From assembly GCA_000002445.1 (NCBI GenBank), contig CH464491.1, positions 2,400,001 through 2,464,000 on the forward strand: 64,000 nucleotides of DNA, in the 5' to 3' direction. Of this stretch, positions 1 to 64,000 are shown piece by piece. Source of the DNA: Trypanosoma brucei (lineage: Eukaryota). The notes beneath the pieces were generated by a model. The model was given only the letters and a program-made list of their open reading frames with translations, made no database searches and was not told where the DNA came from. The number at the start of each line of letters is the position of its first letter. Position 1 is the stretch's first letter. Made by a program: the position numbers and the translations under genes.

Positions 1-411
1 GGTTGGGGAGGACTGCGGCAAGGGCTGTTTGATAAAAATGATGATGCAATTAAGGTTATCAGACCACTGAGGTGGCCCACGAAGGAGTAAATCTTTTGTG
101 TGCGCCCCCTCTGCGGGTGGCTCGTGCGGAGATTATGGTGCAAGCCTACTGTATAGCAGTGGTTTCTTCCCTCTTCCCTAATGGTGTTGCCATCTTTTCT
201 ATTTTCCAGCAGACACTTATCCTCTACCAGCCTTGCCCTTGCCTTTTTCACCTTGATATCCTATTTTTCACATCGCAAAGCCATCCTTAACAGCATCCTA
301 AAACCGGTCCCTTTGAAGGACGCAGCATCTCACAACACCGCCTTCCACGAATTAGGCGGCAGCAAGTGAAGCAGCGGCTGTTAACAAGAGTAGCATAGAG
401 AAAGCACATAA

Positions 412-2553
412 ATGCATTCGAAAGCATCCTCTGTTTACATCGAGGCGTGCAAACGCGACCACGCAGAGTGTGCATTGGAGTTTGTGTACGCCTTGGATAA
501 CAATGAGTCAGAGGTGTGTCTTTCCAACCGAACCGTGCACCTTAATGATATCGATGTGAAATGTATTGCCGAAACACTGCAGACCACTCGACACACCGTC
601 CGCGCCCTGATCATGGAGGGAAACGCCTTCGGGTTGAATGGACTTCAGGCATTGCTTGAGGCAATAGAGGTGAACCCTGGAATTGTGCGCGAGCTGAGGC
701 TCGGGCGGAACAAGTTGAAGGACCAAGCAGCTGTTGTTATTGGGCATGTACTCTCTCGAAGTGGTTGTGGACTACGAGTACTTGACTTGTCTGAGAACGA
801 AATCACTAAACTGGGTGTTATACCTATAGCAGCCGCTCTAAGCAATGGCTTATGTGATATTGTAGAACTTTCCTTCCACAATAATAAGATCGAAGCTGAT
901 GCCGCGACGTACCTTGGACAGGCTATCCGTCAGGCTGGGAAACTGAAACACCTTCATCTTGGTTACAACACCATACGCGACGAGGGTGCTGTACAGCTTG
1001 CCAAGTGCATTCCGGTTACCGTCAGTTTATCAACCCTGGATCTTACCGCAAACCGTATTGGCGCAAGCGGTGGCAGGGAACTGGCCAGAGCTTTGATGAC
1101 AACCACATGCAATATACAGCGGTTGAACCTTCGCCACAATTTATTTGATAGCGAAACAATCGAGATGTACGGTGAGGTGATTGCAAGGAATACTTCCCTC
1201 ATTCAACTCTTCTTGGGTTTTATGAACCCTGCCCCAGAGTCAGCCGCGGTGGTGCTTTCCTCGCTCAGGAAGAACCGCACGATGCTGCTGTTGGATATAT
1301 ACGGCTGGAAGCTTCCACCTGATGAGGCGTGGACCATCATTAACAGTATACAGAAATCCAACACTATCCTTATGGCCCTAGTGACTGATGCCTGTCAGAG
1401 TATAGCAAAACAGATAGACCAAGGAAATGAGGAGAGAGACTATCAAGGCCAATATCCTATATATGTCGGCCCAGACGACCGCGACGCATACATGGCCACA
1501 AAGAGTCTACGTCGTGCCTCCCGCGCGCAATCGAGACGCCAATCACGGAGCAATTCCCGCATAGCGAGTTCACGAAATGCGACTCCCTCTGCTCTCACCA
1601 CTCCCGTCAACCGAAGGCAGCACGAGCGTACCTCTTCTCGGAAGAACTCTGAGAACCAGTCACGGCAATCAGCAAGTAATTCTCAAATCGGTCGAGAACC
1701 TAACTCTCAGAGAGACCAAAGCTATGTGGTCCCTCCCCATACGACGTCCACCGACAGGTCCCAGGAGAAGCATCGCGACATTCAAAGACGCTCGAGTAGA
1801 GGACTGGATCCCAGTGCCTCATACGATGCGCGAGTTAATCAGGGGACCAACGATGCTTCCCCAATGTCCGTATTTGAACTCGCACAATCAAATAAGGCCC
1901 TTGAGAGCCTTGTTGATGAGCTGCGACGGGAAATTGCGAGGCAAAAGGAGAACTATCGTGCCCTGGAAGCCCGCGTGACCGCATTGGAGATGCAGGGTCG
2001 GTGCCCCACCGTGCCTCAGCACCGTACCTCAGGGGTCCCCTCTCGGGAGGAAACCGTTGATCTCCGTCGATTGGGGAGGCCGCCGAGCACCACGAACGAT
2101 GATGCCTCACACCCAGCGAAGTCAATTATGAGTACTCCCTGCAACAGTGAGCGGGCGTATGATTTGCCTTCCCCTGGCGACCTTCGGCGAACAAACACGC
2201 AGTCGGATTTTGCACCCCCCAACCGATCAGCCTCTGCGGTGGAGTTATATTCCTTGAGGAGGAGGCGAAGCAATGCGCTAATAACTACCGGCCACGACCT
2301 TAACCAAAGTCGAACGAGCGAGGTGGAATCTCGCGGGGCGCCTGCCGAGTACCCACAGTTGAATTCACTTCGTGGTGATCCGTCATTCCCCCCAGCTGAA
2401 CCGGTACAACTTCCAATGGAAAACAAACCACTCGAAGTGGTGCTGCAAACATCCGCGAAACCACGCGAAGAGACTACAGTCTACTTGGGGCCCGGACCGT
2501 GCAAAGATAAGGACCCACCGCGCCGTAAAGGTTCCGTCCAATCCATATATTGA
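412..2553 (+). CDS. Leucine-rich-repeat (RNI/ribonuclease-inhibitor-type LRR) protein with Ser/Arg-rich low-complexity region and C-terminal coiled coil
   Basis: 713-aa ORF. The N-terminal ~330 aa carry repeated LxxLxLxxNxIgdeGa-type units (for example LDLSENEITKLG, LHLGYNTIRDEGA, LDLTANRIGASGG) typical of RNI-like LRRs. An RS/SR-rich stretch follows (SRRQSRSNSRIASSRN), then a heptad coiled coil (LESLVDELRREIARQKENYRALEARVTALE). There is no competing ORF on the same strand. Confidence 0.7.
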   Translation: MHSKASSVYIEACKRDHAECALEFVYALDNNESEVCLSNRTVHLNDIDVKCIAETLQTTRHTVRALIMEGNAFGLNGLQALLEAIEVNPGIVRELRLGRNKLKDQAAVVIGHVLSRSGCGLRVLDLSENEITKLGVIPIAAALSNGLCDIVELSFHNNKIEADAATYLGQAIRQAGKLKHLHLGYNTIRDEGAVQLAKCIPVTVSLSTLDLTANRIGASGGRELARALMTTTCNIQRLNLRHNLFDSETIEMYGEVIARNTSLIQLFLGFMNPAPESAAVVLSSLRKNRTMLLLDIYGWKLPPDEAWTIINSIQKSNTILMALVTDACQSIAKQIDQGNEERDYQGQYPIYVGPDDRDAYMATKSLRRASRAQSRRQSRSNSRIASSRNATPSALTTPVNRRQHERTSSRKNSENQSRQSASNSQIGREPNSQRDQSYVVPPHTTSTDRSQEKHRDIQRRSSRGLDPSASYDARVNQGTNDASPMSVFELAQSNKALESLVDELRREIARQKENYRALEARVTALEMQGRCPTVPQHRTSGVPSREETVDLRRLGRPPSTTNDDASHPAKSIMSTPCNSERAYDLPSPGDLRRTNTQSDFAPPNRSASAVELYSLRRRRSNALITTGHDLNQSRTSEVESRGAPAEYPQLNSLRGDPSFPPAEPVQLPMENKPLEVVLQTSAKPREETTVYLGPGPCKDKDPPRRKGSVQSIY

Positions 2554-3227
2554 TAGAGGATGCAAAATATATTTAAGTTGACACGTGAAGGGGAAAACTT
2601 ATTATAAAGGTTTTGCAAACCAAAGAGTGAACTTGATAGAATAGGCGTGATGGATTAGAGGGGATCGACGGATAAAAATCTGTGGGCACGACGAAGGAAA
2701 TGCTGAAACGGTGAGGGAGATTGGTGTGTAGGGTTAGACCTACCGTATAACCATCAGAAGTGGCAACAGAGGGCGGTGGAGCGTCAGAAAGGATCTGAGG
2801 ACTTGATTATTCGACGTCGTTTCGTAGACGGCGTGTCCCGTTGCATTACGAGGTGGGACCCAGTGTGGACAACGCACGTACTCGTATGTAAGGAGGATAA
2901 CATGCAATTGTTATTTCATTTGCGTTCTGCAAGGAGTAAGTTCCTCCCCACCACCACCCTGCGGTGCGATGCCTCACTTCACATAGTACTATGTGGAGTA
3001 GTCTGCTGTGCTTGTAGTAGTTCGACGTATTTTGTGCCAACTACTCTACTGCTTTTTTTTTTGACCATTTTCGGTAGTTGCGACTTGTTCTGTTTGTGTC
3101 TGACCCTTTCGATGCTTCAAAAAAAAAAAAACGGAACACATACGGTAAAAGTGTAATTAATTCACTTCCCTCATCTTGAATACTTGGAATGCCGCGGGGG
3201 AACTGTCGGTAATACTTAGAGTGATTC

Positions 3228-3300
3228 ATCGTTTTTTTTTTCGTTTTCACCACCTCTACACTGTTTTCCCGGATTTCAATTTATCTTCTTTCCTCGTAAC
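3228..3300 (+). promoter_or_regulatory. Polypyrimidine tract upstream of the 3320 start codon (candidate trans-splice signal)
   Basis: The run cgttttttttttcgttttcaccacctctacactgttttcccggatttcaatttatcttctttcctcg is followed by AG dinucleotides at about 3299 and 3306, then ATG 3320. Confidence 0.45.
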
Positions 3301-3319
3301 CAGGGATAGTGACGCGGGG

Positions 3320-6300
3320 ATGTCCGCATTTGAGTTTCTTCGGGGGAAGCTCGGCGGCAAGGTACCCGTGCGTTTGGATTGTGTACCACCTTGGACCCAG
3401 TGCTCGTCAGGGGGAAAAGTGGAAGAGGCAGATTGGCAGTCGGCACTCGATGCACTTTCCGCTGGGCAGTTGTTTCTACTCAGAGGCATTATGTCAGAAT
3501 GGCGGTCCGGTAACCTTGTTCAAGTGAATCGCTATCTTCAGGGTTGCACCGCTTACTTCGACCCCAGTAAGCCGCATCTATTGGCGTACTTCGTCGGCCT
3601 CGGTGGTATTGACTTATTCGTGACGTTATTGTGCGATGTTAATGTGCCGAATGGGGCTACTGATAGTTCTCCCCAAGCGCCCTTTAGAGCGGACTCACAA
3701 GACACGACTCCCTTCCACCTTGTCGGTGCTATCGATTTAATGTTACGTGTTCTAACGGAGCTAATGGTATGCCACAACGAACTTGGTTGGTATTATTACG
3801 ACCGATACCCCGGACTGTTTTTCCGACTACTCGAGCTTGCTAACGTGCCAGAGTTGAGATTGGTGTCTTTGATGATGCTGGAGCACCTCCTTCTTTGCGT
3901 AGGACCCGTGCTAGAGATATCAAAGGTTCCGGCGTTGCAGAAACTCATTCGTGTCGGTGACGATGTGGTGCTGGCTGTTATATGCCGCGTTGTTTCTCTT
4001 TTGATTGTGCCTGGTGTAGTGCTTGATCAGAGGGAGTCCGTTCCACACCGCCTTCTCTTTCCCGAAACCTTGCTTCCACTTCAACGCATCCAACGTGTCA
4101 TCGATAGCAACGTTTTGTGGCTCATTGGTGAGAAGGGACTCGTACAGCGCCTGGTGGCGTTGTGTGAAGTGACGGAGCCGAACAGCTTTCGCATGGCCCT
4201 TGGCAGCGAAAATCTTTCAAACTCACTTGCCGGTTACTCATTCCCTGTTTTGCTCCCGAATGAAGCTAGAGCAGCAACCCCGATTACCACCCGAGGGTTG
4301 GACGTAAACGGTTTAACCGAATACGGTCTCGGTGATCCCAATGTTCTTCAGCCTTTTGTAGCAGATGGTAATGGCGTTGACCGCGGGGAGGGTGGCCGTG
4401 TTCGTGATTATGCCAGCAGCGTGGGCGCTAACCCTGTTAGTCCAACGGCAACCTTGCCGGTTGAAGTGGTGGATACACTTCGGGCCTTCCTGCAGCCCTC
4501 ATTGGGTGTTTCGGCGGCGTTGTATCAAGATGATGATGGTGCGTCTGAAATTTCTGTTGAGACGACCGGCTCAGGTATAGATTTTAGTTGGTTTGTTGGT
4601 TGTGTGGATGCTAAGCAAAGATGGAGACTCCGCGATCTGACGCTGTGTGAGGAACTAGACGACAACCGTGTGCTTCTTTGTGGATTTGGACCACCCTCTG
4701 ATAAAAAGGCGAAAGAGAGTTTTGAGGAGAAAAACCGTGCCTTCTGGAACTTCCTTTCTCCAGTAATGCGGGTTCCCCTTACATTACACAACAGGTATGC
4801 AATTGTTGGTGCGCAAAGTGAGGTCATTTTTGTACTGAATGTCATGCTATCCACCTTCTTCGTCGGAGATGTGTGGCGGACGATGAAGGAATGCAAGTGG
4901 ATTGAGGTAGCGAGTAAATTCTACGATAGGGCATTCCAACCTCGCGGTGACAGTCAAGTTTTGTCTCCGTATCTTGAGCAGTGGCAGCACATGCAAGAAC
5001 TGCGGCTTCTCCCTCGCTTTTTAATACCTGAAAATGGCGCTGGGGAAGCCAGAAGAGCACCGAAGCAGCGCACTATTAAGCGCGGCTACGCTGCGGAGAA
5101 ATACCACAGGAACGAGGACGGTGTGGACGACAACAGTAACAGCAGTGACAGTGAGGCTGATAGTGACGATGAACGCGAAGAGGGACATCTGTTATCTGCC
5201 ATGCGACCGGGAGAGGACAAGGAGGCGTATAGGCGACCTAACAGTGGCCACATGAACGCGGATAGTGAAGAAGGAATAGACGAAAAAACTCATCATCACG
5301 AGGCGGAAACAATACGAAAATTGGAGTTGTTGCGCGGTGTGTTGGAATTCTTGAACACCCAGGACCGTTTTGAGTGCTCCATGCTTCAGCAAGGTGACAT
5401 TTTGAGTCAGGCCGCTCCATTGGCGCTTAAGGTAGCTAAGATGCTAGCAAATCGCAGTGAGGACAGCTGTGTTGAGACGACAGCTTGCCACGCACTGGAG
5501 GGTTATCTTAGGTGTTTTTCCTTTGGTTGTGTGAGTAGGAGCTCTCCAAATGAACCACAAACAGCTATTGGTGATATTCTCATGAGATCTATATTAGAGC
5601 ACCGTGTGTACAACGCTACATTCGTGCCTGGGCTCAGTGATTCTCTCACTCCCTCGAAGCGGATCGAAAGTGTATTCTCTTTGCTTGGAGAACTCGTTCG
5701 ATATCACTATGATAACCTTATGCTTCTTCAAGAGTATGTAATAGGGAACGTGGAATTATCCCACCTCAACGATCCCGCAGTCACGGTTTCATCTCATTCC
5801 CGTCAGCTACATGTTGGGTCAGGGCAAGTAGAGCAACTCATTCGTCTTCCTCCACTTGACAGAGAGGAGCATGAACCTTTCGTTCGAGTGCTCCTGCGTC
5901 GCCTGCGTGGCTACGGGTGCGACACCAACCTGTTTATGCGCAGCCTCCTGCTTTCGTTGACTCCAGGGCTGCGGTCTAAGATAAATTACATGTGGAAACC
6001 GGTCACTGAAGCCACGGTGGATGCGGGCGAGTCGCTCAGCTCCTCCTCTCGTATTGGAGACATCGTAACCGGCTACGCGCACCGGTTCAGTTACATCACC
6101 GCGTGTTCAAGGAGGTTCGTTGTAGTTATCAGCGAGATGCAACGAATGGAAAAGGCACTGGGAAAAGCGGCCGATGCGCCTACTTCGACTCCCGATCCAA
6201 CACGAGCGTTGGAGAATGCACGTTCCTCCTCTTTTGGACATATCGCTCACTTGACACTATGGGATATGTTGCAACTGTTATTGCGGAGCCCGCACCGCTT

Positions 6301-7057
6301 TTCACTGGAGGAAAGACCGTTTCCCGTGTTTTTTGACGACACCGACCGGGCAATTGTAATGGGTGAGATTGACTTGCCGCTGGTGGGCCCGCCTCCGCAT
6401 CTTGTTCAGCCTCTTTTCGAGAAGAGAGATCACTATAAGTCACTTTCGGAGCTCGAGAAAACTCTGCTCCGGGAGCCGCATGAGCTAGTATATGGCATGT
6501 TGGGGCCACTGAACGCGGAGAGAATCCACGGTACTGGGCGTCTTTGTGTGGTTACAACTTGCATTTTAGTTTTTGCTCGCGTTGCCTGTTTAGGTGGCGC
6601 TGGTGCCGTCCGCGGTGTGCTGGAAAAGCTAAAGCCGCTGGCGCGGGTAGGCTATGAGAAGTGGAAAAAGGAACGAGAAGCCCTTGGTCGAGGTGTGAAA
6701 AAAAGGAGGCGTGGCGACAGGTGGGGCCCGGGAAGGTGCTTTAATGATGATCGTGCTGCTTCTGATGGTCAGTGCCACTGTAAGGCAGAGGATGGCCGCC
6801 TCCGATGCTCTGCATTTCTACTACACGGCCACTGTAAGCCACTTGGCGCTGTTGAGTTGTACTACAGGTGCTATGGTGGGTGCTTTTTCCGAAACATGTT
6901 CCGACTTCTTTGCTTCTGGGTGGGGCACTACGGGGCATGCCAGCGCTACGTGGAGACGCTATTTTACTGCACCGAAGTGCCATTCGCCGAGTTGAAGAGT
7001 GTAATGTTGTATCTGTTCCGGCTGTTGCCTGATTACTTTCTTCCGGACATGGCGTGA
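3320..7057 (+). CDS. Large hypothetical protein (about 1246 aa) with an internal acidic Ser/Asp/Glu-rich segment; no domain recognised
   Basis: A 1293-aa uninterrupted + strand ORF runs 3176..7057. Its first 48 codons overlap a T-rich/polypyrimidine tract (3228..3300). The first ATG after that tract and an AG dinucleotide is at 3320 (MSAFEFLRG...), so I take 3320 as the more likely start. Codon usage is consistent with neighbouring genes. Confidence 0.55.
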   Translation: MSAFEFLRGKLGGKVPVRLDCVPPWTQCSSGGKVEEADWQSALDALSAGQLFLLRGIMSEWRSGNLVQVNRYLQGCTAYFDPSKPHLLAYFVGLGGIDLFVTLLCDVNVPNGATDSSPQAPFRADSQDTTPFHLVGAIDLMLRVLTELMVCHNELGWYYYDRYPGLFFRLLELANVPELRLVSLMMLEHLLLCVGPVLEISKVPALQKLIRVGDDVVLAVICRVVSLLIVPGVVLDQRESVPHRLLFPETLLPLQRIQRVIDSNVLWLIGEKGLVQRLVALCEVTEPNSFRMALGSENLSNSLAGYSFPVLLPNEARAATPITTRGLDVNGLTEYGLGDPNVLQPFVADGNGVDRGEGGRVRDYASSVGANPVSPTATLPVEVVDTLRAFLQPSLGVSAALYQDDDGASEISVETTGSGIDFSWFVGCVDAKQRWRLRDLTLCEELDDNRVLLCGFGPPSDKKAKESFEEKNRAFWNFLSPVMRVPLTLHNRYAIVGAQSEVIFVLNVMLSTFFVGDVWRTMKECKWIEVASKFYDRAFQPRGDSQVLSPYLEQWQHMQELRLLPRFLIPENGAGEARRAPKQRTIKRGYAAEKYHRNEDGVDDNSNSSDSEADSDDEREEGHLLSAMRPGEDKEAYRRPNSGHMNADSEEGIDEKTHHHEAETIRKLELLRGVLEFLNTQDRFECSMLQQGDILSQAAPLALKVAKMLANRSEDSCVETTACHALEGYLRCFSFGCVSRSSPNEPQTAIGDILMRSILEHRVYNATFVPGLSDSLTPSKRIESVFSLLGELVRYHYDNLMLLQEYVIGNVELSHLNDPAVTVSSHSRQLHVGSGQVEQLIRLPPLDREEHEPFVRVLLRRLRGYGCDTNLFMRSLLLSLTPGLRSKINYMWKPVTEATVDAGESLSSSSRIGDIVTGYAHRFSYITACSRRFVVVISEMQRMEKALGKAADAPTSTPDPTRALENARSSSFGHIAHLTLWDMLQLLLRSPHRFSLEERPFPVFFDDTDRAIVMGEIDLPLVGPPPHLVQPLFEKRDHYKSLSELEKTLLREPHELVYGMLGPLNAERIHGTGRLCVVTTCILVFARVACLGGAGAVRGVLEKLKPLARVGYEKWKKEREALGRGVKKRRRGDRWGPGRCFNDDRAASDGQCHCKAEDGRLRCSAFLLHGHCKPLGAVELYYRCYGGCFFRNMFRLLCFWVGHYGACQRYVETLFYCTEVPFAELKSVMLYLFRLLPDYFLPDMA

Positions 7058-8553
7058 CGAAGGTGAAGTTTGGCTGCTCTATGCGCGCTATCTATGTCTA
7101 TATCTATATATTGCATACACCCGTGCACTGCTAGTTTTCCTGGTGGTTGAGTTACATCAGTACACAAGGACGGAGGGAAAAGGCTGGCTATTCGGCTTGT
7201 AAGATGCAATCCGGAAAAGGGTGTCCGTTTCGGGTAGCGTCCGTGTGGAGTTTTAAGGTGAGGTTGCCTGTAGCAGGTTGTTGGGAACTCGCGCTGGCGA
7301 AAAGTAGGGTATCTGTAACATAAATAAGGGAACGAAAGCAAGCCATAGAGGGGAAAAACATGTCAACGGGCGTGCGAGATTAATTAGCATGGGCTCGGTG
7401 GTAGCAGGTAATGGTATTAAACCGGAAATGTGAGACTGGACACAGTGGACCTCAAGAAATATATACATGCGTGTGTGTGTGTTTGTATTTCCCACGAAAA
7501 GGTGGAGCAAAGTGTCCGTGAGTTCCTCCTTTTTTGTTCCGTTTGTTGTTTACTGATTTCTCGCATTCAACATGCCCCACCCCTCCCCACTCCAAAAAAA
7601 AAAAGTGGTCGACTTAACGTGAACGACGGCTGAGTGCGGTTTAAGCGGTGATTGAGCGTGAGGGAAGGACATGCGCACATGTGTGGGAGAATTACCTTTG
7701 TTGTTATAGAGTCACCATTGCTCCCTTCGTATGATATGAGTGCCTGTGCAAACTCTTCCACGTAGCTGATTCGCGACCGAAACACGAATCAAATAAAGTT
7801 ACGAAGGGTGTATTCCTGCGACAGTCTGAGGGGGATTATTACTTTCCACACTTACTCACATTCATTCATTTATTTGCTTTGCTTTCCTTTCCGTGTTCGT
7901 TCTTTTCCTTATATCTTCTGGTTGGTTTTGAAAATTGTAGGTTGACAGGCTGAAACACGAGGGAACGTATACGTGTGTGTGTTTGTGTGTTGGGGAAGCG
8001 GGTTGTGACCGCAGGATTTGCGTGATTGTCGAGAAAACGAAGTGAGATTGTCATTTTTCCGTTTCCTCTGCTCACTTACCCTTTTTTCCACTACGTAACG
8101 GTGGACCATTTTGAGGTAAGGGGTTGTCTACCAACCCACAAGCAAGCGGATATTTATTTGTACACGTGTATATACATATACGTGGATCCTCTTGAGAAAC
8201 TCGCCGTGTACCCGACAAAGCGCCTGCAATCGAAGAGTTTGTGAGGTTCATGCGATGGGGAGGGCACGCCATTCCTCTTTTGCGCCTTTTCAACCTTCAC
8301 CGAAGTCACCACCACCATTTACTATGTAGCGTATGTGGCTGAGAACACTGCCAACATTTGGTAATGATTCTCCAATTGTATCCCTTGTTTTGTACATACA
8401 GTTGTGTTTGCTGCATTTTATCGCTTACAGGCTGTTTAGCAATACATATATTGCTTTCCCTTTTGTTTGTGGGTGCATGCACTGGGCGGTGAAAGGCTGA
8501 ACAGGGTTTAAAATACATTCAGGCAAGCAAGAAATTTCCTTTTACAATCAACA

Positions 8554-9021
8554 ATGACGCGCAAGGTGGCTATCGGTGCTGACCACATCGGCTTCCCCAT
8601 TCACGAAAGCATTGTGCGGTACGTGCGGGAAGCAGGTGAGGAATTTGAACCTGTCTACATTGGCCCGCACAGTTTGGAGAGAGTTGACTACCCCGATTAC
8701 GCCCTCAATGTGGCACGGATGGTCGCCCGTGGCGAGGCGGACGTCGGTATTCTTGTTTGCGGCAGCGGAATTGGTATGTCGATCGCGGCAAATAAAGTCC
8801 CAGGAATTCGTGCTGCGCTTTGTTTCGACCACTATACGGCGGTCATGGCAAGACAGCACAACGATGCAAATGTCGTGTGCCTCGGGGAGCGCACGACGGG
8901 GCCGGCTGTGCTCAGGGAAATTATCATGACGTTCCTGCAGACACCATACAGCGGGGAGGACCGTCACACGCAGCGGCTGGAGAAGATTAAGGCTGCCGAA
9001 TCTAACACGAATGGTTGTTAG
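8554..9021 (+). CDS. RPIB: Ribose-5-phosphate isomerase type B (RpiB/LacAB family)
   Basis: 155-aa protein. Its length and motifs (IGADHIGFPIHE, VGILVCGSGIGMSIAANKVPGIRAAL, the C-terminal HxxRL region) match the RpiB/LacAB_rpiB fold known from trypanosomatid RpiB enzymes. A pyrimidine tract at 8535..8545 lies just upstream of the ATG. Confidence 0.88.
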   Translation: MTRKVAIGADHIGFPIHESIVRYVREAGEEFEPVYIGPHSLERVDYPDYALNVARMVARGEADVGILVCGSGIGMSIAANKVPGIRAALCFDHYTAVMARQHNDANVVCLGERTTGPAVLREIIMTFLQTPYSGEDRHTQRLEKIKAAESNTNGC

Positions 9022-9626
9022 GCCATATTTGGTAAATGATAATCCGAAAACGTTCAGCATACGCTAAATAAGCGAGAGAAAGGGTTGACAGATTAATATG
9101 AAAGTGAAACCAGAATCGACGTCAGAAGCGTAATTGACAACAAAGACGTAGCTGCAGGGGAATATGTAAACGAAGTTGGAGGCTGAAGGGAAAGATGCGA
9201 AGGTGAGGAGGGAGAAATATACTCGTATTAGAAGTTGAGGAGGAAGAGCGTTGTGGAAGAGGATGTTGTGAGAAGGCAAGCATAAACACTACTGGCACAC
9301 CAAACTGGTTGACATATGCTTTTTGCCCTTTTTTTCGAGTCAAACATATGTTGAGGGGATTCCTCCTGGTGGCGGACCCGCCGCTGCCCCGTGCCGGTTT
9401 CCCACGACGGTAAGCCCGCCTCACGTTCCCATCCTTTACCTCTTCCTAACTTTCTTGTGCTGGTGTGGACTCTCTCTAATCAGAAGAAAAAATCTTTGCA
9501 GTAAAGTCCACCATTGTCTTTCCCTTAGTACCTAGTACCAGCCGCGTGGTTGATTAACTTTTTGTAAAGGCAATTATTGGCGGTAGCCTCCTTAGTAGGG
9601 TGGGCGTATCAGACCATACGAGATCC

Positions 9627-9655
9627 ACACACACACACACACAGAGAGAGAGAGA
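9627..9655. repeat. (CA)n(GA)n compound microsatellite
   Basis: The run acacacacacacacacagagagagagaga is read directly from the sequence. It lies inside the over-extended 5' part of the EF-G ORF model. Confidence 0.95.
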
Positions 9656-9704
9656 CAGGGGGTGGTTGCCTTTTCGAAAAAGGGTCTGAGTTGCAAGGTT
9701 TTTT

Positions 9705-9750
9705 CTCCTTATATTATTTTACTTCACTTTTCATTTCACTCTCTTTCTGC
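9705..9750 (+). promoter_or_regulatory. Polypyrimidine tract upstream of EF-G2 start (candidate trans-splice signal)
   Basis: The run ctccttatattattttacttcacttttcatttcactctctttctgcc is followed by ATG 9754, with AG at 9766/9771 and ATG 9775. Confidence 0.45.
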
Positions 9751-9753
9751 CTA

Positions 9754-12228
9754 ATGAGGATTCCACAGGGAGCAATGAAAGGGTTCCGGTGTGCTCCAAA
9801 TGTACGGTTGGTGGTAGCGCCATCGTGTAGTGCGATTGTTTCGGCACTTCGGTGCCTCACACAGTCTCCCCATCTTTGGTGTTCTCGCTGTTCAACTGGG
9901 CTTAAGGGTGACAAGAGCAAATTCCCAGATGCATCTACAGCACTGATACGAAACATCGGGATAGTTGCACACATCGATGCCGGAAAGACAACAACCACTG
10001 AACGTATGCTTTTTTACGCCGGAGCTGTGAAACGTGTGGGTGATGTGGATAGTGGTACCACCACAATGGATTTTATGAAAGAGGAGATGGACCGTGGAAT
10101 AACCATTCAGTCAGCGGCTGTGTCTTTTCAGTGGCGTGGTCACAGCATCCATCTTATTGACACCCCTGGTCATGTGGACTTTACAGTGGAAGTGGAGCGA
10201 GCCATGCGTGTTGTGGATGGTGTGGTTGCTCTTTTCGATGCGTCCGCTGGTGTTCAGGCCCAGAGTTATACGGTTCTTCGGCAGAGTAAGAAGTTTGGTG
10301 TACCTGTCATAGCTTTCTTGAACAAGATGGACAAGTACAACGCTGATTTTACAAAGTGCGTCAACTCGATTCGAAAAAAGTTGGAAATGGAACCTCTGTT
10401 ACTTCAGCTTCCGCTGAGTCGGGAGGATGGAAGCTTTGACGGGGTAGTTGATGTTGTGGAGCTGAAGAGCTATCGGTTTAGTGGTGACCACGGCTCAAAC
10501 GTCATCGTCGGTGATCTACGAGCGCATCGGAGCGAACCACCTCACGTTGTTGAAGCGGCCCGCGACGCCCGGCACGCCCTCCTCTCCACGTTAACCAGCG
10601 TAGACGACTCACTCGCAGACGCGGTTATCGCAGCGCTTGACGAAACTGGCGGTGACGAACAAAGAGCGGAGGACGCCATACCATGTGATGTACTGCGTGC
10701 GGCCATACGGAGGCAGACACTCCGGCAGAACAACTCACCCCGTCCGGTAATCCCCGTGCTATGTGGTGCATCGCGGCGTGACCAGGGGGTGCAGCCGGTT
10801 CTTGATGCTATCACATATTACTTACCTTCTCCGCAAGATCGTGTGCTCTACGGCTACACGAAGGATGGGGAATTGGTGCAACTGCCACCGGCAACAACCG
10901 CACCGTACGCTCCGTTCTTCGCACTCGCGTTCAAAGTTATCCACACAATGGGGCCCAAAGGTCAGCGGCAACCTTTAGTTTTTTTTCGTGTTTACAGTGG
11001 CCGAATAACAGCGCGAACGACACTTGTGAATAACAGCTCCAACAGTCACGAGAATATCGAAAAGCTTTATGTCATGCACGCAGATCATCAGGTTGAGGTT
11101 CCTCATCTCGCCGCCGGGCACATTGGTGCTGCTTTCATGCGGAACACCAAAACCGGGGCAACACTCTATCGTGAACCGCAACACGCTCAATCTGTAGTTG
11201 CAGGCTGTGGTAAGGAGGTTTTTACGCTTGAAGGTATTGATGCCCCATCACCAGTTATCTCCTTTTCTATTGAGGCCGCATCCAAGCACCAAATTTCCCT
11301 CCTGGAGGAGACACTGCAAGAGCTTAGCTTCGAGGACCCGAGTTTGCGGGTCAGCAGGAACAATTTCGGGCAAATAGTTATCAGTGGTATGGGTGAACTT
11401 CACCTGGAAATTGTTATGTCCAGATTGGAGCATTCGTACGGCCTGAAGTGCCGTCTGCTCCGTGCTATTATCGAATATCGGGAGGTAGTGCGCGAGCCGG
11501 TTGAGCTCAAGAATGTTATTGTAACAAATAACGAAGTTCCATACATTGAGTGCTCACTTAGGTTGCAGCCACTATTAGATGATGAGGGTGTCTGTGGCCC
11601 CAGTGAAGTGTGCTCATTCATTGTGGACGAAGCATTTGCAGGAAGTTTTTTATCATCCTCCGCGAACGAGGGGGGCGGTGACCGACGCCGCCGCATGGAT
11701 GACTGTCGGCGCAATGCTGTGGAAGAGCTGCGACTGATAACTGAGGTATTTAACAAAGCCTTGAGTGAATGCTTCCTCCTGGGGCCACTTGCCGGCCTCC
11801 CGCTTCACGGCGTCCGAGTGGTGTTGACGGGGTTCAGGAGGGTGGCTGCAACACAACTAACAGATCGGCCGCTTGCACAGGCCGCGCGTTCACTTTTACT
11901 TCAGCTCCTTCAGGCGGCACCGAAGACGACTTTGGCTGCGCTTGAACCTATGATGGAGGTGGAGGTGCACCTATCTGAACCCACGTACATTGGCGAGGTA
12001 GTGAGCTCCTTGAATGAGCGCAAGGCGGTTACCGTGGATATCCAGGAGGACGGAAAATCGGTAAGTGCAATCTTACCAATGCGGAACATCGTTCGTTATA
12101 CGATGGAACTGCGGAAGGCTGTGAAGGGACACGCCAACCTTTACGTCCGTTTGCATCATTACCGTACTATTGAGGACAAGGCTGTCCTTTCGAGGATCAT
12201 GAAGAACTTAGGTATATACGACAGTTAA
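9754..12228 (+). CDS. Mitochondrial elongation factor G2 / ribosome-releasing factor 2 (EF-G family translational GTPase)
   Basis: The G domain (GIVAHIDAGKTTTTERM; DTPGHVDFTVEVERAMRVVDG; NKMDK) and the downstream domains align closely in my memory to the GFM2/EF-G2 subfamily (ITIQSAAVSF, LLLQLPLS, GVVDVVELK). The ORF-caller start at 9577 reads through a (CA)n(GA)n microsatellite, so the real start is downstream. ATG 9754 (MRIPQGAMKGF) and ATG 9775 (MKGF) both follow the polypyrimidine tract 9705..9750. The N-terminus is Arg-rich with no acidic residues, consistent with a mitochondrial presequence. Confidence 0.82.
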   Translation: MRIPQGAMKGFRCAPNVRLVVAPSCSAIVSALRCLTQSPHLWCSRCSTGLKGDKSKFPDASTALIRNIGIVAHIDAGKTTTTERMLFYAGAVKRVGDVDSGTTTMDFMKEEMDRGITIQSAAVSFQWRGHSIHLIDTPGHVDFTVEVERAMRVVDGVVALFDASAGVQAQSYTVLRQSKKFGVPVIAFLNKMDKYNADFTKCVNSIRKKLEMEPLLLQLPLSREDGSFDGVVDVVELKSYRFSGDHGSNVIVGDLRAHRSEPPHVVEAARDARHALLSTLTSVDDSLADAVIAALDETGGDEQRAEDAIPCDVLRAAIRRQTLRQNNSPRPVIPVLCGASRRDQGVQPVLDAITYYLPSPQDRVLYGYTKDGELVQLPPATTAPYAPFFALAFKVIHTMGPKGQRQPLVFFRVYSGRITARTTLVNNSSNSHENIEKLYVMHADHQVEVPHLAAGHIGAAFMRNTKTGATLYREPQHAQSVVAGCGKEVFTLEGIDAPSPVISFSIEAASKHQISLLEETLQELSFEDPSLRVSRNNFGQIVISGMGELHLEIVMSRLEHSYGLKCRLLRAIIEYREVVREPVELKNVIVTNNEVPYIECSLRLQPLLDDEGVCGPSEVCSFIVDEAFAGSFLSSSANEGGGDRRRRMDDCRRNAVEELRLITEVFNKALSECFLLGPLAGLPLHGVRVVLTGFRRVAATQLTDRPLAQAARSLLLQLLQAAPKTTLAALEPMMEVEVHLSEPTYIGEVVSSLNERKAVTVDIQEDGKSVSAILPMRNIVRYTMELRKAVKGHANLYVRLHHYRTIEDKAVLSRIMKNLGIYDS

Positions 12229-13366
12229 CAACCATTGATCTAAGTGTTGAGTTATGGGGTTAGCATGCGCATATGGCGGCCTCTTTTTTTTTTTTTGTAA
12301 AGAAAGAAAAAACTGCTGCAGGTAGCGATCGGGGGGCGCTGTAACAACAAAAAAATGTTTGTTAGGCGAAAATAAGGTGCAACATGGCTATTTTTTATTT
12401 TTATCGCTTTGGGAGCGTGGGCATGAGCCACACCACCTTCTCTACGGGATGGCATTGCCGATACAACTTTTGCTGTCTTTGTGTCAAAGTGAATGATTCG
12501 GTTATTCCAGTTTGTCCGCTGTTTTATGATACAGTTGTGGTTGTGAAGTCGGCACTTTTGACAGGGAGGATGCTTTAAAAAGCCCCGGGGGTCATCAGCT
12601 CCCATGAGAATTGCAGTGTGTTGACCCGTCGAATCTCTCATCAGCGTTTTCGTCATTCCCTCAAGTTGAGGTCACGACTCAAGAGTAGTATTGTGTCTAT
12701 TTGTGTAAATTACGATCCATACATGTATGTGCGTAACGGAGGTTTTTACGTTTGATTTTGTTTGAGCTTCCAGTAGTTGTGGGAGTTAAAACCAGCTGGT
12801 TCCCTTAGCTTTGTGCCGTAAGGTTTGCTGGTCTTGCGTCACACTTTATTTTCCACACGCTTTCGTGCCGCTGTTAAGCAGAGATGCCCCACTGTCTCCC
12901 CGCACGGTGTCCTATTCCCCGTTAATGTGTGTTGAACGATCCCCCCGAAAGCCGTTAAATCGGCTTCGGATTACTTATGCCCCTTCGGACAGCTCACTCT
13001 TACCTCCTTTCTTTTTGCCTTTGCTTTGCCGTACTGCATTCCCTGTCCCGTAACGGACTGTCTCTTATCTCCGGTGCGTGGAAGGGGTGAGGGGAATCAG
13101 ATTACAGTTAGTTGCAGTAAGCACGTAGCGTAAGTGCGCAGAGGCCACGTGTTACCGTCAATTGAGCTCAGGATCATTTTTTATCGACGCGAACTTCACC
13201 TAGGATAATCTTGGGCAGGCACTTTTTGTTTCACTTGCTGGACAAAGAAGAATTGTTAAAGAGGAGCTGGCACAGCGACAAAGCAGGAAGAAAGTGAAGG
13301 GAGTCGCTAAATCGCGTCACCTAAGAGACAGAAAGCGGCTCTGCATATACGTGAGCTTGGCGAGGT

Positions 13367-14551
13367 GTGGGTAAAATGCTTGGAGCGAACCTTGGGATTA
13401 ACTTTCACACTGATGACGATCATGGTGATCATGGTGATCACGAGGGCCATGAGGGGCACGACATGGGGGGTTGCGCTCCAGCCGCAGGGTCGTACTCGAT
13501 GGGGCTTCACATTGCAGCCATTTTTATTCTCCTGATCGCGTCATTCCTTGGGACAGTTCTTCCCATTGCCGGGAACTATGTGCCACGATTCAAGCTGCCG
13601 CCGTTTCTTATTGTTGTTTCGAAGTGTATTTCCACAGGTGTTGTTATGTCAGTTGCCGTGTTAACACTGCTCAATCACAGCTTACACAGCTTCATGGAGA
13701 AGTGTATCCCACACGGGCTGAGTATGGAAGTGTACAGCGCTTTCGGCTTGCTGTTTATGCTGATCTCGGCTTTACTGATGCATTCATTCGACTCTGCCAT
13801 GGACCTCCTTCTTGAGGGTTGGGCGGTTCGTAAGGAAGAGGAGAAATTAGCCGACGGCGCACCGCAAGTGGCTGATAGTGTGCCGACGGCGGCGGCTCTT
13901 CCACCAACTCAATGCGGAATGAAGCGTTGCACGGCTCAACCAGGAGTATCATGTGAAACTAACGGCTGCTGCCAATCATCTCCGGGACCTGCGTACGGTG
14001 CTACCGGGTGCTGTGGAAGCCGTGGTGAAGCCGCTGCGCTGCTTACCGGTGCGCGGCGTGTTATGGCCCTAGCCTTAATGGAATTCGGTTTGGTGGTGCA
14101 CAGTATTTTTCTCGGTCTTTCCGTAGGTATTGCATCCGACTCGCGCACCAAAGTGCTGCTTGTGGCTCTTTCCTTCCATCAATTTTTTGAAGGCCTGGCT
14201 TTAGGGGCGCGGTTGGCGGAGGCGTCGCTGAAAGCCAAGTTGGAGTTATTTTTGGCCATCCTCTTTTCCATTTCTGTTCCTGTTGGTACGGCTATCGGTG
14301 CCGTTACCATGAGGGATGGCGGCAAAAGCATTACCGGCTCCAGTTACGTCACTATGAGCGCCATTGTCAATGCCATTGGTGCTGGTATTCTGCTTTACAT
14401 CGGTTTTGTCCTGCTTCTCGTTGATTTCCCAACGGATCTGCGCATATACGCGGGTGTCGGGACGCCGAATCGCTTTGTGAGACGCATTGCAATGTTTGTG
14501 GCCCTTTGGGTTGGCTTCGGTGTGATGGCGCTGCTGTCCAAGTGGCACTAG
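13367..14551 (+). CDS. ZIP-family (Zrt/Irt-like, SLC39) divalent-metal transporter, diverged leading paralogue of the array
   Basis: 394 aa with a His/Asp-rich N-terminus (HGDHGDHEGHEGHD) and multiple TM helices. The ZIP signature in the TM4-TM5 region is HSIFLGLSVGIA...HQFFEGLALGARL. It is roughly 65-70% identical to the downstream copies in conserved blocks, by eye. Confidence 0.85.
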   Translation: MGKMLGANLGINFHTDDDHGDHGDHEGHEGHDMGGCAPAAGSYSMGLHIAAIFILLIASFLGTVLPIAGNYVPRFKLPPFLIVVSKCISTGVVMSVAVLTLLNHSLHSFMEKCIPHGLSMEVYSAFGLLFMLISALLMHSFDSAMDLLLEGWAVRKEEEKLADGAPQVADSVPTAAALPPTQCGMKRCTAQPGVSCETNGCCQSSPGPAYGATGCCGSRGEAAALLTGARRVMALALMEFGLVVHSIFLGLSVGIASDSRTKVLLVALSFHQFFEGLALGARLAEASLKAKLELFLAILFSISVPVGTAIGAVTMRDGGKSITGSSYVTMSAIVNAIGAGILLYIGFVLLLVDFPTDLRIYAGVGTPNRFVRRIAMFVALWVGFGVMALLSKWH

Positions 14552-16333
14552 GTAACGTAACTTTTTATTTACATTAATTTTTTTTCTTCACTCCCCCTAA
14601 CTTTGAGGAGTTGAATATGTTCGCACGTGGGTTAACACGTAACAAATAGTATCGCACGGAAAATGAACTCTTTACCGCGTGAGAGGCGTGTCGTGCTGAA
14701 GCGGACGCATCAGAGAAGAGGAGTAAATAAGCGAGGGATTGAGGGATGTTATGCTCACACGCTGTGTTCTGAGAGGTGGGGGAGAAGGTACTGAATTGGC
14801 ACTAAAATAGCGACGATGCGAAACAAGTAAGAAAATGAATAAGCAAAAGTTTTATGGGCAACGATTTTGAGAAAAAAAAATCAATTGCACAAATAGGCGG
14901 TAACCTCTTTATAGCTCTATCTTTTGAAACCCTATTCGCTAGTTTAGCGTTGCGGGGAAGCCGTCGTACTGATCCTAATCTCCTCACTTCCCTTCCTTCC
15001 CCTTCTATTTGTTTTTATTTACAAAATGATGGAAAGCGGGATGATTTGTTGTTCCTGGTGTGTATTCCTTTTTATTACTTATAATGATATGTTCATCATT
15101 GCTGTTATTAATTCGTTTTTGGTGTCTTATGCTATTTTTACATTTAGGGACTCTCATTTTATTTTTATTTTTTTCGAAGGTGTGTGAGTAACAACACATA
15201 CACAACTCGAGGGACTGAAGCATATCGGCGGGTATTGTATCAAGAAAAATTTTAAATTATTAACAAGCACAACACATCAGTGATGGGTCAAATGCAACGA
15301 AATCAGCGTGAAGGGTGAAATAAATAAATGAATCAAGACCTGAAGAAAACGAAATAGAAAGAGAACAGAAAAGGCAACGAATAAAATGGTGGAATGGAGA
15401 GTGAAAGTAACTTTTACAGAAAGGGAGAAGGGGAAAAGAAGAGATTAATAAAATAGGAAAATGTCGGAGGGAATCGAAGTGGCAGCACCTGAAAGAGACA
15501 GTTTAATATTAGCAGGGAAATCATTACTCATCCAATTCGCAACTCATATTCACGTGGTGAAGTGAGGCCGCGGCTTTGTTGCTATTTCTCTTACTCTTTG
15601 TGTACGTGTGTGTTTATTTTCTACGGCGTCGTTACCGGGGTTAATATCCAAAAGAAGGACTTAGTTTAACGTCATTCTAACAGATAAGTGTAATATTTGG
15701 GAGGAGACATTCTCGTATGTATTTTTGTTTTCCCCCCTTTTTGGCGTTATTTGGTGTCCGCTTGTTGGAGATTTATGTTCCTCATACATTTTTTTTTTTC
15801 AAAAAAAGCCTCAACTTGATAAATGCTCGTCCACGTGTGCCCTCCTTTGCCTTGCCTTATTTTTAACATATCTTTTTCAGTTATTCTTTGAGGTAATCTT
15901 CACAAAGTGGCACAGCAACAAAAAAAGATATATATGTATATATATCTAGCAACTGCATGATAATATTTGACATTGAAAGGTTTCAACCATCCTCAAGAGT
16001 ATATCTTCATACTTTTCCTTCACCCTTAATAAAAATCTCTCACATCCCGCTCCCCCCCGTTCCAAGGAAGAAAAAATTACACAAACACAGACACATTTCT
16101 TCACACAGCACCTACAGTCAAATAATAACAGAGCGGGGAGCTTCTAAGCAAAAGGTCCGACCAAGAAACAACCACAAAAAAAAAGGATTAAGAAATCGAA
16201 AAAATTGAAAAACATATAACTATACGACCAATTTAAAAAAAATAATAATAATTAAATTATGTAATAATAATAAAAATATATAACAACGATTCAGAAATAA
16301 AGAAAAAATATATAAAAAGCAACCAAAAACCAG

Positions 16334-16525
16334 GCGGTCGCCAGTGCTGTGTGTGGTGGGATGCTGCTGTACCTTGCTTTCTGCCTCATGTTGAGTGACT
16401 TCCCATCGGATATGCAGAAACATGCTGGGAAGGATAAGGTAAGGCGTTTCTTCAGATGCTTTGGGATGTTTGCGGCTCTTTGGCTTGGCGCTGCGTTGAT
16501 GGCCGTGTTAGGAAAATGGGTCTAA
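16334..16525 (+). pseudogene. Orphan 3' fragment (last ~64 codons plus stop) of a ZIP transporter gene; array boundary relic
   Basis: Nucleotides 16334..16525 are essentially identical to the 3' ends of the downstream ZIP copies (for example 18606..18797) and encode ...QAVASAVCGGMLLYLAFCLMLSDFPSDMQKHAGKDKVRRFFRCFGMFAALWLGAALMAVLGKWV*. Upstream of 16334 the homology stops abruptly in A/T-rich low-complexity DNA. There is no start codon or N-terminal part. Confidence 0.65.
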
Positions 16526-17460
16526 GCACCCACTGTTCATGTGTGTGCCAATGGATTGCCCACTTCATTTTCTGTTTTCCTCGTACTCTTTTTCCAGCCC
16601 CCTTTTTCAGTTGTAATGATGCTCCCGCACGTGTGTTGCGTGGTCCGGTGAGCCATTGTGCCCTACCTGTTGCATGCGTTAGAGTTGTTCTTGAGGTGTG
16701 CTTGTGCATGTACATACATATATGTATATGTATATATACGTGTGTGTGTTTCTTGAGCTAGCGCCGAGTTGGGAGTGAGAGGAGTTGTGCTCTTCGTGTG
16801 TGCGTAGGTTTGAGCGTATGCGGACTGAGTGTCGGATGTTTAGCGGTGCGAAGCATAAGCAATTGCTCACGTGTTTGTATGCGTGTGTGTTGCGTACATG
16901 TTTCCAAACATCTACCCTGCCTTCAGGAGGGACCTGCACGAGTACATACATGAGCATATGTGCTGTGTTTACGCTTGTCCTTGATTTAGTTACAATATAC
17001 AACTGCGTACATCTACATTTTACTACTTTATGTTCGTTTGTTCATTTATTAGTATTTTTAAATAGCAATGCCCACCATCCTCGTAGTTACTCTACCGTGC
17101 TGGTGCGGGGGACGAAGCTGCAGACGCGTGGTGTACGAATATATGCATGCGTATGGATGTGTGTGCATGTGTTTCTGTGTGCGTCAATGCGCGTTTGAGT
17201 GTCTGCCTGCGCGTATATTTAAATAGTGATTTAGCGGATATCTGACTGTAGAGGGTACGACGGACGGGCTTATTTTCCACATGAGACTATTTCTTCCCCT
17301 GCTTTCTTTCTGTGCTGGTGCTGGTGCTGGTGTGTGTCTGTGTGTGCGCAGTTGTGGATGGGATGGTGGCAAATGTATCGCATTGCTGCTGTTCCCATCC
17401 CTTAGTGCCCCATTGTTTCTGCACGCTCTCGCTAAGCATTCCTTCTTACCCTTTTTGCCC

Positions 17461-17528
17461 ATTGATTCTTTTTCTATGTTTGCCGTCCCTTTTTCACCTT
17501 TTTCTTTTTGGTGTGTGTAGATACCATA
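17461..17528 (+). promoter_or_regulatory. Polypyrimidine tract plus AG: probable spliced-leader trans-splice acceptor region for the downstream ZIP copy (recurs before each array copy)
   Basis: A T/C-rich run (ttgattctttttctatgtttgccgtccctttttcacctttttctttttggtgtgtgtag) is followed by an AG about 85 nt upstream of ATG 17613. The same block recurs at 19733..19800, 21775..21852 and 23812..23889. In trypanosomatids such tracts direct trans-splicing (established knowledge). The exact acceptor is not determinable without RNA data. Confidence 0.5.
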
Positions 17529-17612
17529 AAGTGACAGTCAGGTTTCGGTTGGTGCTGCCTTAGCTAATCTCAGCAAAAACACACTTCCTCTTTTTGTGAT
17601 ACAGTCAGAGCG

Positions 17613-18797
17613 ATGGCTAACGTTAATAACGAGACCACCGAATGTGGTGCATTGCTTTCGAATATCACTTCCCTACAGACGACGCTAACGTCTATGGGAT
17701 GCCAAGTGCCCGCCTTGCATCATCACACGCATGACCACGGCCACCATCACCATCATCATCATCATGACGATCACACCCACGGAGCGGACGACCACGAAGG
17801 TCACGGGCACAGTCACGGCGGGTGCGAAAGTGGTCATGGCACGTATTCCATTGGACTGCATGTTGTGGCGATCTTTGTTGTGTTGATTGCGTCGTTTCTG
17901 GGCACGCTGATACCGATAATCGGAAAGTACGTGCCGGCACTGCGGCTTCCTCCGTTTGTGTTTGTCCTTGGCAAGTGCATTGCAGCTGGAGTGCTACTGT
18001 CAGTGTCGACTATCCACATGATTAATGAAGCTGTAGCGCAGCTACAGGAAGATTGTGTTCCGGAGTCGTTTCGCGAATCATATGAGGCATATGCATTTCT
18101 GTTTGCTGTGGCTGGAGCGTTGCTGTTGCACATGGTGGACGTCATTGTTGACGCACGTGTGACAAACAAGAGCGATTCCAGCACCAACAAACCTGAGGGT
18201 CAACCCGATGCCGAAGAAGCTCAAGCGGCCCCGGCTGCTCTTGATGCGTACGATGGTCATCACTGCCACTACGCTGTCGGCATGCCACAGTCGAGGACCA
18301 GACGCCTCGTCTCTGCAATGTTTATGGAGTTTGCGGTAACTGTGCACAGTGTGTTCATTGGGCTGGCAGTCGGTATCGCAAGGGATGCGGAGACTAAAAC
18401 TTTACTTGTGGCTCTGGCATTTCATCAGATGTTGGAGGGCCTTGCTCTGGGCGCGCGTCTGGTGGATGCAGAGTTGAGCTTGAAGCTTGAAATGCTGTTT
18501 GCACTACTCTTCTCTGTCTCTGCGCCCCTGGGCACCGCAATTGCCGTTGGCACGATTGCGATTTGGAATGTGTCGATGGTAGGAACCGCGTTCGTGATTA
18601 CACAGGCGGTCGCCAGTGCTGTGTGTGGTGGGATGCTGCTGTACCTTGCTTTCTGCCTCATGTTGAGTGACTTCCCATCGGATATGCAGAAACATGCTGG
18701 GAAGGATAAGGTAAGGCGTTTCTTCAGATGCTTTGGGATGTTTGCGGCTCTTTGGCTTGGCGCTGCGTTGATGGCCGTGTTAGGAAAATGGGTCTAA
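17613..18797 (+). CDS. ZIP-family metal transporter, array copy (long His-rich N-terminal segment)
   Basis: 394 aa. It has the ZIP signature HSVFIGLAVGIARDAETKTLLVALAFHQMLEGLALGARL and the N-terminal HHHTHDHGHHHHHHHHDDHTHGADDHEGHGHSHGG segment. The N-terminus also carries N-x-T/S sites (NETT, NIT), consistent with an extracellular N-terminus. Confidence 0.88.
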   Translation: MANVNNETTECGALLSNITSLQTTLTSMGCQVPALHHHTHDHGHHHHHHHHDDHTHGADDHEGHGHSHGGCESGHGTYSIGLHVVAIFVVLIASFLGTLIPIIGKYVPALRLPPFVFVLGKCIAAGVLLSVSTIHMINEAVAQLQEDCVPESFRESYEAYAFLFAVAGALLLHMVDVIVDARVTNKSDSSTNKPEGQPDAEEAQAAPAALDAYDGHHCHYAVGMPQSRTRRLVSAMFMEFAVTVHSVFIGLAVGIARDAETKTLLVALAFHQMLEGLALGARLVDAELSLKLEMLFALLFSVSAPLGTAIAVGTIAIWNVSMVGTAFVITQAVASAVCGGMLLYLAFCLMLSDFPSDMQKHAGKDKVRRFFRCFGMFAALWLGAALMAVLGKWV

Positions 18798-19884
18798 GCA
18801 CCCACTGTTCATGTGTGTGCCAATGGATTGCCCACTTCATTTTCTGTTTTCCTCGTACTCTTTTTCCAGCCCCCTTTTTCAGTTGTAATGATGCTCCCGC
18901 ACGTGTGTTGCGTGGTCCGGTGAGCCATTGTGCCCTACCTGTTGCATGCGTTAGAGTTGTTCTTGAGGTGTGCTTGTGCATGTACATACATATATGTATA
19001 TGTATATATACGTGTGTGTGTTTCTTGAGCTAGCGCCGAGTTGGGAGTGAGAGGAGTTGTGCTCTTCGTGTGTGCGTAGGTTTGAGCGTATGCGGACTGA
19101 GTGTCGGATGTTTAGCGGTGCGAAGCATAAGCAATTGCTCACGTGTTTGTATGCGTGTGTGTTGCGTACATGTTTCCAAACATCTACCCTGCCTTCAGGA
19201 GGGACCTGCACGAGTACATACATGAGCATATGTGCTGTGTTTACGCTTGTCCTTGATTTAGTTACAATATACAACTGCGTACATCTACATTTTACTACTT
19301 TATGTTCGTTTGTTCATTTATTAGTATTTTTAAATAGCAATGCCCACCATCCTCGTAGTTACTCTACCGTGCTGGTGCGGGGGACGAAGCTGCAGACGCG
19401 TGGTGTACGAATATATGCATGCGTATGGATGTGTGTGCATGTGTTTCTGTGTGCGTCAATGCGCGTTTGAGTGTCTGCCTGCGCGTATATTTAAATAGTG
19501 ATTTAGCGGATATCTGACTGTAGAGGGTACGACGGACGGGCTTATTTTCCACATGAGACTATTTCTTCCCCTGCTTTCTTTCTGTGCTGGTGCTGGTGCT
19601 GGTGTGTGTCTGTGTGTGCGCAGTTGTGGATGGGATGGTGGCAAATGTATCGCATTGCTGCTGTTCCCATCCCTTAGTGCCCCATTGTTTCTGCACGCTC
19701 TCGCTAAGCATTCCTTCTTACCCTTTTTGCCCATTGATTCTTTTTCTATGTTTGTCGTCCCTTTTTCACCTTTTTCTTTTTGGTGTGTGTAGATACCATA
19801 AAGTGACAGTCAGGTTTCGGTTGGTGCTGCCTTAGCTAATCTCAGCAAAAACACACTTCCTCTTTTTGTGATACAGTCAGAGCG

Positions 19885-21069
19885 ATGGCTAACGTTAATA
19901 ACGAGACCACCGAATGTGGTGCATTGCTTTCGAATATCACTTCCCTACAGACGACGCTAACGTCTATGGGATGCCAAGTGCCCGCCTTGCATCATCACAC
20001 GCATGACCACGGCCACCATCACCATCATCATCATCATGACGATCACACCCACGGAGCGGACGACCACGAAGGTCACGGGCACAGTCACGGCGGGTGTGAA
20101 AGTGGTCATGGCACGTATTCCATTGGACTGCATGTTGTGGCGATCTTTGTTGTGTTGATTGCGTCGTTTCTGGGCACGCTGATACCGATAATCGGAAAGT
20201 ACGTGCCGGCACTGCGGCTTCCTCCGTTTGTGTTTGTCCTTGGCAAGTGCATTGCAGCTGGAGTGCTACTGTCAGTGTCGACTATCCACATGATTAATGA
20301 AGCTGTAGCGCAGCTACAGGAAGATTGTGTTCCGGAGTCGTTTCGCGAATCATATGAGGCATATGCATTTCTGTTTGCTGTGGCTGGAGCGTTGCTGTTG
20401 CACATGGTGGACGTCATTGTTGACGCACGTGTGACAAACAAGAGCGATTCCAGCACCAACAAACCTGAGGGTCAACCCGATGCCGAAGAAGCTCAAGCGG
20501 CCCCGGCCGCTCTTGATGCGTACGATGGTCATCACTGCCACTACGCTGTCGGCATGCCACAGTCGAGGACCAGACGCCTCGTCTCTGCAATGTTTATGGA
20601 GTTTGCGGTAACTGTGCACAGTGTGTTCATTGGGCTGGCAGTCGGTATCGCAAGGGATGCGGAGACCAAAACTTTACTTGTGGCTCTGGTTTTTCATCAG
20701 ATGTTGGAGGGCCTTGCTCTGGGCGCGCGTCTGGTGGATGCAGAGTTGAGCTTGAAGCTTGAAATGCTGTTTGCACTACTCTTCTCTGTCTCTGCGCCCC
20801 TGGGCACCGCAATTGCCGTTGGCACGATTGCGATTTGGAATGTGTCGATGGTAGGAACCGCGTTCGTGATTACACAGGCGGTCACCAGTGCTGTGTGTGG
20901 TGGGATGCTGCTGTACCTTGCTTTCTGCCTCATGTTGAGTGACTTCCCATCGGATATGCAGAAACATGCTGGGAAGGATAAGGTAAGGCGTTTCTTCAGA
21001 TGCTTTGGGATGTTTGCGGCTCTTTGGTTTGGCGCTGCGTTAATGGCCTTTATCGGAAAGTGGATCTAA
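19885..21069 (+). CDS. ZIP-family metal transporter, array copy (mosaic: N-terminus as previous copy, C-terminus as following copies)
   Basis: 394 aa and more than 98% identical to 17613..18797. It differs at the C-terminus (WFGAALMAFIGKWI versus WLGAALMAVLGKWV), which matches copies 21955 and 23992 instead. Confidence 0.88.
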   Translation: MANVNNETTECGALLSNITSLQTTLTSMGCQVPALHHHTHDHGHHHHHHHHDDHTHGADDHEGHGHSHGGCESGHGTYSIGLHVVAIFVVLIASFLGTLIPIIGKYVPALRLPPFVFVLGKCIAAGVLLSVSTIHMINEAVAQLQEDCVPESFRESYEAYAFLFAVAGALLLHMVDVIVDARVTNKSDSSTNKPEGQPDAEEAQAAPAALDAYDGHHCHYAVGMPQSRTRRLVSAMFMEFAVTVHSVFIGLAVGIARDAETKTLLVALVFHQMLEGLALGARLVDAELSLKLEMLFALLFSVSAPLGTAIAVGTIAIWNVSMVGTAFVITQAVTSAVCGGMLLYLAFCLMLSDFPSDMQKHAGKDKVRRFFRCFGMFAALWFGAALMAFIGKWI

Positions 21070-21954
21070 GCACCCACTGTTCATGTGTGTGCCAATGGAT
21101 TGCCCACTTCATTTTCTGTTTTCCTCGTACTCTTTTTCCAGCCCCCTTTTTCAGTTGTAATGATGCTCCCGCACGTGTGTTGCGTGGTCCGGTGAGCCAT
21201 TGTGCCCTACCTGTTGCATGCGTTAGAGTTGTTCTTGAGGTGTGCTTGTGCATGTACATACATATATGTATATGTATATATACGTGTGTGTGCTTAGTAC
21301 ATGTTTCCAAACATCTACCCTGCCTTCAGGAGGGACCCGCACGAGTACATACATGAGCAAATGTGCTCCGTTTTTTTGTTTTATAACATACAACTGTACT
21401 ACAAAGTTCAACTCAGTATACCTAAATTTCAGTGTTTTTTTTATTGTCAACGTTTTTTTCTCGTTTTAGCAATGCCCACCATCCTCGTTGTTACTCTACC
21501 GTGCTGGTGCGGGGGACGAAGCTGCAGACGCGTGGTGTACGAATATATGCATGCGTATGGATGTGTGTGCATGTGTTTCTGTGTGCGTCAATGCGCGTTT
21601 GAGTGTCTGCCTGCGCGTATATTTAAATAGTGATTTAGCGGATATCTGACTGTAGAGGGTACGACGGACGGGCTTATTTTTTACATCATATTTGTAGTCG
21701 TTTTTGTCGTTTTTCAATTATTTTTTGTTTTTTAAAAATATTCTTACAACATTTGTGTCTATGTACGCTCTCGCTAAGCATTCCTTCTTACCCTTTTTGC
21801 CCATTGATTCTTTTTCTATGTTTGCCGTCCCTTTTTCACCTTTTTCTTTTTGGTGTGTGTAGATACCATAAAGTGACAGTCAGGTTTCGGTTGGTGCTGC
21901 CTTAGCTAATCTCAGCAAAAACACACTTCCTCTTTTTGTGATACAGTCAGAGCG

Positions 21955-23106
21955 ATGGCTAACGTTAATAACGAGACCACCGAATGTGGTGCATTGCTTT
22001 CGAATATCACTTCCCTACAGACGACGCTAACGTCTATGGGATGCCAAGTGCCCGTCTTGCATCATCATCATCGTGACAATCACACCCACGGAGTGGTCGA
22101 CGATGGAATTGATGGAGACACTCACGGCGGGTGTGAAAGTGGTCATGGCACGTATTCCATTGGACTGCATGTTGTGGCGATCTTTGTTGTGTTGATTGCG
22201 TCGTTTCTGGGCACGCTGATACCGATAATCGGAAAGTACGTGCCGGCACTGCGGCTTCCTCCGTTTGCGCTTGTCCTTGGCAAGTGCATTGCAGCTGGAG
22301 TGCTACTGTCAGTGTCGACTATCCACATGATTAATGAATCTATTTTACAGCTACAGGAAGATTGTGTTCCGGAGTCGTTTCGCGAATCATATGAGGCATA
22401 TGCATTTCTGTTTGCTGTGGCTGGAGCGTTGTTAATGCAGATGGTGGACGTAATTGTGGATAAATATGTGACAAATAAGAGCGATTCCAGCACCAACAAA
22501 CCTGAGGGTCAACCCGATGCCGAAGAAGCTCAAGCGGCCCCGGCTGCTCTTGATGCGTACGATGGTCATCACTGCCACTACGCTGTCGGCATGCCACAGT
22601 CGAGGACTAAACGTCTCGTCGCTGCAATGTTTATGGAGTTTGCGGTAACTGTGCACAGTGTGTTTGTCGGGCTGGCAGTCGGTATCGCAAGGGATGCGGA
22701 GACCAAAACTTTACTTGTGGCTCTGGTTTTTCATCAGATGTTGGAGGGCCTTGCTCTGGGTGCGCGTCTGGTGGATGCAGAGTTGAGCTTGAAGCTTGAA
22801 ATGCTGTTTGCACTACTCTTCTCTGTCTCTGCGCCCCTGGGCACCGCAATTGCCGTTGGCACGATTGCGATTTGGAATGTGTCGATGGTAGGAACCGCGT
22901 TCGTGATTACACAGGCGGTCACCAGTGCTGTGTGTGGTGGGATGCTGCTGTACCTTGCTTTCTGCCTCATGTTGAGTGACTTCCCATCGGATATGCAGAA
23001 ACATGCTGGGAAGGATAAGGTAAGGCGTTTCTTCAGATGCTTTGGGATGTTTGCGGCTCTTTGGTTTGGCGCTGCGTTAATGGCCTTTATCGGAAAGTGG
23101 ATCTAA
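21955..23106 (+). CDS. ZIP-family metal transporter, array copy (short His-rich N-terminal segment)
   Basis: 383 aa. The N-terminal metal-binding stretch is shortened to HHHHRDNHTHGVVDDGIDGDTHGG. The cytosolic loop variant is LLMQMVDVIVDKYVTNK. The rest is near-identical to the other copies. Confidence 0.88.
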   Translation: MANVNNETTECGALLSNITSLQTTLTSMGCQVPVLHHHHRDNHTHGVVDDGIDGDTHGGCESGHGTYSIGLHVVAIFVVLIASFLGTLIPIIGKYVPALRLPPFALVLGKCIAAGVLLSVSTIHMINESILQLQEDCVPESFRESYEAYAFLFAVAGALLMQMVDVIVDKYVTNKSDSSTNKPEGQPDAEEAQAAPAALDAYDGHHCHYAVGMPQSRTKRLVAAMFMEFAVTVHSVFVGLAVGIARDAETKTLLVALVFHQMLEGLALGARLVDAELSLKLEMLFALLFSVSAPLGTAIAVGTIAIWNVSMVGTAFVITQAVTSAVCGGMLLYLAFCLMLSDFPSDMQKHAGKDKVRRFFRCFGMFAALWFGAALMAFIGKWI

Positions 23107-23991
23107 GCACCCACTGTTCATGTGTGTGCCAATGGATTGCCCACTTCATTTTCTGTTTTCCTCGTACTCTTTTTCCAGCCCCCTTTTTCAGTTGTAATGA
23201 TGCTCCCGCACGTGTGTTGCGTGGTCCGGTGAGCCATTGTGCCCTACCTGTTGCATGCGTTAGAGTTGTTCTTGAGGTGTGCTTGTGCATGTACATACAT
23301 ATATGTATATGTATATATACGTGTGTGTGCTTAGTACATGTTTCCAAACATCTACCCTGCCTTCAGGAGGGACCTGCACGAGTACATACATGAGCAAATG
23401 TGCTCCGTTTTTTTGTTTTATAACATACAACTGTACTACAAAGTTCAACTCAGTATACCTAAATTTCAGTGTTTTTTTTATTGTCAACGTTTTTTTCTCG
23501 TTTTAGTAATGCCCACCATCCTCGTTGTTACTCTACCGTGCTGGTGCGGGGGACGAAGCTGCAGACGCGTGGTGTACGAATATATGCATGCGTATGGATG
23601 TGTGTGCATGTGTTTCTGTGTGCGTCAATGCGCGTTTGAGTGTCTGCCTGCGCGTATATTTAAATAGTGATTTAGCGGATATCTGACTGTAGAGGGTACG
23701 ACGGACGGGCTTATTTTTTACATCATATTTGTAGTCGTTTTTGTCGTTTTTCAATTATTTTTTGTTTTTTAAAAATATTCTTACAACATTTGTGTCTATG
23801 TACGCTCTCGCTAAGCATTCCTTCTTACCCTTTTTGCCCATTGATTCTTTTTCTATGTTTGCCGTCCCTTTTTCACCTTTTTCTTTTTGGTGTGTGTAGA
23901 TACCATAAAGTGACAGTCAGGTTTCGGTTGGTGCTGCCTTAGCTAATCTCAGCAAAAACACACTTCCTCTTTTTGTGATACAGTCAGAGCG

Positions 23992-25155
23992 ATGGCTAAC
24001 GTTAATAACGAGACCACCGAATGTGGTGCATTGCTTTCGAATATCACTTCCCTACAGACGACGCTAACGTCTATGGGATGCCAAGTGCCCGCCTTGCATC
24101 ATCATCATCGTGACAATCACACCCACGGAGTGGTCGACGATGGAATTGATGGAGACACTCACGGCGGGTGTGAAAGTGGTCATGGCACGTATTCCATTGG
24201 ACTGCATGTTGTGGCGATCTTTGTTGTGTTGATTGCGTCGTTTCTGGGCACGCTGATACCGATAATCGGAAAGTACGTGCCGGCACTGCGGCTTCCTCCG
24301 TTTGCGCTTGTCCTTGGCAAGTGCATTGCAGCTGGAGTGCTACTGTCAGTGTCGACGATCCACATGATTAATGAATCTATTTTACAGCTACAGGAAGATT
24401 GTGTTCCGGAGTCGTTTCGCGAATCATATGAGGCATATGCATTTCTGTTTGCTGTGGCTGGAGCGTTGCTGTTGCACATGGTGGACGTCCTTTCTGGTTT
24501 TTGTGTTCGTCGGGATGAAATGGTTTATAGTGATACTTCGGCAGTTGTTCCGCATGAGGTTATCGATGCCGAAGAAGCTCAAGCGGCCCCGGCTGCTCTT
24601 GATGCGTACGATGGTCATCACTGCCACTACGCTGTCGGCATGCCACAGTCGAGGACTAAACGTCTTTTTTCTGCAATGTTTATGGAGTTTGCGGTAACTG
24701 TGCACAGTGTGTTTGTCGGGCTGGCAGTCGGTATCGCAAGGGATGCGGAGACCAAAACTTTACTTGTGGCTCTGGTTTTTCATCAGATGTTGGAGGGCCT
24801 TGCTCTGGGCGCGCGTCTGGTGGATGCAGAGTTGAGCTTGAAGCTTGAAATGCTGTTTGCACTACTCTTCTCTGTCTCTGCGCCCCTGGGCACCGCAATT
24901 GCCGTTGGCACGATTGCGATTTGGAATGTGTCGATGGTAGGAACCGCGTTCGTGATTACACAGGCGGTCACCAGTGCTGTGTGTGGTGGGATGCTGCTGT
25001 ACCTTGCTTTCTGCCTCATGTTGAGTGACTTCCCATCGGATATGCAGAAACATGCTGGGAAGGATAAGGTAAGACGTTTCTTCAGATGCTTTGGGATGTT
25101 TGCGGCTCTTTGGCTTGGCGCTGCGTTAATGGCCTTTATTGGAAAATGGATCTAA
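23992..25155 (+). CDS. ZIP-family metal transporter, terminal array copy with replaced cytosolic-loop segment
   Basis: 387 aa, with the same short His segment as 21955. Nucleotides 24489..24564 (76 nt) replace the 64-nt segment of the other copies in frame, giving LSGFCVRRDEMVYSDTSAVVPHEV instead of IVDxxVTNKSDSSTNKPEGQP. The reading frame is maintained. Confidence 0.85.
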   Translation: MANVNNETTECGALLSNITSLQTTLTSMGCQVPALHHHHRDNHTHGVVDDGIDGDTHGGCESGHGTYSIGLHVVAIFVVLIASFLGTLIPIIGKYVPALRLPPFALVLGKCIAAGVLLSVSTIHMINESILQLQEDCVPESFRESYEAYAFLFAVAGALLLHMVDVLSGFCVRRDEMVYSDTSAVVPHEVIDAEEAQAAPAALDAYDGHHCHYAVGMPQSRTKRLFSAMFMEFAVTVHSVFVGLAVGIARDAETKTLLVALVFHQMLEGLALGARLVDAELSLKLEMLFALLFSVSAPLGTAIAVGTIAIWNVSMVGTAFVITQAVTSAVCGGMLLYLAFCLMLSDFPSDMQKHAGKDKVRRFFRCFGMFAALWLGAALMAFIGKWI

Positions 25156-25194
25156 ATCTAAATTGTTTTGTGAATTTGTGTATATTTTAAATTC

Positions 25195-25292
25195 CTGTTT
25201 TTTTCTTTGTCTTTTTCTTTGTCTTTTTCTATGTTGCTTTTTTTTTTTGTTTTTCTTTTTTGTTTTTTTTTTAATGTTAGGTTTTTTATTGT
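25195..25292 (+). promoter_or_regulatory. Long T-rich polypyrimidine tract upstream of PDCD5 start
   Basis: About 95 nt of T/C (ttcctgtttttttctttgtctttttctttgtctttttctatgttgctttttttttttgtttttcttttttgtttttttttt) lies immediately before the AG/ATG at 25298. It also serves as the poly(A)-site determinant for the upstream ZIP copy under the coupled processing model (established knowledge). Confidence 0.5.
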
Positions 25293-25297
25293 CCACT

Positions 25298-25639
25298 ATG
25301 TCCCGTGTCCCTATTAGCGAAGAACAGGCACAACAGTTGCTGATGAAGCAACAAGCGCAGGAGGAAAAGCAGGAAGCAATGAGAGAACAGAAAGAAAGTA
25401 TTTTGCGCGCCGTTGTGTCTGCTGAAGGAAGGGAACGCCTGACCCGACTGAGTCAGGTGAAAGCTGATCGTGCAACAGCTGTGGAATCTTATATCATACA
25501 AGCTGTTCGCCAAGGCAAGCTACAACCGCCCGTTTCTGATGAAATGGTGCGGGAAATTCTTGAACAAATGTCTTCTCAGTCAGCGGAATCCAAGAGCAAT
25601 ATTGTGTTTGCCCGGAAACGCATGGATGACGATTGGTGA
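25298..25639 (+). CDS. PDCD5: PDCD5/TFAR19-family small dsDNA-binding protein
   Basis: 113 aa (MSRVPISEEQAQQLLMKQQ...ILRAVVSAEGRERLTRLSQVKADRATAVESYIIQAVRQGKL...IVFARKRMDDDW). It aligns along its length with the PDCD5 consensus as I remember it ([41 protein letters not shown]...). The ORF-caller model at 25139 starts inside a T-rich polypyrimidine tract (25195..25290). I choose ATG 25298 after that tract. Confidence 0.7.
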   Translation: MSRVPISEEQAQQLLMKQQAQEEKQEAMREQKESILRAVVSAEGRERLTRLSQVKADRATAVESYIIQAVRQGKLQPPVSDEMVREILEQMSSQSAESKSNIVFARKRMDDDW

Positions 25640-26454
25640 TTGGTTGTTTGGTCGTTTGGTTGGTGGCGTACATTTCTGTTTTATTAGGATTTTAATTTTG
25701 TAGTCTTTCTTAAGGTTTGTGTCCCCTATGTCTGGGTTTCATTTTTTTTTTTTACCCGACGAACTGTGCTGATGTCTCATGCTTTTGGGAATTCTTTTAG
25801 GTAATTATTCTGCTGATTTATTAGATAATGTTCCACGTCGTTGTTTCCCTCGTCCCTTACCACTTCTATTCTCTGCATCCCTCCATTGTGTTTCGTGGTT
25901 ATTCACTTATTTGCGTGTTAAGGTGGTAGTAGTTTTTTTTTCGGTTTGTTTTGTGGTTCAGGGTGTTGCCTGCATCCGTGCACTGGTGTGATGTGATTCG
26001 CGTGTGGTTGTGGGCTTGTGGATTGAAGGTGTGACAGAGTGGTGTTTTGCGTCCCGCTGCTTTTTATGTGTCTGCGTTGGACCATGCAGCTCTTTTATTT
26101 CTTGTGGTGGGGGCTGATGTCGGAAGGAAGCTGCCGTTTCTCGTTTCGAACCGGGCTTTGAGAGAGGCCGGGGCGCTGGTGTGGAATGAAGTGTTCTGGT
26201 GTTCTTTGGGACCTGCAAGATACCAAGAGGAGTGCGGCTGTGTTAATTCGCACTTAATTATTACTGTTTCTTAAGCTAGTTTTGTACAGGGTCACTTGCT
26301 GTTGCGTTTAAACGGTATTTGAACTCTCCTTTTCTGATCGTACATATTCATGGGAAGGGGAGGGGCGCTGAGAGAATCGTATTTGAGGTAATAGAAAGTG
26401 GTGAAGTGAAGGAAGCAGGAAAATACAGCGGAAAAACAGAGAGAGCGCTTAATA

Positions 26455-27648
26455 ATGCCTAAGCGCCACCGTCAGCCTGACGCTAGTTTTCTCACACCTC
26501 CGTCACATGCTTACTTGGAGCAAGTCATTGAGGACTACGGTGACTGCCACGAGGATTCGGACAGCTGTGCTAGTAACGAGTTCTTCAGCCGCAGGATGGG
26601 GGACGATGGAAACCATTCTTCTTCGGTAGCTAGCCTTACTGACTGTGATGCCACGTCATCTGACGCGAGCAGCGTCGATGACGATGAAGCGGATAGCGGC
26701 GATGTGACGGTTGTGGATGTTGACTTTGGCGTATTCGATATCAGGGAGCAGGATGTGAATGCCATCATGCACCTCATGGATCAGTTTTGTCCCGATAGGA
26801 TGAATGAGGTAGACCGAGAGGACTTAGGCACTGCGTTTCTGAAGAGCCCTTTCACATGCATTGTGAAGATCAGCAATGATTATGTCTGCAACGATGACAT
26901 CGCCAGCAGTGGGGGTGAGGAAGAGGGGGGAGTAGAGGAGGACGTCTATGGTGTGGCCAGTGTTCTCGACCTTGCTCACGATTCTCGGTTAGGTTCCCTG
27001 CTGAATCTGTTGAAAACTGATGTCTGGCGCACGGTATCCCCAGGGGTTCTCCCAACGGAACTCCTCACAACGCTTGAAGAAAAAACAGGCCGAGCGAAAT
27101 GTGTTTTTCTCGTTGGTGAGTACATTCGCAACGTCCCGCTGGAGTTAACCTCCCATATTCTGACTGACCTCGCAAAACGCTTTGAGGAAACCTTCGGAAG
27201 AAGGGTAGAAGAGAATCTTAAGTCGAAGCAGGGGAAAGACGTAATTCATGCGACGTTCCCCTGTATTTTTGCTGTCCTTTCCAAGATTCAACGGGCGACC
27301 GACAGTCCTAGTGCTGATACAGGTGCCGAGGCATCAGCCGCAGACCGTAAAGAAGGCAGAGATAAATCGTTACCTCAAAAGAGGAAGAAACGAACAGTGA
27401 CTCAACAACATGAGGAGTTGGACATGAAGCGATATGTTTTTTGGCGTGAAGAGGATTCTGTGCTCTACGAGTTCAGGGAGAAACATGTTGCGGTTGTGGC
27501 GTACCGTTGTCGTCCACAATACGACATGCAACCGGAGAACGACATTCCCATATCCATACTCTACGCCATTACATACAAGGGGTTGCAGGAAGCAATAGCT
27601 GAGATAAAGAAACGTGAAACTGCGCGGGCCAGTGTGCTGCATTACTGA
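26455..27648 (+). CDS. BCCIP/BCP1-like protein (acidic N-terminus)
   Basis: 397 aa. The Asp/Ser-rich N-terminal region is followed by VVDVDFGVFDIREQDVNAIMHLMDQF, which resembles the conserved (I/V)xVDFEFFDPxxxDFhGIKxLLxQ block of BCCIP/BCP1. Further weak matches are EEDVYGVASVLDL and GEYIRNVPLEL. This is a family-level guess from memory. Confidence 0.5.
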   Translation: MPKRHRQPDASFLTPPSHAYLEQVIEDYGDCHEDSDSCASNEFFSRRMGDDGNHSSSVASLTDCDATSSDASSVDDDEADSGDVTVVDVDFGVFDIREQDVNAIMHLMDQFCPDRMNEVDREDLGTAFLKSPFTCIVKISNDYVCNDDIASSGGEEEGGVEEDVYGVASVLDLAHDSRLGSLLNLLKTDVWRTVSPGVLPTELLTTLEEKTGRAKCVFLVGEYIRNVPLELTSHILTDLAKRFEETFGRRVEENLKSKQGKDVIHATFPCIFAVLSKIQRATDSPSADTGAEASAADRKEGRDKSLPQKRKKRTVTQQHEELDMKRYVFWREEDSVLYEFREKHVAVVAYRCRPQYDMQPENDIPISILYAITYKGLQEAIAEIKKRETARASVLHY

Positions 27649-28229
27649 GTTGACGTTGTCAAGGAATTGGGGCTCCTCCTCGATGGTTGAGCGGCCTTTG
27701 CGTTTCCCATCCACTTATGTACGTGGGCGTGTGCCCGTCTGCTTCAACTAACGTCCCTTTTTTAAAAAAATAGAATAGTGACGCGGCTTCAATATTCATA
27801 CCGGAATATTGTGATTGACGAAGCGGCCTTTGGATGTGCGAATGGCTTTCGCTGGGCGCTTGCGATTTGTATATTCCCCCCTCAGTCACTAACTCTCACA
27901 GTCAGGCGTGAATAAACAACAGGAGATTTGCCGCCCATGCGAGCAACTAAGTGGGGAAAGAAGGGAGTTTGGATGCTTAACATTGATCGTGAAGAGCATA
28001 AAAACGAGAACCAAGAAATATTACTGTTATATATATTTTTTCATCCCACTGCCTAGTTTGTCCACCTTCATTTATTTCTCATGTAACTGCGTGCACATGC
28101 ATGCGACTATACTTTTAGTGGCCGCGCCTTGGTGAGAGTTGCAGAACAAGACTGGAGAAGGCAAGTGCTGCAGGCCATCTTTCCAGCATCAGCCCGCTTG
28201 TTGCCTGTGCGTCGAAAAATTGTTTTCCG

Positions 28230-29375
28230 ATGGCATCGGCAGTGGTGGGATTAACCGGTGATGACCTTGTTCAGCGTATACTTATGTCCAAAGGGGAGGC
28301 AGCGATCCTATTCGGCAACAATGCTCTGCTTGAAGAAGGGGCGCTGAAAAAGGCGTATAAGCTCATGGCATTGCGCACCCATCCCGACAAGAATCCTCAT
28401 CCTAGTGCACATGAAGCCTTTCAGTTAGTGCAACAGGCGTTTGAAACGGCACTCAGGCCCCTGCAGTCCAAACCAGATCCACGGGAATCAAAACCAGCCC
28501 CAACATCAGCGAGACCGGCAACTGCAGCAAGGACAGCAAAGCCGCCATCGTCGGCTGGGGGTCCCCCGCCACCACCTTCATGGTGGAAACCCCCAGTGCC
28601 ATCACCGACGACTCCCACAAGCAGCAGTCATTCAGCGAACGATAGTCGAGCTCAACACCGCCGTCCGACAGAGAGTGGTGAACACCGTTCGTTTCGGGAT
28701 GATTTCGCGGAGGTACCGCTACCCCCGGACATCTTCAACAAGTTTGACGGCGACACTTCTCATCCACTGTCACCACCACCATCAGTGGCGAAGCGGGCCA
28801 AACCACTTCCCACTTTTGATGTATCAGGTAGCGACGACGATGGCGTTGAGGCGGAGAAACAAGGGACCTCGCGAGTAAGATCGCATTTTGCTGGGCAGCG
28901 GCAAACACCTGGTTCACACAAACCCGGTGCCAACGGCGGGAAACAGCGGTCAGTTCCTTGTAGTTTAAAGGAGCTTTTCGGGATGTTTGATATATCAGAT
29001 GATGATAATGATGATTTGATTAGTATACCGATTTCCTCTCCTACTGCTGGCGCGTCCCGTCACCCTTCGACGACGCAACCCGCACAAATGCGTGGAAAGC
29101 AATCCACGTTCGGTAGAAGACAAAATGCTTTTACTGCCGACACTCCTAGCAGGGGGCAGAAAAATGTGTCGTGTCCATTTTGCTCAGCGGGGGAGTTCCC
29201 GGCACATGTTGTATCAACTGTGGTGTGTTCTTCTTGCAGTGCTCGCTTTGTGCCCGCTGGTGTAAGGGAAATGAGTACCAGCTCCAAAGGAGTAAGATCC
29301 GGTGCGAAAGCATACCGTGGTGATCTGTGTGCGTGTGGGAAAGCAAGTAAGGGGTCATGTTTTCTTTGTGAGTGA
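28230..29375 (+). CDS. J-domain (DnaJ/Hsp40-like) protein with Pro-rich linker and C-terminal Cys-rich putative zinc-binding region
   Basis: The N-terminal J domain has the HPD tripeptide (KKAYKLMALRTHPDKNPHPSAHEAFQLVQQAFE). A proline-rich stretch follows (GGPPPPPSWWKPPVPSPTTP). The C-terminus has CPFCS...CSSCS...CACGKASKGSCFLC. Confidence 0.75.
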   Translation: MASAVVGLTGDDLVQRILMSKGEAAILFGNNALLEEGALKKAYKLMALRTHPDKNPHPSAHEAFQLVQQAFETALRPLQSKPDPRESKPAPTSARPATAARTAKPPSSAGGPPPPPSWWKPPVPSPTTPTSSSHSANDSRAQHRRPTESGEHRSFRDDFAEVPLPPDIFNKFDGDTSHPLSPPPSVAKRAKPLPTFDVSGSDDDGVEAEKQGTSRVRSHFAGQRQTPGSHKPGANGGKQRSVPCSLKELFGMFDISDDDNDDLISIPISSPTAGASRHPSTTQPAQMRGKQSTFGRRQNAFTADTPSRGQKNVSCPFCSAGEFPAHVVSTVVCSSCSARFVPAGVREMSTSSKGVRSGAKAYRGDLCACGKASKGSCFLCE

Positions 29376-29685
29376 GATTTCCCTGCAAAAAAATGTGTTT
29401 GACTTTTTGCTCTTATGGAACAGGTTGCGACACCACTTTTGCTACGTACCTGGTGCCGATTGAGGCTGTAACGCCGGGTATTTACGCCGTTTGGGGCTTT
29501 TTGTTGAAACCTCTATGTCACATGCTGCCTTTTACTGCTTGGTCGATTCTATCTTTGTTGCGGATCCAAACAGTGCTCTTTGTTTTGTTCCCACAATCTT
29601 TCTTTCGCAACAGATATTGTGGTGCATTGGTGGCGATACAAAAAAGTATTGAAAAATATAAATAAAAAAAAATATATTAACATTA

Positions 29686-31137
29686 TTGGCATCAGAGGGA
29701 ATTCGCTTCTCTGCACTGGGTGAAGGAATGACGGGGTTCCGTCTCCCGGTAGTTGGGCACCAGTACTGTGTCCTTTGTCCGGTGTGTAGCAACACTGTTT
29801 CGTTTAGTTGTCAGAGTGCCAATATTTACGGTGTGAAATGTTATTTGTGCCATACACACATTAATCTGCAGAACCCCTCGGAGCCACTAACCCCAGATGA
29901 CCCCGGTGTCCTTCCCAAGCACAGTTTTGATGATAGCGTTAGCAGCAGGGGAGTGCGTTATTCTATGGAGGTGAGGGAATCAAGTGGTGGCTCGGCAAGC
30001 GCCCAAGTCGCCATGCTGATAAGCAAAATGACCAAGGAGCAAAGACATATCATGTCAAAAGGTCCGTACAGCGAAGTACAAGAGGTCTTCTCGGCTCGCC
30101 GTATCCAAGCGATATCAGATAAAATATGGTTTCTGCACCCTCTGGTTTACTGTGTTGAATATCTTTTCTTTGGTGATAAACCGGTAGCGGAGGTAGGCAA
30201 TGTCCGTCTTTTTCGTCGCGAGTTTCCCGTTGTGGGCCATTTTTACATACCTGTGGTTAAAACTTCCACCTCTTCTGCCGTTCCACTCACCATTATTATC
30301 GTGTTTACAGGCGTCCTCACATACATTACACACGTTGTGGGCGAACCGCACTTGTGGCACAATATGAAGCTTATCTTTATGCTGTTTTTGCCCCTTTGTG
30401 GATCACTGTGGGCAACAGTGTACAGCGACCCTGGGTACGCGCGACCAACCTTCCCGTCCGTTCCCTCCCTAGCAGCTGATGGTCCATCGCCGTGGGAAGT
30501 GGAGGGCGGGGTGCAGCAGGAGCGTGAGAGTTCCTGGGAAGATGTAAATGGACAAAGCGTGGAACGGCGTTGGTGCAGTGCCTGCGGGATTCATCGCCCA
30601 CTTCGTGCAGCGCATTGCTATTTCTGCGGAATGTGCGTTAATGAGCAGGATCACCATTGTGGTGTTATTGGCGTGTGTGTTGGCCGTCGAAACATCGGTA
30701 TGTTCCTTTTGTTTGTCCTTATTTGCATCGCCGCTATGGTACTTACGGTCACAACTGCGGCGCTGGTGCTTCGCAGTTGTGTCTCGCAAAACATGGGTGG
30801 GATGGATGCCGCTGCCGCCGATAGTAAGGGTAGGGGATGCAAAGCGATGACACCTCTTCTCTATGCACTTTTAGTTACAACACTGGTTGTGGCTGTTTTC
30901 CTTCTTCTTGGGACACTGCCTTTGTTTGTTTCTGTGATAGCTGGTGTTTTAACAGCAACAACAACAAGGGAGCGTCTGAAACACATATACCCTAGTGGCC
31001 GGAGTCCGTTTGACAGGGGTATTCTGCGCAACGCGTGGGACTTCATAACACGAGGAAAGCCCGCCTCTATTATTGATGACAGGTTCGTTTCTCAGTGCCT
31101 AATGCAAGCGGAGAAGGCAGATGATTTCATACTGTAA
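29686..31137 (+). CDS. zDHHC-type protein S-palmitoyltransferase
   Basis: The canonical DHHC cysteine-rich domain is CSACGIHRPLRAAHCYFCGMCVNEQDHHCGVIGVCVGRRN, flanked by at least 4 predicted TM helices. There is an additional N-terminal C-x2-C...C-x2-C motif (CVLCPVCS...CYLCH). Confidence 0.85.
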   Translation: MASEGIRFSALGEGMTGFRLPVVGHQYCVLCPVCSNTVSFSCQSANIYGVKCYLCHTHINLQNPSEPLTPDDPGVLPKHSFDDSVSSRGVRYSMEVRESSGGSASAQVAMLISKMTKEQRHIMSKGPYSEVQEVFSARRIQAISDKIWFLHPLVYCVEYLFFGDKPVAEVGNVRLFRREFPVVGHFYIPVVKTSTSSAVPLTIIIVFTGVLTYITHVVGEPHLWHNMKLIFMLFLPLCGSLWATVYSDPGYARPTFPSVPSLAADGPSPWEVEGGVQQERESSWEDVNGQSVERRWCSACGIHRPLRAAHCYFCGMCVNEQDHHCGVIGVCVGRRNIGMFLLFVLICIAAMVLTVTTAALVLRSCVSQNMGGMDAAAADSKGRGCKAMTPLLYALLVTTLVVAVFLLLGTLPLFVSVIAGVLTATTTRERLKHIYPSGRSPFDRGILRNAWDFITRGKPASIIDDRFVSQCLMQAEKADDFIL

Positions 31138-31950
31138 GGGTGGGCAATGTGCACCGTTGTCGAGGTATGGCACCCTCGAACTTCAACGCGGTTATTTGGT
31201 GTTGCCTCAGTCAATACTTCATTGGGTTCCCTTTACACAAATGGGGCGCCGCCCTATGGACCTCAGTTGTTGAAGGTTACCTCGTTGAAGTGAGTCTCAG
31301 GGAAATACACGCGGAGAGAACTGCAACGGCATGTCAGAAATCTCGGGGTCAAAAAGGGGAACCTCTCAAATGTTCGCTGCACACTGCGGCTGCCATGACA
31401 CACAGTGATATATACGACGATCATCATCCTTTATTTGGGTAACGGCAAAAAAACTTACCGTGTTTTGTGGAGAGATCACAAGGTTTACCCCGATGCCCTG
31501 GTGCGGACACACGATGAGGCAAAGGGCAGTGCGGCATATATATGTTACCCTTACTTCCCTCCCCTAACCACCTATGTTTTTCCATTTAAAGGAAATCTGC
31601 TTCTTGGATTGTGGCTCGTGTGACACACGTGATTTTTCCCTTCACCCCGCTTTCCTTCACCCGTTCCCACTTTCTAATCCTTCCTATGCATTCCACAACG
31701 AACGCACATGTACGCATACTTGGGTTTAAGGGGAAGCACGTAGCTGCCGTCCCTCTAACTGCTCAGTTACTGTTTCTGTGTTAGGGTGCTTGACAAGTAA
31801 ATTATACGGTTGTATTTATTTATACGCAAGCATCTGTAGAGATCACAGGGGCTATTTTTAGTAGTTTTTTTAATTTCTGCCCTTGGATTGCGACACATTA
31901 GCGCTACCCTTACGATATTAACATAGCTAAGGAGAGGGCCCGTAGTTGAA

Positions 31951-34900
31951 ATGGGAGCCGACGACGAGCAGCAGAGGAACAAAAGCCATAAGGCCCGTGT
32001 TGTGGGCAGTAAAGCGGTGAAAAAGGAGGAGTACCGTAAGAAAAAGGCGGGTATCGAACTCCAACCTAACCGTGGTAGCAATACAAAGGCCTTTCAGGGA
32101 CCTACAGCCAGTAGCCGAAAGGGACAGCAGTTGCTGAGAAGTCTTGAGAAGCGGGAAACAGCATTACATGTTCCCGTAGTGGACAAGACCCTGCGGCACG
32201 TCGTAGCAGAACCACCGCTGCTCGTTGCTGTTGTTGGTCCACCAGGTGTGGGGAAGTCAACGCTCATTCGCTCCATGGTGAAGTTCTACAGCAACCGTAA
32301 CGTTCAGGTGGTACGGGGGCTCATTACTGTTGTTGCTGGGCGTAGCCGCCGTGTGACGTTTCTTGAGTGCCCCAATACATTGACGGCGATGTGCGACGTA
32401 GCAAAAGTTGCTGATCTGATTTTATTGATGGTCGATGGTAGTTTTGGGTTTGAAATGGAAACATTTGAATTTTTGAACATCGCGCAAGTGCACGGTTTTC
32501 CTCGTATGTTCGGAATCGTCTCGCACCTTGACCAATTGAAGACAGGGAAAGCTCTACGAAAAAAAAAGAGATTTTTACGACACCGCTTTTGGCATGAGGT
32601 GGCTGCAGGGGCCAAGGTGCTTTGTCTGGCGCCGATGGTACGTGGGATGTACCGTTCAACTGATGTACTGAAGCTGCACCGCCTGCTCATATGTGTAGAG
32701 CCGAAGATACAAAATTGGCGTAATACGCACAGTTGTGTAGTGGTTGACCGCTACGAAGACATCACAGCTCCGCAAAACGTTGTCGACAATGAGAAGTGCA
32801 ATCGTACCATTGCGTTCTATGGCTACGCGCGGGGAAGGCCAATGAAGGTGGAGCAGCTTGTTCACATCCCAGGACTCGGCGATTTCCCCATCATGCATTT
32901 GTCCCATCAGGACGATCCCTGTGCATTTGACGAAAAAAACGCCAGGGGCGAGAGTAAATCACAGGGGCACAAGATGCGCCACCTCGGTATGAAGCAAAAA
33001 AGAATATATGCTCCCTACTGTGATGTCAGTGGTGTTGTGTACGATGACGATGCAATTTACATTCAAGAGGATGCGGAGAAGTCCACAATTGAGCGTTCGG
33101 GTGAGGGTCTACGACTAATACGGGACCTCCAGCGCGTGAAACCGATCGATGCAGCCGCCACTGCACTTGAAGTGGTGCGCCGGCCAGTTGTTTTTCGTGG
33201 TGAGGATACTATGGAACTGGACATGGGGGATGTGAAGGGGTCGAATACTTCGGTTAGTGATGATGGAGAGGAAAAGGCAACTGAAAGCAGTGACGACAGC
33301 GACTGGGATAGCGGTGAGATGGCTAGCTCCGCAGCAGCAGTGAAGAAGGACTTGTTACTCTACGGTCCCGGTGGTGGTGATGACGGGCTTCGTGTCAACA
33401 ATCCTAGTGCTGATGATGCAGCGGGGCTGGCGCCCCGGGGGCGTGGAGCACCCGATTCCGTTCGTGAGAACACTATCCGTAACGACTGGTCTAACACCGA
33501 TTTGCTTCGCCGTTTGAAAAACCTCTTCGTGACGGGAAATTGGGATTCACCAAATGACGATGTCGGTGATGCTGCCAGTAGCGGTGCTGAGACTGAAGGC
33601 AGTAAAGGATATGAGAGCGAGGATGAGGAGTTTGATGCCATTATCCGTGGTGAAGCGCCACTTGACTCCACCAATGTGAAGGATGAGCATGAAGAGAACG
33701 TTGACGATGAGGGCAATGCCGAAACCGACGAAGAGGAGTGGGACGGTGATGGAGAAACCACCGACTGGGGTGCCTTTCGGCCGCGGGACGCACTCGCAAA
33801 CGTCGGTCATACGTCCAAGGGGACCGTGCCTCACATGAGGAATTTCAGGGCTGCCGAAGCATATGGCAGTATAACCGGAGGAAGGAAAGGTGCAGACAAT
33901 GACGATATGACTGATGGCAGCTGCTACGACATTCTTGCCGAAGAGGGCGATGATGCTGTGGTTGATAGTGCTGCTTTGTCGGACCCCGAATTAGATGGAC
34001 TTGTTGCGACATTCTTAGCACCTCATGATGCATCTGCCAAAAGGGCAGAAACATCATCTGCCGCTCTTCGTGACGACGATGATAGTGCCATCCAATTTTA
34101 TGACCCCAACCACTTTTCTAAGAAGAACGACACTGCTGACGACCACAACGACGAGATGGAGGAAACGACCGCGATAGTAGGTGGAAAGCCTCTGACGGAG
34201 GAGCAAGAACGGTTGCTTCAGAAAAGAATGGCAAAGAAGAAGGCCTTCAACGAGTTATACGACATGGGTGGAAAGAATAATACGTACTCGCACTACCACG
34301 AGATGACACGCGAAGTCGAAGCAAAGAAGGAGCGACTGGACACGGCGTTGCAGGAAGTGGGGCATGATATCACGAATAAAATAAAACTTGTTGGCCACTT
34401 TAGCGGGCTGTATGTACGCTTTGTGCTGGAAAATGTCCCTGTTGAGTTTGTGCAGCTTTTTGACCCCTCAGTCCCCATTATTGCCGGGGGTGTAAATGCT
34501 GGAGAGGACCAGTTTCAAGTTGTACACGCAAAGTTAAAGCGCCACCGCTGGTTTCCAAAGATACTCAAAGCACAGGATCCGCTTTTGCTCTCTATGGGGT
34601 GGCGTCGCTTTCAGACACAACCTATACTGGCCACTGAGGATCCTAACGGCCGCATGCGGTACCTCAAGTACACTCCAATGCACATGCACTGTGCCGCTGC
34701 ATTTTATGCCCCAGTGGCACCTGCGAACACTGGCTTCGTTGCAATCCCCGTGCGTGAGCAGCGCTCGCCGAACTTCCGCATTTCTTGCACAGGCTACACT
34801 GTTGGGAATGACCTCGCCTCGAACATTGTAAAGAAGTTAAAGTTGATCGGCACACCACAAAAGATCATGAAAACCACTGCATTTATCAAGGGTATGTTCA

Positions 34901-35601
34901 ACAGCGACTTGGAGGCTGCGAAATACGTTGGGGCAAAGCTGAAAACTGTCGCCGGCATACGTGGTATTGTCAAGACAGTTTTGAAGGGAAAGAATGGCCT
35001 CATCCGTGCAACCTTTGAGGACAAAATCTTCCCCTCCGATATCGTCTTCTGCCGAGCATGGAAAATGGTTGAGCCGCCTAAATATTGCTCAATCCAGCGC
35101 AACCTCGTGGACGCGGAATGGGTGGGGATGCGACCCATGCGGGAGTTGCGTTGGGCGCACGGTGTGCCGTTGGAATCCAAGAGCGACTCCGAATATCGTG
35201 AAATTAGGCGTCGTAACCGGGCGACTGTAGATGACGATGATGGAAAGGGCAAGACCCCTGATGTGCTCCTCTCGCGCAACCAAAGGCTGAAGTTACCTTT
35301 CAGTTTGAAGGAAGAATATATACCCCTGAAACGCAGCACCGCACTTCAGGAGCAAATTGCTGGTGCAACAACAGTTGCACCAGAGCCACGGGATATGCGC
35401 CGAACAGCGCTGCTAGACATATTAAACGAAAAAACAGAAGCGATGTGGAGGAAAAAAGTTGAGGCGAAGAAGCGAGTCCGTGAACGTCACTTGCGTGAGT
35501 CAAAGGCTGAGGAGGAAGAATACCAACGGCGACTCAAGAAGGCAAAGAAGGAAACGGCACGCCTTCGTGAGTTTCGGTCACAGCACAAGTCACGGAAGTA
35601 A
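31951..35601 (+). CDS. BMS1: Ribosome biogenesis GTPase BMS1 homologue
   Basis: 1216 aa. The N-terminal P-loop (VAVVGPPGVGKSTLIRSMVKFY) and the GTP-binding region are followed by long acidic D/E/S-rich insertions and a conserved C-terminal AARP2CN/DUF663-like region. The C-terminal tail is basic (KKRVRERHLRESKAEEEEYQRRLKKAKKE). This architecture is characteristic of BMS1 rather than its paralogue TSR1, which lacks the intact P-loop. Confidence 0.78.
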   Translation: MGADDEQQRNKSHKARVVGSKAVKKEEYRKKKAGIELQPNRGSNTKAFQGPTASSRKGQQLLRSLEKRETALHVPVVDKTLRHVVAEPPLLVAVVGPPGVGKSTLIRSMVKFYSNRNVQVVRGLITVVAGRSRRVTFLECPNTLTAMCDVAKVADLILLMVDGSFGFEMETFEFLNIAQVHGFPRMFGIVSHLDQLKTGKALRKKKRFLRHRFWHEVAAGAKVLCLAPMVRGMYRSTDVLKLHRLLICVEPKIQNWRNTHSCVVVDRYEDITAPQNVVDNEKCNRTIAFYGYARGRPMKVEQLVHIPGLGDFPIMHLSHQDDPCAFDEKNARGESKSQGHKMRHLGMKQKRIYAPYCDVSGVVYDDDAIYIQEDAEKSTIERSGEGLRLIRDLQRVKPIDAAATALEVVRRPVVFRGEDTMELDMGDVKGSNTSVSDDGEEKATESSDDSDWDSGEMASSAAAVKKDLLLYGPGGGDDGLRVNNPSADDAAGLAPRGRGAPDSVRENTIRNDWSNTDLLRRLKNLFVTGNWDSPNDDVGDAASSGAETEGSKGYESEDEEFDAIIRGEAPLDSTNVKDEHEENVDDEGNAETDEEEWDGDGETTDWGAFRPRDALANVGHTSKGTVPHMRNFRAAEAYGSITGGRKGADNDDMTDGSCYDILAEEGDDAVVDSAALSDPELDGLVATFLAPHDASAKRAETSSAALRDDDDSAIQFYDPNHFSKKNDTADDHNDEMEETTAIVGGKPLTEEQERLLQKRMAKKKAFNELYDMGGKNNTYSHYHEMTREVEAKKERLDTALQEVGHDITNKIKLVGHFSGLYVRFVLENVPVEFVQLFDPSVPIIAGGVNAGEDQFQVVHAKLKRHRWFPKILKAQDPLLLSMGWRRFQTQPILATEDPNGRMRYLKYTPMHMHCAAAFYAPVAPANTGFVAIPVREQRSPNFRISCTGYTVGNDLASNIVKKLKLIGTPQKIMKTTAFIKGMFNSDLEAAKYVGAKLKTVAGIRGIVKTVLKGKNGLIRATFEDKIFPSDIVFCRAWKMVEPPKYCSIQRNLVDAEWVGMRPMRELRWAHGVPLESKSDSEYREIRRRNRATVDDDDGKGKTPDVLLSRNQRLKLPFSLKEEYIPLKRSTALQEQIAGATTVAPEPRDMRRTALLDILNEKTEAMWRKKVEAKKRVRERHLRESKAEEEEYQRRLKKAKKETARLREFRSQHKSRK

Positions 35602-36953
35602 TGGTGGTGGACCACAAGTATGTATAAATATTTGTGTGCCTCACATGCGTATGTGTGCATGTTACTGCATAATAATATGATGGCGATGGTGTAACACACC
35701 CTGCAGATTCGTATTAAATGAGCGGGATTTGTTGCGATCAAGTATGGGTGCCATGACAGGGTGTAATAGATGATAGAAGGAACAGAGGAGACGGAGGTTC
35801 GCATAGCGAGTTGAGGAGCACCGATAGACGACTGCAAGAAAAGAAAGAAAGCGTTTTCTTTTTAATGTGGGGGAAGCGATGACGGCGGCTTTGTGTGAAA
35901 GTATCGGAGAACTACACGTCGGCGATTAGCTGATGTTCTTCAATTCCATTACATTGGGAATTTGTTGCCCGAGTCTTCGTTTGTGGTTGTTGCTGGCGCT
36001 CTTCTTGGGCTCCTTTTCATCCGTTCTCTCTTGATTGTACCATCTCTTTGTAACCCTGAGCCTTGGGGTGTAACAGTTTCCTTCTAACCGTTTAAACTGA
36101 GTTTCGAGTGGTTGAGTTTGAAGCAAGAAGAAATTAAAGAGACTAAAAAGAACACGTAATTTATCTATTTTAAAAAAACAATAAAAAAATAAGCAGTCGG
36201 TACCAATTTGCAGCGGCGGAGCAATGAGGTCTAAATCTCGAGCAATGCTTGACATTAGTGTGGTGCTCAGGTAGACTTGCGAAGTTAAGCGTACGGCTAC
36301 TGTGTTTCTTCCTTTGCCCCTAACCATTTCTTCCCCCCCCCGCCAGCTGACTAGGAAGTTACTAGCACACCAACCTAAATTAAGATCGGGATGGCCATCT
36401 TTCCCTGCACGGGTACAGTCGACGAGCTTTGATCAACCGAGAATCCAAAAGTTACTCATTGGTGGAGCTACCCGTACACACCTTCAGAAAGTTGTGGAAA
36501 ACAGTAAGGGGAGGAAATGATATTACGTTGCGATCAGTTCTCTCCCCTAATATATTCGGTTTTGTTTGGCTGGGGCGTTGGTGCTAATATTCACTATCAT
36601 TGTAAAAAAAACTGATGCTAGGGGTCTTATCAATCTGCACTTTTAAGTCATGTTTCTGGGGTGTCAGTTGAAAGCACCGGCAACAGGTTCGCGGAAGTCT
36701 ATCTCCTCAAATACACCTCCGCCAAAGCACGTATTCAGTATATTTTCCGTATTTCTGGAAAGTTGATGTGTGTGCGTGCATTGATCCTCAAGGTTGTAAC
36801 AACCGAGTGCTGGTTTGCTTCACCAACTTGTTGGCCCATTTTCCCCGTCCTTTCATTTGTCTTTCTACATGCGCACCTCGGCGGCGTGTCTTAGAGACCC
36901 GAGCTTCTGCAGCGAAGGAAACTGGTGGAGTTTTTGAGGTCCCGTTTTCCACC

Positions 36954-38228
36954 ATGTTGCTACCTTGCACACCGCATCCGCCGGTGTCGCTGCTATTATT
37001 TCTTCAATCGGCCCCGCCTCGAAAGACTTTCGATGCTTTCATTGAAGACTGCAAGCTTTGTGGGATGTCGTGGTGCTCGCCTGCTGCGCAACAGCTCTGT
37101 GTTGCTCTGATTATCCGCAACCCACTGGTCAAGAAGTATCCACCGCGGCCGTCGAACATATATGCTTTCTTGAAACATTTCATCTTTGAGCTCGAGCAGA
37201 TCCATAGTGGTACGGCGGGTGCTGAGGATCCTGACGGAGAGGATCCCATCCATCAAGATTTAATGGAAGCATATATTGAGTACATGGAGCTTTCCGGGCG
37301 CAGTGATCAAAAGTCATTTTGCTATCGGACGTATTTCGACCCGAACGCTAGCGAGAAGTATGTTTCTGTCCGTTTGGCTGTTGGGCAATTCACCAATGTG
37401 GGACTGGCACTCTGGCCATCTGCCTTTGTACTTGTTCAACTTTTGGCGCGGGAGTTGTCGGAGCCGTCCCCAAGTGTGGTACCGTTTCCACTGGAAGGAG
37501 AACTCCGACTACTGGAATTGGGGGCCGGTGTCGGACTGCTGCCACTTTTGCTGAAGCGGCAGCGTGCGTATGAGGATAGGGTTTGTTGTTGCATACTCAC
37601 GGAGTATCAGCAGGAGCTTGTCGACAACATAACATTCAACTTGGCATTACAAGATATAGTGGTGGCGGAGGCTGTAACCTCCGATACCCCTAATAGTGGA
37701 GGACCACTTCACGCGGTGGCACTACTCGATTGGAGAGAACATGAACAAAACCAGGTTAAGCTTCGAAATTGGGGGTGCAACCTCATTCTAGCTGCTGACT
37801 GTGTATATGATGTGTCACTGATTCAACCTTTTGTTAGGACCTTGCACGATGCCCTAAGTGCTACAAATGGTTGCGGTGGCGCTGTTGTCGTGCAGACACA
37901 TCGGCAAAGGGAAACAATTCAACGTTTATTTGCGGTCCTGGAAGAAGCCGGGTTAAGTGTTTGTTCTTACCGTCTGGCGTGCGGGGTACCGTCCGCTGGG
38001 CGGTCGCACGACATCACTCTCACATTTCCACGTTCTGTGTCGGTGCACACTGGGGATGGTAGTGTATGTTGTTTTGCGCTCGAGCGGGACGAAGTGAGCC
38101 CGTCTGGAATCTTTAAAGGGCTCGAGGGTATTGAAAACAGCGTTGTGAGCGGTTGGATTGGGCCCTTTTTTACTTCGATGGAGGCCGTGGTGGGCGTCCA
38201 TGTGATTCGACTGAGGTCGATTTGTTAG
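36954..38228 (+). CDS. Putative protein-lysine methyltransferase (Methyltransf_16 / FAM86-METTL21-like seven-beta-strand MTase)
   Basis: Motif I-like LLELGAGVGLLPLLL and a post-II-like ILAADCVYD are separated by the spacing seen in Methyltransf_16 family members. The + ORF opens at 36768, but the codons between 36768 and 36954 are Cys/low-complexity. ATG 36954 (MLLPCTPHPP) is my preferred start. The start is uncertain. Confidence 0.5.
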   Translation: MLLPCTPHPPVSLLLFLQSAPPRKTFDAFIEDCKLCGMSWCSPAAQQLCVALIIRNPLVKKYPPRPSNIYAFLKHFIFELEQIHSGTAGAEDPDGEDPIHQDLMEAYIEYMELSGRSDQKSFCYRTYFDPNASEKYVSVRLAVGQFTNVGLALWPSAFVLVQLLARELSEPSPSVVPFPLEGELRLLELGAGVGLLPLLLKRQRAYEDRVCCCILTEYQQELVDNITFNLALQDIVVAEAVTSDTPNSGGPLHAVALLDWREHEQNQVKLRNWGCNLILAADCVYDVSLIQPFVRTLHDALSATNGCGGAVVVQTHRQRETIQRLFAVLEEAGLSVCSYRLACGVPSAGRSHDITLTFPRSVSVHTGDGSVCCFALERDEVSPSGIFKGLEGIENSVVSGWIGPFFTSMEAVVGVHVIRLRSIC

Positions 38229-38890
38229 ATGAACAGGGGATAATACTTCTCATCCCACAGGTCAAGTACCGTTGCGCTTCGTATACTGTGTGCGCGTGGG
38301 GAACAGCGCGGCGTGACAGAACACAACTCCAGTAACTCCCTATTGTTTTCCGGCACTCCACCCTCTGAGCGGTGCAATCACTCATGAGCAGCACATTCTG
38401 TCATTATTTGTCTATTTTTTGTACTCGTGTTGTACCTGCTAACAACATCTACATTATTCCACTTAACTTCTTTTCTCTTCGGTATTGTTGCGGTTGTCGT
38501 TTCCATCAGCTGCGCATACACAAGTGTTCGCTTGGAGGAGCATTTGTTACTTCTACCGAATCTAGCAGGTGAGGTGCAGCTCTTGCAGTTTGATTGAAGG
38601 CTTTGTTGACTACGACATAGTTGTACAAAGGAAAAATACAGAAATCGGGCAGACGTGAAAGCTGAGCCCCAAGCTTTCGTTGTCAATACCTACCGACTCG
38701 TCTAGGCCCTGTAAGTTAACCGTGTAACTGAAGATTGACTGTCCGAGACAGTGCGGTGGTAATCGGGAGGCACAACAGCCCCGCGGGGAGGAAGCAAGTG
38801 ACTAAGGTTGCCATCATTTGTGTAGTGGCCCTCCGGCCTGCACTGCTTGTTGTGAAAAAAAACAAGAGGGACAAATAGCAAGAACAGTCA

Positions 38891-39751
38891 ATGGTCTTTT
38901 CAATTCCCTCATATCTTTGCCTTGGCGATCGTCCCAAGAAGGTGGTAGATGAACGGTTGCATGGTGTAAACTTTTTGACGTCACGTCCCAAAACAGGTCA
39001 CTACCCCGATGCATTGTTCGATAAGGAATTCCGTTACGTGTACAATGGGGACCGGTACCCCGATCCTGAAACGATGGCACGTCGAGAGCAGATGGAAAAT
39101 CGTAAGCGATACATAACGGCTACCGGTTTCATAAGTGTTTTTCGCCCAAAGAAGGGCGAAGGACTTGGCTCTAACTACGGCCTACTCCAACAAGAACCCT
39201 ACATACACATGCCCGATCACCCGCAGACCCGCGGACCGCAACCCTTCCCGAAGGTTAAACCGCGGCAGATATACACATCACCCAGTAAGGCTGGGAGTTA
39301 TGGAACTCCGGGGCTAGCGATAACTGACATTGGCAATGAATACATTGCTACCATATACGATCAAGAGCGCATTAATGCGAAGAAGGAACGAGATGTGTGG
39401 CGGCAACGCATGCCCCCCGTTCCCTTTAAACCGGTGGGGCGACGGGGTTACACATTCGACGAGGGGCCAGCTACTGGCGTGTCTATGTGCTACATAATGA
39501 CATGTCCATTCAGGGAAAAACGTGTGCAGCCGGTGATGAAGCACTTCATCATTGACAAAATGTGGCTTCCGGCTGGTTACATACCAGACCGGCCACCACC
39601 AGTAGAGTACTGGGAGGATCCTTACAATGGATTTGATCCCCGTGTGGACCCCAAGTCACGCCTGAAGAAATCAGAAGATTCAATATTTAGAACAGGTTTC
39701 CGCGGAGACAACTTTTTCTACACTCGGAGTATCGTGTTTAGGCGCCTGTGA
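38891..39751 (+). CDS. CFAP96 / C4orf47 (DUF4586)-like cilium/flagellum-associated protein
   Basis: 286 aa. The N-terminal block YLCLGDRPKK...RPKTGHYPDALFDKEFRYVYNGDRYPDPE parallels the YISVGDPY...RPKTGKGKQM...FDTQFKRIFEGEAYVDP block of vertebrate C4orf47/CFAP96 that I recall. The family is restricted to ciliated eukaryotes, which fits a flagellated kinetoplastid. Confidence 0.5.
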   Translation: MVFSIPSYLCLGDRPKKVVDERLHGVNFLTSRPKTGHYPDALFDKEFRYVYNGDRYPDPETMARREQMENRKRYITATGFISVFRPKKGEGLGSNYGLLQQEPYIHMPDHPQTRGPQPFPKVKPRQIYTSPSKAGSYGTPGLAITDIGNEYIATIYDQERINAKKERDVWRQRMPPVPFKPVGRRGYTFDEGPATGVSMCYIMTCPFREKRVQPVMKHFIIDKMWLPAGYIPDRPPPVEYWEDPYNGFDPRVDPKSRLKKSEDSIFRTGFRGDNFFYTRSIVFRRL

Positions 39752-40955
39752 TGGTGTGCTCTGGTTTCGAAGGGAAAAAGAAGGTGTTTCAAATGATGAC
39801 AAACAATAGCGAAACAACAAGGGGGTGAGCGCGATGCTTGATGATAATGATGATGATGTGTGAGCTAGAATGAACAAGAAGAAAAAAATAACGTGTCATT
39901 AGCTCGCATCTATATATATATGTATGTACATACATGCATTAGAGTGAAATTGAAGTAAGGAGGATGTGGCAGGTGGGAAAGCAATGGATAGTTTATTGCT
40001 TATTATTTAGAACATACCAGCTGCTGGAGAGATTCACGTTGGCTACACACCGTTGTTACAGGTGCTGCCTTCCACTCTATATAGGCCCCGTTTGTCAGCG
40101 ACCCAGAGGAGTTTCTCGATTACACTTCTGTAGGGGCCAGGTTAGACACATTTGGTGCATTGGCACAACGGAGGGTCCGGTTATGCATCCAATTGGACGA
40201 TGCGGGGCGAAGGGGTTTGGAGCAAACATGTGTGAAATGAGCAGGAGAGGGCGGATTTTTTGCTTACTAGTTTCTGGAAAGCACAACTGATATTTCCTGA
40301 CTTGGCTCAGAAAATTTTCCCCTTGCCATCGGGACTGCAACACCAATTTTGAGGCGTCCCTCTTCACGTTCCTCTCCCCCCTCCTTGCGTTTTGCGTCTT
40401 AATGTAGCCACGCATTGTCCTGAGACTCCCCACCACGCGTGAAGTTAACGGTTTATCACATGTATGCAAGAGTTTTTATACATTTGTATGGATCTGTTGG
40501 TGGGCATCCACTGAACGATTGTTGCCCCATCAGGCCACCCTTGCCGTCGTGTTTTGTTTGGCTGCGGAGTGCGTGCCGCGACTAGATAACTTTGTCGAGT
40601 TCATTTCTTGCTTTTGTCCTTACTTTTTTGGTTTCACCACATTTTTACATTCGCGGACGCTTTTAGTCGCAACTAAGAAGACGTGGCGACAGACACGAAC
40701 CTAAGGAACACAAGGGGTTGACAGAAAAAGAGTTCTAGATTTGAGCACCGTATTTTCGTATCGGGACGGGAAGTTTATATCAGCACCAGGTGTTTGGGAA
40801 AGAACCCTCTTCTTTTAAAGAAAGAAAACAAGATACACTTGCGCTGACTTCACGAACACAGATAAAGAGGTACACAGCGTGGAAGCAAAAAAAAAAATAA
40901 ATAGATTTTGTACTTTTAACGTCCTTGCTCTTATAAACATTTCCGGAGAAGAGGG

Positions 40956-42992
40956 GTGAGGTGGAGGCGGTTGAGTCGAGGTATGCAAAGATTGGCAGGG
41001 AAGCGGCAAAGGCAACATGAAGCAAGCGACCTTGTCCCCAAAAGTGCTGAACCCGCCAGAAGTAAAAATTCCAGGAACACTGCTTCTGAACCGGGCTCGG
41101 GTTCCCTCCGGCACAACTCCATAGGAGGGGGAGATATGATGTGGAAACGGAAAACAAAGGAACTTCGGGAGCAGATTGTTCAATTAGCCGCACTGTATGC
41201 AACGAAGGAACGTGAGACCGAAGAAGTCCAAGACGCCATAGAGGAAATGGTTGTCTCACACGAGGCGGAGTTAGCGGGTGTTGTAGCGGGTGACGAATCC
41301 CATAGGCGGCGGCACGTCGATGCACTCGTTCACTTGCGGGCCCGTGAGGACGGCTGCCATTCTGAAAGGCAGCGTGCCTTGGACGAAACGGTGGTATTGC
41401 AGCAGCAGCGTACAGAACTGGAGCGAGCGCATGACCGCCTTCGGGAAGATATCGTTATTCAATCTGATGCGTTAGAGCAGCTTCAAAGGGAAATTGAAGA
41501 ACAATCAGAAGAACTGTTAGAGGAACAGAGAAAACTAGATGCGATAGTGGAGCACCACAACCTCATGAGGGATGCTACCTACGGGTTTTCCGGGGAGGTC
41601 CAGGAAATAATGAGGGAACTGGAGCGCATCAAGGTTGACAAGGAAAGGGTTGAAAGAGCCGGAAAGCAGACGGAAATATTACGGCGTCAGCTGTATTCAC
41701 AATGTGAAGAGATGAAGGGAACGATCCGCGTGTACTGCCGCGTTAAGGGTGGCTTGAACTCGGAGTCGGTTGCAGCGGGTCCGGTTCCTGATGTGCGTAG
41801 TGGGAGCAGCAACCCTTGCGGTGATCCTGATTTATGCCTCTCTGAGACCCCTCGCGAAGACTCTGTTTCCTCGCGGAGCACGATGCAAACAACCGTGAGC
41901 GCCAACCCAGCATGTATTTATGCTTCAAAGGAAATAGGGCAGATCAGAAGGGATGCTCCGGTGGGACGATTTATTTTCCCGGACGGTGATGCGACTGAGA
42001 AACGGTCGATTTGTGTGTTGCTTTCACGTAACAACGCCACCTCAACGGGAAGGCAAGAGTCGAAGGAAACATTTACTTTCGACCGTGTCTTCGACGGCAC
42101 CGCTAGCCAAGAGGCTGTTTACGCTGATGTCGAGCCCCTCGTAAACTGCGCCGTTGATGGCTACCGGGTTTGCGTTTTCGCTTACGGCCAGACGGGCTCC
42201 GGCAAAACCTATTCCATGCAGGGTGACCAACACGACGGGCAGCGCTGCGGCATAACACCCAGGGCACTACGGACAGTGTTCAAGCGGCGGGAAGAGTTAG
42301 AGGCTGATGGGTGGAAGTACCAACTTAGCTGCTATTTTGTGGAAATATACAACGAGGTTATCAGAGATTTGCTGCAAGAAGCTTCCCTGTACGAGCCCGG
42401 TGGGGCCGCGGCTTCCCAGCCAAATTATCACATCATCAAGCAAAGTAACGAAACTGGTTCAACAAGCATAAGCGGTGTTACAGAGAAGCGTATCAACTCA
42501 TTTGAGGACTTTCGGCGTTTGTATGACATCGCGATGAAGAACCGTAGCACGGCGAAGACGATGATAAACGACAGATCGTCCCGTTCCCACTGTATTTTCG
42601 TGCTGCGTATTATGGGCGAACACGCTGGTATACGTCAACGCAGTGAGGGGTCACTTTGCATGGTGGATTTGGCCGGGAGCGAGCGAGTACATGAGTCTGG
42701 TGTGCAAGGGAAACAGTTCAAGGAAGCAGTGAACATCAACCGCAGTTTGCTCGACCTCGGAAAGTGCATCAGTGCTCTTAACAAATCTGGAAGTGTGGCT
42801 CCATGGCGTAACTGCAAGTTGACATATTTACTGCAAAACTACCTGGGCGCAAAGGGTGGGAAGATGCTAATGCTCGTCACTGTGTCCGATCAGGAGGAGC
42901 ACTTGACAGAAAGTATCAATTCCCTTCGCTTCGCCAAACGCGTTAATCAGACGGCCATTGGCCCCTCAACGAAGCGTGTCGGTAACTTCTAA
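40956..42992 (+). CDS. C-terminal-motor kinesin (kinesin-14-like)
   Basis: An N-terminal coiled-coil region (about residues 60-250) is followed by a GTIRVYCRVKG neck typical of minus-end kinesins. The motor has a P-loop FAYGQTGSGKTYSM, switch I SSRSHCIF and switch II VDLAGSER. The motor lies at the C-terminus. The exact start ATG is uncertain (40956, or a downstream Met). Confidence 0.85.
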   Translation: MRWRRLSRGMQRLAGKRQRQHEASDLVPKSAEPARSKNSRNTASEPGSGSLRHNSIGGGDMMWKRKTKELREQIVQLAALYATKERETEEVQDAIEEMVVSHEAELAGVVAGDESHRRRHVDALVHLRAREDGCHSERQRALDETVVLQQQRTELERAHDRLREDIVIQSDALEQLQREIEEQSEELLEEQRKLDAIVEHHNLMRDATYGFSGEVQEIMRELERIKVDKERVERAGKQTEILRRQLYSQCEEMKGTIRVYCRVKGGLNSESVAAGPVPDVRSGSSNPCGDPDLCLSETPREDSVSSRSTMQTTVSANPACIYASKEIGQIRRDAPVGRFIFPDGDATEKRSICVLLSRNNATSTGRQESKETFTFDRVFDGTASQEAVYADVEPLVNCAVDGYRVCVFAYGQTGSGKTYSMQGDQHDGQRCGITPRALRTVFKRREELEADGWKYQLSCYFVEIYNEVIRDLLQEASLYEPGGAAASQPNYHIIKQSNETGSTSISGVTEKRINSFEDFRRLYDIAMKNRSTAKTMINDRSSRSHCIFVLRIMGEHAGIRQRSEGSLCMVDLAGSERVHESGVQGKQFKEAVNINRSLLDLGKCISALNKSGSVAPWRNCKLTYLLQNYLGAKGGKMLMLVTVSDQEEHLTESINSLRFAKRVNQTAIGPSTKRVGNF

Positions 42993-43200
42993 AGAGATGC
43001 TGTGAAAGTTCTTCTTCTTCTTTGCCTCTCGTAGCCACTAGACTCACTGTCTCCTACATATTTCTTGTTACTGACCATGTTTGTGTTGAAACTATCGGCG
43101 CGCCTCTGCCCGTTTCCACGGAAAGGCGTGCTGCTCCAGACAGGGAGGATCAGTGAGGCAGCGGGTGCATCTGGTTGTGTCTCACCTCGATGTGCGAGGA

Positions 43201-43202
<2 letters not shown>

Positions 43203-43226
<24 letters not shown>
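43203..43226. repeat. (TA)12 microsatellite followed by (TG)n-rich stretch
   Basis: The run tatatatatatatatatatatata is in the spacer downstream of the kinesin gene. Confidence 0.95.
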
Positions 43227-43236
<10 letters not shown>

Positions 43237-43792
43237 CGTATGTTCTCTTATTAGTACATCACACTATCAGAGCGGACGTAAATCAGGCCTATATTTCGCC
43301 GGTTGGTGACCTTGGACCTGGCCAAAGAGTTTCTTCCGCCTTCTTATCATCGGGGATACGTGGTGTGTAAAATCAGTTTGCCCTACATGTCGGTACAGCA
43401 CCGCTGGAAATGGTAATTGCAGTACCGTTTTTGAATGCAGCAAGCGCACCTTTCGCTAAAACTTGGTCGACGTGTCGATGGCTACTTGTTCCCCTTGGCT
43501 TTTTCCGAATGGCGATCCCGAAAAAGGGGGGATAACGAAAGGTCGGACAGTGCTTTTACCCTTGATATTACCACATGTTTCCCTGCCCGTGCAACTCTGT
43601 CTTTTCCCTTTCTTTTCCTGTGGTGCAGTGAGGCAACCAAACAAGAATAAAAAGAAAGCGATTTTAAGGGAAGCAGGGAAGATAGTTCAAAGGGGTTGGA
43701 AAGGAAGAAAAGGCCAAGCACGAAGGGGAAGCTTCTGGCTCAGTGGGAGGCATATCGAGTACGGAAGCATCGACCCAAAGGAGTCGTAACAA

Positions 43793-46102
43793 ATGCTGCC
43801 TTGCCCAAGCGAAGGCACAACCCGTGATCTTCAAGGGGCGTGGTTTGGTGCAGCTACAGATTGTTGTTCAGATCACAATCCTTCAAGTGTTTACTCCGAC
43901 GATGGGCAGGCGCAGAATCCCGAAACCAACTTTTTGGATGAAAAAAGCGGTTGTGCTGGTGGAAGCGCGTGGGCAAAACTAACATCGGTTATCCCAGAAT
44001 TCAATGAAGGCAATGAAGAACTCCCTGAGCTTCCCGCATGTGTAGAGAAGCTCGGGCTGAGTCCCCTTGAGCAAAAGGTCTTTTCCTGGATGAGGGAGCA
44101 AGAAGAAAAACCATGGAGTTGTGAAATTTCCACCTTACTTCCCGAGGGTGCATCGCCTGTGGGGGAGCAAGTGGAGCAGGATAGGGCTAAAGGCGGTATA
44201 CTATTCGGTATCGGCAGTGATAAGCTGATGGCACCCCTGCGTGCGCTGCGTGAGGTCGATCATCAGAGAAGCCACTCTACACTGGAAACCACCGTTTGCA
44301 TCGATGGTGGTCCAATGCTTGTGTTGTGTAAGAAACGCCACGTACGGCGGTTAATGGAGATTCTGCATCATGATGGCGCCCACTCACTTTCCCGGGTTTT
44401 GGCTTACACCGGCCGAGGAAACGTTCACTTGACACCGACCCAGATAGGTTCGGATTATGATTATGTACTCTCAACGTACAGTACACTTCGGCGTGAGCCT
44501 GATCCGAGGTCCGAACTCCCAGGGAAACTGTACCTGGTCCACTGGAGGCGTGTTGTGCTTTTCGAGCCGTACTTCTTGTGTGACTTCACTCGCACTGAGA
44601 GCTACTTGTGCACTGAGTTGCAGGCAGACGCTCGGTGGATCTTCTGTGGAGAACGGTTTGTAATGCAAACACATAAACTCTACGGGTTTGTTCGTTTCTT
44701 GAACGAGCCGTCGTTAAAGTCATGGGTATTTTGGAGTGAACGAGTGGCGGACAAGAAGGGAGTGGATCGTTCGGTTTTCGATTCTGATAAAAACACGGAG
44801 CTGAAACGAGTGCTCTCTACAATGTGTCGTCAGACCCGGCGGGCATGCCTAATAAGGGAGGGTGGCCGAGGCGCCAACAGTATGAATGTGATTAAAGTCA
44901 ACCTAACGGAGGAGGAGAAGGAGTTCTACAACGCTACATTTGACAGGGCGGTGAGTAGTGTCTCCTCTTCAACTGATCAGCAAACGTCGTGCCTCCCGGT
45001 ACTCGAAATCATCAACTTGTGCCGTCTCATTACCCTTCATTTGTATGTTGGTCGGGAGACTTTTCAACGGATGAGCCCCCCGCCCCTCACTCCAGAAGAA
45101 CGCGAGGAGCAGCTAACGTCATTTTTCGACCTGCTTGCCAACGACGGATTGCGCGAGCGTGCATTCACCACAGAACTGAGGAATAAGTTACGAAGTGGAG
45201 TTCTTGACGAAGAATGTGGCATTTGTTTTTTGAGGATTAACACGCCTGGAATCCTTAACTGTGCGCACTATTTTTGCGTGGGATGCATTGACAAAATCAA
45301 GAAAAGCGGTCGCCCATACTGCCCCAATTGCAGAACTGTGCTAAATCATCGGACTGTCGTTCCACCCGGGTTGCTCAAGTGCCCTGAGGACGAACCTGTA
45401 CCGAGTGACTTTTCCCAGTGGGGTCCGAGCTCCAAGGCCGAGGTACTTGTCGAGAACTTGAAGAAACTCTCTGGCGACCACAGGGCGATTGTATTTGGTT
45501 GTTCAAGTCAATTCTTTCAATATTTGCAATGGTACCTGCGGCAACATGGGATGGATACTTACACTTTTGGCAGCTGCAAGGGACTGCAAGAAGTGAAAAG
45601 AGTACAACAATGGTTGGACAGCGGTGCCCAAGGGGCGAGTGCGGAGAGGAATGATGAAAGCAAGCATCTACCTCGTGTTCTGCTCGTCCTATTAACCGAC
45701 TGCGACGAAGACGTGCGCTTCAAGGGTATAACCCACTGCTTCTTCATGCACGCGACGTGGTGTCCCATTATCGAGCATCATGCTCTTCAATGCATTGAAC
45801 ATTGTGACGAGGAGAAAGAGTTGGAGGTGGTGAAGATTTTAGCAAATGTTGGGTTAGAACAGACAATTGATGAACTGTGCCAGAGGAAGCGGAGTGACGG
45901 TTCCGATGATTATATTACCTCAGCCGAGGTGTTTGAGGTGTTTAACGAAACTGCCAACGTCAATGATTTCATGGTTCGTACCACCACACAGGTTCCGCAA
46001 AACGAAGAGGGCGAGAACAACGAAGAGGGCGAGAACAACGAAGAGGGCTACGAGAGTGACGAAGAGTACGAGGGCGACGAAGAGGATGGTGATAATCAGT
46101 GA
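43793..46102 (+). CDS. RING-finger protein with degenerate SNF2/RAD5-type helicase-like regions (probable pseudo-ATPase) and acidic tandem-repeat tail
   Basis: A C3HC4 RING is present (CGICFLRINTPGILNCAHYFCVGCIDKIKKSGRPYCPNCR). Upstream there is an SNF2 motif III/IV-like remnant (ARWIFCGERFVMQTHKLYGFVRFLNEPS, compare RWxLTGTPIQNxLxELxSLLxFL). Downstream there is a helicase-C-like block (HRAIVFGCSSQFFQYLQWYLRQHGMDTYTFGS; QCIEHCDEEKELEVVKIL in place of QAxDRxHRIGQ). No Walker A (GKT) or DExH box is present in the 769 aa. Confidence 0.65.
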   Translation: MLPCPSEGTTRDLQGAWFGAATDCCSDHNPSSVYSDDGQAQNPETNFLDEKSGCAGGSAWAKLTSVIPEFNEGNEELPELPACVEKLGLSPLEQKVFSWMREQEEKPWSCEISTLLPEGASPVGEQVEQDRAKGGILFGIGSDKLMAPLRALREVDHQRSHSTLETTVCIDGGPMLVLCKKRHVRRLMEILHHDGAHSLSRVLAYTGRGNVHLTPTQIGSDYDYVLSTYSTLRREPDPRSELPGKLYLVHWRRVVLFEPYFLCDFTRTESYLCTELQADARWIFCGERFVMQTHKLYGFVRFLNEPSLKSWVFWSERVADKKGVDRSVFDSDKNTELKRVLSTMCRQTRRACLIREGGRGANSMNVIKVNLTEEEKEFYNATFDRAVSSVSSSTDQQTSCLPVLEIINLCRLITLHLYVGRETFQRMSPPPLTPEEREEQLTSFFDLLANDGLRERAFTTELRNKLRSGVLDEECGICFLRINTPGILNCAHYFCVGCIDKIKKSGRPYCPNCRTVLNHRTVVPPGLLKCPEDEPVPSDFSQWGPSSKAEVLVENLKKLSGDHRAIVFGCSSQFFQYLQWYLRQHGMDTYTFGSCKGLQEVKRVQQWLDSGAQGASAERNDESKHLPRVLLVLLTDCDEDVRFKGITHCFFMHATWCPIIEHHALQCIEHCDEEKELEVVKILANVGLEQTIDELCQRKRSDGSDDYITSAEVFEVFNETANVNDFMVRTTTQVPQNEEGENNEEGENNEEGYESDEEYEGDEEDGDNQ
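46001..46048 (+). repeat. In-frame 18-bp tandem repeat (aacgaagagggcgagaac, 2.7 copies) encoding NEEGEN repeats
   Basis: The sequence aacgaagagggcgagaac aacgaagagggcgagaac aacgaagagggc forms the C-terminal tail of the RING/SNF2-like CDS. Confidence 0.9.
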
Positions 46103-47405
46103 AGCGAATTCCAGCGATGATGGTTAGAGGGGCGGGTCCTTGCGACTTTAACATGTGTCCGCTACCCTCCCCCACCCCGTTCTAGTATTCTCTCATGGTG
46201 GGAAGCATAGTGTGGAAACATCTGTGAAGGTTTCTCCTTACAGTAATTCTTTTTAGTTTTGTTACTTTGAAACTGATTTTTATTTTATTTGGTGATCACT
46301 CCATACGCAGGCGGTGTGAGGTGCGAGGGGGTCGCCCCCTCCTCCACTGGCAGCACAGCCTAACACGAGGCTACCTGTATTGCTTGCACGTGCAGATGCT
46401 TTTATTTTTTAAAAAAAAAAATACTTGCCGTTGGTTTGGGGAAAGGTTCTGGGGAGGGGTTGGCAGAAGGTGGTTCGGGTTGGGTTTAAGCAAACTGCTT
46501 ATTAGCAGAGGCTTCTGTTCCTTGTGATAGGTGAGAAGCATTTTTTGTTATTTTTTTGTGCTTCGTTTAAGATAGCGGTATTACCCTCTGCTCAATGTAA
46601 TCTTTTTGAAGCGTTGGTGCCGCCGCTTAAATGCGTAAGTAAACAAATGTGCAAAACATATGCAAAATTGCTCTCTTTTATCTCGACTTTCTAAGTCGTG
46701 CCTTTACATTGGACTTAAACTATTATCTTCCACCTCCCGATATTTTCTTTTCTCCGTTGTCATTTTACACCGGACTATTTCCCCGCCTTCTGAAAAAAAC
46801 GCTATCCACGCGTGACGCCATTTCTACCGCCTTTTCCTCGTCATCCTAAGTGACAGTTGGAACAGTGCTGGTTGACCTTTTCTCATATGCTTCGATTTCT
46901 GTCTTGTGCTTATATATGCACGTGGTGAAGGGGAGCGAGTGACTCGGTGTACTTTACGGAGGGAAGGGGATTTAGTGACGATGGTAATATAATATTCTCG
47001 CGATCACTCAGGGGGGAAGGTTGTGGTTAGCTGTGCCGTCTCCCTTAACCTTAGCCTTTTGTCGGTGCTCACTTTTAGACTCGCTGTGTCAGCACTTGTT
47101 TACGCCACTTCTTCGGCTTTTCTTCCGTTTTTTTAATTTTTTTCCCCTTTCGTCGTTCCATGCCATTTGGACGGCTACTTAACGAGTATCAATTATTTCA
47201 ACTGGGTGGAGGAAGGATTTAACCAACAAGAGAGAAAGAACAAATAGAGCTCAAACAAGGCACATACATAAACCGCAAGCAGGTGTGGTGTGTGCACACA
47301 TATACACTCATTACGCCGATATAGACTCTAGCGCACAAGTAAGCAGAAAAATAGTTTACACATCAAATCGAAGGAAGTCGGAAAGTTACTTTTATTCATC
47401 ACTTC

Positions 47406-48797
47406 ATGCAGCAGCCATCACAACAACAGATTCAACCAATCGATTCCTTGTCGCCATTCCTTGGCGGCAAGTGGTGGATTCGCGCTCGCGTGACGGACAA
47501 GTCTGAAATACGAACGTGGAATAAACCAACCTCACAGGGGAAGCTGTTTTCTTTTACGCTCATTGACGAGTCTGCTTCTATCCGAGCGACGGTATTCAAT
47601 GAGGCCGTCGACATGTTCAATCCCCTCATAGTGAACGGACAGGTTTACTACTTTAGTGGGGGTCAGGTAAAAAATGCCAACCGTAAGTTCAGTAATGTGA
47701 ATAATGACTACGAGTTGAGCTTTGACAACACCTGTCAAATATCAGCAGCAAGGGATGTCGTTAGCTCGTCGATTCCCCTACAGCGGTATAACTTTGTGCC
47801 AATTGCCATCCTCAAGCAACGAGAAGTCGGTTCTTTAGTCGACGTGCTGGCTGTTGTGTTGAATGTGGAGGAATTGGGCACCATCGTACAGAGATCAACT
47901 GGTCGTGAGTTGGTCAGACGCACCGTGAAGGTTGCCGATTCCACCGCGGGGATTGACGTCACCCTGTGGAACGAAAACGCCAAAGAGTGGCCACATCAAC
48001 CTGGCACCGTACTGGCAATGCGGCAACTTAAGGTGGGGAGTTTTGATGGTGTAACGCTCTCCACAACAATGCAGTCATCGTTTGATGTTAATCCAAACAT
48101 CCCTGACGTGAAGAAGCTTCGTGAATGGTTTGAATCTACGGGTGGACGGGACGTCAGTTCACTTTCAATGCAGGGAAATAATGCTTTGGGGCTCGCGAGC
48201 AGTGGAGAAACCTACCGCGGCTACAAGTACATTGATGACATAACGACTGAGGGGCTCGGAAAAGGCCCGAAGCCGGACTACATCGATTTGCGTTGCGTTC
48301 CTGTTTACCTCAAACAGGATACACAGTGGTACGATGCCTGTCCACAATGCAACAAGAAAGTGATGCTCGAAGGGGCAATGGGTGATCGCTTCCGTTGTGA
48401 GAAATGTGACCAATCTATTGTACCAACACAACGGTACTTGGTGTCTATTCAAGTCACAGATAACGTTTCGCAGGTGTGGCTCACGCTCTTTAATGAGTCG
48501 GGAGCCGAGTTCTTTGGCATGACGGCTCCTGAACTAAAAAGACGTCAGGAGGAGGATCCCATGTTTGTGACAAAAGTGGCCCAGATGCGCATGAACCGTC
48601 CTGTGCTCATGCGTCTTCGTGTGAAGGAGGAGGGTCTCGGTGGCAATGAAGATTCGGAAAGGGTGCGCTTAAATGTTGTGCGCATTACGGAGTTTATGCC
48701 GCTGGACACCGTGACGGAGGATAAGCGACAAGCCATGGCGGCACAACTGCGGCAGGAGTGCGACGAAATGATTAAATGCATTAATGCCTACTTGTAA
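47406..48797 (+). CDS. RPA1: Replication protein A large subunit (RPA1/RPA70), short kinetoplastid form lacking the 70N domain
   Basis: 463 aa. Its OB-fold DNA-binding domains include the DBD-C zinc ribbon CPQCNKKVMLEGAMGDRFRCEKCDQ followed by YLVSIQVTDNVSQVWLTLFNESGAEFFG, which is highly characteristic of RPA70. The N-terminus (GGKWWIRARVTDKSEIRTWNKPTSQGKLFSFTLIDESASIRATVFNEAVD) is an OB fold of DBD-A type. Confidence 0.9.
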   Translation: MQQPSQQQIQPIDSLSPFLGGKWWIRARVTDKSEIRTWNKPTSQGKLFSFTLIDESASIRATVFNEAVDMFNPLIVNGQVYYFSGGQVKNANRKFSNVNNDYELSFDNTCQISAARDVVSSSIPLQRYNFVPIAILKQREVGSLVDVLAVVLNVEELGTIVQRSTGRELVRRTVKVADSTAGIDVTLWNENAKEWPHQPGTVLAMRQLKVGSFDGVTLSTTMQSSFDVNPNIPDVKKLREWFESTGGRDVSSLSMQGNNALGLASSGETYRGYKYIDDITTEGLGKGPKPDYIDLRCVPVYLKQDTQWYDACPQCNKKVMLEGAMGDRFRCEKCDQSIVPTQRYLVSIQVTDNVSQVWLTLFNESGAEFFGMTAPELKRRQEEDPMFVTKVAQMRMNRPVLMRLRVKEEGLGGNEDSERVRLNVVRITEFMPLDTVTEDKRQAMAAQLRQECDEMIKCINAYL

Positions 48798-49663
48798 GGC
48801 CTTCACCATCAAACTGGATTTGAGAGCAGCCGATTGATTTCATTTGGCGCGGTGTGTTCTCAGGCCAACGGGAACCAGCCCCGGAGTTGAAGGACAAGCG
48901 AGTGATTGAGTGGGTATCTTTTTGTACGCTGAGTAAGGGGGAGGGGTGAGGGTAAATTTTTTGACAGAAATAACCAGATGCGTCATGGATTTTCGTCCTG
49001 TACCAGGCAAAAGAACTCGTGATAAAATAATTAGCTAAATCGAATGAAAGAGGAGCCGGAGAATGCCGAATGGGAGAAATTCACATGGACAAATGAGGCG
49101 ATGAATATTATAGACCCAGTGGGTGCATTGGAAGAGAAGGCGGCGAGGGATTTTCCAATCTCTGCTGAGCGCCCTCAGTTCTTCTCCTATGACGTCGTCA
49201 ACGGAAGTTGTGCGGGGCTAGAAAGTGGCTGCAAACATTTCAACCTCGCTTCCAGGTGCATTAAACCCCTGCAGATGTGGAGGGATAGTGTGGCGGCTTC
49301 GTTACTGGTATTGTTTTTCACTGTATAACTCATAGTTATTGAGAAGGGGAAGGGGGGAAGTATCACTACTGCCACGAGCGTTTTCTGATGTTGCGTGCTC
49401 AGCTGTTTTTTCTTCTATATTTTTTTAAATCTTTTCTTTCTACATGGCACTTTCGCCACATATGATATATGAGGAGGCGCATATGAAAGGGGACTTTGAG
49501 CGCCGTCGCAGGCCGGTTCGGGCAGTTGCTACTGCGTCAATCCAGCGTGACACGACTGATATTTCGCGTGAACGCAATCTTTTACGCAGCTCTTCTTTCT
49601 CAACCGCTCCCATTACGACCCATGCCGTGCAAGTGAACTAAAATAGGTAGGAAATAATTAGCA

Positions 49664-50188
49664 ATGAGGAGTAGCCGGGGTATTTTGTTCCTTAGTGGAG
49701 CTTTCGCCATACGTGGCATGTCTGCATACCACAGCTATCAACGGCTTGACACAGTATCCCACACCAGCAAGGTGTACTCACTCCAAATGCAGCGGCAGAC
49801 CGTACACTTCACCCCCATAACTCGACTTGGTGTAGAGGCAACTGCAAACCCGACAACAGCCACTAATGCAACAGGGCAGACGGGGGATGGCGACGGGGCC
49901 ACTGCCCTGGACGTGGCAATGCGTGTTAACAAACTCAAACGCCTCCACCAAACGGGAGGTGGGCCCAGTGGAAAGAAGCAGGTCGAGTTGGATGCTTGGC
50001 GAGACCTGAACAACCTCACCGAGGCACAGATAAATTCTGCTGAAGGAAAGGCGGTGTCGTTACTGCTTAATTCGTGGGCGTACTTCGCTAAGTACTGGGA
50101 AAAGGGTGCTGAAGGACCGTCTGCCAGCCTCTCTGAAGTCACTCCCTCCAATGATAGCAGTAGTGCGGGTGAACACGGTACACAGTAA
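49664..50188 (+). CDS. Small hypothetical protein (174 aa), possible mitochondrial presequence
   Basis: It is the only + strand ORF longer than 150 aa in the 1.4-kb gap between RPA1 and the next large gene. The N-terminus is MRSSRGILFLSGAFAIRGMSAYH (basic and hydroxylated, no acidic residues). I recognise no domain, so this could be non-coding. Confidence 0.35.
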   Translation: MRSSRGILFLSGAFAIRGMSAYHSYQRLDTVSHTSKVYSLQMQRQTVHFTPITRLGVEATANPTTATNATGQTGDGDGATALDVAMRVNKLKRLHQTGGGPSGKKQVELDAWRDLNNLTEAQINSAEGKAVSLLLNSWAYFAKYWEKGAEGPSASLSEVTPSNDSSSAGEHGTQ

Positions 50189-50764
50189 ACCCGTGTGGAT
50201 TTCCACCATACATTACTCTATGCACGGTGACGACGGTGTGAAGGGATAATGGGGGGGGGGAATCAGAAATGCAAACAAAGAGTGATAGGGAAGAAAGATA
50301 AGCGATGTCTTAAGTGCGCGTTCGGATGCATCCGGTGGAGGGGGGCTCAACCTTAGTCCTTCATATGAACTTTGTTGGATGTTGAAATTGTTAATGCTAT
50401 ATAAGGAGCATGAGGAAGGTCGTTGAACCATGATTAGGGTATGCACAATATTGAGAAGGGGCGGTATATGTAATATGGAAATGGTCCGACGGAGGGTGGG
50501 GGAGAAGAAGAGGAACCACTGCAAACTGCCGGTTGGGGGAACTTGTGGTGCTTGCGGAGCCACCGCCATTTTGGTGTATCCATCGATGCTTTAACTTGTT
50601 AGTGCTGCTTCAATGCGTTAAGCAAGTGAAATGACTTCAAAAGGTGGTGCCTATGCGGGTGATGATTTGGGTGCTTTGAGGCCGTTTTACCCGCCTCCCC
50701 TACGATTTGTCGTTTCCTGTTATTTGTATCACCTTCAAACCCCTTTCTTAGCCGCGGTCGTGCT

Positions 50765-50766
<2 letters not shown>

Positions 50767-50797
<31 letters not shown>
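50767..50797. repeat. (AT)15 microsatellite
   Basis: The run atatatatatatatatatatatatatatat is in the spacer 50189..51203. Confidence 0.95.
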
Positions 50798-50800
<3 letters not shown>

Positions 50801-51237
50801 TGCCCGTGAATGTGGGGCTCGTGTGTGTAAGCTAATATGTGACAGGAGTATTGAATTCTCATTTTGTTTATTCACACAGAACAAAGGGATGAAGTGGAGA
50901 TGGTAAATAACGATAAAGTCAAAGAAATGACGTGCCAGTGTCTACTCTTGAGTACGGAGAAGGGGCGCCTAGACCGTTGTAGCGTGCCTTCGTGTTTTCC
51001 CCCCTTTCCATTCGTTATTCTTTCAAAACTTTTTTGTTTCCCATCTACTGTATTGGAGTGGCATCAGAGACAGATGTGTTTGCACGCAAAGGGGGAGGGC
51101 GCAACGGAGGATTGAGAGGAGGATGACGGTGTGTCGTGGACGGTTTCGCTTTCCGCAGTTTGACTCCTATCGTGCCCTGTTCCACATTTTCCACCTGTGA
51201 CAAATGGAAGGTGCGCATTCGCTTAATTTCCCCTTCA

Positions 51238-51258
51238 GTGTGTGTGTGTGTGTGTGTG
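51238..51258. repeat. (GT)10 microsatellite
   Basis: The run gtgtgtgtgtgtgtgtgtgtg lies inside the 5' over-extension of the 1819-codon ORF model. Confidence 0.95.
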
Positions 51259-51476
51259 CTCACTTTCATTTCACAGGTTTACTAACCCTGTCATTATTGT
51301 TCCCATTTTTCTTGACCTCGCCGTCGCTCACGTCTGTTGCTTTAGCAGTTGATACATCCCGCTCTGCTTGTCTACCGAGTTCCACTGGGGGTGGTGAAAC
51401 GGGAAGGTGCGAGAAAAGCGCCACCAAGAGAGAAGGGCAAAAAGAAACAGCGTTTCTACAGGGAGGCGCCGAAGAA

Positions 51477-54400
51477 ATGCGGCGTCTTATACTTGCCCAG
51501 ACTCTGCGGGTGGCGGGTCGTCACTGCCCGCCAGTCGCCATGTTTTTACAGAGGTTTTACAGGGGCCACGGAATAAGTACAGCCCTTCCACTGCATTACA
51601 GCAAGCGCCATCGCAAGAGAGAAGGGCGGATGTACGGTAAGCCTCTCCGTCCGGTAAGTGACGGGGAGAATGGCGCAAGTGGTGACGGTGGTGTCTTGAC
51701 GAGATGGGAGGCGGTGGTGAGCTCTCGCCATCAGTGCGAGTCCCCGGTTCAGACGTTAGCGAAATCGGAGAAACCGAAGAAGGCAGAAAACACGGTAGCG
51801 GGGAAAAAGACGGGATCAAGCCGCTTTTCCCACCGTCGCGACCATTCGGCGTACCCTTCAGGTGTACAGCCTGCCCCTCTCGCAACGTCCGGTTTGCCCA
51901 CGCAGTCGTCTGAGCGCCAACAACAGAAGCAGATCGGGCAGCAACAAGTGCCATTGGATGCGTTGCACCGTCTTTTTAAGGTGCATGCGGTTATGCGAAC
52001 CAATTATGAGGCGCTTGGAAAATGCACAAAAGTGCTGAAGAGCTTTTCAACGGCGTGTGCCGAAGCACTTCTCCAACTCGGCGTGCTGCAAAAAGAGCAG
52101 CCATCAGCTATGGAAAGGAAAGGTTTTATTTATGTGCAGCTCTGTAAGTCAGGTGCCACAGAGGCCAGTAAAAATGGGACATCTTCTCCTTGTTTCGTCT
52201 TACCACCCGAAAGTCCACTTTACCGCACAACCATCAAGTTTCCAACCATCACAGTGGAGCACGTGCTGACGACAACGGTGTCGTCTGGTTGCGGTGCAAA
52301 AGATTCTGGAGGGGATATTATGTCTGTTGATATGGAAGGCGCCGCCCCGTTCCCTATGGGACATTGTGAGTCACGTCCCTCTACATCCGCTGGAAATGGA
52401 GTGACCGCGGAGTATGACTGTGAAGGGGATGTGTTGAGTCACGGGGCCGCGTGGAATTCGATCATTGAAGGGTTCGGGCAGCTTGCTTTGAATCTAAAAC
52501 AAAATGCCTCTGTATCAGACTTTGCGCAGTTGGCGGAAACGCTGGCATACTTCAAGTGGGTAAAGGATGAAGAACAGGTAGGTTGGGGCACTGAAGATTG
52601 CGTGGTGAAGAAGTTTCGTGAGGCGATGGCAAATGCCAAAGACACCTCTGCTTCTGGAAGCGATCCGAACACGAGCGATGTAAGCGCGGCCCTTGCGGCC
52701 ATTGCAGAGTCATTTCTTAGGAAAATTCCTCGCGTGGACTGTATTGGCAGCGCGGTAGCGCACAGGGGAGGTGAACGGACTGCTCCCTCTGTTCACGCAA
52801 TTGACGTAATGCTGAATTTGGCGCTCCGCATGTGTCTTTCCCAGTGGCACGCCATGTCACACTTTGAAAGGATGAATATTGTTCTGTTCTGCACATATCC
52901 ATGGTTCGCGGAGGACCTAAGCATCGCAGCGGGTTTGTGCCTCACGCAGTCTTATCTCCAGTCCCTTCTCCGCGCAGATGCTGATGTGACTTATCAGCAT
53001 ACGTTTCACTACGTACGGCGTGTCTCCCGCCTTTGCTGGCCCTGTATACATGACACGGACTCTGCCCCTGTTAAGAAACTTCTCTTCCCGAGAGACCCCC
53101 AAGGCACCGCTGTTTCTTCCCACGCTTTGGAAGCGGTCAGCGTCGAGGAGAAGGACAATCAGTTGAATCAAAAGGAGGGACTGCAAGGTGAGGAGCAAGC
53201 TACAACCACATCCGAGTCAAAGCTAATGTGGCTCCCCTCGTTCAAAGACGCCTCATGCGTTTCGTACGGTTCTTCTATGAAGCAACGTGCGGCTTATGAG
53301 CTGCTGTTGTTATGGATGACGTGTGTAAATCCATCGGGCCTTCACCGTTCCTCCCCGCACGGTCGCTACGTGAGCGCCACTGGTATCGCAATTATTGACG
53401 TCGATCTCTTTGTCACACAGCGGTTTCGTACCGGCAAATCGAAGGACGAATGGTTACTGTTGCACCCGGTAGAAGGGGATGTTGTGGCCTCCGTCACCAT
53501 TAGGACTATGGTGCAACACTGTGAGACTCCCTATACGCTGACGCGGCTTTTCTTCTGCAACTTCCACAGTGTCTTGCCCCACATTTGGGGTGGAATAGGT
53601 GCACGACGGAGAGAGATCTTATGGACAGCGTGGTGTCGGGCTGTTGCTCAGCCGCTTGTGAACACTCTCTCAGGTTCAGACGAGGGGCAGCGGGAGGACG
53701 ATGGGGGGATGCAAACACTACAAATCACAGTAGATAACGCTGATCGAACGCTGGATTATTTAAAACCCTTAATATCGGCTCTAACGTCCGACGAGTTGTT
53801 TCTGCGACTAATAATGCGTTGTGCGGATAAGTCCTTAGAGGAGATGGCCCGTGAGATAGGAAGTGGCAACAACACCTTGCCCCTTAACAAGTGGTGCGCG
53901 CAACTTGCTGGGTTTGTATACAGTGTTGCGCTTGCTTTGCATTGCAGGGCCAAAAGGGAAGGATGCAACCGAGATGGGGGGCCATCGAGACCGAATACAG
54001 CGACTGATTCCGCGAATAAGAAAGTAGTATCAGGTAAGCAGACGGATAACCTCCCGAAAGGCACGCAGGAAGATATCTCTGACCTCCAACTGCAATTCAA
54101 AGCAGCTGTATCTGCGCTTTTGCGGAAGCTGAGTGCTGGGGATACGCAGGTAGCTGAGCAGCTACTTCACCACTTTTACGAGCCACACTTCAGTGGTGAT
54201 CAGGAACGAGAGGTTGTTGAGGACATCCAGAGGCATCTTCAGCAGGTGTGTGATTCTCAATCTCGTGATGCACTGCATGCTTGGATAGAATGCAGCGCCA
54301 GGGCTTCGTGTGAGGCAACTGTGCCTCTCAAGGAGGAGTTGCTTTGCAAGTGGCAACGCACGGTGCTAGAGGCGGACGCTGGGTTACCAGTTGTGTTACC

Positions 54401-56663
54401 GACAATTGTGGAGTGTTGTCGCGGCCTTGTCGGATTGGTAAAAAAAAGGGGGCGAAACATTTCCGGCAGGCGTCAAGGGCAACAGCGGGGAACAGAGAGT
54501 ACTACTGTGGGTGAAGAGAGCTCATGCAAGGAGGTGTTCTCAAAGGAAGAACTGCCGGTAGTAATAACTGTACTTTCCCGTGCGATGCTTAGTCGCACCT
54601 CCACGGTAAGCACTGTGGGCTTGACAAAAATATCGAGCGAGATCAGTACACTTCTGTCATCATGTGGTTACGAAACGGCTGACGGCAACACGAGTGGAGG
54701 TGGCCGCAACGGCCGCGAGCTGTGCGACACTAACACAGCAACGATTACTTCAGCAACCGCAGGGGAGCGTACGGTTGAACTGGAGTTAATCTTATCTGGC
54801 GAAATTGACCAGAAAGCGGGGGAATTACCTTGGATCACCATTCTCGAAGCTGTGCAACTACAGCTGGTGCCGTACACCGTTGTTAAAAACCTGCTAACGT
54901 CCTTCAAGGGTGGGTGCGACAACGGCAAAGAGCGTCTCCGGTGGCAGGAGCTGCAGAGGGACTTTCAACGGAAACGGCACCATCGCCTTGTGGGGAACAC
55001 CTTGGTGTTTCGGTGGTACGGTTGTGCTGTACCTAATGATGAGGGTTGGGAAGACGGATCTGGCCTCATGCGTCCAATGGCGGAGGACCGCGATAATGTG
55101 CACAGCGCCAGTCACCAAGGCCGTACTTCTACCGAGTTGGGGGCCTTCACGCGGCGTTTGCTCAAAACACTTGCCCGCGCTGAGGTGACTCGTCTCAACG
55201 ACAGGAAGGAAATAACTACCCAAACATTCGTCGTGGGCCCGAGTGATGACAGTGCCACACGTCACCCCACCCCAGGGCAGGAGGAAGATGCCAGTCTCCA
55301 CCGTTTAGATCTTCTCTTCAGGGTTCATACGCTGGCTGCACACATACTTATGACAGCTAGTACGAAGAAACCGCACATGATCCATGAGCTGTATGATACG
55401 CTCTTACACCTTGTTGAGAAGGTGATGCCAACTACTCCCAATGCTCTCGGCAACGCCAGTGATTTGTTGCTCTTGTGGTTAGTTGGTAGTGCGGTTGCAG
55501 TGGGATTGCGTTTCCGGCCTAACTTTCTCATTAAGTGGCCATCAGCTCCAGAAGTGTCATCAGGTAACCTGAAAAGTTGCCCGTCCGCTGAAGAAAAAAC
55601 TGTACACATCTTGCGCGACATTGAGCCATATCTGCAAAGTGAGTTGCTTCGGCCTACAGTGCGCCTACGGTTTGTCATTAATGTGTTAGTGGCTCTTCGC
55701 AGTCTTGAGTTGTTGGGAGCTCGCATCGACGTAGAAGGTCTGCACATGGATCAACTGTTGATCAGGGCGAGCGCTGACCGCAGGCTGCTGAGCCGCCACG
55801 TGAACCTGTTCCTTATTGGTTGCTCCGCCTTACAAAGCACACAGTCTTCGATTTTGCATACTGCTCTCCACCTGCGCGAGGCGAAGTATAACTTATCCTT
55901 CGCGGAGATCGAGCGAGCTTTCGTTGCGATTGCTCTGTCAGCTGATACGTTTGCCAGGCAGCATGAGGCCCTAATGGAGCAAAACTACCAACAGCAGCAA
56001 AACCGTACACTCTCAGTCGCAGTTGCAGCCAACAACACGACCCCTGCGCTCCGTGTGTCACCCGTCCAACTCAGGCACGCTTGGAGTGCACTGGGGCGGC
56101 GCGTGTTGGAGAATGCCGGAGAATCACCGACGGATCTGTTTGTGCGTGGGCTGCAGTGCGCTGCGGCGGTTGGGTGCATTGACTCGGCTCTGTATCAACA
56201 GCTTCTTTCGTACGTGGTGGAGTTTCGCTGGAAAGATCTTCATATATTAGACTGGGTGATGATACTGAGGACGGTGCGGCAATCCTTTGAAAACAGACGC
56301 AACCTAGAGGCGTACTTGAAGGAACCACTGCAGGCATTTATGTTGACGATGACAGTCAGTGGGGACAACAGCACGGAGCAATCAGTTCAGAAGGTCAACC
56401 TCAAGAATCACGAGGGTGAGCAGCTGCTGGAGGGGCTTTGCCTTTTCGCTGAAGCTCTTCCAGGTTTGTTTATAGGTGACAGGGAACTCTGGGGACTTTT
56501 GTGGCAAGCTCTTGGTTCCCAGTGGTCGGCGTGTTTTAATGCTGCCAGCAATATTGAGGAACAACAACGCATCACGGCATGGCTGCAGGAGATTAACGCA
56601 AGCTACGCCTGGGCTGCACGGGCAGCTGGGTTCCGTGGCTTGGATGAGCCCACCGCCTTGTGA
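51477..56663 (+). CDS. Very large hypothetical protein (about 1728 aa), no domain recognised
   Basis: A continuous 1819-codon + strand ORF runs 51204..56663. Its first ~90 codons run through a (GT)n microsatellite (51238..51258) and a pyrimidine-rich tract, so the real start is downstream. ATG 51477 (MRRLILAQTLRVAG) and ATG 51543 are candidates. The predicted protein is largely alpha-helical, Leu-rich and possibly HEAT/ARM-like, but I cannot assign a family. Confidence 0.55.
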   Translation: MRRLILAQTLRVAGRHCPPVAMFLQRFYRGHGISTALPLHYSKRHRKREGRMYGKPLRPVSDGENGASGDGGVLTRWEAVVSSRHQCESPVQTLAKSEKPKKAENTVAGKKTGSSRFSHRRDHSAYPSGVQPAPLATSGLPTQSSERQQQKQIGQQQVPLDALHRLFKVHAVMRTNYEALGKCTKVLKSFSTACAEALLQLGVLQKEQPSAMERKGFIYVQLCKSGATEASKNGTSSPCFVLPPESPLYRTTIKFPTITVEHVLTTTVSSGCGAKDSGGDIMSVDMEGAAPFPMGHCESRPSTSAGNGVTAEYDCEGDVLSHGAAWNSIIEGFGQLALNLKQNASVSDFAQLAETLAYFKWVKDEEQVGWGTEDCVVKKFREAMANAKDTSASGSDPNTSDVSAALAAIAESFLRKIPRVDCIGSAVAHRGGERTAPSVHAIDVMLNLALRMCLSQWHAMSHFERMNIVLFCTYPWFAEDLSIAAGLCLTQSYLQSLLRADADVTYQHTFHYVRRVSRLCWPCIHDTDSAPVKKLLFPRDPQGTAVSSHALEAVSVEEKDNQLNQKEGLQGEEQATTTSESKLMWLPSFKDASCVSYGSSMKQRAAYELLLLWMTCVNPSGLHRSSPHGRYVSATGIAIIDVDLFVTQRFRTGKSKDEWLLLHPVEGDVVASVTIRTMVQHCETPYTLTRLFFCNFHSVLPHIWGGIGARRREILWTAWCRAVAQPLVNTLSGSDEGQREDDGGMQTLQITVDNADRTLDYLKPLISALTSDELFLRLIMRCADKSLEEMAREIGSGNNTLPLNKWCAQLAGFVYSVALALHCRAKREGCNRDGGPSRPNTATDSANKKVVSGKQTDNLPKGTQEDISDLQLQFKAAVSALLRKLSAGDTQVAEQLLHHFYEPHFSGDQEREVVEDIQRHLQQVCDSQSRDALHAWIECSARASCEATVPLKEELLCKWQRTVLEADAGLPVVLPTIVECCRGLVGLVKKRGRNISGRRQGQQRGTESTTVGEESSCKEVFSKEELPVVITVLSRAMLSRTSTVSTVGLTKISSEISTLLSSCGYETADGNTSGGGRNGRELCDTNTATITSATAGERTVELELILSGEIDQKAGELPWITILEAVQLQLVPYTVVKNLLTSFKGGCDNGKERLRWQELQRDFQRKRHHRLVGNTLVFRWYGCAVPNDEGWEDGSGLMRPMAEDRDNVHSASHQGRTSTELGAFTRRLLKTLARAEVTRLNDRKEITTQTFVVGPSDDSATRHPTPGQEEDASLHRLDLLFRVHTLAAHILMTASTKKPHMIHELYDTLLHLVEKVMPTTPNALGNASDLLLLWLVGSAVAVGLRFRPNFLIKWPSAPEVSSGNLKSCPSAEEKTVHILRDIEPYLQSELLRPTVRLRFVINVLVALRSLELLGARIDVEGLHMDQLLIRASADRRLLSRHVNLFLIGCSALQSTQSSILHTALHLREAKYNLSFAEIERAFVAIALSADTFARQHEALMEQNYQQQQNRTLSVAVAANNTTPALRVSPVQLRHAWSALGRRVLENAGESPTDLFVRGLQCAAAVGCIDSALYQQLLSYVVEFRWKDLHILDWVMILRTVRQSFENRRNLEAYLKEPLQAFMLTMTVSGDNSTEQSVQKVNLKNHEGEQLLEGLCLFAEALPGLFIGDRELWGLLWQALGSQWSACFNAASNIEEQQRITAWLQEINASYAWAARAAGFRGLDEPTAL

Positions 56664-57185
56664 CGCAACAGGGCGGGCGTGGTGTAGATAGTTGCAAGGG
56701 GACCAAAGTAAATGGTCACAAAGGAGCGAGTGAACGGTGTAAGCGCATGTTATGGTCGTATCTTCACATTCTCTCACAAGGTAAACACCTTTAAAAAAAA
56801 AAAAGGAAGTATCCCATCTGGTGCTAGAAGTTGGTGAGGGATGCACCCATTCATGTGCCGGGAAATCACTACGTGTAATATTACTCATTTTAAAGGCGTT
56901 TGGTGCTGTGCACGAACCTCCATTCACTTTGTACAAAGCTTTGATCTGTGTCCTTCCGCACTTTTTTTTCAACTTCTTTGCTGTTGACAAAAGCATTTTC
57001 GGGTTTTTGTTTGGATTTTTATCGCTTCCACTCTCGTTGCGCATAATTTCACCAACATACATACATACTTCAAAGGAAAGGGGAGAAAGACAAATTATCC
57101 TTGCAGCTGTACAGGACTTATCGGAGGAAACGGACTGTAGGCGCACTTCTAGCACGGACCACTTAACTTCACTAGTGGCCGAAGC

Positions 57186-58553
57186 ATGGAGGATTTCGTT
57201 GTTGTGCCGGTGGAGGTGCGGTGTAGGCAAATGTGTACAGATGCCGCTGAGCTTTCAAAGGTTATCACGAGTTTCATACGGCACCGCAACGGTGTTACAC
57301 ACCCGGGTGACATTATCCCGCTTTGGGGTGCATCCGAGCTTATCACATCAACAGTTGAGCTCTTGCGGGTATGTGACGTTTATTGCCCACTTAACGGGGT
57401 TGCAGCGGGCAGGGCGGATTACGCATTGGTGATGTACTACCTTCATGGAGATGATGTGTCTATGGCAATGCAAGGAGAGGAAACTTCCGAGTCGCAGGCG
57501 CTGTTAACCTACCGCGATTCAGACGACGAAGTGGATGCATCGACTGTCCCTTGCTCCATAGTGCAGATACCGCATGCATCGCTAGAAGGCCTGTGGGAGT
57601 CGATGCATTTCGGGGACTCTACCTGTGACACGGTGGAGCTTAAGCGTGACTTGTTGCAATATATGCACACTGCAATGGTTTTCTCTATGGCTGATGTGAA
57701 CCCACAAGTCATCGCGTGGAATCAGTTGGTGCTGCTACACGGGCCCCCCGGCACAGGGAAGACATCTTTTTGTAAAGCACTTTCACATAAACTTTCTATA
57801 CGGCTTGCGGGAATATTTCCCAAGGCGAAGCTGGTAGAGGTTAACACTCAAAGTTTGTTTAGTCGTTGGTTTAGTGAGAGTGGGAAGCATGTCATGGGCC
57901 TGTTCCGCCGTATACACACGATGGCGGAGGATTCCAAATGCCTTCTTTTTGTCCTCGTGGACGAGGTGGAATCACTAGCTGGCGCGAGGAACTCTGCAAT
58001 GAGGGGTAACGAGCCCTCAGATGCTATCCGTGTCGTCAACACTCTGTTAACTCAGCTGGACATTCTACAGAAAAAGAGGAACGTGGTGATATTAGCTACG
58101 AGTAACATCACCGGGGCCATTGATGTCGCGTTTGTTGATCGTGCTGACAAGAAGGTATTTATTGGCCCACCGGGGTTACCAGCCCGTCTGCAACTAATCA
58201 GGGCAAGTACGCAAGAGTTGGTTCAGAGGCGGTTAATTATGCTTGATCCTCCCAATGATCAGGGGTTCATAGGCGCAGGGGGGCTGATGCCGATCGGGGA
58301 AGGTCGTGTAGAACTCAATGCGAGAGAGTTGCAGCGGCTTGAGCTGGTGGCGGCGCAATGTGATACCTTCAGTGGAAGGACTCTGAAGAAGCTTCCTTTC
58401 CTTGCCTACAGCAAACACATTGGTGGGTCCCCAGTCTTCACTACCGGAGAGAGTAGTACCGCATCTGCTATCTCATTTGACACGTACATTAAAAGCTTGA
58501 CGAGTGCTGTAGAGGGAGAAATATTATCGAGGAGAATGATGGTGTCATCATAG
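57186..58553 (+). CDS. TRIP13: AAA+ ATPase TRIP13 / PCH2 (pachytene checkpoint protein 2) homologue
   Basis: A long colinear match to the TRIP13 AAA+ core runs LVLLHGPPGTGKTSFCKALSHKLSIRL...SLFSRWFSESGKHV...LLFVLVDEVESLAGARN...EPSDAIRVVNTLLTQLDILQKKRNVVILATSNITGAIDVAFVDRADKKVFIGPP. It shares Walker A, Walker B (VDEVE) and the arginine-finger region with TRIP13/PCH2 as I remember them. Confidence 0.9.
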   Translation: MEDFVVVPVEVRCRQMCTDAAELSKVITSFIRHRNGVTHPGDIIPLWGASELITSTVELLRVCDVYCPLNGVAAGRADYALVMYYLHGDDVSMAMQGEETSESQALLTYRDSDDEVDASTVPCSIVQIPHASLEGLWESMHFGDSTCDTVELKRDLLQYMHTAMVFSMADVNPQVIAWNQLVLLHGPPGTGKTSFCKALSHKLSIRLAGIFPKAKLVEVNTQSLFSRWFSESGKHVMGLFRRIHTMAEDSKCLLFVLVDEVESLAGARNSAMRGNEPSDAIRVVNTLLTQLDILQKKRNVVILATSNITGAIDVAFVDRADKKVFIGPPGLPARLQLIRASTQELVQRRLIMLDPPNDQGFIGAGGLMPIGEGRVELNARELQRLELVAAQCDTFSGRTLKKLPFLAYSKHIGGSPVFTTGESSTASAISFDTYIKSLTSAVEGEILSRRMMVSS

Positions 58554-59283
58554 GCTCCCAATTCAGGCACACTAAATAGGCACTTTCGCGCGATTCCCTA
58601 TTTTTCGCGTTCTCACAGTCTAATTTTTGCAACAGATTATCATTTATTTTGTCATGGTTTTGTCTCTGACTTTTTTGCTTGATTTTTGTATATGGACTAA
58701 CATTTTTTTTTCTGGTGTGTGGGAATGCAGATGCAGTTTCTATTTGAGATCTTTTTTATTATTTTACATCCTGGTTTATTGTTTTTTTTGTTTGTCAATG
58801 GATTGGATAAGGCCCTTCATTGCAAATATCTAACCGGTAAAACTGGCCCCTCAACACATATGGACGCGTATCGTTGTAGACGCATATGCTGAAGTTGTGT
58901 ATTTAAAAGGGAAGGGGAAGGAGGGAGAGAAAACATTCCCCTTTTGTTTGGACTGCTTGCACGACGGAGTTACGATTTGATAACGGGTGTAGCACACCCA
59001 TAAGTATTATTATTTTTTTTTGTGAGCTTTGAATGGCATAACCTTCTTCTTGCTTTTCTTATTCACCTCGTTTGTTCTTCAACATTTCTTCTCTCATTCT
59101 TCTAAATTTTCTCTCTACCAATCACTCTCTTTCTTTTGTCCTGCATTCATGCAAATATTTACGAATATCCGCTCAACCTTGAAGCTGAAGTGCGCGGCAC
59201 GAATTTTGGGAGGTTTCGCCCGCATTGAGGGTGTGGGGGGTGGGACGAGTAAGAAAAATTAACGGCACGCCCATAAGGGAGGA

Positions 59284-61821
59284 GTGGAGGGGGAAATGGT
59301 CCAAACAGTACTTATGGTTGCAGAGAAACCTTCTATTGCTGAGAGCATCGCCCATCACCTCTCAAATGGCCGGACAGCGAAACACTCTCGTGCACTTCCC
59401 GTCTTCGAGTACGATGGTTACTTTCAGGGTGCCCCCGCACACTTCCGTGTTACAAGTACAACAGGGCACATTTTTTCATGCGATTTCACCCCTCAGTACC
59501 AGTCGTGGGATCGGACTGATGAGGAGTCGCTCTTCGGGGCACCAGTCGTGTGGCGGGAAGAGTCCGGACGGGTGAGCCGCCACCTTGAGCATGAGGCAAA
59601 AGGGTGTGCAACGCTCGTTTTGTGGCTTGACTGCGACCGCGAGGGGGAAAACATATGCTTTGAGGTGATGCAGGTTGTGTCGCGAAGCATACATGACATT
59701 CGATGTATTTGGCGCGCAAAGTTCTCCGCCATAACGCGGGAAGCGATAACGGAGGCGTTCGTTAATTTGGGTAAGCCAAACAAAAACCTGTCAGATGCGG
59801 TGAGCTGTAGACAAGAGCTAGACCTCAAGGTTGGCGTTGTTTTTACCAGGTACCAAACGAAGTACTTTCAGGGTAAGTATGGGAATCTTGACGCTAGTGT
59901 GGTGAGTTATGGCCCTTGCCAGACACCGACACTCGCATTTTGCGTGCAGAGGCACGACGAGATACTAAACTTCAAACCCGAAAACTACTGGAAGCTAGTG
60001 CCTACCTGCAACAGATACGGTTCACCCATTACGTTTGAGTGGGCGCGCGGTCGCGTCTTTGACGAATTGATTGCACGACTTTTACATCAAAGGGTCTCTC
60101 GTAGTAAAGTTGCCAAAGTCGTTGACGTTTCGGTGGGGGCTGACACCCGCGCTCGACCCACGGCGCTCAACACTGTCGAGCTCATGAAAATCGCTAGTAA
60201 GTTTCTTGGTATTGGGCCGCATCACGCGATGCAAATAGCAGAAAACCTCTATATTTCTGGGTATATCTCGTACCCACGAACGGAATCCACAGCATACCCG
60301 GTCTCCTTCGACTTGAAGGCCGCACTTGCAACCCAACAGGGCCATCCAGTGTGGGGTGAATACGTGCAGGAATTACTGAAAGGTCGGTACACGCGACCGA
60401 AAGCCGGCAAAGATGCTGGAGACCATCCACCAATCACACCAATGCGTGCGGCAACTGCCGGAGAGCTGTCGTCTGACTCTTGGCGTTTGTATGAGTACAT
60501 TACACGTCACTTCATTGCTACAGTATCCCCAGACTGCAAACTTTCGAGGACGAAGCTCGTACTAGAGCTTAGTGGGGAGTTGTTTACCTTCACTGGTAAG
60601 GTAGTTGTGGATCCGGGCTTCACAACAATTCTTGCCCATTTGGCTGTAAAGGACGACAAGGTACCAACGAACATCGAGGTGGGGAGCGATTTCCCCATCA
60701 ATGATGTACGCCTTCAGGCCGGGCAAACCCAAGCACCGGGGTATCTTACAGAAGCTGATCTCATTGGGCTGATGGAAAAGAATGGCATCGGCACAGACGC
60801 CTCTATTTCCCAGCATGTCAACAATATAGTTGAGCGGGGTTATTGTGCGGTGAAACCTGGGCGCGTAATGGAACCCACAAAACTTGGGGTCGTGCTGATT
60901 CATGGTATCAAAAGTATCGACCCTGAACTTGTGCTCCCCCTGGTGCGAAGCAAGGTGGAAGAGTACGTCACGTGCATTGCTGAGGGTCAAGCCAGGCTAG
61001 ACGAGGTCCTATCGAGTGTGCTTGATCTCTTCTTTGGAAAGTTTCGTTACTTCAAGGAAAACATTGAGCGCTTTGATGCCCTTATGGGAGCTTCATTTTC
61101 ACCCCTTACTTCCTCGGGTAAGCCAATAACGCGGTGCGGCAACTGTATGCGATACCTGAAGCACCTTGAGGCACGCCCGCAACGGTTGTATTGTGCCTAC
61201 TGCGAAGTTACGTACGCGTTACCACAGGGTGGAACGATCAAGCAGTATTCCAACTACAAGTGTCCCCTTGACAACTTTGAGTTGGTTATCTGCCACGTGG
61301 AGGGAGGTAAGTCATTTCCTATTTGTCCCAACTGCTATAACAACCCCCCGTTTCCAGATGCACGAGTGCAGGGCGGCCGTCAGCTCATGGCATGTGACGA
61401 GTGCAAACACCCGACTTGTTACCACTCGCTGGCCACGAATTATGTGGCGGACTGCGTTGACCCACGATGTGATGGGTGCATGGCGTTTGTTCCTCGAACA
61501 TCGGGGAAGTGGAAAATATGCTGTAACCACTGCACCATGATGATTCTCCTCCCACCAACGGCGCAACGGGTTTATGTAAGTTCAGAGGAGTGCCCGGAAT
61601 GTGGTGCCATGATGGTGGATCTACAATTTCCAGAAGGGAAATCGCCACTTCCCAACCGCAAGGATCGCATAGTGTCGTGTGTCTTTTGTGATCCAGCACT
61701 CAGTAACAACGTGTCAGAGGTACGCGGGAAACTGGGGAATTTTAGCAGACGCGGTGGTGGTGGGAAAGGAAGGGGAAGGGGTGGTAGAGGTAGAGGAAGA
61801 GGAAGAGGCTACCGAAACTAG
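59284..61821 (+). CDS. DNA topoisomerase III (type IA), TOP3-beta-like: Toprim plus Topo IA core, C4 zinc ribbons and C-terminal RGG box
   Basis: An N-terminal Toprim (VLMVAEKPSIAESIA) is followed by the active-site tyrosine motif GYISYPRTEST, which is diagnostic for type IA enzymes. The C-terminus has several Cys4 ribbons (CGNCMRY...CAYCE; CPNCYN...CDECKHPTC; CPECGA...CVFCDP) and a terminal RGGGGKGRGRGGRGRGRGRGYRN tail. Confidence 0.9.
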   Translation: MEGEMVQTVLMVAEKPSIAESIAHHLSNGRTAKHSRALPVFEYDGYFQGAPAHFRVTSTTGHIFSCDFTPQYQSWDRTDEESLFGAPVVWREESGRVSRHLEHEAKGCATLVLWLDCDREGENICFEVMQVVSRSIHDIRCIWRAKFSAITREAITEAFVNLGKPNKNLSDAVSCRQELDLKVGVVFTRYQTKYFQGKYGNLDASVVSYGPCQTPTLAFCVQRHDEILNFKPENYWKLVPTCNRYGSPITFEWARGRVFDELIARLLHQRVSRSKVAKVVDVSVGADTRARPTALNTVELMKIASKFLGIGPHHAMQIAENLYISGYISYPRTESTAYPVSFDLKAALATQQGHPVWGEYVQELLKGRYTRPKAGKDAGDHPPITPMRAATAGELSSDSWRLYEYITRHFIATVSPDCKLSRTKLVLELSGELFTFTGKVVVDPGFTTILAHLAVKDDKVPTNIEVGSDFPINDVRLQAGQTQAPGYLTEADLIGLMEKNGIGTDASISQHVNNIVERGYCAVKPGRVMEPTKLGVVLIHGIKSIDPELVLPLVRSKVEEYVTCIAEGQARLDEVLSSVLDLFFGKFRYFKENIERFDALMGASFSPLTSSGKPITRCGNCMRYLKHLEARPQRLYCAYCEVTYALPQGGTIKQYSNYKCPLDNFELVICHVEGGKSFPICPNCYNNPPFPDARVQGGRQLMACDECKHPTCYHSLATNYVADCVDPRCDGCMAFVPRTSGKWKICCNHCTMMILLPPTAQRVYVSSEECPECGAMMVDLQFPEGKSPLPNRKDRIVSCVFCDPALSNNVSEVRGKLGNFSRRGGGGKGRGRGGRGRGRGRGYRN

Positions 61822-62289
61822 GCGGGAGGCTGACTTGAAACCCTTGATTTCTTGTTTCAAATGTGTGGTGTGTGTATGTGGGAGGTTAACTACAGTTGGA
61901 GAAAGATAAGAGATGAGGGAGGGGGTGTGGAAAGGCATGTGTAGCAACTGCAACACGTGTGAACCATTTCTCCGCATCCCTCTCCTGAATTGTTTTAACT
62001 TCGTTTGCAGCGCAGTTACAAGGTCACGAAGCGGTAACTGCATTGTCAGCATTTTTGTTCCTTCTAGTCTGTCCATACTTCTCTGTATTATTGCTGTTTC
62101 TTCTAATACAAACGCATATTATAGACGTTTCTGTCCGTATACGAACGCCTCCATCAAGGCTAACAGCTCAGCTTCTAGGCTTAGTAGCAACCGACATACA
62201 CCCAAATCTAAGAAGTTTGCTTGTGCGTTACAGGAGGAGGATAAGGAAGGGTAGTGGAAGAAGGGGCGTGTGGGCAAACTTCTTAGGAA

Positions 62290-63165
62290 ATGAGTAACGC
62301 TAACGCTGCTCAAAAGCGTCGCATCGATGCCCTTCTCCGTCTCCCGGAGAACAAGGTATGTTTTGAGTGCCTAGAAAACCAACCGCGGTGGGCAAGTACT
62401 AACCTCGGGGTTTTTCTCTGCCTCCGCTGCGCCGGTCTTCATCGATCAGCAGGTACACATGTTTCAAAGGTTCGTTCGGCCACCATGGATACTTGGGAGG
62501 AGGAAATGATTAGATGTTGTGAAAACATTGGTAACGCCCGCGGTCGGGTGCTGTATGAATACAACATGCCCGACAGCGTTCGACCCAATGCATCCACAAA
62601 CGGGGCCTTGGCGGAGCGTCTTATACGGGAGAAGTATGAGCAGAGGCGGTACTTTAACGTGGAGTACGACTCACTTTTAAAGAAGTTCATGTCTGAAGGT
62701 GCGAGTCAAGGATCTTCCACGCCCAAGGACGAGAAACGTGACGTGGTAGCTTCGGTGCCAGCTCCTCCGTCGCTTTGGGTTGGAAACTCCCAACAAACGG
62801 CCCAACCAACCCTGACCGCCGGCCAAACGAAGCAAAGCGCGTCGGCAAATGGAATAAGCATAGATGATCTCTTCTCGACACCCAATGCGAAAACTAACCC
62901 CAATGTGGGAACACCGGTGTCGCCCCAACCGGTTGGAGTAGTGCCACAAGGGCAATTCCAACAAACCTCAGGAATGTTCCACCCAGCAGGTATGACGCCG
63001 TTTGGCATGGAAGTTCGCGGACCCTCTCAAGGAAACTTTCAAGCGCCTGCAGTGGATGCAAAGCAGGAGATTATGTCTTTATTTACTCCGAGTAATCAAG
63101 GTCCTCCGCACGTATATAGTGCTTGGGCCCCATCCGGTTCCTCCAAATGCTTTTCTCCTCAGTAA
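62290..63165 (+). CDS. ArfGAP-domain protein (ADP-ribosylation-factor GTPase-activating protein, SMAP/AGFG-like)
   Basis: The N-terminal ArfGAP zinc finger is CFECLENQPRWASTNLGVFLCLRCAGLHRSAGTHVSKVRSATMDTW, with the CX2CX16CX2C pattern and the catalytic Arg in R-x-x-G. The C-terminal half is Gln/Pro/Gly-rich low complexity (FG-like PFGM motifs). Confidence 0.85.
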   Translation: MSNANAAQKRRIDALLRLPENKVCFECLENQPRWASTNLGVFLCLRCAGLHRSAGTHVSKVRSATMDTWEEEMIRCCENIGNARGRVLYEYNMPDSVRPNASTNGALAERLIREKYEQRRYFNVEYDSLLKKFMSEGASQGSSTPKDEKRDVVASVPAPPSLWVGNSQQTAQPTLTAGQTKQSASANGISIDDLFSTPNAKTNPNVGTPVSPQPVGVVPQGQFQQTSGMFHPAGMTPFGMEVRGPSQGNFQAPAVDAKQEIMSLFTPSNQGPPHVYSAWAPSGSSKCFSPQ

Positions 63166-64000
63166 CACTCGCGGTGAAGGCCCTACATTAGCGAAGAAAG
63201 AGTTGAAGTTGCAAAATTACAAAAAAAAGTTACTGAAATAGAGGAGCAAGTGACTCCCGCCCGCTGATGGGCGGATCGAAACAATAAAGAAGCATAGGGA
63301 GGATGTGAGAGGCGTTCTTAACACTGGGTCATCACTGTTGATACCGCAGACTTGCTTTTTTTTTTCTGCTCTTGGGTTCTTTTTCTTTTTTTTTCTTCTT
63401 CTACTATGGTTCTTTACCACTTTCTTCTTCGTTTGCCCCACCACCTCTTTCGCTTCCTGTTTCCCGTTTGCTGTTGCATGTATGAAAAAAAAAAACAGCC
63501 AAAAGCACTACTGTAAAGCAGAAAGAAAAGAAGACCACAACTTTTCGCGGTTCCACGTCATCTGTTGATGATACAATGAACTTATGTAGTGTGAAGGTTT
63601 TGTGTGTATGTGTTTGTGTTTGTGTTTGTAAGCAAACTTTCCCTCTTTCCTTTCCCCAACCCACTTACCCTTTTGTATATTTCCCGCGGTTATTTAATGG
63701 AATGCAGCGGTGGACCGGAGAAACAACATATAATACACACGCAATAAAAGAAAAAAAAGAAACAGTTGAATATATACATACATATCTATTTGTTCAAGAA
63801 GGAGAGGAAGGGTTGTGGCGTATGGATTAATTGATGGATTAAGTTTAGCAACAGCAACGAGGAGAGAAAGACTGAAAGATATTGAGGTGAATTCAGGTGA
63901 TATAATCGAAGACTATTTTGACATTACCACGCGGGAAAATGAAGAAAGAAAGGAAGAAATCAAAAGACATATTGAGGGTAGTTGGGGAGGGAGGGAGGGG

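What the first reader, a model, noticed from the sequence alone, without database searches (positions are those of the whole stretch)
13367..25155. Tandem array of ZIP-family metal transporters: one diverged leader, an orphan 3' fragment and four near-identical mosaic copies
Five complete ZIP (Zrt/Irt-like) transporter genes occupy about 12 kb head-to-tail. The first (13367..14551) is a clearly diverged paralogue. It is followed by 1.8 kb of unusual A/T-rich DNA and an orphan 3' end (16334..16525), then four copies on 2272-bp and 2037-bp repeat units. The near-identity of units, flanking spacer included, indicates ongoing concerted evolution by gene conversion or unequal crossover. That also makes the copy number in this assembly unreliable: such arrays are frequently collapsed or expanded. 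Amplified metal transporters are a known route to dosage control in trypanosomatids, which lack transcriptional regulation. The metal specificity (Zn versus Fe versus Mn) of these copies is not established by anything in the sequence.
Basis: partly seen in the sequence, partly recalled or inferred. Interest (0 to 1): 0.6.

Follow-up and report, generated by a model that had tools for sequence, protein, structure and literature searches.

The report
Known trypanosome zinc-transporter gene array

Summary
The four array proteins exactly match T. b. brucei TREU927 proteins EAN79853-56. By their order these are Tb927.11.9000-9030, and the diverged leader is Tb927.11.8990. A 2026 NAR paper (PMC13569496) names them TbZIP3 and TbZIP3a. 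It shows that ZIP3 mRNA responds to zinc, not iron, through GU-repeat motifs in its 3'-UTR and the nuclear PIN/zinc-knuckle protein ZNK1. It also reports 5 genes in the '927' assembly against 16 in Lister 427. My additions: the array has two unit types. Type A has a 1087-bp inter-CDS with six GU blocks in the first 888 nt and a long His-rich N-terminus. Type B has an 885-bp inter-CDS with three blocks and a short His tract. A terminal copy has a swapped loop segment and no GU motif. The orphan fragment carries a full A-type UTR and is conserved in T. b. gambiense and T. b. equiperdum. The number of A units differs between assemblies. T. vivax and T. melophagium have the same leader-plus-array layout. 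Verdict: already known, low interest.

The parts
13376..14551 (+). TbZIP3a (Tb927.11.8990), the diverged leader ZIP paralogue. The ORF tool starts it at GTG 13367; the first ATG is 13376.
   Evidence: Pfam PF02535 E 3.3e-42. About 40-41% aa identity to the array copies. The DAL972 orthologue is called at 391 aa. Named in PMC13569496.
14552..16330 (+). AT-rich spacer (GC 0.36). It presumably holds the ZIP3a 3'-UTR plus intergenic DNA. It has one GU block (at +1055) and polypyrimidine tracts at 14978-15016 and 15720-15743.
   Evidence: Conserved at 98.4-98.5% in T. b. equiperdum and DAL972. No ZIP remnant and no other copy in the window.
16331..16525 (+). Orphan 3' end of a ZIP3 CDS (last 64 codons plus stop). 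This is the left edge of the repeat array.
   Evidence: 100% identical to 18603-18797. Present at the same junction in DAL972 and T. b. equiperdum at 99.5%. Absent from T. vivax.
16526..17612 (+). Type-A inter-CDS (1087 bp) after the orphan. It is a complete ZIP3 3'-UTR plus the splice-acceptor region of copy 1. GUGUGUG(U/C) blocks lie at +16, +215, +271, +358, +634, +805 and +986.
   Evidence: Six blocks lie within the first 888 nt, matching the six motifs in the 888-b 3'-UTR reported in PMC13569496. The paper's reporter used a 1082-bp inter-CDS.
17613..18797 (+). ZIP3 copy 1 (EAN79853; Tb927.11.9000 by order), 394 aa, long His-rich N-terminus.
   Evidence: AF2 model with 8 long helices; the top 9 PDB matches are all BbZIP.
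18798..19884 (+). Type-A inter-CDS. This is the only full six-block 3'-UTR attached to a complete gene in this assembly.
   Evidence: Differs from 16526-17612 at one position, 17483 C vs 19755 T. Same GU blocks.
19885..21069 (+). ZIP3 copy 2 (EAN79854; Tb927.11.9010), 394 aa. The 5' part is type A and the 3' end is type B.
21070..21954 (+). Type-B inter-CDS (885 bp). It lacks 142 bp after +223 and 63 bp near the A-type +805 block. GU blocks lie at +16, +215, +494 and +784.
21955..23106 (+). ZIP3 copy 3 (EAN79855; Tb927.11.9020), 383 aa, short His tract (11 codons fewer).
23107..23991 (+). Type-B inter-CDS, second copy.
23992..25155 (+). ZIP3 copy 4 (EAN79856; Tb927.11.9030), 387 aa, the terminal variant.
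   Evidence: The same variant ends the array in DAL972 and T. b. equiperdum.
24489..24563 (+). A 75-bp segment unique to copy 4. It replaces 63 bp that encode part of the TM3-TM4 loop.
   Evidence: The query 24471-24580, which includes this segment, matches the terminal copy at 100% in T. b. equiperdum and 99% in DAL972.
25156..25297 (+). Right edge of the array. There are 36 nt, then an 82-nt polypyrimidine/(TTTTTC)n tract (25192-25273), an AG at 25279 and the next gene's ATG at about 25298. It has no GU motif.
16740..16749 (+). The (GU)5 run at +215. It recurs at 19012-19021, and as 9 nt at 21284-21292 and 23321-23329. By position it corresponds to the motif whose replacement (MUT3) abolished zinc control in the published reporter. 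It forms the 3' arm of a predicted hairpin.
   Evidence: PMC13569496 section on GU repeats. The correspondence to MUT3 is my inference: +215 falls in the third 75-bp block after the stop, and it is the only five-repeat run.

Best explanation
The region is the TbZIP3a gene plus the TbZIP3 tandem array of Trypanosoma brucei brucei TREU927 chromosome 11 (Tb927.11.8990 to Tb927.11.9030). The genes encode eight-helix ZIP/SLC39-type divalent-metal importers. The array copies act as the parasite's regulated zinc uptake system. All genes lie in one + strand polycistron, so the amount of mRNA depends on two things. One is the number of gene copies, which changes by unequal crossover and is homogenised by gene conversion. 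The other is zinc-dependent mRNA decay: when zinc is replete, the nuclear PIN/zinc-knuckle protein ZNK1 destroys ZIP3 mRNA through GU-repeat motifs in the 3'-UTR. Shown here: the anatomy, family membership, mosaic structure, motif counts and differences between assemblies. Shown in the literature: the zinc response, 3'-UTR dependence, ZNK1 dependence and zinc accumulation. Inferred: the array in this assembly mixes three regulatory grades, namely A-type UTRs with six GU blocks, B-type UTRs with three, and a terminal copy with none. I infer that the A-type units are the ones that expand between strains.
For: Pfam ZIP hits for all five genes. The AF2 model has eight long helices and its nine best PDB matches are all BbZIP. 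H245/S246 and H271/Q272/E275 are invariant in 22 homologues. The four array proteins match TREU927 proteins EAN79853-56 exactly, on a 5.26-Mb record. PMC13569496 reports: ZIP3 mRNA rises more than 4-fold on zinc chelation and is reversed by Zn but not Fe; the reporter half-life is about 20 min in zinc; znk1 nulls have 7-9-fold more ZIP3 mRNA and more than 4-fold more cellular zinc with iron unchanged; there are six GU motifs per 888-b 3'-UTR; and there are 5 genes in 927 against 16 in 427. In the window, 22 of 32 GUGUGUG(U/C) blocks lie in the 8.8-kb array, all in inter-CDS DNA and none in a CDS. Six fall within the first 888 nt of the A-type inter-CDS. Units are 97.9-99.4% identical including non-coding DNA, and variant patterns are mosaic. 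T. b. equiperdum has 7 A-type and 3 B-type inter-CDS with the same two edges. T. vivax and T. melophagium have the same leader-plus-array layout. T. vivax lies between the same flanking genes and has GU blocks in its internal spacers.
Against: Nothing in the sequence contradicts this. Caveats: transport of zinc by TbZIP3 has been inferred from knockdown and knockout phenotypes, not from a direct uptake assay. The mapping of EAN accessions to Tb927 gene IDs rests on gene order and the paper's description. I assigned poly(A) and splice sites from polypyrimidine tracts and the published 888-b UTR length, not from RNA data. The published reporter used the 427 A-type inter-CDS, so nothing is known directly about the B-type UTR.
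Confidence: 0.92

Rival explanations
1. The four-copy count is an under-assembly: the real TREU927 array is longer, and the A/B order seen here is partly a product of collapsing near-identical units.
For: PMC13569496 says tandem arrays are assembled more reliably in the 427 genome and counts 16 genes there against 5 in 927. T. b. equiperdum has 10 array copies. The two A units are 99.4% identical over 2.7 kb, which is hard to resolve with short clones. The DAL972 assembly has an irregular A-type spacer and two proteins flagged 'LOW QUALITY'.
Against: The difference could be true strain variation. Both array edges and the A-to-B transition are the same in three assemblies. No read data are available here to decide.
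Confidence: 0.4
2. The copies are not redundant dosage units but subfunctionalised paralogues. Types A, B and terminal differ in the extracellular His-rich N-terminus, the cytosolic loop and the 3'-UTR. Selection would maintain them as high-gain zinc-regulated, weakly regulated and constitutive importers.
For: Differing codons between types are mostly non-synonymous (c1 vs c3: 29 non-synonymous, 14 synonymous). They cluster in the N-terminal His tract, the TM2-3 loop, the TM3-4 loop and the C-terminus. The terminal variant and the short-His type are conserved in DAL972 and T. b. equiperdum. GU block counts are 6, 3 and 0. In 427, the diverged paralogues ZIP3a-c rise less than 2-fold in znk1 nulls, against 9-fold for ZIP3.
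Against: Raw codon counts are not a dN/dS test. Clustered differences could equally reflect relaxed constraint in disordered regions (pLDDT below 50 at residues 29-67 and 190-224). No functional data separate the types. I infer, but have not checked, that 927 copies 3 and 4 correspond to 427 ZIP3b and ZIP3c.
Confidence: 0.3
3. The array encodes iron (LIT1-like) or broad-specificity transporters rather than zinc importers.
For: ZIP proteins often carry several divalent metals. Sequence alone does not fix specificity, and some sources annotate the Leishmania relatives as 'iron/zinc transporter'.
Against: ZIP3 mRNA responds to zinc, and iron does not reverse the TPEN effect. The znk1 nulls accumulate zinc but not iron. 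The paper reports the array as the closest T. brucei relative of the zinc importer LiZIP3, at a syntenic locus.
Confidence: 0.05

Closest known systems
TbZIP3 / TbZIP3a locus of T. brucei (Tb927.11.8990-9030; Tb427_110096500-110098000), as described in PMC13569496
   Same: It is this locus: the array proteins match TREU927 exactly. It has the same leader-plus-array layout and the same six GU motifs within an 888-nt 3'-UTR.
   Different: Nothing differs in kind. The 927 assembly has 4 array copies against 15 in 427. In 927 only one complete gene carries the full six-block UTR, two carry a shortened three-block UTR and one carries none.
Leishmania infantum LiZIP3 (LINF_280025700-800), a zinc-regulated zinc importer
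   Same: The paper reports it as the syntenic orthologue. Its mRNA is also down-regulated by zinc, and its putative 3'-UTR also has GU-repeat motifs.
   Different: It has fewer gene copies and three motifs per UTR according to the paper. The Leishmania ZIPs found are 36-37% identical over 82-86% of the query; which of them is LiZIP3 was not determined.
Leishmania LIT1 and T. cruzi TcIT (ZIP-family iron transporters)
   Same: Same ZIP family and fold.
   Different: They are reported iron transporters and are included in the paper's phylogeny alongside the ZIP3 group. The T. brucei array responds to zinc, not iron.
BbZIP (Bordetella bronchiseptica ZIP; PDB 5TSA and related entries)
   Same: It is the best structural match of the model (probability 1.00, TM-score normalised to target 0.47-0.70).
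   Different: Only 13-17% identity, and no match by sequence search. BbZIP has no counterpart of the N-terminal His-rich extension or the long disordered TM3-4 loop in the aligned region.
Other concerted-evolution tandem arrays of trypanosomatids (tubulin, hexose transporter THT1/THT2 and similar; from general knowledge)
   Same: Head-to-tail copies in one polycistron, homogenised coding and spacer DNA, copy number that varies between strains, and different 3'-UTRs giving different regulation within one array.
   Different: The cargo and the trans-acting regulator (ZNK1) are specific to this array.

Membership tests
ZIP / SLC39 metal transporter family (Pfam PF02535) | Full-length match to the family HMM above the curated cut-off | tested here: met
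   All five proteins score 145-164 bits against a cut-off of 35.1, covering profile positions 2-322 of 323.
ZIP / SLC39 metal transporter family (Pfam PF02535) | Eight-transmembrane-helix ZIP fold | tested here: met
   The AF2 model (pLDDT 77, pTM 0.69) has eight long helices at 80-106, 114-144, 157-189, 228-255, 258-285, 290-318, 325-361 and 369-393. The nine top PDB matches are all BbZIP entries with probability 1.00.
ZIP / SLC39 metal transporter family (Pfam PF02535) | Conserved His/Glu metal-site motifs on the fourth and fifth helices (HSxxxG and HQxxEG in the ZRT/IRT-like subgroup; from general knowledge of the family) | tested here: met
   H245, S246, G250, H271, Q272, E275 and G276 are invariant across 22 homologues. 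They fall in model helices 228-255 and 258-285. All four array copies and ZIP3a keep them.
ZIP / SLC39 metal transporter family (Pfam PF02535) | Transport of a divalent metal into the cytosol | not testable with these tools
   Only indirect published evidence exists. ZIP3 RNAi mimics zinc depletion, and znk1 nulls that over-express ZIP3 hold more than 4-fold more zinc.
ZNK1-controlled ZIP3 mRNAs (PMC13569496) | Several GUGUGUG(U/C) motifs in the 3'-UTR | tested here: met
   The A-type inter-CDS has six blocks in the first 888 nt. The B-type has three in the equivalent part. This is met for copies 1-3 and for the orphan. It is not met for copy 4 (none) or ZIP3a (one, at +1055).
ZNK1-controlled ZIP3 mRNAs (PMC13569496) | Zinc- and ZNK1-dependent mRNA turnover | not testable with these tools
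   Shown experimentally for the 427 A-type inter-CDS and for ZIP3 transcripts. The B-type UTR has not been tested.
Tandem array under concerted evolution | Paralogous units, non-coding spacer included, more alike within the genome than expected for old duplicates | tested here: met
   A-A units are 99.4% identical over 2692 bp and B-B units 97.9% over 2429 bp, spacers included.
Tandem array under concerted evolution | Mosaic variant patterns (conversion tracts) between units | tested here: met
   Copy 2 switches from A-type 5' to B-type 3'. Copy 4 is B-type at its 5' end but carries A-type bases at 24469-24477 and at two sites near its 3' end. Copy 3 has private variants at 22432-22440.
Tandem array under concerted evolution | Copy number differs between strains while the array edges stay fixed | tested here: met
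   927 has 2 A plus 2 B inter-CDS, DAL972 has 3 A plus 1 B, and T. b. equiperdum has 7 A plus 3 B. The orphan and the terminal copy are the same in all three. 427 has 16 genes. Assembly error cannot be separated from true variation here.

The most novel reading that the evidence does not exclude
The orphan 3' CDS fragment (16331-16525) with its intact six-motif ZIP3 3'-UTR (16526 to about 17413) is conserved at the same junction in three T. brucei subspecies. It may not be inert. It could be spliced from a polypyrimidine/AG site inside the AT-rich spacer, or read through as a distal 3'-UTR of ZIP3a. Either would yield a ZNK1-targeted non-coding RNA, or a zinc-responsive ZIP3a isoform, that buffers ZNK1 activity. 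More broadly, the array may be a graded regulator: six-, three- and zero-motif UTRs would give different zinc gain, and strains would tune the response by changing the number of A units.
Probability: 0.1. Interest if true: 0.45.

Novelty: already known. Interest (0 to 1): 0.15.

Why it matters
Zinc uptake is essential and toxic in excess. Trypanosomes cannot regulate these genes by transcription, so this locus is their main adjustable zinc gate. That story has already been published. The remaining value is practical. The reference '927' assembly probably under-represents the array, and it carries heterogeneous 3'-UTRs. Expression, RNAi or CRISPR analyses mapped to it will therefore mis-assign reads and may blur differences between A-type, B-type and terminal copies.

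Tried and rejected
Sequence searches of the PDB found nothing, either with copy 1 alone or with a 22-sequence profile. The fold search was needed to reach BbZIP.

The Rfam scan of 12200-26500 at E up to 1 gave only sub-threshold 'mir-297', 'mir-3149' and 'sno_ZL1' matches. They score 18-31 bits against gathering scores of 64-100, and they come from the AU/GU-rich hairpin and a repeated spacer segment. I rejected them as noise.

I searched the AT-rich spacer for a decayed ZIP gene with tblastn. It gave one 30-residue match at E 0.03, which I treat as chance. I also looked for another copy of the spacer in the window and found none. So it is neither a dispersed repeat within this window nor a recognisable pseudogene.

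The paper's supplementary tables (UTR sequences, phylogeny) are not held. I therefore could not confirm the correspondence of 927 copies 3 and 4 to 427 ZIP3b and ZIP3c.

The 2018 8-hydroxynaphthyridine paper (PMC6105827) concerns Golgi ZnT-type transporters, not this locus.

I considered an assembly artefact of a single gene and rejected it, because independent assemblies of two other subspecies and two other species show arrays.

Full report
OBSERVATION

The window carries five ZIP ORFs on the + strand: 13367-14551, 17613-18797, 19885-21069, 21955-23106 and 23992-25155. Each matches Pfam PF02535 over essentially the whole profile, at 145-164 bits against a curated cut-off of 35.1.

Self-comparison confirms the repeat structure:
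- 16331-19020 matches 18603-21292 at 99.4% over 2692 bp (offset 2272).
- 20023-22451 matches 22060-24488 at 97.9% without gaps (offset 2037).
- The array starts abruptly at 16331 with the last 195 bp of a ZIP CDS, identical to the 3' end of copy 1.

The DNA between the leader and this orphan (14552-16330) has GC 0.36, in a window that averages about 0.50.

- The orphan starts at 16331, not 16334.
- The leader's first ATG is 13376, and the DAL972 orthologue is called at 391 aa.
- The copies are near-identical only within a unit type. Protein identity is c1-c2 98.5%, c3-c4 93%, c1-c4 84-86%, and leader against array about 40%.

IDENTITY

The four array proteins are exact matches to T. brucei brucei TREU927 proteins EAN79853 to EAN79856, on a 5.26-Mb record. 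All large ORFs in the window are on the + strand apart from one that overlaps them, as expected for a trypanosome polycistron.

A 2026 paper (PMC13569496) describes this locus:
- The tandem cluster Tb927.11.9000-9030 is TbZIP3, the syntenic orthologue of the Leishmania zinc importer LiZIP3.
- The preceding diverged gene Tb927.11.8990 is TbZIP3a.
- The ZIP3-like array has five genes in '927' and sixteen in Lister 427, where arrays are said to be assembled more reliably.

FAMILY MEMBERSHIP

Beyond Pfam, an AlphaFold2 model of copy 1 (pLDDT 77) has eight long helices. Its nine best PDB matches are all structures of the bacterial BbZIP, each with probability 1.00. Sequence-only PDB searches found nothing.

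H245/S246/G250 and H271/Q272/E275/G276 are invariant in 22 homologues. They lie on the fourth and fifth helices of the model. From general knowledge of the family, this is where the ZIP metal site sits.

The N-terminal 70 residues and the TM3-4 loop are predicted to be disordered. Most differences between the copies fall in these regions.

ANATOMY OF THE ARRAY

Aligning the units in register shows two unit types.
- Type A has a 1087-bp inter-CDS (16526-17612 and 18798-19884). Its 5' CDS has 11 extra codons in a His-rich tract.
- Type B has an 885-bp inter-CDS (21070-21954 and 23107-23991). It lacks 142 bp after +223 and 63 bp near the A-type +805 block. Its middle is only about 86% identical to A. 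Its 5' CDS has a short His tract.

The order along the array is:
- orphan (A-type 3' end), then A spacer;
- copy 1, then A spacer;
- copy 2 (A-type 5', B-type 3'), then B spacer;
- copy 3, then B spacer;
- copy 4.

Copy 4 is B-type at its 5' end. It carries A-type bases at 24469-24477 and has a private 75-bp replacement at 24489-24563 that recodes part of the cytosolic loop. It ends in unique DNA. These mosaic patterns are what gene conversion and unequal crossover produce.

REGULATORY MOTIFS

The paper's motif is GUGUGUG(U/C), clustered into blocks 40 bp apart. Applying the same rule here gives the following:
- Seven blocks in each A spacer. Six lie within the first 888 nt, which equals the six motifs in the 888-b 3'-UTR reported for 427.
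- Four blocks in each B spacer, three of them in the UTR-equivalent part.
- One block far downstream of ZIP3a.
- None after copy 4 and none in any CDS.

Of the 32 blocks in the 64-kb window, 22 lie in the 8.8-kb array.

The (GU)5 run at +215 is the only five-repeat run, and it lies in the third 75-bp block after the stop codon. It therefore corresponds, by my inference, to the motif whose replacement abolished zinc control in the published reporter. It is kept in both spacer types and forms the 3' arm of a predicted hairpin.

Copy 4 is followed after 36 nt by the 82-nt polypyrimidine tract of the next gene. Its 3'-UTR must therefore be very short.

In this assembly, then, one complete gene has the full six-block UTR, two have a three-block UTR and one has none. 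The orphan also carries a full six-block UTR.

COMPARISON WITH OTHER GENOMES

T. b. gambiense DAL972 has the same leader, spacer (98.5% identical), orphan and terminal copy, but three A spacers and one B spacer.

T. b. equiperdum (GCA_003543875.1) has seven A and three B spacers. That makes seven long-His copies, two short-His copies and the terminal variant, ten array genes in all, again with identical edges.

The tandem structure is therefore real. The orphan is at least as old as the T. brucei group, and it is the number of A units that differs most.

T. vivax has a diverged leader and four tandem copies between the same flanking genes. Its leader is followed by an AT-rich spacer with no motif, and each internal spacer has three GU blocks. 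It has no orphan fragment. T. melophagium has a leader plus seven copies.

MECHANISM

Published experiments show the following:
- ZIP3 mRNA rises more than 4-fold when zinc is chelated. Zinc reverses this; iron does not.
- The inter-CDS confers this behaviour on a reporter.
- ZNK1 knockout raises ZIP3 mRNA 7-9-fold and cellular zinc more than 4-fold, without changing iron.
- ZIP3a-c change less than 2-fold.

The most likely account is therefore a zinc importer array whose output is set by copy number and by ZNK1-mediated, GU-motif-dependent mRNA decay. The graded behaviour of A, B and terminal copies is my inference from motif counts and has not been tested.

RIVALS
- The four-copy count may be an under-assembly. 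I give this about 0.4 and cannot decide it without reads.
- The unit types may be subfunctionalised paralogues rather than redundant copies (about 0.3). Non-synonymous codon differences outnumber synonymous ones by about 2 to 1, but they sit in disordered regions.
- An iron-transporter reading is contradicted by the published data (about 0.05).

VERDICT

The locus is annotated and has been characterised functionally, so it is already known and of low interest as a discovery. The residual points worth a specialist's glance are the heterogeneous 3'-UTRs within the reference array and the conserved orphan fragment with a complete regulatory UTR.

One correction to my notebook: I did not verify the strain label of the T. 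b. equiperdum assembly.

Noticed in passing
window 25156-25297: Copy 4's stop codon is followed after 36 nt by an 82-nt polypyrimidine/(TTTTTC)n tract (25192-25273), an AG at 25279 and the ATG of the next gene at about 25298. That gene encodes a PDCD5-like protein with Pfam dsDNA_bind in the orthologous loci. The terminal ZIP3 copy must therefore have an unusually short 3'-UTR.
   Followed up: partly
window 14978-15016 and 15720-15743: Two polypyrimidine tracts, followed by AG at 15035 and 15769, lie inside the AT-rich spacer. They could act as splice acceptors. If so, they would set the end of the ZIP3a 3'-UTR and allow a transcript that carries the orphan fragment.
   Followed up: no
L005 7658-17858 (T. 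vivax) and L006 639-15567 (T. melophagium): Both species have the same layout of a diverged leader plus a tandem ZIP array. T. vivax has an AT-rich spacer (GC 0.38) with no motif after the leader and three GU blocks in each internal spacer. T. melophagium has one GU block per spacer in most spacers, and the leader's downstream spacer is 99.5% identical to the array's.
   Followed up: partly
L001 13458-14699 (T. b. gambiense DAL972): The third A-type spacer is irregular: its first 186 bp are followed by a 100-bp break and then a restart at position 123. The two downstream proteins are flagged 'LOW QUALITY PROTEIN'. This suggests assembly problems inside the DAL972 array.
   Followed up: no
window 16456-17198, repeated at 18728-19470; related ORFs at 21000-21630 and 23037-23667: ORFs of 101-137 aa recur in every inter-CDS spacer on both strands. 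They are repeated only because the spacer is repeated, they are rich in Cys/Val from GU-rich DNA, and they are not genes.
   Followed up: partly
window 46001-46084: An 18-bp tandem repeat (2.7-4.4 copies) lies at the 3' end of the ORF 43793-46102. It would encode a short acidic peptide repeat.
   Followed up: no
window 50768-50797 and 9626-9643: An (AT)15 microsatellite, and the only (AC)n run of 8 nt or more in the window. The (AC)9 run lies upstream of the mitochondrial EF-G-like gene.
   Followed up: no

What the first reader, a model, noticed from the sequence alone, without database searches (positions are those of the whole stretch)
22057..22140. Two alleles of the N-terminal His-rich metal-binding segment within the array
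Copies 17613 and 19885 carry a 42-residue His-dominated stretch (HHHTHDHGHHHHHHHHDDHTHGADDHEGHGHSHGG; nt about 17718..17841 and 19990..20113). Copies 21955 and 23992 carry a 31-residue Asp/Gly-rich version with far fewer His residues (HHHHRDNHTHGVVDDGIDGDTHGG; nt 22057..22140 and 24094..24177). The rest of the proteins is more than 95% identical. His-rich extracellular or loop segments in ZIPs are implicated in metal capture and selectivity (established knowledge for the family). The array may therefore encode transporters with different affinity or selectivity from nearly identical genes. The difference lies in a histidine-codon repeat (cat/cac), so it could also be simple repeat slippage.
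Basis: seen in the sequence. Interest (0 to 1): 0.5.

Follow-up and report, generated by a model that had tools for sequence, protein, structure and literature searches.

The report
Two N-terminal tracts in TbZIP3 array
The four tandem zinc-transporter genes of Trypanosoma brucei (TbZIP3) really carry two versions of a disordered, histidine-rich outer segment, but this is one of several leftover patches of divergence between two repeat-unit types of a gene array that is otherwise kept uniform, and nothing here shows that the two versions work differently.

Summary
The window is T. brucei TREU927 chromosome 11. The genes are Tb927.11.9000-9030 (TbZIP3), a published zinc-importer array. Copies 1 and 2 carry a 35-residue tract with 19 His. 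Copies 3 and 4 carry a 24-residue tract with 7 His.

The difference has two parts:
- A 33-nt in-frame indel. It removes one unit of an imperfect 33-nt (11-codon) His-codon repeat, bounded by CATCATCA and CATGAC direct repeats.
- A dense patch of 12 substitutions in 30 nt (ADDHEGHGHS versus VVDDGIDGDT). Slippage cannot produce this.

The flanking sequence is identical. The patch is strictly two-state in 16 copies from four sources: TREU927, T. b. gambiense, T. b. equiperdum and one read-archive assembly. Tract length and patch are separable, and the 33-nt loss has happened at least twice.

The His island is one of about seven divergence islands, coding and non-coding, between two repeat-unit types. 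His-type genes lie 5' in the array and follow a 1087-nt spacer. Asp/Gly-type genes lie 3' and follow an 885-nt spacer.

The His form looks ancestral, because T. vivax, T. theileri and T. melophagium share HGHSHGGC. In the patch dN/dS is about 0.67 (9 non-synonymous, 3 synonymous differences), so positive selection is not shown. T. grayi and Leishmania lack the tract. Functional divergence remains an untested hypothesis.

The parts
13376..14551 (+). ZIP3a (Tb927.11.8990), the diverged 5' paralog. Its own N-terminal tract is HTDDDHGDHGDHEGHEGHDMGGC.
   Evidence: ORF; Pfam Zip 145 bits; 391-aa product called in gambiense; named ZIP3a in PMC13569496.
16331..16525 (+). 3' remnant of a ZIP3 gene (58 C-terminal codons). 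It marks the start of the repeated array.
   Evidence: 100% identical to 18603-18797; ORF fragment.
16526..17612 (+). L-type intergenic spacer (1087 nt, 9 GUGUGUG[UC] hits), upstream of His-type copy 1.
17613..18797 (+). ZIP3 copy 1 (Tb927.11.9000, EAN79853), His-type.
17718..17750 (+). The extra 33-nt unit (HHHTHDHGHHH) present only in the long form. It is the first unit of an imperfect 33-nt tandem repeat (19/33 identical to the next unit).
17784..17813 (+). His-type patch GCGGACGACCACGAAGGTCACGGGCACAGT (ADDHEGHGHS).
18798..19884 (+). L-type spacer (1087 nt): 3'UTR region of copy 1 and upstream region of copy 2.
19885..21069 (+). ZIP3 copy 2 (Tb927.11.9010, EAN79854). It has a His-type 5' two-thirds and a B-type 3' third, so it is the A/B junction gene. 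Its extra unit is at 19990-20022 and its His patch at 20056-20085.
21070..21954 (+). S-type spacer (885 nt, 5 GU-motif hits), upstream of Asp/Gly-type copy 3.
21955..23106 (+). ZIP3 copy 3 (Tb927.11.9020, EAN79855), Asp/Gly-type.
22060..22131 (+). Short tract HHHHRDNHTHGVVDDGIDGDTHGG of copy 3.
22093..22122 (+). Asp/Gly patch GTGGTCGACGATGGAATTGATGGAGACACT (VVDDGIDGDT).
23107..23991 (+). S-type spacer (885 nt), upstream of copy 4.
23992..25155 (+). ZIP3 copy 4 (Tb927.11.9030, EAN79856), Asp/Gly-type. Short tract at 24097-24168, patch at 24130-24159. It has its own cytosolic-loop island at about 24489-24563 and no GU-repeat motif downstream.

Best explanation
**What the genes are.** They form the TbZIP3 tandem array of T. 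brucei. These are 8-TM ZIP zinc importers. Their mRNA is destroyed under zinc sufficiency through GU repeats in the 3'UTR (literature).

**What the variable segment is.** It is a disordered linker rich in His, Asp and Gly. It sits between a short N-terminal helix and TM1. That helix carries N-x-T sequons and conserved Cys. The linker is therefore on the extracellular face, next to the mouth of the transport pathway (topology inferred from the family).

**How the two versions relate.** They belong to two repeat-unit types of the array.
- Type A is the L spacer plus a His-type 5' gene part. It sits at the 5' side of the array.
- Type B is the S spacer plus an Asp/Gly-type 5' gene part. It sits at the 3' side.

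**How they arose (inferred).**
- One 33-nt unit of an imperfect 11-codon His repeat was lost by slippage or unequal exchange between the CATCATCA or CATGAC direct repeats. This event is recurrent.
- The 30-nt patch is an older island of divergence. It carries both synonymous and non-synonymous changes. Gene conversion has not erased it, although it has made the flanks identical.

The His form is ancestral-like and the Asp/Gly form is derived.

**Likely consequence (inferred, untested).** The derived form has 12 fewer imidazole ligands, and three His are replaced by Asp at the transporter mouth. This would give a lower capacity to pre-concentrate Zn2+ and a weaker pH dependence. The TM4/TM5 transport site is unchanged. 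I therefore expect at most a modest kinetic tuning, and quite possibly near-neutral variation.
For: **Identity and family**
- Exact protein matches to EAN79853-56 of TREU927.
- The array is named TbZIP3. It responds to zinc and is controlled through its 3'UTR (PMC13569496).
- ZIP membership: Pfam; AlphaFold model with 8 TM helices and residues 31-69 at pLDDT below 50; the eight best PDB fold matches are BbZIP entries.

**Anatomy of the difference**
- The first 100 nt are identical. Then comes the 33-nt gap bounded by CATCATCA, followed by 14 substitutions in nt 152-200.
- The two 33-nt units are 19/33 identical.

**Recurrence and separability**
- The read-archive contig L003 has the junction CATCATCACACGCATGAC|GAT behind an L-type spacer. 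The other short forms have CATCATCATCATCATGAC|GAT behind S-type spacers.
- gambiense copy L001:8001 has an L spacer, the long tract and the Asp/Gly patch.

**Mosaic structure**
- Divergence between A and B units is confined to islands at 16926-17070, 17270-17420, 17720-17820, 18020-18070, 18120-18170, about 18270-18420 and 18770-18797. Hundreds of identical bases lie between them.
- The 16-copy matrix shows blocks exchanged between copies. For example, equiperdum 10001 and 12038 carry the Asp/Gly island in an otherwise A-type 5' 680 nt.

**Selection and polarity**
- Patch: Sd=3, Nd=9, pS 0.49, pN 0.38. The 5' 105 nt have pS 0.
- Polarity: HGHSHGGC occurs in T. vivax, T. theileri and T. melophagium.
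- The same tract is labile in other species.
- Concerted evolution of this array was described earlier (PMC1855330, PMC4413820).
Against: - The patch is perfectly conserved as two states in all 16 copies. Both states are kept in every assembled array, always in the same order. Selection for two isoforms would also produce this.
- Eight of ten codons in the patch change the amino acid, and three changes are His to Asp, which is a ligand-for-ligand change.
- No donor or intermediate for the patch was found, so its origin is not shown.
- The three subspecies are very closely related, so shared inheritance is weak evidence either way.
- The gambiense recombinant copy has two 1-nt deletions, and its upstream spacer contains an assembly gap (L001:6945-7044, about 1 kb 5' of the gene). 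It could be an assembly chimera.
Confidence: 0.65

Rival explanations
1. Functional specialisation. Selection keeps two ectodomain tracts because they give TbZIP3 isoforms different metal affinity, selectivity or pH behaviour. For example, the His-rich form would serve neutral blood and the carboxylate-rich form would serve acidic or other host niches.
For: - The patch is strictly two-state in 16 copies from four sources, and both states are present in each of the three assembled arrays.
- The island survives even where both flanks have been converted to the other type (equiperdum 10001 and 12038).
- There are three His-to-Asp replacements next to the pore mouth.
- The disordered His-rich loop in the ZIP4 ectodomain is a known feature of ZIPs (PMC4915132).
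Against: - dN/dS is below 1 on very few sites.
- Non-coding spacer islands are as sharp or sharper.
- The tract is absent in T. grayi and Leishmania relatives and varies freely in T. vivax and T. melophagium.
- Tract length and patch recombine.
- The published work treats the copies as one ZIP3 and reports no isoform differences.
Confidence: 0.2
2. Ectopic conversion or a template-switch mutation. The Asp/Gly patch was copied in one step from a diverged donor elsewhere in the genome, or was created by a complex multi-nucleotide repair event. On this reading it is not a relic of old paralog divergence.
For: There are 12 changes in 30 nt with perfectly identical flanks. Other islands in the array, such as the copy 4 loop with about 50 changes plus a 12-nt insertion, also look like replaced blocks.
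Against: - There is no match to the patch elsewhere in the 64-kb window with up to 3 mismatches, and no shared 11-mer.
- The patch does not resemble ZIP3a more than the His patch does.
- There is no reverse-complement relation beyond 7 nt.
- The rest of the genome could not be searched.
Confidence: 0.1
3. Pure repeat slippage in a cat/cac histidine-codon run explains the whole difference.
For: The 33-nt indel is bounded by direct repeats and has arisen with two different junctions. T. melophagium and T. vivax paralogs differ by repeat units.
Against: The 12-substitution patch and the R/N changes lie outside the indel and are base substitutions, not unit gains or losses.
Confidence: 0.03
4. Assembly artefact: the two forms come from mis-joined or collapsed repeats.
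For: Copies 1 and 2 are 100% identical over most of 2272 nt. The array is known to be under-assembled in the 927 reference: 5 genes against 16 in Lister 427.
Against: Both forms recur with identical sequence in three independent assemblies and in one read-archive contig.
Confidence: 0.02

Closest known systems
TbZIP3 array, Tb927.11.9000-9030 (with ZIP3a, Tb927.11.8990), T. brucei chromosome 11
   Same: It is this locus. The four proteins match EAN79853-56 exactly. The array is described as a zinc-responsive importer array regulated by ZNK1 through 3'UTR GU repeats (PMC13569496). It is also described as tandem array Tb113, the 'cation transporter' array with a divergent 5' copy (PMC1855330, PMC4413820).
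   Different: The papers I could search treat Tb927.11.9000-9030 as one ZIP3. In term searches of the main texts they do not mention the two N-terminal tracts, the A/B repeat-unit types or the two spacer forms. Supplementary files were not opened.
LiZIP3 of Leishmania infantum (syntenic ortholog, zinc importer)
   Same: Same ZIP subfamily and same locus context. Its mRNA is also down-regulated by zinc (as cited in PMC13569496).
   Different: Leishmania relatives lack the His-rich N-terminal tract. For example P0029 reads ...NVGETEHSLC before TM1. The tract is therefore not required for the basic activity of the family.
Histidine-rich loop of the ZIP4 extracellular domain (LIV-1 subfamily)
   Same: It is a disordered cluster of His on the extracellular side of a ZIP transporter (PMC4915132). 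It is the usual analogy for metal capture near the pore.
   Different: ZIP4 has a large folded ectodomain with a PAL motif, and the LIV-1 TM5 motif is HEXPHE (stated from my own knowledge). TbZIP3 has only an ~80-residue N-terminus and reads HQMLEG in TM5. This is an analogy, not membership.
Concerted evolution with mosaic islands in trypanosomatid tandem arrays (Jackson 2007, 2014)
   Same: Near-identical repeats, divergent copies at the array ends, remodelled spacers, and gene conversion as the homogenising force.
   Different: Here the internal copies also fall into two unit types with a fixed 5'-to-3' order. One retained island lies in a putative metal-binding tract.

Membership tests
ZIP (Zrt/Irt-like protein) transporters, Pfam PF02535 | Significant match to the family profile over the whole TM core | tested here: met
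   154-163 bits against a cut-off of 35.1, profile positions 2-322 of 323, for all four copies. ZIP3a scores 145 bits.
ZIP (Zrt/Irt-like protein) transporters, Pfam PF02535 | Eight-TM ZIP fold | tested here: met
   The AlphaFold model has mean pLDDT 76.7. Its helices correspond to 8 TMs. Disordered regions are residues 31-69 and 192-224. The top eight Foldseek PDB hits are all BbZIP entries (E 2e-5 to 4e-4, target TM-score 0.51-0.70). A sequence-only search of the PDB found nothing.
ZIP (Zrt/Irt-like protein) transporters, Pfam PF02535 | Conserved metal-site residues in TM4 (H-S/N-x-x-x-G) and TM5 (H-E/Q-x-x-E-G) | tested here: met
   HSVF(I/V)G at 245-250 and HQMLEG at 271-276 are invariant in all T. 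brucei copies. H245, S246, H271, Q272 and E275 are invariant across 24 homologs. The assignment of these motifs to the metal site is from established knowledge of the family.
ZIP (Zrt/Irt-like protein) transporters, Pfam PF02535 | Transports Zn2+ (or Fe2+/Mn2+) into the cytosol | not testable with these tools
   Only literature is available. ZIP3 knockdown reduces zinc availability, and znk1 nulls with about 9-fold more ZIP3 mRNA hold more zinc (PMC13569496). There are no isoform-specific data.
TbZIP3 array (Tb927.11.9000-9030) | Sequence identity and synteny with the published locus | tested here: met
   Exact matches to EAN79853-56 on the 5.26-Mb TREU927 contig. The same downstream neighbours (dsDNA_bind, BCCIP, DnaJ, DHHC) occur in gambiense and equiperdum.
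LIV-1 subfamily of ZIPs (ZIP4-like, with an extracellular His-rich loop) | HEXPHEXGD motif in TM5 and a large PAL-motif ectodomain | tested here: not met
   TM5 reads HQMLEGLALG. The N-terminus before TM1 is about 80 residues, consisting of one helix and a disordered tract. The defining motif is taken from established knowledge and PMC4915132.
Selected two-isoform system (functionally differentiated tandem paralogs in the sense of Jackson 2014) | Differentiated copies keep orthology across species | tested here: inconclusive
   Both forms are shared by brucei, gambiense and equiperdum, which are very close relatives. The T. congolense model is truncated before the tract. T. vivax, T. cruzi and T. 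melophagium have their own variants that are not orthologous to these.
Selected two-isoform system (functionally differentiated tandem paralogs in the sense of Jackson 2014) | Excess of non-synonymous over synonymous change in the differentiated segment | tested here: not met
   Patch Nd=9, Sd=3, dN 0.53, dS 0.78. The counts are too small to be decisive.

The most novel reading that the evidence does not exclude
T. brucei deliberately keeps a mixed array. His-rich and carboxylate-rich ectodomain tracts would give TbZIP3 isoforms different zinc-capture behaviour, such as pH dependence or metal preference. The two spacer/3'UTR types (9 versus 5 GU motifs, and none after the last gene) would couple each isoform to a different strength of zinc-dependent mRNA decay. 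The array would then be a graded, two-tier zinc-uptake system rather than simple gene dosage.
Probability: 0.12. Interest if true: 0.5.

Novelty: new member of a known kind. Interest (0 to 1): 0.25.

Why it matters
Zinc acquisition by African trypanosomes has only just been tied to this array. All functional work so far treats the copies as one gene. If the two ectodomain tracts, or the two linked 3'UTR types, behave differently, then reporter constructs, qPCR primers and knock-downs that lump the copies together would hide a layer of regulation. If they do not differ, the locus is a clean textbook example. It would show how concerted evolution leaves small islands of old divergence, and how His-codon repeats gain and lose units. 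That is useful as a caution against reading function into low-complexity differences between tandem paralogs.

Tried and rejected
- **Donor for the Asp/Gly patch.** I searched the window with the 30-mer at up to 3 mismatches and with all 10- to 12-mers on both strands. Only the two self matches appeared. ZIP3a is not closer to the Asp/Gly patch than to the His patch. A reverse-complement (template-switch) relation gave only 7 nt.
- **T. congolense as a test of age.** The only protein recovered (P0068, TCIL3000_11_9350) is a truncated, frameshifted model that starts after the tract. This is inconclusive.
- **Second protein-database search with the Asp/Gly N-terminal half.** It returned 5 proteins and no new T. 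brucei-clade variants.
- **Sequence-only search of the PDB.** No hit. The fold search was needed to place the protein.
- **dN/dS.** Computed, but the patch has only about 6 synonymous sites. I do not treat it as decisive in either direction.
- **Pure slippage and assembly artefact.** Both were considered and rejected (see the rival explanations).
- **Not done.** The profile search of 50%-identity representatives was not run, because close Trypanosoma orthologs would be hidden inside the T. brucei cluster. No search of bacterial or metagenome collections was made, because they are irrelevant to a trypanosome locus.
Full report
**1. What is in the window**

ORF listing shows four near-identical genes on the + strand:
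- copy 1: 17613-18797 (394 aa)
- copy 2: 19885-21069 (394 aa)
- copy 3: 21955-23106 (383 aa)
- copy 4: 23992-25155 (387 aa)

A diverged paralog precedes them. Its ORF runs 13367-14551 and the likely ATG is at 13376. A 195-nt 3' gene remnant at 16331-16525 is 100% identical to the end of copy 1.

All the proteins match Pfam PF02535 (Zip) far above the curated cut-off. The four proteins match EAN79853-EAN79856 of Trypanosoma brucei brucei TREU927 exactly, on a 5.26-Mb contig. The locus is therefore Tb927.11.9000-9030, with Tb927.11.8990 upstream.

**2.

The variable tract runs from H36 up to and including GG before the invariant Cys (C71 in the long form).
- In copies 1 and 2 it is 35 residues with 19 His.
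- In copies 3 and 4 it is 24 residues with 7 His.

Outside the tract, identity is as follows:
- 94.4% for copy 1 versus copy 3
- 96.3% for copy 2 versus copy 3
- 89.9-92.4% for pairs that include copy 4

So 'more than 95%' is only approximately right.

The clustering of differences is far beyond chance. Of the 56 substitutions between copies 1 and 3, 14 fall in 49 nt (P about 7e-8, or 7e-5 after correction).

**3. Anatomy at the nucleotide level**

The first 100 nt of the four genes are identical. Two distinct things follow.

(a) A 33-nt in-frame indel (CATCATCACACGCATGACCACGGCCACCATCAC, encoding HHHTHDHGHHH).
- The long form reads as two imperfect 33-nt units, HHHTHDHGHHH and HHHHHDDHTHG. They are 19/33 identical. 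They share CATCATCA at the start and CATGAC at positions 13-18.
- Loss of one unit by slippage or unequal exchange gives the short form.

(b) A patch in which 12 of 30 nt differ.
- The His form is GCGGACGACCACGAAGGTCACGGGCACAGT (ADDHEGHGHS).
- The Asp/Gly form is GTGGTCGACGATGGAATTGATGGAGACACT (VVDDGIDGDT).
- TREU927 has two further changes just upstream, H to R and D to N.

These are base substitutions, so slippage cannot account for part (b). Three of the changes replace His by Asp.

**4. The His island is one of several, and the units come in two types**

I aligned a whole unit of each kind: spacer plus copy 1 against spacer plus copy 3. There are 159 substitutions and 247 gap columns. They are confined to islands separated by hundreds of identical bases.

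| Island | Type | Content |
|---|---|---|
| 16926-17070 | non-coding | 48 substitutions |
| 17270-17420 | non-coding | 51 substitutions |
| 17720-17820 | coding | the His segment |
| 18020-18070 | coding | AVA versus SIL |
| 18120-18170 | coding | LH/AR versus MQ/KY |
| about 18270-18420 | coding | scattered changes |
| 18770-18797 | coding | last 30 nt |

There are also 141-nt and 62-nt indels in the spacer.

The spacers are 1087 nt (L type, after the remnant and after copy 1) or 885 nt (S type, after copies 2 and 3).

His-type genes always follow an L spacer. Asp/Gly-type genes follow an S spacer in TREU927, gambiense DAL972 and equiperdum OVI.

Copy 2 is the junction gene. It is A-type up to about nt 783 of the CDS and B-type from about nt 806.

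**5. Other genomes**

I fetched three further sources:
- gambiense DAL972, L001, 4 copies
- equiperdum OVI, L002, 7 copies in the locus
- a read-archive contig, L003, run ERR7929162

In all 16 copies the patch is one of the same two sequences. The only differences are single synonymous changes. In all three assembled arrays the His-type block is 5' and the Asp/Gly block is 3'.

Tract length and patch are nevertheless separable.
- gambiense copy L001:8001 has an L spacer, the long tract and the Asp/Gly patch. The tract carries two 1-nt deletions, and the upstream spacer holds an N gap (6945-7044), so quality is doubtful.
- The read-archive copy has an L spacer and a short tract whose junction is CATCATCACACGCATGAC|GATCAC (HHHTHD|DHTHG). 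The other short forms have CATCATCATCATCATGAC|GATCAC.

So the 33-nt unit has been lost at least twice, at different points of the repeat.

equiperdum copies 10001 and 12038 carry the Asp/Gly island inside an otherwise A-type 5' 680 nt. This shows short conversion tracts on both sides of the island.

**6. Polarity and behaviour of the tract in other species**

- T. vivax (…GAHGHSHGGC), T. theileri and T. melophagium (…HGHSHGGC) share the end of the His-type patch. The His form is therefore ancestral-like and the Asp/Gly form is derived.
- T. grayi has no His tract (…PAMSRNALGGC). Neither do the Leishmania, Leptomonas or Phytomonas relatives.
- T. cruzi has a short Asp-rich version, DGDHDGDKDEHSHGDC. 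It shows point variation but no length variation among 370-aa paralogs.
- T. vivax paralogs carry two versions, HSHSHGHDHGEGEGEG and HSHSHSHGHGHDHDHGDGDGAG.
- T. melophagium paralogs differ by one HGHE unit.
- The T. congolense model is truncated before the tract.

The segment is thus a general hot spot of low-complexity variation in the genus, and the family core can do without it.

**7. Selection**

Nei-Gojobori counts for the 10-codon patch are Sd=3 and Nd=9 (pS 0.49, pN 0.38, dN/dS about 0.67). The 5' 105 nt have pS 0. The rest of the gene has pS 0.08.

The patch therefore looks old relative to its flanks, and not specifically enriched in amino-acid change. The numbers are too small to be decisive. 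The non-coding islands, which are at least as sharp, argue that such islands arise without protein-level selection.

**8. Structure and topology**

An AlphaFold model of copy 1 was built from a 24-sequence alignment. Mean pLDDT is 76.7 and pTM is 0.69.
- It gives a helix at residues 4-27 and a disordered stretch at 31-69, which contains the variable tract (residues 36-70).
- It gives eight TM helices: 80-106, 114-144, 157-189, 228-255, 258-285, 290-318, 325-362 and 369-393.
- The loop between TM3 and TM4 (residues 192-224) is disordered.

The eight best PDB fold matches are all the bacterial ZIP BbZIP.

In ZIPs both termini face outward (established knowledge of the family). The N-terminus has two N-x-T sequons (N6, N17). 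Cys11 and Cys30 are shared with T. cruzi, T. theileri and T. melophagium, and Cys71 is invariant in all 24 homologs. These features fit an extracellular location (inference).

The TM4 motif HSVF(I/V)G and the TM5 motif HQMLEG are identical in all copies.

**9. What is known about the locus**

The array is TbZIP3.
- Its mRNA rises more than 4-fold on zinc chelation.
- The 3'UTR confers zinc-dependent decay through GU-repeat motifs and the nuclear zinc-knuckle/PIN protein ZNK1.
- znk1 nulls accumulate ZIP3 mRNA and zinc.
- The array has 5 genes in the 927 reference but 16 in Lister 427 (PMC13569496).

Jackson listed it as array Tb113, with a divergent 5' copy. He used it as an example of structural differentiation at array ends under concerted evolution (PMC1855330, PMC4413820).

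In term searches of the main texts of these papers I found no mention of the two N-terminal tracts. Supplementary files were not opened.

**10. Verdict**

Its best explanation is evolutionary. The length difference is a recurrent loss of a repeat unit. The patch is an old island of divergence that survives between two repeat-unit types in a gene-converted array.

A plausible effect is fewer imidazole ligands and more carboxylates at the pore mouth. That would change zinc capture or its pH dependence. The idea is unsupported by any test available here, and the lability of the tract in relatives weakens it.

The system is a known one. The dimorphism is a small detail that I did not find described in the papers I searched. 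Interest is low to moderate.

Noticed in passing
window 16526-17612, 18798-19884 (L type) versus 21070-21954, 23107-23991 (S type): The intergenic spacers hold the zinc-responsive ZIP3 3'UTR and come in two forms, 1087 nt and 885 nt. They have 9 versus 5 matches to the published GUGUGUG(U/C) motif. They differ by 141-nt and 62-nt indels and by two highly diverged islands. Copy 1 therefore has a different 3'UTR from copies 2 and 3.
   Followed up: partly
window 23992-25155 and 25156-25300: The last gene (Tb927.11.9030) has its own diverged cytosolic-loop island at about 24489-24563 (LSGFCVRRDEMVYSDTSAVVPHEVI, +12 nt), conserved in gambiense and equiperdum. It has no GU motif downstream. A T-rich tract follows, and the next gene starts only about 143 nt after its stop. 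It probably escapes ZNK1 control.
   Followed up: partly
window 16331-16525: A 195-nt 3' fragment of a ZIP3 gene (58 codons) is identical to the end of copy 1. It follows an A-rich low-complexity stretch and marks the 5' edge of the repeated array.
   Followed up: partly
window 16331-18602 versus 18603-20874: Two successive 2272-nt units are essentially identical; the sampled 220-300-nt stretches are all 100% identical. This is either a very recent duplication or conversion, or a sign of repeat collapse in the 927 assembly. The literature says the array is 16 genes in Lister 427.
   Followed up: no
L001:8001-9183 (T. b. gambiense DAL972): This copy combines an L-type spacer, the long His tract (with two 1-nt deletions, annotated LOW QUALITY PROTEIN) and the Asp/Gly patch. 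It is either a natural A/B recombinant with the crossover between tract and patch, or an assembly chimera; there is a 100-N gap about 1 kb upstream, at 6945-7044.
   Followed up: partly
L003:283-1434 (read-archive run ERR7929162): A short-tract, Asp/Gly-patch gene lies behind an L-type spacer and has a different deletion junction (HHHTHD|DHTHG). This is evidence that the 33-nt unit was lost independently a second time.
   Followed up: partly
proteins P0003, P0070, P0072, P0076 versus P0077, P0083 (T. vivax); P0005 versus P0008, P0032 (T. melophagium): Other Trypanosoma species also carry two versions of the same N-terminal tract among paralogs. T. vivax has GE-repeat versus longer HS/HG/HD/GD-repeat versions. 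T. melophagium has one versus two HGHE units. These are not orthologous to the T. brucei forms.
   Followed up: partly
window 13376-14551: ZIP3a (Tb927.11.8990) has its own N-terminal tract, HTDDDHGDHGDHEGHEGHDMGGC. It also has a Cys-rich cytosolic loop (…CGMKRCTAQPGVSCETNGCCQSSPGPAYGATGCCGS…) that the ZIP3 copies lack.
   Followed up: no

What the first reader, a model, noticed from the sequence alone, without database searches (positions are those of the whole stretch)
43793..46102. RING E3-type protein built on a decayed SNF2/RAD5-like scaffold (probable pseudo-ATPase)
The protein has an intact C3HC4 RING finger embedded between sequence blocks that resemble SNF2 family motifs III/IV and the helicase-C motifs V/VI. 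This is the RAD5/RAD16/HLTF domain order. The N-terminal ATP-binding half is missing: there is no GxGKT and no DExH. The motif VI arginines are replaced (QCIEHCDEEKELEVV where QAxDRxHRIGQ is expected). An E3 ligase that keeps a helicase-like fold only as a scaffold would be an unusual, lineage-specific derivative of the post-replication-repair ubiquitin ligases. The alternative is that the gene is 5'-truncated in this assembly, or that the true N-terminus lies in another frame upstream, for example through a frameshift error.
Basis: partly seen in the sequence, partly recalled or inferred. Interest (0 to 1): 0.55.

Follow-up and report, generated by a model that had tools for sequence, protein, structure and literature searches.

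The report
RING ligase on dead SNF2 motor
African trypanosomes keep a Rad5/Rad16-type DNA-repair protein whose ubiquitin-ligase RING finger is intact but whose ATP-driven motor has lost every catalytic motif, whereas the same gene in related parasites still has a working-looking motor.

Summary
The ORF at 43793-46102 (+, 769 aa) is real. It lies in a Trypanosoma brucei-group (Trypanozoon) chromosome 11 polycistron, directly upstream of RPA1 (Tb927.11.9130).

It is a full-length Rad5/16-like SNF2-RING protein, not a 5'-truncated one. Both RecA-like lobes are present: Pfam SNF2-rel_dom E=4e-13 over profile positions 7-284 of 290, lobe-only BLASTP E=5e-15 and 4e-17, and an AF2 model (pLDDT 79) whose best PDB match is Rad5.

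The ATPase motifs are destroyed:
- Motif I: GLGKT is now GIGSD, with a 3-residue deletion.
- Motif II: DEAH is now FEPY.
- Motif III: TATP..N is now CGER..M.
- Motif V: GVGLNL is now DEDVRF.
- Motif VI: QA..R.HRIGQ is now HALQCIEHCDE.

The C3HC4 RING keeps 10 of 10 family-conserved positions.

Syntenic orthologues date the decay. Phytomonas and three other kinetoplastids are canonical. T. grayi is intermediate. T. congolense is as degenerate as T. brucei.

The gene evolves fast (27% identity between T. brucei and T. grayi, against 79% for RPA1). Its ORF is nevertheless intact in five genomes, and pN (0.46) is below pS (0.79).

The most likely reading is an ATP-independent RING E3 on a dead SNF2 scaffold. 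That function is inferred, not shown.

The parts
43793..46102 (+). Complete CDS (769 aa plus stop) of the SNF2-RING pseudo-ATPase. By position it is the gene directly upstream of RPA1 (Tb927.11.9130).
   Evidence: ORF list. The same ORF is intact in T. b. gambiense, T. equiperdum and a third Trypanozoon assembly. RPA1 identity to Trypanozoon.
43600..43627 (+). 20-nt polypyrimidine tract (43600-43619) followed by an AG at 43626-43627. This is the probable spliced-leader acceptor and would place the mRNA 5' end about 165 nt before the ATG.
   Evidence: Sequence read directly. Its function is inferred from general kinetoplastid trans-splicing rules and was not tested.
43793..43963 (+). N-terminal tail, aa 1-57, predicted disordered. 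No HIRAN domain and no RanBP2-type zinc finger.
   Evidence: AF2 pLDDT below 50 for aa 1-57. No Pfam family at E<=10 in this part.
44069..44722 (+). RecA-like lobe 1 of the SNF2 core, aa 93-310. The fold is retained and the catalytic motifs are lost.
   Evidence: Pfam SNF2-rel_dom 49.6 bits, aa 98-413, profile positions 7-284 of 290. BLASTP of this segment against canonical orthologue P0004 gives E=5e-15. AF2 shows a beta-alpha pattern with pLDDT mostly 80-96.
44186..44230 (+). Remnant of motif I (Walker A), AKGGILFGIGSDKLM. The family consensus is GGILADxMGLGKT. Three residues are deleted, Lys is replaced by Ser and Thr by Asp.
   Evidence: Alignment A2. BLASTP alignment. Column table.
44543..44584 (+). 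Remnant of motif II (Walker B/DExH), WRRVVLFEPYFLCD. The consensus is WxRviLDEaHxIrN, so DEAH has become FEPY.
   Evidence: T. congolense has FHPP at the same place.
44630..44680 (+). Remnant of motif III, ARWIFCGERFVMQTHKL. The consensus is RWxxTgTPiqNxlxDL.
44723..45202 (+). Helical insertion, aa 311-470, between lobe 1 and the RING. This is the SNF2-specific helical region, as in Rad5.
   Evidence: AF2 long helices H373-392, H396-415, H417-427, H434-450 and H456-467. Collinear with K. lactis Rad5.
45215..45334 (+). C3HC4 RING finger, aa 475-514. Zinc ligands are C475, C478, C490, H492, C495, C498, C510 and C513. Ile477, Pro485, Pro511 and Arg514 are also retained.
   Evidence: Pfam zf-C3HC4 and zf-C3HC4_3 above their cut-offs. 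10 of 10 family-conserved RING columns retained. AF2 pLDDT 84-93.
45410..45907 (+). RecA-like lobe 2, aa 540-705 (helicase-C-like). The fold is retained and motifs V and VI are lost.
   Evidence: BLASTP of this segment against P0004 gives E=4e-17. phmmer against Rad5 extends to aa 703. There is no Pfam Helicase_C hit. Foldseek top hits are Rad5 and other SNF2 ATPases.
45674..45730 (+). Remnant of motif V, RVLLVLLTDCDEDVRFKGI. The consensus is vlLxslkagGVGlNLtxA.
45749..45820 (+). Remnant of motif VI, HATWCPIIEHHALQCIEHCDEEKE. The consensus is DpwWnPaxExQAxxRvHRxGQ. Both arginines are lost (R to C, R to H), and GQ has become DE.
   Evidence: The first R-to-C change is shared with T. congolense and T. 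grayi.
46001..46084 (+). Acidic C-terminal tail encoded by imperfect 18-nt/9-nt tandem repeats (NEEGEN / YESDEE). Copy number differs between Trypanozoon strains.
   Evidence: TRF. Strain alignment showing 768, 769 and 786 aa versions.

Best explanation
The gene encodes a full-length member of the Rad5/16-like branch of SNF2 proteins. Its layout is lobe 1, helical insertion, RING, lobe 2.

In the African (salivarian) trypanosomes T. brucei and T. congolense it has become a pseudo-ATPase. The two RecA-like lobes survive as a folded scaffold. The residues that bind and hydrolyse ATP, and that couple hydrolysis to DNA translocation (motifs I, II, III, V, VI), have been replaced. The RING finger that recruits an E2~ubiquitin is fully preserved.

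Shown:
- Fold and homology of both lobes.
- Loss of all catalytic motifs.
- Selective retention of the RING.
- Positional orthology to canonical SNF2-RING ATPases in other kinetoplastids.
- An intermediate state in T. grayi.
- Strong lineage-specific rate acceleration.
- An ORF kept open, with fewer nonsynonymous than synonymous changes.

Inferred:
- The protein cannot hydrolyse ATP or translocate on DNA.
- It still works as a RING E3, or as the RING-bearing subunit of one. The dead SNF2 core would serve as a static platform for DNA, chromatin or substrate binding, analogous to the helicase-independent ubiquitin-ligase role of Rad5.

Likely history: the first motif VI arginine was lost (R to C) in the common ancestor of the three Trypanosoma species sampled. 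After that, constraint on the remaining motifs collapsed in the salivarian lineage.
For: Homology and fold
- Pfam SNF2-rel_dom E=3.9e-13, covering profile positions 7-284 of 290; RING families above cut-off.
- Rad5 6l8n E=4e-11, collinear over aa 223-703.
- Each lobe alone against canonical orthologue P0004: E=5e-15 and 4e-17.
- AF2 pLDDT 79.1, pTM 0.75. Foldseek top hits are Rad5 6l8n/6l8o at E~1e-27, followed by other SNF2 motors.

Motif loss
- Alignment of 62 relatives.
- Of 86 columns that are >=85% conserved in 59 canonical relatives, T. brucei keeps 46, T. congolense 44 and T. grayi 68. Canonical sequences keep >=90%.
- T. brucei keeps 10 of 10 RING columns but only 18 of 43 columns in motifs I, II, III, V and VI. 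Fisher p=8e-4.
- Among the 150 best representatives from 1.84 billion proteins, only the query and T. congolense lack motifs I, II and VI together; the other sequences flagged there lack one or two, and many are short.

Orthology by synteny (kinesin, [aldolase_II], this gene, RPA1, RESC7)
- T. grayi, Phytomonas and three further kinetoplastid contigs.
- The Phytomonas, L008, L009 and L010 orthologues pass the motif I/II/VI census; all five, T. grayi included, have Helicase_C hits.

Rate
- Identity between T. brucei and T. grayi is 27% here, against 79% for RPA1 and 63% for the kinesin.
- Phytomonas against the outgroup-like L010 is 48% for this gene.

Retention
- ORF intact in four Trypanozoon genomes and in T. 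congolense.
- T. brucei against T. congolense: pN 0.46 and pS 0.79 (saturated), similar in the lobes and the RING.

Precedent for separable activities: Rad5's RING-dependent function is needed for lesion tolerance while its helicase activity is not (PMC9751372).
Against: - No biochemical or genetic data exist for this gene. E3 activity, DNA binding, localisation and expression were not tested.
- Evolution is very fast (dN about 0.7 between T. brucei and T. congolense). Within Trypanozoon pN/pS is about 0.6-0.7, which cannot be distinguished from neutrality (12 nonsynonymous against 5 synonymous changes, p=0.32). Constraint is therefore weak.
- The lobes are conserved no less than the RING between T. 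brucei and T. congolense. The scaffold may therefore have a function that this model does not specify.
- The AF2 model was built from an alignment dominated by active relatives, which favours the canonical fold.
- T. vivax, T. cruzi and Leishmania orthologues could not be retrieved, so the dating of the decay rests on few taxa.
Confidence: 0.68

Rival explanations
1. The gene is a relic in slow decay. After the ATPase was lost the whole gene came under relaxed selection, and it is on its way to pseudogenisation. The intact RING would be a leftover, not a sign of function.
For: Divergence is extreme compared with the neighbouring genes. Within-Trypanozoon pN/pS of about 0.6-0.7 is not significantly below 1. 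The C-terminal repeat is length-variable and one assembly has a frameshifted tail. There is no published function.
Against: A 2.3-kb ORF is open in four Trypanozoon genomes and in T. congolense, although synonymous sites are saturated. pN 0.46 is well below pS 0.79 in every region. The RING keeps 10 of 10 (T. brucei) and 9 of 10 (T. congolense) conserved positions, against about 40% in the ATPase motifs (p=8e-4 and 5e-3). Uniform neutral decay does not predict such selective retention.
Confidence: 0.12
2. The protein is a non-catalytic partner, in the manner of the trypanosome 'prozymes'. Neither the motor nor the RING acts alone. The protein would pair with an active SNF2-RING paralogue such as TbRAD5 (Tb927.7.1090), or with another RING protein, and regulate or target it, as inactive RING partners do in heterodimeric E3s.
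For: Both lobes are conserved between T. brucei and T. congolense as well as the RING is, which suggests the scaffold surface matters. T. brucei has a separate HIRAN-containing RAD5 (bioRxiv 10.1101/543975). From general knowledge, trypanosomes repeatedly use dead paralogues as activators (AdoMetDC, DHS and PRMT1 prozymes).
Against: No interaction data exist. This gene is an orthologue that decayed in place, not a duplicated dead paralogue (synteny). The RING retains Ile477, Pro511 and Arg514, the positions typical of E2-engaging RINGs.
Confidence: 0.15
3. The protein is still an ATPase that uses non-canonical residues.
For: A Lys remains two residues downstream of the Walker A position (GIGSDKL). 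Glu258 of DEAH is retained in T. brucei.
Against: T. congolense has neither residue (CSASCDELM; FHPP). Both motif VI arginines are gone, as are motif III and motif V. Three residues are deleted from the P-loop. There is no Pfam Helicase_C signal.
Confidence: 0.03
4. Assembly or annotation artefact: the gene is 5'-truncated or frameshifted, and an intact ATPase half lies upstream.
For: None found.
Against: Lobe 1 lies inside the ORF. An in-frame stop lies directly before the ATG, and the upstream sequence has no SNF2-like coding potential. Three independent assemblies have identical N-termini. T. congolense has the same architecture.
Confidence: 0.01

Closest known systems
Rad5 / HLTF (Rad5/16-like grouping of the SNF2 family; solved structure K. 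lactis Rad5, PDB 6l8n)
   Same: The domain order is the same: SNF2 lobe 1, helical insertion, C3HC4 RING, lobe 2. It is the best sequence match (E=4e-11; family profile 751 bits) and the best fold match (E~1e-27) in the PDB. Rad5's ubiquitin-ligase role can be separated from its helicase activity (PMC9751372).
   Different: There is no HIRAN domain. Walker A, DExH, motifs III and V and both motif VI arginines are all lost. T. brucei has a separate HIRAN-containing RAD5, Tb927.7.1090, so this gene is not the Rad5 orthologue.
Canonical kinetoplastid orthologues of the same gene (Phytomonas sp. EM1 CCW62310.1 = P0005; unnamed kinetoplastid contigs L008, L009, L010)
   Same: They are positional orthologues between the kinesin and RPA1, with the same SNF2-RING-helicase-C architecture.
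   Different: They keep GLGKT, DEAH and QAxxRxHRIGQ and score 174-199 bits on SNF2-rel_dom, with Helicase_C hits. The T. brucei protein scores 49.6 bits and has no Helicase_C hit. Two relatives in this clade, the L010 orthologue and P0004/P0008, carry an N-terminal RanBP2-type zinc finger that is absent here.
T. grayi 'DNA repair protein-like protein' XP_009306434.1 (P0003)
   Same: It is a syntenic orthologue within the genus Trypanosoma. It shares the R-to-C loss of the first motif VI arginine and the accelerated evolution.
   Different: It still has NLGKT and DEAH and a Helicase_C hit of 46.6 bits. It is an intermediate, possibly still nucleotide-binding, state.
Rad16 and Ris1/Uls1/Rrp1-type SNF2-RING translocases
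   Same: They lack HIRAN and have a RING inserted in the SNF2 core. They belong to the same Rad5/16-like grouping (Rrp1 is described as such in PMC8266636, abstract).
   Different: All of them are active translocases. Assignment of the kinetoplastid clade to one of these subfamilies could not be resolved here, because no reference sequences or solved structures were available.

Membership tests
SNF2 family (Rad5/16-like grouping), by fold and ancestry | SNF2-type lobe 1 recognised by a curated profile above threshold | tested here: met
   PF00176 scores 49.6 bits against a cut-off of 24.9, aa 98-413, profile positions 7-284 of 290.
SNF2 family (Rad5/16-like grouping), by fold and ancestry | Helicase-C-type lobe 2 | tested here: inconclusive
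   There is no PF00271 hit even at E<=10. However, lobe 2 alone aligns to a canonical orthologue at E=4e-17 and to Rad5, and AF2/Foldseek give a two-lobe SNF2 fold.
SNF2 family (Rad5/16-like grouping), by fold and ancestry | RING inserted between motifs III and IV | tested here: met
   The RING at aa 475-513 lies between the motif III remnant (aa 280-296) and the motif IV region (aa 563-576).
SNF2 family, as an active ATPase or translocase | Walker A GxGKT (motif I) | tested here: not met
   GIGSD replaces GLGKT, with a 3-residue deletion. No GK[ST] occurs anywhere in the protein.
SNF2 family, as an active ATPase or translocase | Walker B DExH (motif II) | tested here: not met
   FEPY in T. 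brucei and FHPP in T. congolense.
SNF2 family, as an active ATPase or translocase | Motif VI arginines (QAxxRxxRxGQ) | tested here: not met
   HALQCIEHCDE: R to C, R to H, and GQ to DE.
SNF2 family, as an active ATPase or translocase | DNA-stimulated ATP hydrolysis | not testable with these tools
   Needs recombinant protein.
Rad5/HLTF proper | N-terminal HIRAN domain | tested here: not met
   No PF08797 hit at E<=10. The region before lobe 1 is only 92 aa, and its first 57 aa are predicted disordered. The HIRAN-bearing TbRAD5 is a different gene.
Rad5/HLTF proper | Ubc13-Mms2-dependent PCNA polyubiquitination | not testable with these tools
   A biochemical or genetic assay is required.
RING-type (C3HC4) E3 ubiquitin ligase | Eight zinc ligands with cross-brace spacing C-x2-C-x(9-39)-C-x(1-3)-H-x(2-3)-C-x2-C-x(4-48)-C-x2-C | tested here: met
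   C475-x2-C478-x11-C490-x-H492-x2-C495-x2-C498-x11-C510-x2-C513. PF00097 and PF13920 score above their cut-offs.
RING-type (C3HC4) E3 ubiquitin ligase | Residues typical of E2 engagement: Ile in C-x-I-C, Pro in C-P-x-C, and a basic residue after the last Cys | tested here: met
   Ile477, Pro511 and Arg514 are present. Their role is assumed from general RING knowledge and was not assayed.
RING-type (C3HC4) E3 ubiquitin ligase | E2-dependent ubiquitin transfer | not testable with these tools
   An in vitro ubiquitination assay is required.
Pseudogene | Disrupted reading frame, or nonsynonymous rate equal to synonymous rate | tested here: not met
   The ORF is intact in four Trypanozoon genomes and in T. 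congolense. pN 0.46 against pS 0.79 between T. brucei and T. congolense. Within Trypanozoon the result is inconclusive.

The most novel reading that the evidence does not exclude
The dead SNF2-RING protein was not merely tolerated but repurposed in salivarian trypanosomes. It would be an ATP-independent, chromatin- or ssDNA-anchored E3, or a 'prozyme'-like partner of an active Rad5/16 paralogue. It would act in a lineage-specific genome-maintenance task such as recombination-based antigenic variation or replication-stress handling. If so, it would be a natural separation-of-function allele showing what a Rad5/16-like scaffold does without its motor.
Probability: 0.12. Interest if true: 0.75.

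Novelty: new variant of a known kind. Interest (0 to 1): 0.5.

Why it matters
Rad5/Rad16/HLTF-type proteins combine a DNA motor with a ubiquitin ligase, and how far the two activities depend on each other is still debated. Here evolution has run the separation-of-function experiment. One lineage kept the RING and the folded scaffold for a long time after destroying every ATPase motif, while sister lineages keep the motor, and T. grayi shows an intermediate step. This gives a comparative system of canonical, intermediate and dead forms, in which each form can be tested for its ability to replace the others.

It also adds an SNF2-family case to the pseudoenzymes already known in trypanosomes. 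I found no paper in the searched library that contains both 'SNF2' and 'pseudo-ATPase'.

There is a practical point for annotation. The precomputed Pfam tables list no family at all for the Trypanozoon gene calls, so automated pipelines probably leave this gene as 'hypothetical'. A label based on ancestry alone, such as 'DNA repair helicase', would be misleading.

Tried and rejected
- The search for homologous proteins was run twice, once with the single sequence and once with a 3-sequence profile. It returned only fungal and bacterial SNF2 proteins and no kinetoplastid. It did not even return the T. grayi and T. congolense sequences that formed part of the query alignment, so I did not spend the third search.
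- Consequently T. cruzi, T. vivax, T. theileri and Leishmania orthologues could not be retrieved. T. vivax did not appear among the best 150 representatives.
- The afdb50 fold library was unavailable, so the UniProt name of the T. brucei protein could not be recovered.
- Literature searches by gene ID found only RPA1 papers and one paper for Tb11.01.0850 (TbUNC119), which was not opened; none concerned this gene. I tried Tb927.11.9110, Tb927.11.9120 and Tb927.11.9130, and Tb11.01.0850, Tb11.01.0860 and Tb11.01.0870. The ID Tb927.11.9120 is only my positional guess and is unverified.
- The TrypTag supplement search gave nothing.
- A lead to ESB1, a RING/U-box protein, was rejected because it is a different gene, Tb927.10.3800.
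- The review of trypanosomatid ubiquitination mentions only SNF2PH.
- Source names for more distant relatives were generic ('SNF2 family helicase', 'DNA repair protein RAD5'). They did not resolve the choice among the Rad16, Ris1 and Rad5 subfamilies.
- tblastn for a relic of the aldolase_II gene in the upstream intergenic region found nothing.
Full report
**Where the window comes from**

All ORFs of 200 aa or more but one (56382..57230, on the minus strand, overlapping plus-strand ORFs) lie on the + strand, as in a kinetoplastid polycistron. The ORF at 47406-48797 is identical to the RPA1 large subunit of Trypanozoon: T. brucei TREU927 Q384B5, T. b. gambiense and T. equiperdum. Papers identify this gene as Tb927.11.9130. 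The finding is therefore the gene directly upstream of RPA1 on T. brucei-group chromosome 11. The flanking genes are a C-terminal-motor kinesin at 40956-42992 and a CFAP96-like gene further upstream.

**Check of the observation**

- The ORF is exactly 43793..46102, 769 aa.
- Pfam finds SNF2-rel_dom (E=3.9e-13, 49.6 bits against a cut-off of 24.9) over aa 98-413, matching profile positions 7-284 of 290.
- Pfam also finds several RING models over aa 472-517. It finds no Helicase_C even at E<=10.
- phmmer against PDB sequences gives K. lactis Rad5 (6l8n) at E=4e-11, collinear from aa 223 to 703. In that alignment DEGH aligns to FEPY, and QAIDRIHRIGQ aligns to HALQCIEHCDE.
- The protein contains no GK[ST], no DE.H and no R..R.GQ, but it does contain a complete C3HC4 pattern.

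The statement that the N-terminal ATP-binding half is missing is not. Lobe 1 is there. Taken alone (aa 93-310) it aligns to a canonical kinetoplastid orthologue with E=5e-15. In that alignment GGILADYMGLGKTKM is opposite GGIL---FGIGSDKLM, so the Walker A Lys is replaced by Ser and the Thr by Asp. Lobe 2 alone (aa 540-705) gives E=4e-17.

**Truncation or frameshift is excluded**

- A stop codon in the same frame ends at 43789, one codon before the ATG.
- The 800 bp upstream contain a (TA)13 microsatellite and a 20-nt polypyrimidine tract at 43600-43619, followed by an AG at 43626-43627. This is the usual look of a trypanosome intergenic region with a trans-splice acceptor. The acceptor function is inferred.
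- The same ORF with the same N-terminus occurs in T. b. gambiense DAL972, T. equiperdum OVI and a third Trypanozoon assembly. These differ by at most 12 amino-acid substitutions over aa 1-745, and otherwise only in the copy number of a C-terminal acidic repeat.
- T. congolense TcIL3000_11_9470 (718 aa) has the same architecture.

**Relatives and ancestral state**

An exhaustive HMMER search of 1.84 billion cluster representatives found 1026 relatives. The two best were T. congolense (34% identity, E=4e-87) and T. grayi XP_009306434.1 (31%, E=1e-61). A clade of kinetoplastid SNF2-RING proteins followed.

Gene order proves orthology. The order CFAP96-like, kinesin, (aldolase_II), SNF2-RING, RPA1, RESC7 is seen in full in T. 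grayi and Phytomonas sp. EM1, and in part in three further kinetoplastid contigs from sequencing-run assemblies.

The Phytomonas, L008, L009 and L010 orthologues pass the regex census for GKT, DExH and R..R.GQ, and alignment blocks show the canonical motifs for Phytomonas and for further relatives of the clade. All four have Helicase_C hits, and SNF2-rel_dom scores of 174-199 bits were measured for Phytomonas and three other clade members. The ancestral gene was therefore an ordinary SNF2-RING ATPase.

**Motif by motif** (alignment A2, 62 sequences)

| Motif | Family consensus | T. brucei | T. congolense | T. grayi |
|---|---|---|---|---|
| I | GGILADxMGLGKT | GGIL---FGIGSDKL | GGVLCSASCDELM | GGIFADTRNLGKT |
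| II | DEAH | FEPY | FHPP | DEAH |
| III | TgTPiqN | CGERFVM | LHLVHVE | TPTPVVK |
| V | GVGLNL | DEDVRF | DCGVRL | ALGMDL |
| VI | QAxxRvHRxGQ | HALQCIEHCDE | CVLECINQYGQ | DAISCLQRIGQ |

- Of 86 columns that are at least 85% conserved among 59 canonical relatives, T. brucei keeps 46, T. congolense 44 and T. grayi 68. Every canonical sequence keeps at least 90%.
- In the RING, T. brucei keeps 10 of 10 such columns: all eight zinc ligands, Pro485 and Pro511. T. congolense keeps 9 of 10. Ile477 and Arg514 are also present in T. brucei.
- In motifs I, II, III, V and VI together, T. brucei keeps only 18 of 43 and T. congolense 17 of 43. The contrast with the RING is significant (Fisher p=8e-4 and 5e-3).
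- Phe at the Walker B Asp position is shared by T. brucei and T. congolense. Cys at the first motif VI Arg is shared by all three Trypanosoma species.
- This suggests a stepwise history. An arginine finger was lost in the common ancestor of the three Trypanosoma species sampled, and the rest of the motifs then collapsed before T. brucei and T. congolense split. This is an inference from three taxa.

**Fold**

An AlphaFold2 model built on alignment A2 has mean pLDDT 79.1 and pTM 0.75. It shows two alpha/beta lobes, a long helical insertion and a confident RING (pLDDT 84-93). Residues 1-57 are disordered. Foldseek against the PDB ranks K. lactis Rad5 first (E about 1e-27), followed by Mot1, CSB, SMARCAD1, ISW1 and other SNF2 motors. 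The family profile also finds Rad5 first, at 751 bits in a single stretch. One caveat applies: the alignment used for modelling is dominated by active relatives.

**Evolutionary rate and selection**

The figures below are fractional identities. The SNF2-RING gene was compared over 625 ungapped columns, and the neighbouring genes in the same genomes serve as controls.

| Gene | T. brucei / T. congolense | T. brucei / T. grayi | T. brucei / Phytomonas | T. grayi / Phytomonas |
|---|---|---|---|---|
| SNF2-RING | 0.34 | 0.27 | 0.24 | 0.38 |
| RPA1 | n/a | 0.79 | 0.67 | 0.72 |
| Kinesin | n/a | 0.63 | 0.50 | 0.51 |

- For the SNF2-RING gene, the non-Trypanosoma orthologues (Phytomonas, L008, L009, L010) share 0.47-0.59 with one another.
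- The gene is therefore strongly accelerated in Trypanosoma, and most strongly in the salivarian species.
- It is nevertheless not a pseudogene. The ORF is open in five genomes. Between T. brucei and T. congolense synonymous sites are saturated (pS 0.79) while pN is 0.46, with similar values in lobe 1, the helical region, the RING and lobe 2.
- Within Trypanozoon there are 12 nonsynonymous and 5 synonymous differences (pN/pS about 0.6-0.7). This cannot be distinguished from neutrality (p=0.32), whereas RPA1 has none and two.
- Identity between T. brucei and T. congolense is even along the protein, at 28-38%. The scaffold is therefore constrained about as much as the RING overall, even though the catalytic positions are not.

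**Most likely mechanism**

It is shown that the protein keeps the SNF2 fold and the RING and lacks the residues for ATP binding and hydrolysis. It is inferred that the protein cannot translocate on DNA and acts as a RING E3, or as a RING-bearing subunit. The dead motor would serve as a fixed platform for binding DNA, chromatin or substrate.

This is plausible for two reasons. In yeast Rad5 the RING-dependent function is required for lesion tolerance whereas the helicase activity is not (PMC9751372). T. brucei also has a separate HIRAN-containing RAD5, Tb927.7.1090 (bioRxiv 10.1101/543975), which may cover motor-dependent roles. I put about 0.9 on the pseudo-ATPase claim and about 0.5 on the E3 claim.

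Rivals, with my estimates:
- A relic under relaxed selection (0.12).
- A non-catalytic partner of another E3 or SNF2 protein (0.15).
- A cryptic ATPase (0.03).
- An assembly artefact (0.01).

**Comparison with known families**

The protein works like, and descends from, the Rad5/16-like group of SNF2-RING proteins. It fails the defining tests of an active SNF2 ATPase (motifs I, II and VI) and of Rad5/HLTF proper (no HIRAN). I file it as a derived, catalytically dead member by ancestry, not as a Rad5. The subfamily of the kinetoplastid clade (Rad16-like or Ris1-like) could not be resolved.

No paper in the searched library deals with this gene or contains both 'SNF2' and 'pseudo-ATPase'. The precomputed Pfam tables list no family for the Trypanozoon gene calls.

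**Verdict**

This is a real, well-supported feature. It is a new variant of a known kind: a lineage-specific SNF2-RING pseudo-ATPase. Interest is moderate (0.5). It is not categorically new, but it is an uncharacterised natural separation-of-function case, with a ready-made comparative series of canonical, intermediate and dead forms.

Noticed in passing
window 42993-43792; L001 6789-7454; L002 6067-6750; L009 3777-4463: A class II aldolase/adducin-type gene (Pfam Aldolase_II, about 220 aa) lies between the kinesin and the SNF2-RING gene in T. grayi, Phytomonas and contig L009. It is absent from the window, and also from L008 and L010. tblastn finds no relic of it anywhere in the window.
   Followed up: partly
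window 13367-25155: Tandem array of five similar ORFs of 383-394 aa (13367-14551, 17613-18797, 19885-21069, 21955-23106, 23992-25155). The three that were scanned are ZIP zinc transporters (Pfam Zip, E about 1e-42 to 1e-47). AT skew is strongly negative across 18-26 kb.
   Followed up: partly
window 46001-46084; L003 and L005 gene tails: The acidic C-terminal tail is encoded by 18-nt/9-nt repeats whose copy number differs between Trypanozoon assemblies (768, 769 and 786 aa). In assembly GCA_003543875.1 the tail is frameshifted into a basic 'TKSTRA' repeat, which is either a sequencing error in the repeat or a real variant.
   Followed up: partly
L001 8001-10376 (T. grayi orthologue, P0003): T. 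grayi is an evolutionary intermediate. Walker A and DEAH are intact and Helicase_C is detectable. However, the first motif VI arginine is Cys, as in T. brucei and T. congolense. Motif V is ALGMDL and the motif III Asn is Lys. Whether it is still an ATPase is open.
   Followed up: partly
window 43203-43229: (TA)13.5 microsatellite in the intergenic region between the kinesin and the SNF2-RING gene.
   Followed up: no
window 51204-56663: An ORF of 1819 aa downstream of RPA1/RESC7 has no Pfam family at E<=1e-5. Long genes without any listed Pfam family, cut at the locus end (products of 1728, 2136 and 2298 aa), occupy the corresponding position downstream of RESC7 in L003-L005, L002 and L009.
   Followed up: no
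L003 2339-4699, L004 2391-4697, L005 2378-4726: The precomputed Pfam tables list no family for the Trypanozoon gene calls of this protein, although hmmscan run here gives SNF2-rel_dom and RING hits above threshold. The gene is probably under-annotated in public resources.
   Followed up: no
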